From: Macrostomum lignano | Lineage: Eukaryota | NCBI GenBank assembly: GCA_002269645.1 | Contig: NIVC01001139.1 | Coordinates: 1 to 43,977 of the forward strand | Length of the DNA: 43,977 nt | Direction of reading: 5' to 3' | Part shown: positions 1 through 43,977 of the stretch, piece after piece | Layout of the letters: each line of letters opens with the position of its first letter | Numbering within the stretch: position 1 is the first letter of the stretch | The notes under the pieces: model-generated | Database searches by the model: none | What the model was told of the DNA's origin: nothing | Seen by the model: only the letters and a program-made list of their open reading frames with translations | Translations under genes and position numbers: made by a program

Positions 1-608
1 TAGACAAAAAGCTAAATAAAGTAAAGAGATTTAGAATTTTTTAATTTTCAAGAAATTTGAAGAATTTTGTGTACGAATATAATTTTCATAAGATTTATTA
101 AGCATACCAAATATTAAAGACTTCATTAGTAGATAACTGCTACAGAAAAAACTGCCAGATCCATAGCCATTAGAAAATGGGTTCTAGTACTAGAACTCTA
201 GCTATACTGGCATATACTGGCCATAGTCCAGATCATACTGGCATGCACACCCGAACAAAAATCAATAGTTACAAATTCATGCCAAAAAAATTGAGTGCAT
301 GCGCATTCTTACAACTTTGCCAATATTGCAATAATAATGACCTTTTTTATGTTGTGACAATAAAATGTCCTTTTTGTCATTGCATAATAGACCCTTCTAG
401 ATAAAAAAATTTGGTTAATTTTCTGATTTTTTTGGCGATATTATTTATAGTGGGAAATTGAAACATGTAAAAATTTGTTTAAATGCCTTATTACAAGCTT
501 AAAAAGCAGAAAGTGGTAAAGTTACACAAGAAATGAACCTTTTCACCTATTTTCTATTTCACAATAACTCTTTTCCATGTTCTATAAGTGCATGCCAGTT
601 GCCAGGTA

Positions 609-783
609 CAGTAGCGCAACTAGAAATTTTTCAAGGGGGGGGCGGATTATGAGGGTAAAGTCCAGGAGGGGGGGTGGCAGAGGGGTGGCTCTGTTTTTGG
701 CAAAATTTGCTTGGTCACCCCTTTGATTTTTTTTTCAGTCCCCTGCCTAAGGGGGGCGACCGCCCCCCCTGGTTACGCCACTG
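609..783. mobile_element. 175-bp hAT-type MITE
   Basis: Imperfect 15-bp TIRs: CAGTAGCGCAACTAG (609-623) versus the reverse complement of 769-783, CAGTGGCGTAACCAG (12/15 match). Perfect 8-bp TSD GCCAGGTA at 601-608 and 784-791. An 8-bp TSD with CAG termini is typical of hAT elements. Confidence 0.9.
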
Positions 784-904
784 GCCAGGTATATTTTCTT
801 AGGAGTGATGCAGATGCATGGCCCTAAATCAGGTCGTAAGCCTGAGTCCGGCCAGTGCCAGCATACCGTCGAGGTAGCCCTGAAGGCATCGCTGCAGGTG
901 GTTA

Positions 905-1703
905 GTGATGTGGCCAATGCCCTCAGTCGCCGCAGTGCAATGGCCGTGCCAACGTTCGTTTACAGGTTGGAGGCGGCCTTTCGGCTTGGTTGGCTATCTT
1001 CGAGCCCTCTGTGGCCGTCGTTGCCAACAGACAGTGCAGCTGCGTTTCGAGGCTGCCTTCCAAGTGCACGGAAAAGCTGCTTTCTGTGGGGCAGTCGAAT
1101 CTGCTATGACTCAACAGCAGCTTCAACGAATGTTTGGCGCCAATGCTGGCTCACATCTGCATGCAGCCTGGCATGAAGGGCTTTATGCCATGGTGTGGGC
1201 CGAGGACAGCCACTGCCGAAAGGTCATCTTTGGCAGCGACTGCCCGGATTCGCCACTATGTGCCCTCTCCACCACGACTGACGATCAGTTTAGCCTCGAC
1301 TTCGGGCTACCTAGCAGGCCCGTAGTTAGTAAGGTGCAGGAGGAGGCTTTCTACGCTGCCATGTTTAGCAACCCAGCTGTTTATCAGCTTTTCGGCACCT
1401 CTGTGTGTGCGCTATACGACTGGGCACTGGCAAAGCGCGGGCCGGAAGCGGAGGTTGAGTGTTTACTCGGCTATGGGTCGCCAGTGTCAGCAAGGGGCAT
1501 TCCAGCTAGACGAAACCCTAGAGCTATGGACTTGGCTGCATGGTATCTCCCTCTATCAGGGGCATCGATGCGTGGACCATCACGGCGATTGCCAGCAAGT
1601 GGCTGAAGACTCATCAGGTGCTTCGAAAAAGCAGTTGCAGCATGACCTGGAAGCAGCAGGTGCTTTGGCGACTGGTGGCAACAAAGGGCTGGGTCAACGT
1701 TGA
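905..1703 (+). pseudogene. Degenerate, frameshifted hAT-like transposase C-terminal fragment
   Basis: A protein-like sequence can be stitched across three frames: ...YDWALAKRGPEAEVEC / YSAMGRQCQQG..DETLEL / AWYLPLS / GIDAWTITAIASKWLKTHQVLRK... It resembles the EAxxEx(F)S dimerisation motif and downstream Trp of hAT-family transposases. Recognised from memory only; several frameshifts are needed. Confidence 0.45.
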
Positions 1704-3684
1704 TTGATGCAAGCCATTGACTGACTAATTGAACCAAATCACTGATCCTGGGGACTGGCCCTGTGTGGTATGGGTAGATGTCTGGCATGGGAAAGGGGGG
1801 TGTCCGGCGCGGTTCAGACCTTGGCTGCAATAGGGATGCATGCCAACTGTAATTGTAATGCAATACTGCAATTGTAATTTGCATGCCTTTTTTGGCATGC
1901 AAGGCCAATGCACACCCAAATTTTTGGGCATAGGCCCTATACTACATGATCTGGAGTGTGGTATGCTGGCTGTGGCAAAATTTTCTGGCAGATTGTTCCA
2001 TATACCAGATACTTTACAAGTTTACACGAACCATTTTTGGGTCTATTGTATACCAGAATTTTCCTGTGTATATGTAAGATTCGGGAGTAGGGCACCCAGC
2101 ACGATCCTGACTATGGCCCATATGAATTATTAGGGCCTATTATAGGCCTACAAAGAAAGTTGGGCACCAATAAGCAAACTAAGGTACAAAGTGCCATGCA
2201 TGGTACCAACAAAAAGCATAGGTCTATCTATAGTATACTTAACTAGCCATAATTTAATTACAGTATATTAGGCCAATAAAGGCCCCTAACTAACTATGCA
2301 TGATCACATGATTAAATAAACACATGCGATGCCACATGCACATATTATTGTACTTAAACGTTAAACTTACTTAGAAATGTTGTGCATGAAGAAAGTCTAG
2401 ACATTTAGGGCCTAATTTGGCCTTTCGAACTTCTTGAACACGCAAGTCGGGTTGCTATGCTGGCTGATGATGTTGAAAAATCGAAAACAATTGACTATAG
2501 TCTAAAATACTTAATTTGGCCCAGTAGCACTAGCAGTAGTATAGGCATAGCCGGACGGTCGTTTTAAAAGCAATTTCGGAGAATTAATAAATTCATATAA
2601 AAATAGGTCGGATAGAAATTTTTACTTATATATTTTTAAACAAAAAGAAAAATATTTCAGCATCGTTTTTCGTCAAAATATTTCTGGAATATAAAATTTT
2701 ATTTAAAGGTAAGCCATTGCAATAACTGTCGCGGTCAGTTTTGGCATTGTAAACTTTGAAATCTTTCAGCTTCGAGCCCTCGAGTTATCGTCATCATGAT
2801 GTGCACTTTGCGCGCGCCAGCTGGAACTTACCCGTCTCGCTAGCGAATCACTATCAGTGAATCACTAGAATCAGTATCACTTTCACTATCACTATCACTA
2901 GCGCCGCAAAAAGTATGTCGGACAAATAATATTTTTTTTACCATGGATCTATGGCAGGCATGCATGCGGGTGGCTTACATCAAATCTCTAAAGTCTAATT
3001 TAAAGTTTCGTAGGCCTATTGTACTAAGTATTTACTAGGCCTAATGGTAGGCTAGGCCTAGCTTAATTCAAAGATTACAAAGATTCGTAGATTGTACTTT
3101 TCTGGAGTCAAAATGATTTAACGAACGAAACTTGACAATTGCCGAAGTTTGTAGTTCTATTTTGGGGAACAGGACATTTCGTCCGAATACTTTTTGTCTG
3201 GGTCTTTTCGTCCAGATGAGACATTTCGTCCGAAGGGTACGACATTTCGTCCGAGTCCGATACACAAATTTTAGTCTAATGACTCTAACTAATCGATGGA
3301 AGTGTTTGGGTGAGGGTGTATTCGAGTGCGTAGCAGTGCATTGCTCACTAGTTAAGTTAAGTTCTCTAAGAAGGTGGCTGTATAGGTGCCAATTCAAATC
3401 GAAATCTAAACTCTAGTCGCTAGAGTCTAGGTCTAATGACTGTAGGCCTACTATGTATAGGGGCCTAATTTCATAGGAAAACTTTGAATACTATACTTAA
3501 TAGACACAGTTTCTTGATGAAGGCTACAGGACATTTTGGCAAATTCAAAAAGGTAGGGCCTATACAAATGTAACAAAGTTAAAAATGACAGAGCAGAGGT
3601 AAAATTAACAAATTAAGGTAGAGTAGAGGCAGGGGAGAGTGGGCTTGGCAGTTGCATCATATCTAGTAGGATGGCAGAGTCTAG

Positions 3685-4108
3685 ACCGGCGCATGACCAA
3701 GACCGCCACATACCAAGACCGCCACAGCTCTTACTGACTATTGGAATTGAGGGGAAGCTACCAATCTTTCAGCATTGCTATTGGTTATGATGAGTTGTGG
3801 AGTTAGATGAGGAGGAAGTGTCCTAAGATTGGTCACTAATAAGATGAATAAGTGGCCCAAAATGATTGCAAGTCAACCAGGGCAATTTTAACAATTTAAA
3901 TTAAATGAAAAAAACAAGGAACCTGGCTCACCACCTACCTGGCCAGGCTGGCCTGCTCACCAGTTCCTCTCTCGTGGCCTTGTCTTGCTGGCTCTCCCCA
4001 TCTCACCCCTCCTCAGCACCATCCAATAACATGGCAAGCCAAATTCCTCCCTCTTAGCTCCCCCAAGTGTGGCGGTCTTGGTGTGTGGCGGTCTTGGTCC
4101 TACACCGT
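3685..4108. mobile_element. About 424-bp MITE with about 40-bp TIRs containing a tandem ACCAAGACCGCCAC motif
   Basis: Left end (A)CCGGCGCATGACCAAGACCGCCACATACCAAGACCGCCACA matches the reverse complement of the right end, ACGGTGTAGGACCAAGACCGCCACACACCAAGACCGCCACA. CTAG lies on both sides (3681-3684, 4109-4112). Confidence 0.8.
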
Positions 4109-4811
4109 CTAGACCAGAGGCAGCCTATATTATAATATGCTATGTAACCTATATTAGGCCTATAGTCATATTATTTTTAAAACTTGCAACAGTTGCAAAT
4201 TTAATTCATAACCATATAGGCCTATTCAATTAAAATTTAACCTAAAATTCTATTTTATTAAGTTGATCTTCTTGACCTAACTTCCTAAGCTAATTCAATG
4301 CAAAATTCAGTATATGAATTTCTGGATTGAATTTTATAATGAATCCCAAATTTAATCTTAAGGCTAAATTGAATTGGCTTAAGAGCCCAAGAAATTATGT
4401 ATTAAAAAGAATTAAATCCTATATTAAATTCTACACTTTTAGACCTACTTAGTTTTAGGTCTATTTGCAACACATTAATTTTTGATAATGTGATTTTTTC
4501 AAAATGTGATTTTTTCTATGTGTAACAAAAGTTATATTTTATTTTACTTTATGTAAAATAAAGTTTATATGACCATGAGTGCTTGATTTATTACATGAAA
4601 GTTGAATAATTGACCTTATTTTTATAGACGTAGGCTTATTTTAAGTCAAAAGAATTTCTATGTAAAGTCAAATAGTTTGTAAGATTTAATAGCTTATTTG
4701 AAAATAGTTTATAAATTTGATTCTTTAAGTCATTATTTTTACATTTATGTCACTTATGGCTTATATGGGTGTCAGTTATATTGGCAAACAGACATTTTGG
4801 CAAAAGCCAAA

Positions 4812-5125
4812 CTGATGTATCCATACATGCGCAACCTCCAAAATTTGGTTGGCCGTGCAACTTAGTTTCAACAAAAATGCGACATAGTTTTTGGCCAAAA
4901 ATGCAACTTACGTGTAAAAGAAACCCTAAAGCAAAATTAACACAACTTTGGGTAAACGGCAGGAGTAAATATGACTGTCTTATTAAGGCAAAATGCCTCG
5001 TCATCTACCTAAGTACTACTTGGGTATTTATTCAGGCATTTTTGTGACTTACCTTGGTTGGCCGCCAAATCGGTTGGCCAGATCGGCCGACTCGGCCGAC
5101 TGTTGCGCATGTATGGATGTATCAG
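4812..5125. mobile_element. About 314-bp MITE-like element
   Basis: 24-bp inverted repeat: CTGATGTATCCATACATGCGCAAC (4812-4835) versus the reverse complement of 5102-5125 (22/24 match). TTGGTTGGCCG subterminal motifs occur near both ends. The exact ends and TSD are ambiguous. Confidence 0.7.
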
Positions 5126-5385
5126 AATTGAAATTGTAGCTCATACCTAGTACAAGGAAAAGTGTAATCTAAAACCAATCTAGTCTCTATGCACTTTTCT
5201 CTTCTCTCTTATATTTTGTGAGAAAATGTCTAGAAAATTGGCACATTGAGAAAATACTGCTAGGACCCTGAAAATAGAGATTTGTTAAATGCATATATCT
5301 GGGTGGTCCTCTGTGGTATTGTGTATTTATGGCTTCCCTTTTATTGCATGCACAGCCATGCTGAGCCGCCGTTTTGCTACTGCAG

Positions 5386-5800
5386 GCAAGCGACAGTCAG
5401 CACTGCGTCGATGACATCGACGCGATTTCAGTGTTCGCGGACGCCGACCTGCCCGACATCGACGCTGTGGATGCGGAGGACGAGGCAGAGTATCCGCCCC
5501 CTACCGACTCCCCAGAAACCACTCTGTCCCCTGCGGCGCCCTCCGAGCTGGGCGTCTCATCGCCTCTTCTACCGCCTCCTCAGCCCAGTGGGGTCCATCC
5601 TCCGTCAGCTCATTCGGGCTCCCACAGGCAGCTGCGCCAGTCCGCGCCAGCGCGAGCTTCAATGCTGAGATGCCACGCCGAAGCGGGCGGCAACAAAATT
5701 CAGAAGCGACCATCTTGGGGCAACTTCAATTGGCACCGCGTTTCGGGACCACCGCTGCCTAAACAGAGGTTCATGCCACCCCAAGGCCGCCTCATCCGAG
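5386..5800 (+). CDS. Exon (acidic then Pro/Ser-rich N-terminal region: [39 protein letters not shown]...)
   Basis: Acceptor TACTGCAG| at 5385 and an abrupt rise in GC. Open frame 5374-5958. The 3' end is uncertain because it runs into the 33/32-bp array. Confidence 0.65.
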
Positions 5801-8800
5801 GTCCCGTCCGCCTCCAGGACCGCCCAATCAGTGGTCCGGTCCGCCCCCAGGACCGCCTAATCAGTGGTCCGGTCCGCCCCAGGACCGCCCAATCAGTGGT
5901 CCGGTCCGCCCTCAGGACCGCCCAATCAGTGGTCCGGTCCGCCCCCAGGACCGCCTAATCAGTGGTCCGATCCGCCCCAGGACCGCCCAATCAGTGGTCC
6001 GGTCCGCCCTCAGGACCGCCTAATCAGTGGTCCGGTCCGCCCCAGGACCGCCCAGTCAGCTGTCCGGTCTGCTCCTAGGACCGCCCAGTCCGCCCCCAGG
6101 ACCGCCCAGTCAGCGGTCATCACAGCAGCCGTCCGGGCGCTCCAATTCGCTCCTGTCACGCTTGGGACCTCCGCCGCAGCCGTCGGCCCCACCAGCATCC
6201 AGCCGCCGGGAGCTCCTTGCCGCACGGCTGGAACAGGCCGTCCGGTGCGGCGATTTCGCCCTGGCCGTACAACTGGCCACGTCTGAGGAGGCCGTGAAGC
6301 TGGAGATCCTGGCGGACAGCGGCCTGAACTGCCTGGCCGATCAGATTGCCCAGGCTCAGACTGGCAGCTTCGTCACCGCCATTCGGGCGCTCGGTCTTCT
6401 GCGGAAGCCCACACTCAAGTGAGAGAGAGAGTTCTCAAGTTACTTGCCCTGAGTTCAGGTCCCCAGTCTGTCTCCAGTGTGACTTGTCCTGTCCGCAGTG
6501 TGACTTGTCCTGTCCTCAGTCAGTGTCTCCAGTGTGACTTGTCCTGAGGTCAGGTCCCCAGTCTGTCTCCAGTGTGACTCTTCCTGTCCCTAGTCAGTGT
6601 CTCCAGTGTGACATGTCCTGTCCCCAGTCTGTTTCCAGTGTAACTTGTCCTGTCCCCAGTCTGTCTCCAGTGTGACTTGTCCTGTCCCCAGTCTGTCTCC
6701 AGTGTGACTTGTCATGTCCCCAGTCTGTCTCCAGTGTGACTTGTCCTGTCCCCAGTCTGTCTCCAGTGTGACTTGTCCTGTCCCCAGTCCGTCTCCAGTG
6801 TGACTTGTCCTGTCCCCAGTCTGTCTCCAGTGTGACTTGTCCTGTCCCCAGTCTGCATGGATAAGCGCAGTGACCCGGCTCTACCTGCAATCACCCGAGC
6901 TCACCGCCCATCTCCGGCCCCAATTCCGCAGCGACCTGGCCAAGCTGGAGTCGTGGGCCTCCCATTGCTCAGCCGAGGATCTGAAGGGCTGCGCTGACGC
7001 CGCTTTCGATTTGTTTTGCAAGCTGCTGCCGACCCACCTCAGCCGCGATTTGGTCAGCTCATTCTTTAGGTAGCCTGGGCTGCCCTGATGCCTCCGCAGT
7101 TTTCTATTTTACCTCTTTATCAGTTGTTGGCACTGGTATTCTGATATCCCTCGAGCTCCAATCCAGTGAGACTCGCTCTCAAACCCATCCAGAATCGCCC
7201 TCAAACCCATCAAGAATCGCCCTCAAACCCATCCAGAATCGCCCTCAAACCCATCAAGAATCGCCCTCAAACCCATCCAGAATCGCCCTCAAACCCATCC
7301 AGAATCGCCCTCAAACCCATCCAGAATCGCCCTCAAACCCATCAAGAATCGCCCTCAAGCCCATCCAGAATCAACCTCAAACCCATCCAGAATCGCCCTC
7401 AAACCCATCCAGAATCGCCCTCAAACCCATCCAGAATCGCCCTCAAACCCATCAAGAATCGCCCTCAAGCCCATCCAGAATCAACCTCAAACCCATCCAG
7501 AATCGCCCTCAAACCCATCCAGAATCGCCCTCAAACCCATCCAGAATCGCCCTCAAACCCATCAAGAATCGCCCTCAAGCCCATCCAGAATCAACCTCAA
7601 ACCCATCCAGAATCGCCCTCAAACCCATCAAGAATCGCCCTCAAGCCCATCCAGAATCGCCCTCAAACCCATCAAGAATCGCCCTCAAGCCCATCCAGAA
7701 TCAACCTCAAACCCATCCAGAATCGCCCTCAAACCCATCAAAAATCGCCCTCAAACCCATCCAGAATCGCCCTCAAGCCCATCCAGAATCGCCCTCAAAC
7801 GAAGTCCACCACCCAACCCCAGGTTTTTCCTGCCCCTGGAGAGCTGGGGGCACATCTGGGACGGCCTGATGCGCTTCGGCCACTCGGGCAACGTGACAGA
7901 GAAGACCTTCGCACAGTGCCTGGAGGCCGTTGCCGACGGCAGGGCTTCTGCGTATGGTGACTCTGCTGCTCAGCTCGTCAGCCTGATGGTGCCCGAGCTG
8001 CTGGCGAATAGCCAGGTAGGAATTGAACTTGAATCCACCCCATTCCATCTGTACAGAATCAGCACCCCATCCCACCTGTACAGAATCAGCACCCCATCCC
8101 ACCTGTACAGAATCAGCACCCCATCCCACCTGTACAGAATCAGCACCCCATCCCACCTGTACAGAATCAGCACCCCATCCCACCTGTACAGAATCAGCAC
8201 CCCATCCCACCTGTACAGAATCAGCACCCCATCCCACCTGTACAGAATCAGCACCCCATCCCACCTGTACAGAATCAGCACCCCATCCCACCTGTACAGA
8301 ATCAGCACCCCATCTCACCTGTACAGAATCAGCACCCCATCCAACCTGTACAGAATCAGCACCCCATCTCACCTGTACAGAATCAGCACCCCATCTCACC
8401 TGTACAGAATTAGCACCCCATCCCACCTGCTCCGAATCAGCACCCCATCTTACCTGTACATCTATCAGGAAATCTCATTAGCATGCATAAAAAATCCCAC
8501 CTGTTCCAGTGGATCACCGCTGACCTCCTCGACCGCCTGTGGCTTGAACTGGCCCGGCAAGGCGACTCCAACAGCGCCCATCTGATCGGCAGCCAGCGGG
8601 CCGTGGTGTGCACCGGCCAGCAGCAGCGGGCGGCCTTTTTGACTAGATTGACGGATGCGGTGAGTGCGCTGACTTTAAGATGCCACTTGTGAATGACACT
8701 TGTCAGCTGAGTTTGCTGAGGGAGTCTCGGCTAAATGGCGCTACGAGTATCTGACTGAGAATCGCCCCTCAACAGTCGCCACACAATCCAAAAGAATCTC

Positions 8801-11800
8801 CCCACGTTAATCTCCCCACGTGAATCTCCCCACGTGAATCTCCCCAACGTGAATCTCCCCACGTTAATCTTCAAAAGTAAATCTCCCCACGTTAATCTCC
8901 CAAAGAAAATCTCCCCAAGAGAATCGCCCCACGTGAATCGACCTCCAAGCTACCGCTCTGTTCCCCCGCCAGGTGTCGGAGATCATCCAGCGCGACTCCG
9001 GCGACTTCAAGCCTCTGTGCTGCATTCTGGACTCCTGCGGCGGCGCCTTGGACGAAACTGAAAGCCTGCAGGCTGCTCTGCTCGAGGCTCTGCTGGATTG
9101 CCAGCAACAGTCTCACCAGCTGGACCGGCTGTGCAGGGACTTCAAGCTCTATTGTGAGTGATCAGGCTTTCTGTGTGCTGCGAGCATGAAGCTGCATAAA
9201 ATTAATGTGAATGCCATTTTCATCAATCTCTACTCCCTCTGGTAAATAAACCAGATAACACCACAAGATAACATTCGCTCAAAAAAGATAACATGCCCTA
9301 TTCCGGTTATGCAAAATGTTATCTTGTATGAATCTTGTTTGCGTGACGAAATCTTACGTTTCCTTGTTTCAAACAAGATTCAAAAAGGATTTGCTGACCA
9401 GATAACAGTCGGGTAATTCGTGCGAATCCTGCAGGGAAACATCGTGTTATCCTGTTTGTTATCTTGTTTGTTATCCTGTCTGGCAAACAGGATTCGCTGA
9501 CCAGGTAACAGCCGGGTAATTCGTGCGAATCCTGCAGGGAAACATCGTGTTATCCTGTTTTTTATCTTGTTTTTTATCCTGTCTGGCAAACAGGATTCGC
9601 TGAGCAGGTAACAGTCGGGTAATTCATGCGAATCCTGCAGGGAAACATCGTGTTATCCTGTTTTTTATCTTGTTTGTTATCCTGTCTGGCAAACAGGATT
9701 CGCTGAGCAGGTAACAGTCGGGTAATTCATGCGAATCCTGCAGGGAAACATCGTGTTATCCTGTTTGTTATCTTGTTTGTTATCCTGTCTGGCAAACAGG
9801 ATTCGCTGAGCAGGTAACAGTCGGGTAATCCATGCGAAAGAAGCCGGAAGGCATTGACATCAAATTTCGCAGTAAAGATGCGTATAAGAAGTTGGTGATT
9901 CAAGATTTTATGAGTAGCATCTATATTTAACAGCGGGTTGTACTTTGTAAGCGCCTTATACAAACTAAACAAGGAACAGGAACAAGCTCAACAGGAACGA
10001 AAACTTCTGGAGAACAGCGTGGCATACGTATGAGTTTCGACAGTCCAGTTATAAGTAGACCTACTTATACTGTGGCTACTAATTGATACTACTGAATTGG
10101 TGATCTGCTGCGAGCTGGTGCTGAGTCGCAGGTCGGACCTGCTGTACTCGGACGCGACTCTGATGGCAGTCGACGCGTGAGCCAGACGTTTGAAAGATCG
10201 GGTCGCGCGCGTGGAAGGCGATTAATGAGACCACTGACGGGGGCTTGCATTATATGCCGGCGCAATGGAACGACTCTGCATTATTAAAGTTAAATTAAAT
10301 GGCGATGGAAGGCAGTTTCTCCAAAATATACACAGTTATAAAGAAACAGTAATGTACATCCACACTCGATCGCCCAGCTCTAACAGACAGCGACGGTTCG
10401 CCGACAATCATTACCAGATTATACGATTGTTCACTAGTAATGTCAGCTGCGTCGATAGTATTGTCATTCGTAGCATAGTCGTCGTCCGGAATCAACTGGC
10501 TTTCGTTGATCGGCTGCTCGTAGACCGGAGACAAAGTGAATGGTGTATCATCTGATGCGCCGGCTCGCGCGGCGCTGGCTTCGTTGCGTCCACGAAATGC
10601 CGACTACGCTGGAAACTCTTACCTGATTGTCTTCGCAATCCCGTGCGCCAACGGTAATATCCAACCGACTTGGCGTTGCAGATGTCGCTAGTGCGATGGA
10701 CGATCGTCCAACGGCGTCATCAACTGCGTCGTTCGAAGCAGTGACACCCTCCGGAAAAAGTGGCTGACAAGATCGCCGACACTCATGGTCTGTAACGACT
10801 ACTCTCTTGACTCGATCTGCTCTCGGCTGGTGCAACTGCAAACGCCTTAGACAAACCAATGGAGCATACACCGAAAAAAATCGGATTAGCGTCTATCTTA
10901 ATAGGAAAGCTGCTTTGCATACTGGGCCAGTTAGAGCTATTTGGAACTATGCCACAGTCTCCGTCTAGACACCCAGCTGTGCCAAACAATATGGTTGGCT
11001 GACTCATGCTTCTAAGCGTCAAATATGACGATAGAATCATTCAGCCCGTTGACACACTAAGCAGCTGTGATAGAATACATGCCAGTGGTAGTCAAACCTC
11101 TTGCACACTATCAGGGCGCAACAATTTTTCAATTGTCACCTGTACGGAGGATGGGCACAGCCTCACATTACGGACGCTACAGTGCCTCCGAAAAGCAGAT
11201 CAATTCACCTTGCAATTTCGAGGCTTTATTACCCCTCGGATTAAAGATTGACCCGCGTAGTCAAATAAAAGTGACTACTCTTAGCAGCTGCCTTGAGCCA
11301 CAACAGACGCGAGGTTTGATTACCCCTCGTAGGCCAGCATTTTCAGTCAACTGCTCAACTTTGATTTATCGGTTGAAGCGGGGTTCAATTATCCCTCACT
11401 GGTGGCTATACATCAACACTGCAGACGCTTTAGACAACCCAATGGAGCATGCTCTAGCAAGAGCTAGAATAACGTCTGTCTTAAAAAAAGGCTACCTTAG
11501 AACTGGGCCAGTAGGAGCTTTTGGAACCATGCCACAGCTCCATCTAGACACCCAGCTGCACCAGATAATAGGGTAATCGGATACACTAAGTAACCGCGAC
11601 AGACTACATGCCATTGGGAGTCAAACCTCTCCAGCACAATAAGAATGCAATAGTTTGTCGGAGAGCCAACAAAGCTATCACCTGCAGGGAGGGTGGGCAC
11701 GGCCTCACATTACGAGCGCTAGCGTTTGCTGATATATGGCACTTTACCCCTCGCAGGTCAGCTTAGCAGCTGCCTTGAGGCACAACAGAAGCGAGGATTG

Positions 11801-14800
11801 ATTATCCATCGCAGGTCAGCTTATCAGCTGCCTTGAGCCACAACAGAAGCGAGGATTGATTATCCATCGCAGGTCAGCTTATCAGCTGCCTTGAGCCACA
11901 ACAGACGCGAGGATTGATTATCCATCGCAGGTCAGCTTATCAGCTGCCTTGAGTCCCAACAGAAGCGAGGATTGATTATCCATCGCAGGTCAGCTTATCA
12001 GCTGCCTTGAGTCCCAACAGAAGCGAGGATTGATTATCCATCGCAGGTCAGCTTATGAGCTGCCTTGAGCCACAACAGAAGCGAGGATTGATTATCCATC
12101 GCAGGTCAGCTTATCAGCTGCCTTGAGTCCCAACAGAAGCGAGGATTGATTATCCATCGCAGGTCAGCTTATGAGCTGCCTTGAGCCACAACAGACGCGA
12201 GGATTGATTATCCATCGCAGGTCAGCTTATCAGCTGCCTTGAGTCCCAACAGAAGCGAGGATTGATTATCCATCGCAGGTCAGCTTATCAGCTGCCTTGA
12301 GTCCCAACAGAAGCGAGGATTGATTATCCATAGCAGGTCAGCTTATGAGCTGCCTTGAGTCCCAACAGAAGCGAGGATTGATTATCCATCGCAGGTCAGC
12401 TTATGAGCTGCCTTGAGCCACAACAGAAGCGAGGATTGATTATCCATCGCAGGTCAGCTTATGAGCTGCCTTGAGCCACAACAGAAGCGAGGATTGATTA
12501 TCCATCGCAGGTCAGCTTATGAGCTGCCTTGAGCCACAACAGACGCGAGGATTGATTATCCATCGAAGGTCAGCTTATGAGCTGCCTTGAGTCCCAACAG
12601 AAGCGAGGATTGATTATCCATCGCAGGTCAGCTTATGAGCTGCCTTGAGCCACAACAGACGCGAGGATTGATTATCCATCGCAGGTCAGCTTATCAGCTG
12701 CCTTGAGTCCCAACAGAAGCGAGGATTGATTATCCATCGCAGGTCAGCTTATCAGCTGCCTTGAGTCCCAACAGAAGCGAGGATTGATTATCCATCGCAG
12801 GTCAGCTTATCAGCTGCCTTGAGTCCCAACAGAAGCGAGGATTGATTATCCATCGCAGGTCAGCTTATGAGCTGTCTTGAGTCCCAACAGAAGCGAGGAT
12901 TGATTATCCATAGCAGGTCAGCTTATGAGCTGCCTTGAGTCCCAACAGAAGCGAGGATTGATTATCCATAGCAGGTCAGCTTATCAGCTGCCTTGAGCCA
13001 CAACAGACGCGAAGTCCAGTCTTATCCATAACTTCATAGAGTCAATGGGAGCTGATCCCTGTGGATTTGCCGGATCACTTGGTCTAGATCACTGAAGAAT
13101 TCCGACTGAACTCCTGAAATCTCATCCAGAACATTTTCATTTGGAAAACCTGAAATTTGGGTCTACAATTAGAATTTAGCAGTGTTCAAGGTGAAAAATT
13201 TTGGAAAATGCAGCCGGAACAGCTTTCCTTTTTCCCGAACTTTGGCAGGATCACATTTCCGGAAAAAGGAGCTATTCCGGACTAAAAATGCTGATCCGGG
13301 CCTTCACTTGAAAATCAATTAATAAATCAGGCCTGGATCACGAAATTCTGAAAAAAATTATGGGTGAAAAGTACAACTGGTTCTTACAGACCGGATAACA
13401 CAAAGGCATCTTGATTGAAATCTTTTTCCATTATCTGGTTTGCAAACCAGATTCGCATCCTGTTATCCGGTAAATTTCAGATTCACACAGGTTTCTTACA
13501 GACTAGATAACGCACAGTTATCCTGATTTAAATCTTGTACTGTTATCTGTCTTTCAAACAAGATTCGCACCATGTTATCCTGTGAAATTCCGATTCAAAC
13601 AAGATTCGATCAACCAAGTGTTGTAACCCGGGTCGGTTTGGGTGCCCAGTCCCGAGTACAATATATATTATATGTGATATAACAGGCGTTGTGACGCTCT
13701 GTCTGTACTTTTATGAATACGACGAGCAGGCGTGACGACGCTCTGCGATAATAGTTCGATCCCTCTGGTGTTGTGACACTCAGAGTTCACGCTGCGGCTC
13801 GAGGTGTGGTGACACTCTCGAGTGCTTCTAGTCTCTATACCGTAGGGTGTACGCAATATATAGGGTAAACGGTACAGTACTACAAAAGCTATATGATCTC
13901 CCGGCGTTATGACGCTCTGGCAAGAACTCGGCCTAGCAAGCTTCCAGAAAAAAAAGGACTCAAACAGCAGGCGGCTTACCAGTGGCCAAATGACTGTTCA
14001 CCGTTTATTGCTCGTAGGTCTCAAGCGCAGGTTCGCAGGTTCGCACGTTTGTTGATTGGCTCGTAGGTGTCAAACGCGGCTTCTAACTTCTTCTCAATTC
14101 TCCAAGATTCTTTTTAAAGACTAACTTCTCAATTGAGCTCTCGGGTTTGTTTTATCGTAGGTAGCTAACGTCGCGGTTTCTTACTTAAGCAAAGTCTCGC
14201 GCTTGCAACCACGGAGCACACAAAACACTAAATAGCACAAACAGGACTAACAGAGAAACAGAGAAACCGAGAAACAGAGCGAAGGGCGTGAGCAAGGCCT
14301 AGAGCCGCATTAAATAATACCCAAACCCTGGGGCCAATGGCCCCACCGGCTAAGCTCACCAAAACAAACCACGCCGGCCCAGCCAATCAAAACCCCGCCT
14401 AAGGGGGGAGGGGCTGCACCCGCGCCAAAGCTGGCCCGGCCGCAGCCAACCAGCCCTGAGCACGGGGCAGGGGCATGGCTGGGGAGGGGCACGCGCAAAG
14501 CCCGGCCGGCGGCCAAACCCTGCCACGCCCGCCAACCCCCCCCCCCCCAACCAGCCCCAAAGTGCAACGCGCCCTGCCAACTGACAAGGGCGCATGCACT
14601 ACACAAGATAACAGAGAATTATCTGGTGGCGAATCTTGTACTGTTATCTGTCTTTCAAACAAGATTCGCACCATGTTATCCTGTGAAATTCCGATTCAAA
14701 CAAGATTCGATCAACCAAGATAACAGAGAATTATCTGGTGGCGAATCTTGTACTGTTATCTGTCTTTCAAACAAGATTCGCACCATGTTATCCTGTGAAA

Positions 14801-17800
14801 TTCCGATTCAAACAAGATTCAATCAACCAAGAAAACAAAAAATTACCTGGTGGCGAATCTTGTACTGTTATCTGTCTTTCAAACAAGATTCGCACCATAT
14901 TATCCTGTGAAATTCTGATTCAATCAAACAAGAAAACAAAAAATTACCTGGTGGCGAATCTTGTACTGTTATCTGATTTTCAAACAAGATTCGCACCATA
15001 TTATCCTGTGAAATTCTGATTCAAACAAGATTCAATCAAACAAGAAAACAAAAAATTACCTGGTGGCGAATCTTGTACTGTTATCTGATTTTCAAACAAG
15101 ATTCGCACCATATTATCCTGTGAAATTCTGATTCAAACAAGATTCAATCAAACAAGAAAACAAAAAATTACCTGGTGGCGAATCTTGTACTGTTATCTGA
15201 TTTTCAAACAAGATTCGCACCATATTATCCTGTGAAATTCTGATTCAAACAAGATTCAATCAAACAAGAAAACAAAAAATTACCTGGTGGCGAATCTTGT
15301 ACTGTTATCTGATTTTCAAACAAGATTCGCACCATATTATCCTGTGAAATTCTGATTCAAACAAGATTCAATCAAACAAGAAAACAAAAAATTACCTGGT
15401 GGCGAATCTTGTACTGTTATCTGATTTTCAAACAAGATTCGCACCATGTTATCCTGTGAAATTCTGATTCAAACAAGATTCAATCAAACAAGAAAACAAA
15501 AAATTACCTGGTGGCGAATCTTGTACTGTTATCTGATTTTCAAACAAGATTCGCACCATATTATCCTGTGAAATTCCGATTCAAACAAGATTCAATCAAA
15601 CAAGAAAACAAAAATTATCTGGTGGCAAATCTTGTCATGTAATCTGATTTCTAAGCAAGATTCGGGCCATGTTATCTGGTGAAATTCAGATAACTCACCA
15701 GATAACAGTCAAACAAGAAAACAAAAAATTACCTGGTGACGAATCTGGTGGTTTCACCAGTTTCGCACCTCAAACAAGGAAATCGGTAGTGAATCTGACA
15801 AGATTCGCAAATTATCTTGTGGTGTTATCTGGTTTATTTACCAGAGGGCTTCGCAGATCCTCAATCGGGATCCCCAGATCCCAGGTCCTCAATTGGGATC
15901 TTCAGCTCCCAGATCGTCAATCGTGATCCCCAGATCCTCACATCCCGAGATCCTCAATCTGATCCCTACGATCCCAGATTCTCAATCGAGATCCCCAGAT
16001 CCTCACATTCCAAAATTCTCAATCTGATTTCCAGTTCCTCAATCGGCATTCCCAGATCCTCAATCGGCATTCCCAGATCCTCAATCGGTATTCCCAGATC
16101 CTCAATCGGCATTCCCAGATCCTCAATCGGCATTCCCAGATCCTCAATCGGTATTCCCAGATCCTCAATCGGCATTCCCAGATCCTCAATCGGTATTCCC
16201 AGATCCTCAATCGGTATTCCCAGATCCTCAATCGGCATTCCCAGATCCTCAATCGGCATTCCCAGATCCTCAATCGGTATTCCCAGATCCTCAATCGGCA
16301 TTCCCAGATCCTCAATCGGCATTCCCAGATCCTCAATCGGCATTCCCAGATCCTCAATCGGCATTCCCAGATCCTCAATCGGCATTCCCAGATCCTCAAT
16401 CGGTATTCCCAGACCTCACACTGTAGGCCTTTCATTCGCCCCTGCAGATGGCGGCGCCCAGCAGCAGTCGCTGGGCCAGTTCCCCTGCCGCATCGGGCTG
16501 CTGCTGATCGTGCGGCTGGCCTCCACTGCCCAGTGGCCAGAGGTGCTGGCCTGCCTCCAATGCCTGCACCGGCAGCCCCAGCTGAATGTCCCGGCCGGTC
16601 TGGCGGCCACCGGGACCAGGGTGGCCGTGGCCGACGCGGCGCTGGAGGCATTTCTGCACTGCGATATGCTGGACCTGGCCAATGCGCTGGTTGCCACCTC
16701 GGGCGGCCCCGGCCCGTTCGGCCTGGCCCTGCCCGACCCCTGCCCGGAAGGTGCGATGGATCGCGCGGTGCTGCTGCTCAGCCTGTCGCGAACCTGCGCG
16801 CGCCGTGGCGGCGACGGCATGGCCGCAAATACTGTGAATGCGTTCATTGCGGCCGCCCAGCTGGCCGACTTCTGCGACGGTGAGCGGCCGGGCCGAATTG
16901 AGATGTCGAATTGGGTGCTGTCAATCAAATTGGAATCAAATTGGAGCTTTCAGTCACCAATCTAACAGCTGTCATTCACCAATTTAACACATGTCATTCA
17001 CCAATTTAACACATGTCATTCACCAATTTAACACATGTCATTCACCAATTTAACACATGTCATTCACCAATTTAACACATGTCATTCACCAATTTAACAG
17101 CTGTCATTCACCAATTTAACACATGTCATTCACCAATTTAACACCTGTCATTCACCAATTTAACAGCTGTCATTCACCAATTTGCTATCTGTCAATCACA
17201 AATCGAGTAGCTGTCAATCAAAAAGTGAGAAGCTGTCAATCACAAATCAAGTAGCTGTAAATCACAAATCAAGTAGCTGTCAATCACAAATCAAGTAGCT
17301 GTAAATCACAAAGTGAGTAGCTGTCAATCACAAATCAAGTAGCTGTAAATCACAAAGTGAGTAGCTGTCAATCACAAATGGAGGAGCTGTCAATCACAAA
17401 GTGAGTAGCTGTCAATCACAAATCAAGTAGCTGTCAATCACAAATCAAGTAGCTGTCAATCACAAATCGAGGAGCTGTCAATCACAAAGTGAGTAGCCGT
17501 CAATCACAGAGTGAGTAGCTGTCAATCACAAAGTGAGGAGCTGTCAATCACAAAGTGAGTAGCCGTCAATCACAGAGTGAGTAGCTGTCAATCACAAATG
17601 GAGGAGCAATAAAGCTAAATCATCCAACCGTAGTGCAATGAGATTGCGTCTAATCAAACACTGGATCAAAGCCGCTCACCCCCGATCTCCAGAGGATTTC
17701 CGCCGCACCTCGTACGCGGCCGCCTATTCCTGCTGTCTCCGCGATCTGGCCACCACCGCCAGGTCCTGCCGGCCAGGCCTCAAGCACGCGTACCGGCTGT

Positions 17801-18369
17801 TCAACGCCAGCACCTCGTTCCCGAATCTGCAGCTGAAGGCCCCGGCCACCGCCCTCCGCCTGATGCTCTGCTCCGCTGTGCGGCTGTCCCTGCCCGACCT
17901 GGCGCTCCCCCTGGCGAAGATTGGCACCCGGTTCGGCATCTACCGAGCCCTGCAGCCCGACTGCCTCCAGCTCAGCCTGCCGGGCGATCTGGCTGGCGAA
18001 GAGTCCGCCGCCCTGCTAGCGCTTGCCATCCGCTGCCTTCGCGATCGGCGGCGGCGCGGCCACCTGGACGACGCTGTCGGCGGCCGCTGCCTCCGCTTGG
18101 TGCCGCTGCCGCCGGACGGCCGCGACCCGGAATTTGTCCGGCTGGCCGGCCTGCCGCCCGACGCCGGCGTCCGGACAGTCCACGCCGAGGACGCCACCGA
18201 CTGCCTGCTGGCGGTGCTGCAGCGGGCGGCCGACGTCTTCAACTCCACGCTGATGGTCGGCCCCGTCGGCCTGCTGGCCCGCCGGCCGCGCTTCAGCTTG
18301 CAACCGGACGGCCCGGCCATCAGCCTGTCCGGACAGGAGGTTCGCGACCTCATGGACCAGCTCGACTAA
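5386..18369 (+). CDS. TOPAZ1: Multi-exon gene encoding a TOPAZ1-like helical-repeat protein (5' end not resolved)
   Basis: Candidate exons 5386-5800, 6100-6418, 6932-7069 (or 6866-7069), 7823-8015, 8510-8659, 8973-9153, 16448-16879 and 17693-18369. All introns are GT-AG with matching phases (1,2,2,0,0,1,1), totalling 2505 nt = 834 codons plus TAA. The motifs RIG..QW..L..L..R..V...A.E.FL....LD.A and LR....S..R..L...A....K.....G.Y..L...L.LP..L...E match the TOPAZ1 C-terminal region as I remember it. Gene structure is well supported; the name is not verified. Confidence 0.65.
5800..6099 (+). repeat. 33/32-bp tandem array GGTCCGGTCCGCCCC(C)AGGACCGCC(C/T)AATCAGT, about 9 units
   Basis: Unit lengths read directly: 33,33,32,33,33,32,33,32, then one degenerate unit. 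Confidence 0.95.
6100..6418 (+). CDS. Exon (...[44 protein letters not shown]...RKPTL)
   Basis: Open frame 6027-6422 with coding-like codon usage. Strong donor AA|GTGAGA at 6419 (phase 2). The 5' boundary is uncertain. Confidence 0.8.
6460..6851. repeat. 32-bp minisatellite CCCCAGTCTGTCTCCAGTGTGACTTGTCCTGT, about 12 units, intronic
   Basis: Direct tandem repeat; explains ORFs 6594-6890 and 6712-6894. Confidence 0.95.
6932..7069 (+). CDS. Exon ([45 protein letters not shown])
   Basis: Phase-2 acceptor TTCCGCAG|C at 6931/6932; a weaker alternative is GATAAG|C at 6865/6866. Donor AG|GTAGCC at 7070 (phase 2) matches the next exon. Confidence 0.75.
7170..7800. repeat. 22-bp minisatellite AAACCCATCCAGAATCGCCCTC, about 28 units, intronic
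   Basis: Direct tandem repeat; explains ORF 7166-7960. Confidence 0.95.
7823..8015 (+). CDS. Exon ([39 protein letters not shown]...PELLANSQ)
   Basis: Acceptor CCCCAG|G (phase 2) and donor CAG|GTAGGA at 8016 (phase 0). Confidence 0.85.
8048..8460. repeat. 27-bp minisatellite CTGTACAGAATCAGCACCCCATCCCAC, about 15 units, intronic
   Basis: Direct tandem repeat. Confidence 0.95.
8510..8659 (+). CDS. Exon ([50 protein letters not shown])
   Basis: Acceptor CTGTTCCAG| (phase 0) and donor GCG|GTGAGT at 8660 (phase 0). Confidence 0.85.
8790..8940. repeat. Short degenerate array of AATCTCCCCACGT(G/T), intronic
   Basis: About 7-8 imperfect copies seen. Confidence 0.8.
8973..9153 (+). CDS. Exon ([60 protein letters not shown])
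   Basis: Acceptor CCCCCGCCAG| (phase 0) and donor T|GTGAGT at 9154 (phase 1). Confidence 0.85.
9395..9838. repeat. 103-bp left subterminal tandem array, about 4.3 units
   Basis: GGGTAATTC recurs at 9411, 9514, 9617, 9720 and 9823. Confidence 0.9.
10830..11760. repeat. Diverged tandem duplication (two copies, offset about 580 bp shrinking to about 480 bp)
   Basis: Shared blocks: GCA(A/G)ACGC(C/T)TTAGACAA (10839/11421), ACTGGGCCAG...CTAGACACCCAGCTG (10921/11503), CCTCACATTACG (11161/11703) and TTAGCAGCTGCCTTGAG (11281/11763). Confidence 0.85.
11751..13012. repeat. 58-bp minisatellite GCTTATCAGCTGCCTTGAGCCACAACAGAAGCGAGGATTGATTATCCATCGCAGGTCA, about 22 units
   Basis: Direct tandem repeat inside the CACTA-like element. 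Confidence 0.97.
13530..15700. repeat. 112-bp right subterminal tandem array, about 10-11 units, interrupted by the solo LTR
   Basis: AATCTTGTACTGTTATCTG recurs at about 13530, 14632, 14744, 14856, 14957, 15069, 15181, 15293, 15405 and 15517. Confidence 0.9.
13619..14603. mobile_element. 985-bp solo LTR, probably Ty3/Gypsy type, nested in the subterminal array
   Basis: Begins TGTTGTAA and ends CACTACA (TG...CA). 4-bp TSD CAAG at 13615-13618 and 14604-14607. Removing it restores one unit of the 112-bp array (...TCAACCAAG|ATAACAGAG...). Confidence 0.85.
15860..16412. repeat. 21-bp minisatellite CCCAGATCCTCAATCGG(C/T)ATT, intronic
   Basis: Degenerate from 15860 and near-perfect from about 16035 to 16411. 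It explains the SSIGIPR repeats of ORF 15817-16965. Confidence 0.95.
16448..16879 (+). CDS. Exon ([40 protein letters not shown]...[18 protein letters not shown]...QLADFCD)
   Basis: Acceptor CCCCTGCAG|AT (phase 1, matching the donor at 9154) and donor G|GTGAGC at 16880 (phase 1). Confidence 0.9.
16955..17180. repeat. 22-bp minisatellite TCATTCACCAATTTAACA(C/G)(A/C)TG, about 10 units
   Basis: Direct tandem repeat in the last intron. Confidence 0.95.
17188..17605. repeat. 22-bp minisatellite (AG)CTGTCAATCACAAA(TCA/GTG)AGT, 19 units
   Basis: Direct tandem repeat in the last intron, distinct from the preceding array. Confidence 0.95.
17693..18369 (+). CDS. Terminal exon ([19 protein letters not shown]...[28 protein letters not shown]...VRDLMDQLD*)
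   Basis: Acceptor ATCTCCAG|AG (phase 1), a long GC-rich open frame and TAA at 18367-18369. Confidence 0.9.
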
Positions 18370-18430
18370 AGCAGATGGACGGGAACTTTGTTTCTTCCCG
18401 GCTGAAGGGCTGAAAAGTTTCCATTGACAG

Positions 18431-18468
18431 GCGACAGACAGACAGACAGAGAGGCAGACAGACAGCCT

Positions 18469-18508
<40 letters not shown>

Positions 18509-18521
18509 GGCATAGACAGAC

Positions 18522-18580
<59 letters not shown>

Positions 18581-18660
18581 CAGACAGACACAAAGACAGA
18601 CAGACAGACAGACAGACAGACACAGACAGACACAAAGACAGACAGACAGACAGACAGACA
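18431..18660. repeat. (ACAG)n microsatellite just 3' of the stop codon
   Basis: Seen directly. Confidence 0.97.
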
Positions 18661-19479
18661 ATTAACTGTTTCCTTTATTCATTTTTGTTCTGAAAATGCC
18701 TTTGACTTAGAGGATCTTTGCAAAAGAACGGAAGCTTCCCGTCTTTTTATTTGTCTTACTCGACTGCGGACCAGTTCGTATCTGGGGAAATTATTGAGTT
18801 TTTGAAGGCCAAAGATGGGGCTGTGGTAACACACTGAATCTGTTCTCACACAATGGCAGTGGCGCAAGATTAAATGCTTGATAAAGAACCGCTAATTCCC
18901 AGTCAATAATATTTTTGTTTTCGCAAATATTTTAGCGGCCTCTCACGGCTTTGCTGCTGTGGAAATTGTTTAAATTAATTTTGCTGTTTTTGAATCAGGT
19001 TTTTTCCCTACCTGCTTTTACCTGCTTTCTTACAAAAGCAATTCTGCGGGCTGGGTTGAGGGCTCGCTGCAATAACCGGCGTACTGAGTATGCAGGTTCT
19101 TATAGGGGAAAATTAAACATACTGGAATGTTCGCGCGATGCTACTCATCAGCGTCTTACTGTGCACTGCATATACCACCCTGCACTCAGCATTTATGCGC
19201 CATTAATCTCATATAATTAGGGCCAGCTAAGCTTTGTTATAAGCGGTAGAAAATTCTTTTGCATACGGCAATGATTTGTCATTTACTGCAGTTCACTTTT
19301 CTCAGTCAGAGCTTCCCGCGGTGTCTTAAATGCTAAATAATAAAACAAAACTTATAAAAAAAATTGTAAGAACAGTTTTTCCACCTGTGATCAAACCAGT
19401 ACCGCCTGCTTTGGCTGCGTACCTTGGCTTTCAATTATTGCTTTTTGCTGGACCGGAGTACTTGCACAATGCACTCCTA

Positions 19480-20172
19480 GAGCATTCACACATCACTCTT
19501 AGCACTCCCACAACACTCACACATCACTCCCCCAGCACTCACACAGCACTCACACATCACTCCCACGGCACTCATACAGCACTCACAATCACTCACACAA
19601 CACTCACACATCACTCCCACGGCACTCACACAGCACTCACAATCACTCACACATCACTCACACAGCACTCACATCACTCCCACAGCACTCCCACATCACT
19701 CACACATCACTCCCACAGGACTCCCACATCACTCACACATCACTCCCACAACACTCACACAACACTCACACATCACTCCCACAGGACTCCCACATCACTC
19801 ACACATCACTCCCACAACACTCACACAACACTCACACATCACTCCCACAGCACTCACACAACACTCACACATCACTCCCCCAGCACTCCCACATCACTCC
19901 CCCAGCACTCACACATCACTCACACATCACTCCCACGGCACTCACACATCACTCCCACGGCACTCACACATCACTCACACATCACTCCCACAACACTCAC
20001 ACAACACTCACACAACACTCACACATCACTCCCACAGCACTCACACAGCACTCACACAACACTCACACATCACTCCCACAGCACTCACACAGCACTCACA
20101 CAGCACTCACATCACTCCCACAGCACTCCCACATCACTTACACATCACTCACGCATCACTCCCCACATCACA
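19480..20172. repeat. C/A-rich low-complexity array (CACTC/ACAC/ACATCACTC motifs)
   Basis: Seen directly; produces the His/Thr-rich ORF 19330-20427. Confidence 0.9.
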
Positions 20173-20502
20173 CCTGTCTCTGTTTTCTCCGAGCCTCGTT
20201 TCTCCGCTTGTCTTCTTTCCTATCATGCGTCTCCCTGTCTTCCGGCCCGGTGCACCTTGCGCTCAAAACATTTAATCTGCAAGACAAAGTCAAATTCGAC
20301 CTTTAAAGCGAAGATTGCAGTCATTAACGAAGCACGAAGTGAATTTCTGACTTGGGACCGAAGCTCCGTAAAAACCTTGGCGGCCCCCGCTTTTGCTGTG
20401 GCTTTGGAGCCTTCTAAAGTCCTCTGAAGATTTAAGAGTTCGGACGAAATTATTCACAGCCTTCAGCTCCCAACTCTTTAATTAACTTTGTGACTTGAGT
20501 TA

Positions 20503-20960
20503 CCATCAGCACCCCAGCTCACACCCACCCACCCCAATTCCATCAGCACCCAGCTCACACCCACCCCAATCTCATCAGCACCCCGTCTCGCACCCACCCC
20601 AATTCCATCAGCACCCCAGCTCACACCCACCCCAATCTCATCAGCACCCCGTCTCGCACCCACCCCAATGCCACCAGCACCCCAGCTCACACCCACCCAC
20701 CCCAATGCCACCAGCACCCCAGCTCACACCCACCCACCCCAATGCCACCAGCACCCCAGCTCACCCACCCACCCCAATGCCACCAGCACCCCAGCTCACA
20801 CCCACCCTCCCCAATGCCACCAGCACCCCAGCTCACACCCACCCTCCCCAATGCCATCAGCACCCCAGCTCACACCCACCCTCCCCAATGCCACCAGCAC
20901 CCCAGCTCACACCCACCCTCCCCAATGCCACCAGCACCCCAGCTCACACCCACCCCAATG
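20503..20960. repeat. C-rich minisatellite CCAATGCCACCAGCACCCCAGCTCACACCCACCC (about 33-38 bp)
   Basis: Imperfect tandem repeat. Confidence 0.9.
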
Positions 20961-21884
20961 CGCGAAAACGAGATTGAATGACAGTGGCGTGGCCCGTGGC
21001 AAGACACTCGAGCTCTGGTGTCACAAAGGTCACTCTGAACTCGGCACGCCACCGCTCTCAAAAGTGTATCCGAGCTACAAGAGCCCCGTGGCGAATGAGC
21101 TGCATGCGCTGATCTTCGGCTGAGAGCTGAATCCGGCTGCCCTTATAGAAACAGCTGCAGATCCGAGATCCCCAGTGCTCACTCCCGCGGAAGAGGCTGC
21201 CTCGCGAAGATCCCGGAGTCCGCATAAATTACACAGAATTACCAGCTGGTGCTCTCGCTGGCAGCCTCTCAAATCCACAAGTCATGGGCGGACTTCATTA
21301 CTGGAGTTGTCAGTTCGCGTCTCGGCCGCCGCCATTGATCCGCGCTGACGCATCTGCGCAAGCTGATAATTGCGTTTCAATCGGGCCTTGTGGCTGAGTT
21401 TTTTGACTTGTAATTGGATCTTGCTGACGCTGAGCTGACGTGGTCAGAGTGCAGACTGTGCTTGATGTACGGCTCTCATGCATTGTGTCAACCTGCTTAC
21501 TAATTGCACTGGTGCGAAGTATGAGACTGCTGTCTGTGCGCTGTACAGGGCGCTCAAATATAACGCCCCTGACACCGTTTTTGATACATGTACCTCCTGA
21601 CACCTAGGGTTTGATACCCCCGACACCTTTTGTTTGATACCCCTGACACCTACACAATGATACCTCTGACACCCTTCTCCCTAGATTTTGGCTCCTAGCG
21701 ATGCTTGCTACATTATTGTAAGATAATGTAAGTAATTTAGGTCGGCATTTTCATAAGTTGTTGGATAAAGAGGTCTACAAGCCAAAATTCGCATGTGTTG
21801 GAACACATTGAATAGAGTGCGGTAATGAGCATGCGTTAGATAAGGTGAAACAGTTAGATGCAGGGTTTGCTGAGGCATTAGATA

Positions 21885-22360
21885 ACGAGTCAGATGAGGT
21901 GTTAGGTAAGGTGTCAGATAAGCTGTCAGATAAACTGTCAGATAAGGTGTCAGATAAGCTGTCAGATAAACTGTCAGATAAGGTGTCAGATAAGCTGTCA
22001 GATAAGGTGCCAGATGAGGTGTCAGATAAAGTGTCAGATGAGGTGTCAGATGAGGTGTTAGGTAAGCTGTCAGATGAGGTGTCAGATGAGGTGTCAGATA
22101 AGCTGTCAGATAAGGTGCCAGATGAGGTGTTAGGTAAGCTGTCAGATGAGGTGTCAGATGAGGTGTTAGGTAAGCTGTCAGATGAGGTGTCAGATGAGGT
22201 GTCAGAGGAGGTTTTAGGTAAGCTGTCAGATGAGGTGTCAGATGAGGTGTCAGATGAGGTGTTAGGTAATGTGTTAGATGAGATGTCAGATAAGGTGTCA
22301 GATGAGGTGTCATATGAGGTGTCAGATACTCACAAGAGGTGTCAGATAAGGTGTTAGACG
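21885..22360. repeat. 12-bp array GTCAGAT(G/A)AGGT with GTTAGGTAAGCT variants
   Basis: Seen directly; produces the DEVS/LTPH ORFs. Confidence 0.92.
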
Positions 22361-22832
22361 AAATGTCAGGGGAGGCTTAAAACGACCTAAATGCCCTGGC
22401 TAGATCAGCCTGTTGCTCGCAGCCAGGGTGGCCCCACTGACCAGTCCAGCTGCAGCAAATGCCAGCCCTTGAGCACAGTGGAACCGGGGAACTGGGGAAA
22501 CTCTTCCCGCCTCCACGGGCCGCTCCTCCCTCGGGCCTTGTGGAGTTGGGGAAGAAGGTCGATGCTGAGGAAATTGAATTTGCGAGCAAGCGACCACCCC
22601 TCATTTCCTAAGCTGCCTGCGCTGCCGGCCTGACAGCTCAGGGAGGCTGGGGATGGAGCTGCTGGAGCTGAGACTCAAGATGCAGCTGTGAGAGAAGAAC
22701 ACCTGCCTGTACAGGAAGGGGTCAGCGGAATGGGCGGCGACGCCTCCCCGCTGAATCCGAGTGCCCGGAGCCCCCTGCAGCTGAGTCAAAGTACCCGTAC
22801 GGGCAAATTTTTCGGGTCGCGATCGAGTGGTT

Positions 22833-23300
22833 TGATACCCCTGACTCCCACTGTTCGATACCCCTGACTCCCACGGTTCGATACCCCTGACTCCCACTGT
22901 TCGATACCCCTGACTCCCACTGTTCGATACCCCTGACTCCCACTGTTCGATACCCCTGACTCCCACTGTTCGATACCCCTGACTCCCACTGTTCGATACC
23001 CCTGACTCCCACTGTTCGATACCCCTGACTCCCACGGTTCGATACCCCTGACTCCCACTGTTCGATACCCCTGACTCCCACTGTTCGATACCACTGACTC
23101 CCACTGTTCGATACCCCTGACTCCCACTGTTCGATACCCCTGACTCCCACTGTTCGATACCCCTGACTCCCACGGTTCGATACCCCTGACTCCCACTGTT
23201 CGATACCCCTGACTCCCACGGTTCGATACCCCTGACTCCCACTGTTCGATACCCCTGACTCCCACGGTTCGATACCCCTGACTCCCACGGTTCGATACCC
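22833..23300. repeat. 23-bp minisatellite GATACCCCTGACTCCCAC(T/G)GTTC, about 20 units
   Basis: Direct tandem repeat. Confidence 0.97.
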
Positions 23301-23359
23301 AGATCGGGGGAGGAGACCTACACTTTGATGCCCTTGAAAAGTAAACATTGATGCTTCTG

Positions 23360-23535
23360 ACCCCTACTCTGTGATGCCCCTGACCCCTACACTGTGGTGC
23401 CCCTGACCCCTACACTGTGGTGCCCCTGACCCCTACACTGTGGTGCCCCTGACCCCTACACTGTGGTGCCCCTGACCCCTACACTGTGGTGCCCCTGACC
23501 CCTACACTGTGGTGCCCCTGACCCCTATACTGTGT
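23360..23535. repeat. 23-bp minisatellite CCCCTGACCCCTACACTGTGGTG, about 7 units
   Basis: Direct tandem repeat. Confidence 0.95.
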
Positions 23536-24546
23536 CCTGACTCCTATTGCTTCAACAAAACTGAATATTGGTTAACGTCTGGTTCCGTGGGTGGAAACTT
23601 TAGAATATTGCTGAGAGTGTACTTGATATTGTTGCAACAGCCAACAGACATTTTTTTAAAGACCTCCAGCAGATCAACGTGAGCAACAGCTCGCATAGAA
23701 TCCGTCAGTCGCGACAAAACGTGATGTCTCTGTGGAATCTACCGGTGTATTTGCTCAGACAGCTCAGTAGAGTAGAGTAATATATCCACAGGCGCATGGA
23801 GGTGTCGGGCGACAGCAGGGCGCGAGTTGGAGTTAATTAAAGCAAGGCTTGACGGTGCAAACGTGACAGCCGGCACTGGAGCGAACATGACTGCACGGCT
23901 GTCCCAGACTCCCATTGAGGATTTAGAATTAAATTTCTTACTTCTACTCAATTTACAAAATTTCCTATTCAGTTTTTATGTCAGCTCTCCCAGAATATTA
24001 CAGGTACAGTAGTGACTGCAGTTGCCGCTCACAGTGCCCGGAGCCTCAGGGTACAATCACAGAAAATAACATTCATTTTTAGTCGCTGGGACAGAAACAA
24101 CAGAAAACAGTCGAGCGGCTGAAAGCTGAGAACAGAATAAAAAAATATTCAATGCGTTCAGCTCTCCTTTCTCAGTCGAGAGGAAAATCTACAGGTTTAG
24201 AGTAGCGAAGCGTTGCTGCTTGGCAACGCCAGTTGGCCATCAGCTCTTTTTGATGCCGCCGCTGCCGCCTTTGAACTCGCTGGCAAACAAAACGCAAACG
24301 CATTGGGGACTACGGGAGAAAGTAGCCTCTTTATTCCTTTTGTAGGCCTTCTTATTCTCGCCTCAAGCTGCGACAGCGAGGGCTGCAGCTGCCGTGGTCT
24401 GCCTCATAGGGCCGGCGGATGCGGCGGCAGGGAGGGATCTACTTTGTTCTACTTCACATCAGATGTACTCGTAGATGCAGAAAACCAAGGCGGACAGCAC
24501 GAAAAACTAACACAAGTCTGCATGGCCAATTAGAGAGGACTTCAAC

Positions 24547-24820
24547 GTACAGTGTGCAGCCGGACCGGGGGAAGGGGCGATAAGCACGGGAACGCAGAAT
24601 GTACACTGCCAATGTACAGTGTGCAGCCGGATCGGGGGAAGGGGCGATAAGCACGGGAACGCAGAATGTACACTGCCAACGTACAGTGTGCAGCCGGACC
24701 GGGGGAAGGGGCGATAAGCACGGGAACGCAGAATGTACACTGCCAATGTACAGTGTGCAGCCGGACCGGGGGAAGGGGCGATAAGCACGGGAACGCAGAA
24801 TGTACACTGCCAATGTACAC
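24547..24820. repeat. 67-bp tandem repeat, 4 units
   Basis: GTACAGTGTGCAGCCGGA begins at 24547, 24614, 24681 and 24748. Confidence 0.95.
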
Positions 24821-25183
24821 ACATGGCAGCCTATTTATATAATCATTTAAAAGTACATATTAGTGAATACGAATTCAAGCCAACACAACAAGAGCTCCCC
24901 GTCCGGTCCAGTTTGACAGGTCGGTTGGAGTTCAGTGAGGGCAATTAATGGCTGAAAAAAGAATGGTTTTAATTAGCGAAGGAAAATTTCATCAGTGGGT
25001 CATGCAGAATGATCACCAACAGTGACTTCTTTCGAGGCTGCACTCGGCAAGCTGAGAAAAAAAAGATTAAAATTTCTCATGCTTTGGTCTTATAGTTATG
25101 CACTGCTTCTTACATTCACCAATTCAACACAATCGCCGAGCCAGCGAGCGTCACTGACCCCCCGCCCTCCGCTGACTGCCCCG

Positions 25184-26410
25184 TCAATCTTCATCGACCA
25201 GCTGGCGCGGCTTTCGCTGCTTCGAGTTCGGCTTCATCCCCTGCTGCTGCTGCTCCGGCGGCTGCTGCTCCGGCGGCTGCTGCTCCGGTGGCTGCTGCGG
25301 CGCCTCCTCGATGAAGCCAGCGGCCTCCTCGTCCTCCCCGATGCCGTCCTCAATCTCGACGGTGCCGTTGACTCGCTGGCGACTCCGCTCGACGGTCGAG
25401 TAGCGGTAGGTCGTGTTGCCCCTCGAACCGCCGCCGGGCCCACCGCCGCCGCCGCCACCGCCGCTGCTGCCGTCCCCGCCAGCCCGGCGCAGGCAGGCGG
25501 GCATGAGGCTCTGGAACTCCTTCTGGAAGTTGTTGTTCATCCAGCCGTACAGGAAAGGGTTGTACATCACGGAGCTCATGGCCAGCACGTGGCAGATGAA
25601 GAACAGGCCCTGGAACAGGTTCTCGTTGATGAAGCTGATGTCCTTCACCATCCACAGCAGGTTCAGCGGGATCCAGCAGATTACGAAGATCGCCACCATG
25701 GCGATGAGCATCCGGTTGGTGCGCCGCTTTCGCCGGATGTCCAGCTCCTCCTTGGTGCGCGACTTGTTGGCCAGCGTGTTGTTCTTGTAGCGGTTGCTCA
25801 GCGTGACGCTCACCCTGCTGTAGCAGACCGTGATGATGGCGCACGGGAGCAGGAACTGCAGCACGAAGCTGATCACGGTGAACACGGCCCGGTACTCGGC
25901 CTGCCAGTCCTCGATGCAGCTCACCTTGGTGCCGTTGTCGGAGACTTTGATCTTCTGGAACACGGCGATCGGTGTGCTGATGAGTACGGCAACTAGCCAG
26001 ACTATGAAGACTATGAGCAGGCAGAGGCAGGTCTTCATCCGCGGCACGAACGGGTGGACGATCACGAAGTAGCGGTCAATGGCGATGGCGGTGGAGGTGA
26101 GGCTAGAGACGTACACGGAGACCCCCATGGTCATGGGCATCAGCTTGCAGACCAGCGACGGCAGGGTCCAGCTGTCCATGAACATGGCGGCTGGGGTCAG
26201 CGGCACATTGAGCGTGCTCATGATGATGTCGGAGATGGCCATGTTGGTGATGAAGATGTTCGTGATGGTCTGCATGCCGCGCTTCCGCAGCACAACGAAG
26301 ACCACCAGGGCGTTGCCCAGGGTGCCCATGAGGCCGATGGTGGCGTAGAAGGTGATGGTGATGCCGCGCATCCAGGCGGGGTGGAGGCTGGTCCCGTTGC
26401 CGCCCGACAT
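25184..26410 (-). CDS. Rhodopsin-like (class A) neuropeptide GPCR of the NPY/NPF-sNPF/PrRP receptor group, intronless CDS, 408 aa from the first ATG
   Basis: Seven hydrophobic segments with TM1 GN, TM2 NMAISD, TM3 C...AIAIDRY, TM4 W, ECL2 Cys, TM5 FLLP...Y, TM6 FVICWIP and TM7 MSSVMYNPFLYGWMN (helix 8 NFQKEF). The N-terminal NGT sequon follows the ATG at 26410. The listed ORF start at 26506 is a TTG. The exact ligand class cannot be fixed without phylogeny. Confidence 0.95.
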   Translation of the reverse strand: MSGGNGTSLHPAWMRGITITFYATIGLMGTLGNALVVFVVLRKRGMQTITNIFITNMAISDIIMSTLNVPLTPAAMFMDSWTLPSLVCKLMPMTMGVSVYVSSLTSTAIAIDRYFVIVHPFVPRMKTCLCLLIVFIVWLVAVLISTPIAVFQKIKVSDNGTKVSCIEDWQAEYRAVFTVISFVLQFLLPCAIITVCYSRVSVTLSNRYKNNTLANKSRTKEELDIRRKRRTNRMLIAMVAIFVICWIPLNLLWMVKDISFINENLFQGLFFICHVLAMSSVMYNPFLYGWMNNNFQKEFQSLMPACLRRAGGDGSSGGGGGGGGPGGGSRGNTTYRYSTVERSRQRVNGTVEIEDGIGEDEEAAGFIEEAPQQPPEQQPPEQQPPEQQQQGMKPNSKQRKPRQLVDED

Positions 26411-27454
26411 GCTCGGCGATGAGGCTCGGGTCTGGTGGGGAGGCTGGAGGGCGGCGGTGATGCCGAAGGCACCTGCTAAAGTTTTGGCGTCTTTTTCTCC
26501 CGACAAGAAAATGGAGCGGCGCCGCAGGGGGGGGGTAATTAAAGGGAAAGCCGGGGAGGAGGAACAGAGGGAAGGCGGATAGCAAGAGGTTGAAAATGAT
26601 GGAGCAGGAAGATGAAAGGCCCACTAATGGGTCTGCAGCCTTCGAGGCCGCTCAGGGCCTGTTTGATGATGGGAGCGGGGAGGCTGCCGTGCAGGAGAGA
26701 AAATTCGGCCGCCCCTCCTTCTCACGCGCGCTTTGGTGCTAAAAAAAGTGTTAAGCAGGCACTCTTTTGATGAAGCACTTCCGGCAACGTTCCGCTCCCA
26801 CATCCCATGGCTAAGAAGCTGAAAGTTCTCCAACTTGAATTCTTGTTAGCAAGTCGCTGCCAATTAAGGGACGCCAGCCCGATTGTCTCGCTAATGAAAA
26901 GCCAATAAAAAATGCTTTCCCAGGCCACGAACAGAATCTGAACTTCCAGCGTGAACGAGAGAGACAATGCCTCACAAACACAATGGGGGGCAATTGCTAT
27001 TTGTCCTCGGCTGGGGGAAAGGCTGTCCCGGACCCCCCTGCTCAGAGGCAAAAAGCCGAAACGGGTGGGCCAGCGGGCTCAGAGCTGCGAGTTTCGGGAA
27101 GCCACAGTCTGGAGGGGGGGCCGCTGTCCCCTTGTTGGCTGAGCAAGCAAAGCCAGAAGCCAAAGCAGGGCCGCGCGGATTTCTGGGGTGGGAGGGGAGC
27201 GGCTGCTAGATGGATTTGTGTTGTAGCTCGAATCCCAGTTCCTGAGCAGTGAGGTCGCTGGCGGAGTTCATACGCAACGGGGAGCCTCGCGAAAGCTGTC
27301 CCCAGCCGTGCCTCCCTGCCTGTAGCGCTCCGACTTTTTCTACCGGCAGATTCTGTGGCTTCTTGCCGCCACTCACTTCGGGCGATTCCATTTCGAGTCG
27401 GGTCCGCTGCCTCCCCCACTGAGCGGGTGGGGCTCGCAAGTTCCCAGGCACCTT

Positions 27455-27810
27455 GAGCACCGGGCCTGCTGATGTCACTGAGCTCAAGGGGCTCCCATGG
27501 TCACTGTGAGCACCGGGCCCGCTGATGTCACTGAGCTCAGGGGGCTCCCATGGTCACTGTGAGCACCGGGCCCGCTGATGTCACTGAGCTCAGGGGGCTC
27601 CCATGGTCACTGTGAGCACCGGGCCCGCTGATGTCACTGAGCTCAGGGGGCTCCCATGGTCACTGTGAGCACCGGGTCCGCTGATATCACTGAGCTCAGG
27701 GGGCTCCCATGGTCACTGTGAGCATCGGGCCCGCTGATGTCACTGAGCTCAGGGGGCTCCCATGGTAAACAACGGGCCCGCTGATGTCTCTGAGTTCAGG
27801 GGCTCCCATA
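27455..27810. repeat. 53-bp tandem repeat GAGCACCGGGCCCGCTGATGTCACTGAGCTCAGGGGGCTCCCATGGTCACTGT, about 6.5 units
   Basis: Direct tandem repeat about 1 kb upstream of the GPCR start. Confidence 0.95.
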
Positions 27811-29276
27811 GTCGGTTATTCTATCTCCCTCTTGCTACAGAGTTTTGTCTATGGTAAAACCACAATTCAAGGTAACTTCAAGGTCACAGCTACTAACTTG
27901 TGAGGGAACAGCTTGTGTCGCCAGTTCCTATCTCTCCAGTGCGCACTGAACTTTCTCCAGTTCCTCAAACCGACAGCTGCTCCAGCGGCAGCAAGGTCAG
28001 CTGAATTATTGATGCCCATGGGGCAATCGGGACAAGATATTGAATATTTTATTGGCAAAAATATTTTAATTAAGATGAAATGTTAATTAAATTCAGCAGC
28101 CCGGGGGCGCCACTGCGGAGGCGGCCGGGTTTCTTGATCTGAGACAGAGCTCGGCTCGCCCAGCCAGTCGGAGCAAAGTGCGCCTCACCTGACAAATGCT
28201 GACTAAAAGCTCCCCGTCTCTCTGTTGCTTCGAGTCGAGCGAAAGCAGATTTTGCCGGGCTGCCTGAATGGCGCCAATTTGTAGCGGAGGGCGGACGGGA
28301 AGGCGGGGTGGGGCAGGCGGGCAGCGCGAATGGGAGGCCTCCCAGCAGACTTCGGGGAGGGGATTCTCTGGCTTTGGGAACTGGCGGGCAGCGCCTGGCA
28401 ACTCAGCGGGGGGGGCGGACGCACGCACTGTAGCTGCGGCTCCGTACGGACCGCTGGATTCTGTTTTGAACCGAAGCCCAGCAGCCGCCCAAGGTGGCGC
28501 CCATCGATTGCCGCAGCCAAAAACAAACACTCTCGGGGCGAAAGTAATTTCGCAATAAATCCATCATCGTCATAAATCAACCCCCCAGACACCTGGGTCG
28601 AGCTTGCACTTTCCCCATCCGCCTGCCTGGCAGCGTGGAGAAAAAAGTCTTCGAATCAATAAGCCAAGGCGATTGACTTGTCCCCGCTAATCCCAGGCCC
28701 GCCGCAACCCCAACATCGGGCGGGGAACCTCGTGCTCAGCGGGAGCTCAGGTTGAATTTCAGGCCGGCTCGTCAAAGCTGAGGCCCCAAGGCAGGCGACG
28801 CTTCGAAGGTGTCGGATTTCCTCACTGGCTCAGGCCAGGTGCACCTGGAATGCGAACTCGACTCCCCGTTTGCGCACGCCAAGGCTCTCGTGCAGGCGTT
28901 TTTGTTTCTGTCCCATTTTGAATTGCAACTCCTCAATACAGAAGGTGCTCAACTGCCGGAAACATCCTTCTTCAACCTGAAGCAGAGGGTTCTCCCAAAA
29001 TAGTTCCGCCCAGCAGAGACATTGTCAACTGATTGCTCAGCGACTGTCGTCTACCAACGATCCGGAACTGCAGACCCCCTTGGACCGCCGTTACCCCCTG
29101 CTGGGCCAGTGTCGCTCTCGGTGTGTTTGTTTGGCTTGGGCATGAGCGGACTGCAGTGAGGCTTTGCGCTGTCAGTCACACCTGCCGGTTGCTGGGGCGG
29201 GGGGGGGTACGGAAATGCACGACGGGGCGCTGCTTGGGGGAGCGGAGTTTCTCTGTTTACCGAATGCTGACCTAAA

Positions 29277-29584
29277 TGACTGACTGACTGACTGACTGAC
29301 TGACTGACTGACTGACTGACTGACTGACTGACTGACTGACTGACTGACTGACTGACTGACTGACTGACTGACTGACTGACTGACTGACTGACTGACTGAC
29401 TGACTGACTGACTGACTGACTGACTGACTGACTGACTGACTGACTGACTGACTGACTGACTGACTGACTGACTGACTGACTGACTGACTGACTGACTGAC
29501 TGACTGACTGACTGACTGACTGACTGACTGACTGACTGACTGACTGACTGACTGACTGACTGACTGACTGACTGACTGACTGAC
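29277..29584. repeat. Uninterrupted (TGAC)n microsatellite, about 77 units
   Basis: Seen directly. Confidence 0.98.
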
Positions 29585-29929
29585 TTTAGTGAGTGACCTG
29601 ACTGAGTTGTTTACTTATAAGCTACTCAGGTCCCCCATATCGTTCGACCTGGCCAACCGTAGCCGGAGTTCGAGCTCAAGCCATGCACCTGAGCGAGCAG
29701 TATTTGAGAACGCGGCCACCCGTGAAATCGCCGATCGGGCGCCCCGAAGAGCCGGGCCTGCAGATCGGAGCAGCTTGGGGCAAAGCAGATCGACTTTGCA
29801 AGCAGCAGGGAAACTGAGGGCGAACTCAGCCTCTCCCTGGGACGTGATGTTTTCCCTGATGTAGTCTGGGCTGCCTTCGTGTTTCTGGACTTAGATTTTG
29901 CATGGGACAGCTGCATGTAGATCGCTTTC

Positions 29930-30853
<924 letters not shown>

Positions 30854-30854
<1 letters not shown>

Positions 30855-33183
30855 ACGGTGACCTCCATCCATTCCCAGTGTTTAGGCCTAAACTAAAGTG
30901 TTTCAGTCCCTGACTTCAAATTTCAAGTCTCATTAACTGCCAGTCAGCAGAAACAGACGATGGGAGAGCGAGCAGGGTTCCTCGTTCTCTGCTGCTTTGT
31001 GCCCCATCCGATCCTTCTCTTCCGTCTTCCGGCCCCCGATGTCTTCTGCTGCTCCGAGCGCGGGCTGCATCCCTGGCCGGAAAGCCATTCCATGATGGGA
31101 CCTCGAGGAGCGGCCCGCATGAAATCTCCTTCGAGTCGGGAGGGGGGTTCGTCCGTCAGACAATGGGCTGCGGGACTTGAAGAAGCCCCCTTCGAGTTTC
31201 ATCGCAGCCCAAGGATCGAATCCCGAAGCGGGCGGCCATAATCCCGTGGAGTTCGTATCCCCGAGCATTCCAGAGCCTCCCCCAGCCTGTCCGGGACAGT
31301 TTTCAGGCGTTTCTTAGACTGGACAATTTTTGTCCAGGCAATCAACGGGACGGGCGGGAGGGCGCAGATTAATTAATAGGCATAATTAATTAAAGGCCTG
31401 CTGCATCCGCTCTCCCTCGGAGACTCCTCAGCTTCCCCGTTTGCGAGTTTTTTCCGGCATTTCTAGGAATTATATTTAATCTCTATTTTATTATTCAAGG
31501 ATATGATTAGCGCTGCCCTCTTTGGGAATTCTCTTTCATCCACCGGTTTTGCTGCTGCACGCAGAGAAAAGGAATATGGAAGAAGCTGTTTGATGCGGGG
31601 CCGGCAGTGCAACTCTGGAAATCTTCCTCGGCGCCTGCCGCTCCCGCAGGTGCGCAGCGCGGTGAGCCGCTTGATTGACAGGCCGCTGTCAAAGTGGACA
31701 GCCAGCCAGGCAGACAGGCAGACAGGCAGACAGGCAGACAGGCTGCAGCTTCCCAAGCTTCATCATTCATCTTGCAGCCAGCCAGTCCAGATGCAGAGCT
31801 TGACAACTCTGCTATGCCAGACTCGGGAGATGAGGCTGCAGTGCAGCCATTCGAACCCCGCGTTGCTCTCGTCCCAGCCTCCCGCAAGAGGCAGTTCCCA
31901 TTTCCTTGCCTTCCCACTTCATCTAAACAAATACTAGCCACTTCCGCACTGTGCGGTTGTTATAATTATTGCCGTTATTTGCTCTGGAGAGACTTCTCTG
32001 CCTTAGGGAGGAGGGCAGGTGGAGTGGCGAGCTGCAGTCCCAGGGCATCTGACTTGCTGCTGTTGCTTCTGCAATTTCTATTCACTCACTTACTCACTCA
32101 CTCAATCACTCACTCACTCACTCACTCACTCACTCACTCACTCACTCACTCACTCACTCACTCACTCACTCACTCACTCACTCACTCACTCACTCACTCA
32201 CTCACTCACTCACTCACTCACTCACTCACTCACTCACTCACTCACTCACTCACTCACTCACTCACTCACTCATGAACTCACTCATGAACTCATGAACTCA
32301 TGAACTCACTCACTCACTCATGAACTCACTCACTTTCCAGTGAGCAGAAATAAGTGAGCTCACACCACAGCTCACATCAACTCCGGCTGCGACAAGGTTT
32401 ACTGAGAATATGAGAACTGGGATTGTGCCAAGCTGAAGGGGATCAGCCCACCCGCCAGTGCAATGAATAGTTGTGGACCTCATATAGGAAATTGCAATCT
32501 GCAGGGGATGCAGTACGCTAGATTATGAGAACTGGGATCATTTTAGTTTAGTAGTACATCTGAGCACTATAATTGCGAGTAGTATACGCATCTTACGACT
32601 CAATTCCTGTTGCTTTTCCCGAATGTAGGATCAATTGCAGCATTCGATCTCTCATCTGGTCTGGACTTTAACTTTGAGTTCGGAAGAAATCAGCGCTTGA
32701 GACCGGCAAACAAGCAAAATTCATGCAAAACTTCCCGATCTGTAGCCCTTCAACTACGAGTACAAAGTAAGTCGGTCAAGGAATCGGGAGCTGTACTGTT
32801 AACCTCAGACAGTTTCGTTTGATTTTTGTTAAATTCAGCTTTTGAATTTGTTTAAAATTGGATTCGTCAAATTAATTTTTTTTCGTTTCTAACAACTTGA
32901 AGCTGACTTTTTGCTTTTTTAATAAAACTCAGCGGTCTTGCTGCATTGTGAGCAGAGAATTGCAGTTCCCGCGATTGAACTGCTCAGTAATGGCGGCACC
33001 GCTGCCAGCACCATCCCACCCGATGAGAATTATCCCCAGGGATTTAAAAGGCAAAATATTAATATTTGGGGTGATGACAGGTCCTGGTTATCCTGGAGCT
33101 TGCACTCCGTTTCTTCATGGGAAGTTATTTTTTGATAAAATTTTGCTTGAGGAAATGATTTTTCCTCTGTCATCCTCTTAACT
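30854..33183. repeat. Copy 1 of the tandem segmental duplication (includes (CACT)n at about 32082-32270)
   Basis: Matches 33976-36307 at a constant offset of 3122 over the first about 1.19 kb; the ORF track gives identical proteins in both copies. Confidence 0.97.
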
Positions 33184-36960
<3,777 letters not shown>

Positions 36961-37477
36961 GTCAGTCAGTCATTCAGTCTCTGTCTGTCGGGAAGCAGGC
37001 ATCCCAGAGCACTTTATCTCGGTATTCCTTTGTCACTTTTAATTCTAAGTCTTTAGTTCATTTTTTCATCAAGCAGCTTAACTTTGTTTTTCCTTCTCAG
37101 CGGGGAATTTTGTCAGAGAAATTCGCCTGTAGAAAATCTGCAGACCCGGATTAGTAACCCTACTGGAACAGCCCCCCCCCCACCCTCCCGTTTGAATCGC
37201 CCCCCGGCCTGTCATGGCGCTAATCCCTTATCTCCTTGCCGTGAGCAGTCCCGGGGGTCTCACTGATTCCCTGCATGTGCAGTTCAAGCTGTCAGATAAT
37301 TAGAGATTTACTCAGACCTTCCCCAGTCGGATGTGAGAAGTGCTCAGGTGCGGTGAGTCGGTTCGAGCCCGAGCACTGCTCAGTGTTGAGCCGGCCAGTG
37401 AGTTGTAATTGAAATACTGAAGCATATCAGCTCTGCAGGGCAAAGTTTATCGTCAGTCAGTTCTGTTAGAGATTTCG

Positions 37478-37532
37478 ATGGCGCCTGGAGACCTCCTGCT
37501 CACCGCCTGCATCCTGGCCGCAGCTGTCTCTC
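37478..37532 (+). CDS. Probable first coding exon of a secreted or membrane protein: signal peptide MAPGDLLLTACILAAAVS
   Basis: ATG at 37478, a hydrophobic core ending in small residues (AAAVS), and a consensus donor C|GTGAGT at 37533 (phase 1, the usual phase after signal-peptide exons). Too short to appear in the ORF track. Confidence 0.65.
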
Positions 37533-37606
37533 GTGAGTTTTCATGGAATTTTCTTTCAGCCTGCGACCTCTCGCGCTAGTGGTAGTGGCCTTACTGAGAA
37601 GGCGCA

Positions 37607-38545
37607 CCATTTCATTTTAGAGGTGCCATTTCATTTTAGAGGTGCCATTTCATTTTAGGGGCGCCATTTCATTTTAGGGGTTCCATTTCATTTTAGGGGC
37701 GCCATTTCATTTTAGAGGGTGCCATTTCATTTTAGGGGTTCCATTTCATTTTAGGGGCGCCATTTCATTTTAGGGGTGCCATTTCATTTTAGGGGCGCCA
37801 TTTCATTTTAGGGGGTGCCATTTCATTTTAGGGGTTGCCACTACATTTTAGGGGGTGCCATCTCATTTTAGGGGCGCCATTTCATTTTAGGGGGTGCCAT
37901 TTCATTTTAGGGGGCGCCATTTCATTTTAGGGGCGCCATTTCATTTTAGGGGCGCCATTTCATTTTAGGGGGTGCCATTTCATTTTAGGGGGCGCCATTT
38001 CATTTTAGGGGCGCCATTTCATTTTAGGGGCGCCATTTCATTTTAGGGGCGCCATTTCATTTTAGGGGGTGCCATTTCATTTTAGGGGATGCCATTTCAT
38101 TTTAGTGGGTGCCATTTCATTTTAGGGGCGCCATTTCATTTTAGGGGTGCCATTTCATTTTAGGGGCGCCATTTCATTTTAGGGGGTGCCATTTCATTTT
38201 AGGGGCGCCATTTCATTTTAGGGGCGCCATTTCATTTTAGGGGCGCCATTTCATTTTAGGGGCGCCATTTCATTTTAGGGGCGCCATTTCATTTTAGGGG
38301 CGCCATTTCATTTTAGGGGCGCCATTTCATTTTAGGGGGTGCCATTTCATTTTAGGGGCGCCATTTCATTTTAGGGGCGCCATTTCATTTTAGGGGTGCC
38401 ATCTCATTTTAGGGGCGCCATTTCATTTTAGGAGGCGCCATTTCTTTTGAGAGGTAGCGCCATTTCATTTTAGGGGCGCCACTTCATTTTAGGGGCGCCA
38501 TTTCATTGTAGGGCGCGCCATTTCATTTTAGGGGTTGCCATCTAA
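37607..38545. repeat. 19-20-bp minisatellite GCCATTTCATTTTAGGGG(C/GT), about 48 units
   Basis: Direct tandem repeat. Confidence 0.97.
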
Positions 38546-39134
38546 TAAGAGGGATGCTATTTAATGTGGGTGGGGGCGCCATTTCATGTGACGGGCGCCA
38601 CAGCTTTACCGCAGGACGGCGCTGTACTTTGCCAGCCGAATGGGGAGGGGTCGCAGCCCCTCTTGCCCCCCTCGGCTACGCAATCTGGCTTCGCCTCGCA
38701 CTCTCAAGGACCTGTTGAATACCCCCCCCCGGTACAAGCAGCTCTCGTATCTCACTCAGCAGTGGGGCAGAGCAGGCTGAGTCAATATACTCATCTGTCC
38801 TCTAAGCCGCAATTCAGACTGGCGATTCCTAATCTCCAGGTAGGGAACACGCTATCAGGGGAATCAGGGAAGCTGGAAACCCTGTTTGCTGCGGCCCGTC
38901 GCTCTGTCCTTGACAAATCAAGTCCACTTGGCCCACAAATCAGTCAGTCAATCTCTGCGTATCCAGCTTCCTGCATCCTTCATCTTTTAGTCCGGCTAAA
39001 TTATTTACTAGAGAATATTGCTTGGCGGACTTCTGGCGTCCTTGTGGGGGGGGGGGCTGAGCGGTAAGGCAGAACAAATGTAGGGGATTATCTTGTCTTA
39101 AATTAGTGCTGGAAATCACCTGACTGCCGGCCTG

Positions 39135-40103
39135 ACTGACTGACTGCTCACCATGAGCTGTGACTCAACTGACTGACTGCTCACCATGAGCTGTCACTCA
39201 ACTGACTGACTGCTCACCATGAGCTGTGACTCAACTGACTGCTCATCATGAGCTGTGACTCAACTGACTGCTCATCATGAGCTGTGACTCAACTGACTGC
39301 TCATCATGAGCTGTGACTCAACTGACTGCTCATCATGAGCTGTGACTCAACTGACTGCTCATCATGAACTGTGACTCAACTGACTGCTCATCATGAGCTG
39401 TGACTCAACTGACTGCTCATAATGAGCTGACTCAACTAACTGCTCATCATGAGCTGTGACTCAACTGACTGCTCATCATGAGCTGTGACTTAACTGACTG
39501 CTCATCATGAGCTGTGACTCAACTGACTGACTGCTCATCATGAGCTGTGACTCAACTGACTGCTCATCATGAGCTGTGACTCAACTAACTGCTCATCATG
39601 AACTGTGACTCAACTGACTGCTCATCATGAGCTGTGACTCAACTGACTGCTCATCATGAGCTGTGACTCAACTGACTGCTCATCATGAGCTGTGACTCAA
39701 CTAACTGCTCATCATGAGCTGTGACTCAACTGACTGACTGCTCATCATGAGCTGTGACTCAACTGACTGACTGCTCATCATGAGCTGTGACTCAACTGAC
39801 TGACTGCTCATCATGAGCTGTGACTCAATTGACTGACTGCTCATCATGAGCTGTGACTCAACTGACTGCTCATCATGAGCTGTGACTCAACTGACTGACT
39901 GCTCATCATGAGCTGTGACTCAACTGACTGACTGCTCATCATGAGCTGTGACTCAATTGACTGACTGCTCATCATGAGCTGTGACTCAACTGACTGCTCA
40001 TCATGAGCTGTGACTCAACTGACTGCTCATCATGAGCTGTGACTCGACTGACTGACTGCTCACCATGAGCTGTGACTCAACTGACTGACTGCTCACCATG
40101 AGC
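39135..40103. repeat. 29/33-bp minisatellite CTCATCATGAGCTGTGACTCAACTGACTG(ACTG), about 31 units
   Basis: Direct tandem repeat. Confidence 0.97.
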
Positions 40104-40574
40104 TGGGGACTGCGGGGCCGTGTAATAAATTTGCAGACTGCGAACTTCGCCACTGAAATTGCAGCCTTGTGATTCTGCCGCTCCGGAAAATATCTCTATA
40201 ATTTTACAGTGCATTGTAGCAGTTTTTCATCGAATCACTGCCTGCAAAGTTGCCTTACAGACTAATTGTTACAGATCCTATAATGCAGTAAATTTAGAGG
40301 CCGAAAGCTAATTAACATTCAGTTTTTGTCGTGATATTTTTCTGCGGACACAGTTTGAACTTTAATCACTAACAAGGAATGTCATTGTTTTTTTAGTTGC
40401 TAGGCAGCTTAAACCACAGCAGATATGACGGGAATTTAATGAATGATGAAACTACTTTGAGTAGAAAGTAACGCATTTCATTCCATTTAAATAATGTCAT
40501 ATTCAAAAATCAGATCTTGCAGACTTTGCTAGGAGAAAAAGGATAGGAGAGAAGAGAGAGGAGAGGGGAGAAAG

Positions 40575-43500
40575 TAAATGAGAAGAGCAGAAGAGGAGTG
40601 GAGAGGAGAGGAGAGGAGAGGAGAGGAGAGGAGAGGAGAGGAGAGGAGAGGAGAGGAGAGGAGAGGAGAGGAGAGGAGAGGAGAGGAGAGGAGAGGAGAC
40701 GAGAGGAGAGGAGAGGAGAGGAGAGGAGAGGAGAGGAGAGTAGAGGAGAGGAGAGGAGAGGAGAGGAGAGGAGAGGAGAGGAGATGAGAGGAGAGGAGAG
40801 GAGAGGAGGAGAGGAGAGGAGAGGAGAGGAGAGGAGAGGAGAGGAGAGGAGGAGAGGAGAGGAGAGGAGAGGAGAGGAGAGTAGAGGAGAGGAGAGGAGA
40901 GGAGAGGAGAGAGAGGAGAGGATAAGAGAGAGAGGAGAGGCGAGGAGAGGAGAGGAGAGGAAAGGAGAGGAGAGGAGAGTAGAGGAGATGAGAGGAGAGG
41001 AGAGGAGAGGAGAGGAGATGAGAGGAGAGGAGAGGAGAGGAGGAGAGTAGAGGAGAGGAGAGGAGAGGAGAGGAGAGGAGGAGAGGAGAGGAGAGGAGAG
41101 GAGAGGAGAGGATAAGAGAGAGAGGAGAGGAGAGGAGAGGAGAGGAGAGGAGAGGATAAGAGAGAGAGGAGAGGAGAGGAGAGGAGAGGAGAGGAGAGGA
41201 GAGAGAGGAGAGGAGAGGAGAGGAGAGGAGAGGAGAGGAGAGGAGAGGAGAGGAGAGGAGAGGATAAGAGAGAGAGGAGAGGAGAGGAGAGGAGAGGAGA
41301 GGAGAGGAGAGGAGAGGCGAGGAGAGGAGAGGAGAGGAGAGGAGAGGATAAGAGAGAGAGGAGAGGAGAGGAGAGGAGAGGAGAGGAGAGGAGATGAGAG
41401 GAGAGGAGAGGAGAGAGGAGAGGAGAGGAGAGGAGAGGAGAGAGAGGAGAGGAGAGGAGAGAGGAGAGGAGAGGAGAGGAGAGGAGAGTAGAGGAGAGGA
41501 GAGGAGAGGAGAGGAGAGGAGAGGAGAGAGAGAGAGGATAAGAGAGAGAGGAGAGGCGAGGAGAGGAGAGGAGAGGAAAGGAGAGGAGAGGAGAGTAGAG
41601 GAGATGAGAGGAGAGGAGAGGAGAGAGAGAGGAGATGAGAGGAGAGGAGAGGAGAGGAGGAGAGTAGAGGAGAGGAGAGGAGAGGAGAGGAGAGGAGGAG
41701 AGGAGAGGAGAGGAGAGGAGAGGAGAGGATAAGAGAGAGAGGAGAGGAGAGGAGGGAGAGGAGAGGAGAGGGAGGAGGAGAGGAGAGGAGAGGAGAGGAG
41801 AGGAGAGGAGAGGAGAGGAGAGGAGAGAGAGAGGAGAGGAGAGGAGAGGAGAGGAGGAGGAGAGGAGAGAGAGAGAGAGAGAGAGGAGAGTAGAGGAGAT
41901 GAGAGGAGAGGAGAGGAGAGGAGAGGAGATGAGAGGAGAGGAAGAGAGGAGAGGAGACGAGGAGGGAGGAGAGAAGAGGAGAGAGAGGAGAGGAGAGGAG
42001 AGGAGAGTAGAGGAGAGGAGAGGAGAGGAGAGAGGAGAGGAGAGGAGAGAGAGGAGAGGAGAGGAGAGGAGGAGGAGGAGAGGAGAGGAGGAGAGAGGAG
42101 AGGAGGAGTAGAGGAGAGGAGAGGAGAGGAGAGGAGAGGAGAGGAGAGTAGAGGAGATGAGAGGAGAGGAGAGGAGAGGAGAGAGATGAGAGGAGAGGAG
42201 AGGAGAGGAGGAGAGTAGAGGAGAGGAGAGGAGAGGAGAGGAGAGGAGGAGAGGAGAGGAGAGGAGAGGAGAGGAGAGGATAAGAGAGAGAGGAGAGGAG
42301 AGGAGAGGAGAGGAGAGGAGAGGAGAGGATAAGAGAGAGAGGAGAGGAGAGGAGAGGAGAGGAGAGGAGAGGAGAGGAGAGGAGAGGAGAGAGAGGAGAG
42401 GAGAGGAGAGGAGAGGAGAGGAGAGGAGAGGAGAGGAGAGGAGAGGAGAGGAGAGGAGAGGAGAGGAGAGTAGAGGAGAGGAGAGGAGAGGAGACGAGAG
42501 GAGAGGAGAGGAGAGGAGAGGAGAGGAGAGGAGAGGAGAGTAGAGGAGAGAGAGGAGAGGAGAGGAGAGGAGAGGAGAGAGAGGAGAGGAGAGAGAGGAG
42601 AGGAGAGGAGAGTAGAGGAGAGGAGAGGAGAGGAGAGGAGAGGAGACAGAGAGGAGAGGAGAGGAGAGGAGAGGAGAGGAGAGGAGAGGAGAGTAGAGGA
42701 GAGGAGAGGAGAGGAGAGGAGAGGAGAGAGATGAGAGGAGAGGAGAGGAGAGGAGGAGAGGAGAGGAGAGGAGAGGAGAGGAGAGGAGAGGAGAGGAGGA
42801 GAGGAGAGGAGAGGAGAGAGAGGTAGAGAGAGAGGAGAGGAGAGGAGAGGAGAAAGAGGAGAGGATAAGAGAGAGAGGAGAGGCGAGGAGAGGAGAGGAG
42901 AGGAAAGGAGAGGAGAGGAGAGTAGAGGAGATGAGAGGAGAGGAGAGGAGAGGAGAGAGGAGATGAGAGGAGAGGAGAGGAGAGGAGGAGAGTAGAGGAG
43001 AGGAGAGGAGAGGAGAGGAGAGGAGGAGAGGAGAGGAGAGAGAGGAGAGGAGAGAATAAGAGAGAGAGGAGAGAGAGGAGAAGGAGAGGAGAGGAGAGGG
43101 AGGAGGAGGAGAGGAGAGGAGGAGGAGAGGAGAGGAGAGGAGAGGAGAGGAGGAGAGGAGAGGAGAGGAGAGGAGAGGAAGAGAGAAGGAGGAGAGGAGA
43201 GGAGAGGAGAGGAGAGGAGAGGATAAGAGAGAGAGGGAGAGGAGAGGAGAGGAGAGGAGAGGAGAGGAGAGGATAAGAGAGAGAGGAGAGGCGAGGAGAG
43301 GAGAGGAGAGGAAAGGAGAGGAGAGGAGAGGAGAGGAGATGAGAGGAGGAGGAGGAGAGGATAAGAGAGAGAGGAGAGGAGAGGAGAGGAGAGGAGAGTT
43401 GAGGAGAAAAAGGAGAGGAGAGGAGAGAGAGGAGAGGAGAGGAGAGGATAAGAGAGAGAGGAGAGGAGAGGAGAGGAGAGGAGAGGAGAGGAGAGGAGAG

Positions 43501-43977
43501 GCGAGGAGAGGAGAGGAGAGGAGAGGAGAGGATAAGAGAGAGAGGAGAGGAGAGGAGAGGAGAGGAGAGTTGAAGAAAAGAGGAGAGGAGAGGAGAGAGA
43601 GGAGAGGAGAGGAGAGGAGAGTTGAGAGGAGAAAAGAGAGAGAGGAGAGGATAAGAGAGAGAGGAGAGGAGAGGAGAGGAGAGGAGAGGAGGGCGAGGAG
43701 AGGAGAGGATAAGAGAGAGAGGAGAGAGAGGAGAGGAGAGGAGAGGAGAGGAGAGGCGAGGCGAGGAGAGGAGAGGAGAGGAGAGGATAAGAGAGAGAGG
43801 AGAGGAGAGGAGAGGAGAGGAGAGGCGAGGAGAGGAGAGGAGAGGAGAGGAGAGGAGAGGATAAGAGAGAGAGGAGAGGAGAGGAGAGAGAGGAGAGTAG
43901 AGGAGAGGAGAGGAGAGGAGAGGAGAGGAGATGAGGAGAGAGAGAGAGGAAGGAGAGGAGGAGAGGGAGGAGAGGAG
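40575..43977. repeat. (GAGAG)n homopurine satellite, more than 3.4 kb, running off the window end
   Basis: Seen directly; source of the ERRGE ORFs. Confidence 0.98.

Follow-up and report, generated by a model that had tools for sequence, protein, structure and literature searches.

The window, that is, the whole 43,977-nt contig NIVC01001139.1 of Macrostomum lignano, contains a spliced plus-strand gene of seven exons, which is real and transcribed. It most likely belongs to a family of remote, fast-evolving relatives of the conserved C-terminal block of the vertebrate germ-cell protein TOPAZ1 (the Pfam family PF14669 and the region after it), a reading held with moderate confidence. The link to TOPAZ1 itself, drawn from sequence comparison, is plausible but unproven. 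The gene is already annotated as a hypothetical protein, and its resemblance to TOPAZ1 is sub-threshold and strengthened by a paralogue.

Gene structure and database records

Six exons (6932–7069, 7823–8015, 8510–8659, 8973–9153, 16448–16879, and 17693–18369) splice in phase at canonical sites downstream of exon 1 (5386–6418). All six introns are of the type GT[G/A]AG..CAG, in agreement with the splice motifs of M. lignano (PMC8629364). GC3 was 0.80 in the first eight-exon splice of the region vs an intron GC content of 0.40–0.56. This contrast, the in-phase junctions, and the identity to independent gene models place the gene far beyond chance.

Exon 1 encodes an acidic and proline-rich disordered N-terminus and the start of the helical region; its reading frame is broken, and it ends at the donor ACTCAA/gtgaga. 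Exon 2 (acceptor ccgcag/CGACCT, donor CTTTAG/gtagcc) continues it with the junction RKPTLN/DLAKLESW, as in the M. lignano proteins P0001 and P0009. The translation of exons 3–7 is 100% identical to the independent models P0009 (mapped by tblastn) and P0010, and exon 2 also matches P0009. Exon 3 contains the ATG at 7869 that starts the 528-aa GenBank model, and P0010 begins MRFGHSG. Exon 4 has phase-0 junctions at both ends, and its spliced sequence equals that of P0001 and P0009. Exon 5 ends in phase 1 at TCTATT/gtgagt and is followed by an intron of 7,294 nt. Exon 6 carries the PF14669-like stretch, including a 16-residue segment. Exon 7, joined by ADFCD/EDFRRTSY as in P0001, P0009, and P0010, codes for the final helical hairpins plus an alpha/beta tail modelled with low confidence, and ends with the stop codon TAA at 18367–18369. 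The first AATAAA/ATTAAA hexamer past the stop (18869–18874, plus strand), found by pattern search alone, is a possible poly(A) signal. Over about 700 aa, two substitutions separate the spliced model from P0001.

The original prediction had described eight in-phase exons of about 834 codons. An in-phase spliced gene is indeed present, with seven supported exons, the first two of the prediction forming the single exon 5386–6418. Our own eight-exon versions gave 856 or 827 codons, depending on the choice of junctions. Two junctions allow more than one in-phase drawing, with alternative acceptors at 6865 vs 6931 for exon 2 and at 17671 vs 17692 for exon 7; 6931 and 17692 were adopted from the comparison with P0001. 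Both peptides quoted in support of the prediction are present, one (a 27-residue segment leading to DMLDLA) in the open frame 16300–16962 and the other (a 14-residue segment leading to GDLAGEE) in the open frame 17581–18366.

The gene had also been called cryptic, which does not apply to the databases. The GenBank protein PAA71787.1 (BOX15_Mlig010746g1, 528 aa, "hypothetical protein") is annotated on this very contig, and PAA65681.1 (896 aa), from another contig, also matches the exons. The intact copy P0009 comprises 896 aa, and the near-identical copy elsewhere in the genome is Mlig000331g2. The GenBank models of M. lignano were built from a genome-guided RNA-seq transcriptome (PMC5730564). 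The 528-aa model is a 5'-truncated version of a protein of about 900 aa; its open reading frame starts only in exon 3 because 32-nt repeat units disrupt the frame of exon 1. The copy in the window is among the redundant duplicates that the DV1 assembly contains.

Scans of the window for Rfam families and tRNAs gave no matches. The Mlig gene identifiers were not mentioned in the main texts of the literature searched, and supplements gave one ambiguous entry, Mlig000331.g3, which may or may not be the gene in the window. It is listed as "Non-Specific", i.e. not enriched in a gonad region, in the positional RNA-seq table of Brand et al. 2020 (supplementary tables; PMC7336406).

5' end and putative spliced-leader acceptor

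The spliced leader of M. lignano is 35 nt long and ends in ATG, and its acceptor sites follow the motif [T/C]TNCAG (PMC8629364). A putative acceptor of this kind, CTGCAG, is located at 5380–5385 on the plus strand, immediately upstream of exon 1. An ATG followed by GCA AGC GAC... would read in frame 1, in frame with exon 1, and the intact copy is flagged as 5' partial in GenBank, i.e. it has no genomic ATG. Trans-splicing of the leader to position 5386 would probably form the start of the mRNA and supply its start codon, the terminal ATG of the leader.

The repeat and broken frame of exon 1

A coding tandem repeat of 11-residue units occupies positions 5779–6087 (plus strand). It consists of about three copies of a 98-nt higher-order unit (33+32+33), and Tandem Repeats Finder (TRF) reported periods of 33, 65, and 98. 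The successive units measure 33, 32, 33, 33, 32, 33, 32, and 33 nt. Those of 32 nt contain CCTAAT together with a C4 run, and a TAA stands at 6021–6023 in frame 3. In the tblastn alignment, P0009 runs in frame 1 between 5404 and about 5780 and then in frame 3 for 5781–6416. The intact P0009 reads straight through the repeat with four in-frame units, whereas the frame in the window is shifted by a C4 run near 5785 and by three units of 32 nt.

The original prediction had restored the frame with a first intron at this place. Such an intron is unsupported: it would lie in the 33/32-nt tandem repeat inside exon 1, through which the intact copy reads. Nor could the sequence by itself define an intron inside 5600–6240, where more than 100 GT/AG pairs keep the frame, and the idea was rejected.

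The frame breaks may be homopolymer errors of the PacBio assembly, in which case the window encodes the full protein of about 900 aa, or they may be real and mark a 5'-degenerate duplicate. Assembly error is quite possible, if somewhat doubtful. In each of the four shifts a C-run has changed from C5 to C4, exons 3–7 agree 100% with the intact copy, and the assembly (Canu/PacBio, Pilon-polished) is highly redundant (PMC5730564). On the other hand, the 32-nt units always occur together with the CCTAAT variant and recur regularly within the 98-nt higher-order repeat (0% indels), a pattern more readily explained by real duplication of a variant unit than by random errors. The annotation derived from transcripts, moreover, gave just the 528-aa reading frame on this contig. 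With either origin of the breaks, the frame-restoring intron of the eight-exon count would not exist.

Protein architecture and predicted fold

The intact product of about 900 aa is predicted to have three parts: a disordered N-terminus, a TPR-like solenoid, and a poorly modelled alpha/beta tail. The N-terminus is acidic, then proline-rich, and contains the 11-aa repeats. In P0001, pLDDT is below 50 over the 81 N-terminal residues. The ordered region spans about 660 aa and is mostly a solenoid of helical hairpins. Residues 85–460 of the AF2 model consist entirely of helical hairpins with pLDDT mostly 75–92, while the tail shows short strands with pLDDT mostly 30–60. A single-sequence AF2 model (pLDDT 51) was discarded.

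By its predicted fold the protein is a TPR-like solenoid of generic type. The best Foldseek matches in PDB were TPR-type solenoids, with E-values of 2e-4 to 6e-3, TM-scores of 0.1–0.2, and 9–13% identity; PDB sequences searched with a profile yielded no match. The suggested PPR-like RNA-binding function found no echo in these data. No PPR or Smr family matched any segment of the window protein, its paralogue P0005, or the human exons at E-values up to 10, and Foldseek, apart from a single plant mitoribosome chain at rank 45, returned generic TPR-type solenoids. We also rejected, for want of Pfam support, the idea that the C-terminal module marked by an 11-residue motif is a degenerate Smr domain following PPR-like repeats. 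A match of the first helix to the LUBAC-tethering motif PF25393 (E 0.0035–0.02, 22 residues) was treated as chance.

A solenoid of this kind may serve as a scaffold for partner proteins or ribonucleoproteins, with the repetitive proline-rich N-terminus contributing weak contacts of a multivalent kind. If the analogy to mouse TOPAZ1 holds, this could take place in germ cells.

The protein family in M. lignano

Searched exhaustively by phmmer with P0001 as query, 1.84 billion representatives yielded proteins of M. lignano only, and word-indexed searches, including one with a profile of the window protein and P0005, revealed no further taxa. These comparisons place the gene in a small family seen so far just in M. 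lignano and composed of two deeply diverged paralogue groups, one represented by the gene in the window and the other by Mlig029558 (P0005; PAA93537.1; about 1,140 aa). P0005 matches the window protein at E 9e-23 with 24% identity and is collinear with it over about 610 aa, spanning the whole ordered region of about 660 aa. The two proteins share the motifs F.CLEA..G.AS, RLWL, QW..L..L, AT.LR..LC, GT..GIY, RDP.F, and AVLQRA, and the N-terminus of P0005 is also disordered and of low complexity. The gene in the window is the faster-evolving and GC-richer of the two.

Resemblance to TOPAZ1

TOPAZ1 (C3orf77) has a divergent N-terminus followed by a conserved C-terminal block of about 620 aa that opens with a CCCH zinc finger (C-x9-C-x4/5-C-x3-H; Baillet 2011, PMC3206057), and it has been described as conserved among vertebrates (PMC3206057). 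The literature searched contained no paper linking it to an invertebrate homologue.

The TOPAZ1 domain is represented in Pfam by PF14669 (Asp_Glu_race_2; gathering cut-off 26.3 bits), and our scan covered 24,736 families. The window protein matched profile positions 72–147 with E 0.24–0.25 and 11.4–11.5 bits, which taken alone is chance level. PF14669 was the only Pfam match of exon 6 and the top match of the equivalent region of P0005. The latter scored E 3e-4 as a sub-region, within an overall range of 17.8–21 bits for P0005, i.e. 7–10 bits above the window protein. As whole proteins, P0005, P0006, and P0007 gave E-values of 1.4e-3 to 2.8e-3. Every flatworm score lies under the cut-off (best 21 vs 26.3 bits), while mammalian fragments of the exon with an 18-residue segment of the quoted human peptide match at 39.8 bits. 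The other halves of the window protein and of P0005 had no match to PF14669, nor did any of 10 reversed or shuffled controls, one of which reached E 0.21 to another family.

The human TOPAZ1 peptides quoted in the original prediction are authentic, as they retrieve mammalian exon fragments at 96–100% identity. The first part of the residue-wise alignment proposed there was reproduced in its register, with RIG at profile positions 77–79 and W at 92, as in the mammalian exon P0018, at just E 0.25 and 11.4 bits; the tryptophan of P0005 falls within two profile positions of the mammalian and window residues. The downstream region was compared using the TOPAZ1 exons ending ...AHYKS and starting LGCYPP.... 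Here the proposed register emerged only by chaining from the window protein through P0005 to human, whereas the direct comparison of human exons Y and Z with the window protein gave p 0.18 and a non-significant hhalign result. P0005 aligned with human exon Y, a stretch not covered by PF14669, with a Smith–Waterman score of 59 (shuffle p about 0.001), about 20 residues past the expected domain end and in the same order. The best hhalign value, E 0.022, fell at the same place in P0005 and is at best weakly suggestive. Three shallow mammalian exon alignments, compared by hhalign with that of the flatworm proteins, gave no significant result and were placed in a wrong register.

The CCCH pattern C-x6-14-C-x4-6-C-x3-H was absent from P0001, P0005–P0009, and the three plus-strand frames of positions 1–19000 of the window. 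A PAZ domain, of which TOPAZ1 has a counterpart in its N-terminal part, had no Pfam match in the full model, P0009, or P0005.

Alternative explanations

Helical-repeat proteins are prone to spurious cross-matches. The family could accordingly be a lineage-specific Macrostomum solenoid of TPR-like type that shares no ancestry with TOPAZ1, its similarities to PF14669 and exon Y being cross-matches between amphipathic helices. The confinement of all database matches to M. lignano agrees with this, as do the sub-threshold PF14669 scores, the non-significant hhalign comparisons, and the missing CCCH finger. The structural search likewise returned generic solenoids at TM-scores of at most 0.2, and TPR_19 and the TTC21 ARM/TPR domain are further weak matches in the P0005 sub-region. 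Such an origin nevertheless appears less likely than homology. The match goes to a single family that had been named beforehand, out of 24,736, and it is specific in that the other helical parts and shuffled controls give none. It recurs in the same register in two proteins of 24% identity and is stronger in the paralogue, which had played no part in the original prediction. The alignment of P0005 with exon Y adds a second, non-overlapping, collinear match to a real TOPAZ1 exon. We therefore regard the family as quite probably homologous to the C-terminal block of TOPAZ1, judging from sequence. The homology claimed in the original prediction thus gains from the shared register and the paralogue, but is weakened by the sub-threshold scores, the lack of a CCCH finger, and the weak hhalign results.

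P0001 bears the UniRef name nucleoporin Nup85 (A0A1I8JIE9), and Nup85 is also an alpha-helical solenoid. It is nonetheless highly improbable that the gene encodes this nucleoporin. No Nup85 family of Pfam matched the model, P0009, or its parts at E-values up to 1–10, and the profile search of PDB sequences was empty. None of the best 50 Foldseek matches was described as Nup85, the only nuclear-pore entry being 7tbk_A2 at rank 29 with a low TM-score. The GenBank name is simply hypothetical protein. The UniRef names given to other members and relatives disagree with one another (Sec16_C, PNPLA, reverse transcriptase, and MI domain), so these labels are unreliable, and we rejected that of Nup85 as wrong.

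Implications

Male meiosis in the mouse requires TOPAZ1, whose molecular mechanism is not understood. Both Macrostomum genes might descend from a bilaterian TOPAZ1 ancestor, the solenoid predating vertebrates, the CCCH finger having been added later or lost in flatworms, and at least one flatworm copy keeping a germ-line role; as a complete scenario, this is speculative and on the doubtful side. If such descent were true, the mechanism of TOPAZ1 could be tested in M. lignano by RNAi, in situ hybridisation, and transgenesis. A flatworm relative would date the C-terminal block to before vertebrates and, these methods being routine in the species, provide a cheap system in which to study the block. 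The practical value is limited, since the evidence is sub-threshold and the gene in the window is the more divergent paralogue with a broken first exon. The gain for annotation lies in the wrong Nup85 label, the 5' truncation of the 528-aa model, and the recognition of Mlig029558 as the gene better suited to follow-up.

Comparison with known systems

Runs of helical hairpins like those of the window protein occur in IFT-A TPR subunits, Naa15, Ctr9, and the TPR subunits of APC/C. This is a resemblance of class and not family membership, as no TPR or PPR Pfam model is significant.

The differences from TOPAZ1 are considerable. The flatworm family has neither the CCCH finger before the block nor a PAZ-like segment, and the window protein comprises about 900 aa vs 1,600–1,700 aa in TOPAZ1. 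Intron positions are not common to the two genes at the two testable exon ends, and the searches gave no sequences that bridge flatworm and vertebrate, all members found being from M. lignano. Shared with TOPAZ1, in contrast, is the overall arrangement of a long, divergent, largely disordered N-terminus followed by a mainly helical block of 620–660 aa. The window protein further has RIG...W in the same register, with PF14669 as the top Pfam match at the equivalent position, and P0005 matches, in collinear order, the exon that follows the domain (...LRRLITS...G.YP). Should the family be TOPAZ1-like, P0005 and not the gene in the window is its better candidate orthologue.

Gene structure

The gene predicted at 5386-18369 on the forward strand of the window, a complete contig of 43,977 nt from Macrostomum lignano, a free-living flatworm, is real. 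The gene model was assembled from open frames and splice sites, with two junctions then set by comparison with UniRef A0A1I8JIE9, which a spliced version of the gene matches with 95% identity. Both peptides quoted in the original prediction were found in open frames (16300-16962 and 17581-18366). The gene had been called cryptic, which does not hold for the databases: PAA71787.1 (BOX15_Mlig010746g1, "hypothetical protein", 528 aa) is already annotated on this contig and, by cluster look-up, belongs to the same UniRef cluster as A0A1I8JIE9. Overall, the observation was largely correct, the part in need of correction being exon 1.

PAA65681.1 (896 aa), encoded on a 254-kb contig, is a fuller paralogous or allelic model. 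Its placement onto the window by tblastn located, all on the plus strand, exon 1 in two parts (N-terminal part, 5404 to ~5780, frame 1; remainder, 5781-6416, frame 3), exon 2 (6932-7069), and five exons with 100% identity: exon 3 (7823-8015), exon 4 (8510-8659), exon 5 (8973-9153), exon 6 (16448-16879), and exon 7 (17693-18369). All six introns follow the pattern GT[G/A]AG...CAG, as reported for M. lignano splice motifs (PMC8629364). GC content is 0.59-0.72 in exons versus 0.40-0.56 in introns, and GC3, computed on the eight-exon splice version, is 0.80. Since the GenBank models for this assembly originate from a genome-guided RNA-seq transcriptome (PMC5730564), the junctions common to the window gene, PAA65681.1, and a second M. 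lignano protein model (P0010) have indirect RNA support.

Tandem repeats occupy 49-86% of each of the six introns (6419-17692), each with its own unit. The periods are 32, 22, 27, 14/57, and 22 nt; intron 5 (7.3 kb) contains arrays of 103, 58, 112, and 21 nt. Several of these repeats are open in at least one frame, which creates long, spurious ORFs. Immediately past the stop codon comes a (GACA)n microsatellite (18433-18660; ~58 copies), which belongs to the 3' UTR or to the sequence just beyond it. The nearest AATAAA after the stop codon is at 18869.

Exon 1 and the putative start

We conclude that the gene comprises seven exons, not the eight proposed. In PAA65681.1, the N-terminal and helical regions form a single continuous exon, which reads through four in-frame 33-nt units of 11 residues each. 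The corresponding array in the window consists of ~3 copies of a 98-nt higher-order repeat (33+32+33). The frame moves by one base at each of three 32-nt units and at a C4 run near 5785, where PAA65681.1 implies C5, and position 6021 carries a TAA in frame 3. Over 100 choices of GT/AG pair could restore the frame, with nothing to favour any one of them. Transcript-based annotation of the contig contains only the 528-aa ORF, starting from ATG 7869. Either the break is real and the window copy is a 5'-degenerate duplicate in an assembly known to be highly redundant (PMC5730564), or it is a homopolymer assembly error.

The 35-nt spliced leader of M. lignano ends in ATG (PMC8629364). CTGCAG at 5380-5385 (+) fits the acceptor motif for leader trans-splicing, ATG|GCA AGC... 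reads in frame with exon 1, and the intact copy is flagged 5' partial in GenBank. A start codon donated by the leader is therefore a reasonable, if putative, inference.

The first helix of the ordered region (6204-6270; a 23-residue peptide) gave a weak 22-residue match to the LUBAC tethering motif PF25393 (E 0.0035-0.02; 15-17.6 bits versus a cut-off of 27.5), probably by chance.

Relatives and inherited names

In an exhaustive phmmer search of 1.84 billion representatives, A0A1I8JIE9 matched five proteins, each of them from M. lignano. The searched collection lacks full-length TOPAZ1, so its absence from the results is uninformative either way. Three of the five represent the window gene in fused or frame-shifted form. 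Another, P0005 (PAA93537.1, Mlig029558g1; 1,137 aa), shares 24% identity (E 9e-23), is collinear across the whole ~660-aa ordered region and is a true distant paralogue. Two word-indexed searches, with the gene model and with a profile of the window protein plus P0005, gave no match outside M. lignano.

The UniRef names of these proteins conflict (Nup85, Sec16_C, PNPLA, reverse transcriptase, MI domain, TPR_REGION). A Nup85 identity of the window protein was unsupported by Pfam, PDB sequence search, and Foldseek. One older M. lignano model from outside the window, UniRef A0A1I8JIB2 (2,451 aa), joins a gene for a ligand-gated ion channel, a gag/protease segment of a retroelement, and residues 1 to ~375 of the window-gene protein; it is a chimeric prediction.

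Comparison with TOPAZ1

TOPAZ1 is defined by a PAZ-like segment, a CCCH finger, and a block of ~620 aa from the finger to the C-terminus; the block is conserved across vertebrates and the N-terminus is divergent (Baillet et al. 2011, PMC3206057). The human peptides given in the original prediction served as bait for real TOPAZ1 exons and proved valid for three of them, recovering exon-sized mammalian DNA fragments with 96-100% identity. Exon X, ending in a 19-residue peptide, matches the Pfam TOPAZ1 domain PF14669 (39.8 bits, profile 58-94; cut-off 26.3 bits). Exons Y (ending in a 26-residue peptide) and Z (from a 29-residue peptide to LQIVLKR) lie outside this model.

The first alignment proposed with TOPAZ1 was reproduced by PF14669 in exactly the same register (the mammalian exon, too, has RIG at profile positions 77-79 and W at 92), but the score (11.4-11.5 bits, E 0.24-0.25) is at chance level taken alone. 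None of the ten control sequences, made by reversal or shuffling, matched PF14669; one of them matched another family with E 0.21. P0005, which had been identified without reference to TOPAZ1, matches PF14669 with E 1.4e-3 to 2.8e-3 when searched full-length and with E 3e-4 (21 bits) in the sub-region at the homologous position. Under pure chance, a sequence only 24% identical should lose this resemblance, not gain it. The remaining helical halves of both proteins did not match PF14669.

Human exons Y+Z aligned to P0005 with a best Smith-Waterman score of 59 (shuffle p ~0.001, from 5,000 query and 2,000 target shuffles; reversed controls 27). This alignment begins ~20 residues past where the PF14669 match would end by extrapolation and is therefore a second, non-overlapping, collinear similarity to TOPAZ1 in P0005; hhalign against the P0005 group found the same place (E 0.022). 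Chaining from the window protein through P0005 to human recovers the second block claimed originally, a ten-residue segment...GIYR facing a human ten-residue segment...GCYP.

Several results weigh on the other side. All PF14669 scores of the window protein and P0005 are below the Pfam cut-off, hhalign gave no significant match and missed the register when run on the combined flatworm alignment, and exons Y+Z compared directly with the window protein gave p 0.18. No CCCH pattern was present in any copy examined, PAZ was not matched in the window protein family, and no taxa bridging the flatworm and vertebrate sequences were found. Weighing these points, we favour, with moderate confidence, homology of the family to the C-terminal block of TOPAZ1. 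The original reading is upheld in part. P0005, rather than the window gene, is the closer TOPAZ1 counterpart. The window gene, which databases already list as a hypothetical protein, is probably a new and divergent member of a known family.

Other features of the window

Upstream of the gene, overlapping ORFs of 123-233 aa (805-1908; GC ~0.47) are of putative coding status and gave no Pfam match. An intronless 440-aa ORF at 25184-26506 (-) encodes a rhodopsin-family GPCR (PF00001, E 2.5e-54) with a glycine-rich C-terminal tail containing PEQQP repeats; it resembles receptors of the neuropeptide or amine type. A segment of ~1.5 kb occurs twice (30587-32070 and 33709-35192; offset 3,122 nt, ~98% identity), with long tetranucleotide arrays between and around the copies, namely (CTGT)n at 29930-30854, (TGTC)n at 33185-33976 and 36310-36989, and (TCAC)n. 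This arrangement suggests a macro-tandem duplication of ~3.1 kb. The last 3.4 kb of the contig (40540-43977) consist of (AGGAG)n in ~700 copies and are extremely skewed in both GC and AT; this array is probably why the assembly stops there.

Predicted structure and function

The AF2 model, built from six sequences, has a mean pLDDT of 65.8. The N-terminal 81 residues are disordered, residues 85-460 form a run of helical hairpins (mostly pLDDT 75-92), and the last ~140 residues are of low confidence, with a few short strands. The Foldseek matches of the model support a helical-repeat scaffold. The PPR-like RNA-binding function suggested originally found no specific support from Foldseek, and PPR or Smr models did not match the protein. 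The one expression lead is Mlig000331.g3, whose identity with the window gene is ambiguous; it is listed as "Non-Specific" in a positional RNA-seq table.

Most likely, the product would be a solenoid scaffold that binds partners and carries a repetitive, proline-rich disordered arm. Its closest structural likeness in the PDB, by Foldseek, is to generic TPR-type solenoids, those of IFT-A, Naa15, Ctr9, and APC/C (E 2e-4 to 6e-3, TM <=0.2), and by analogy with mouse TOPAZ1 such a scaffold may possibly be active in germ cells.
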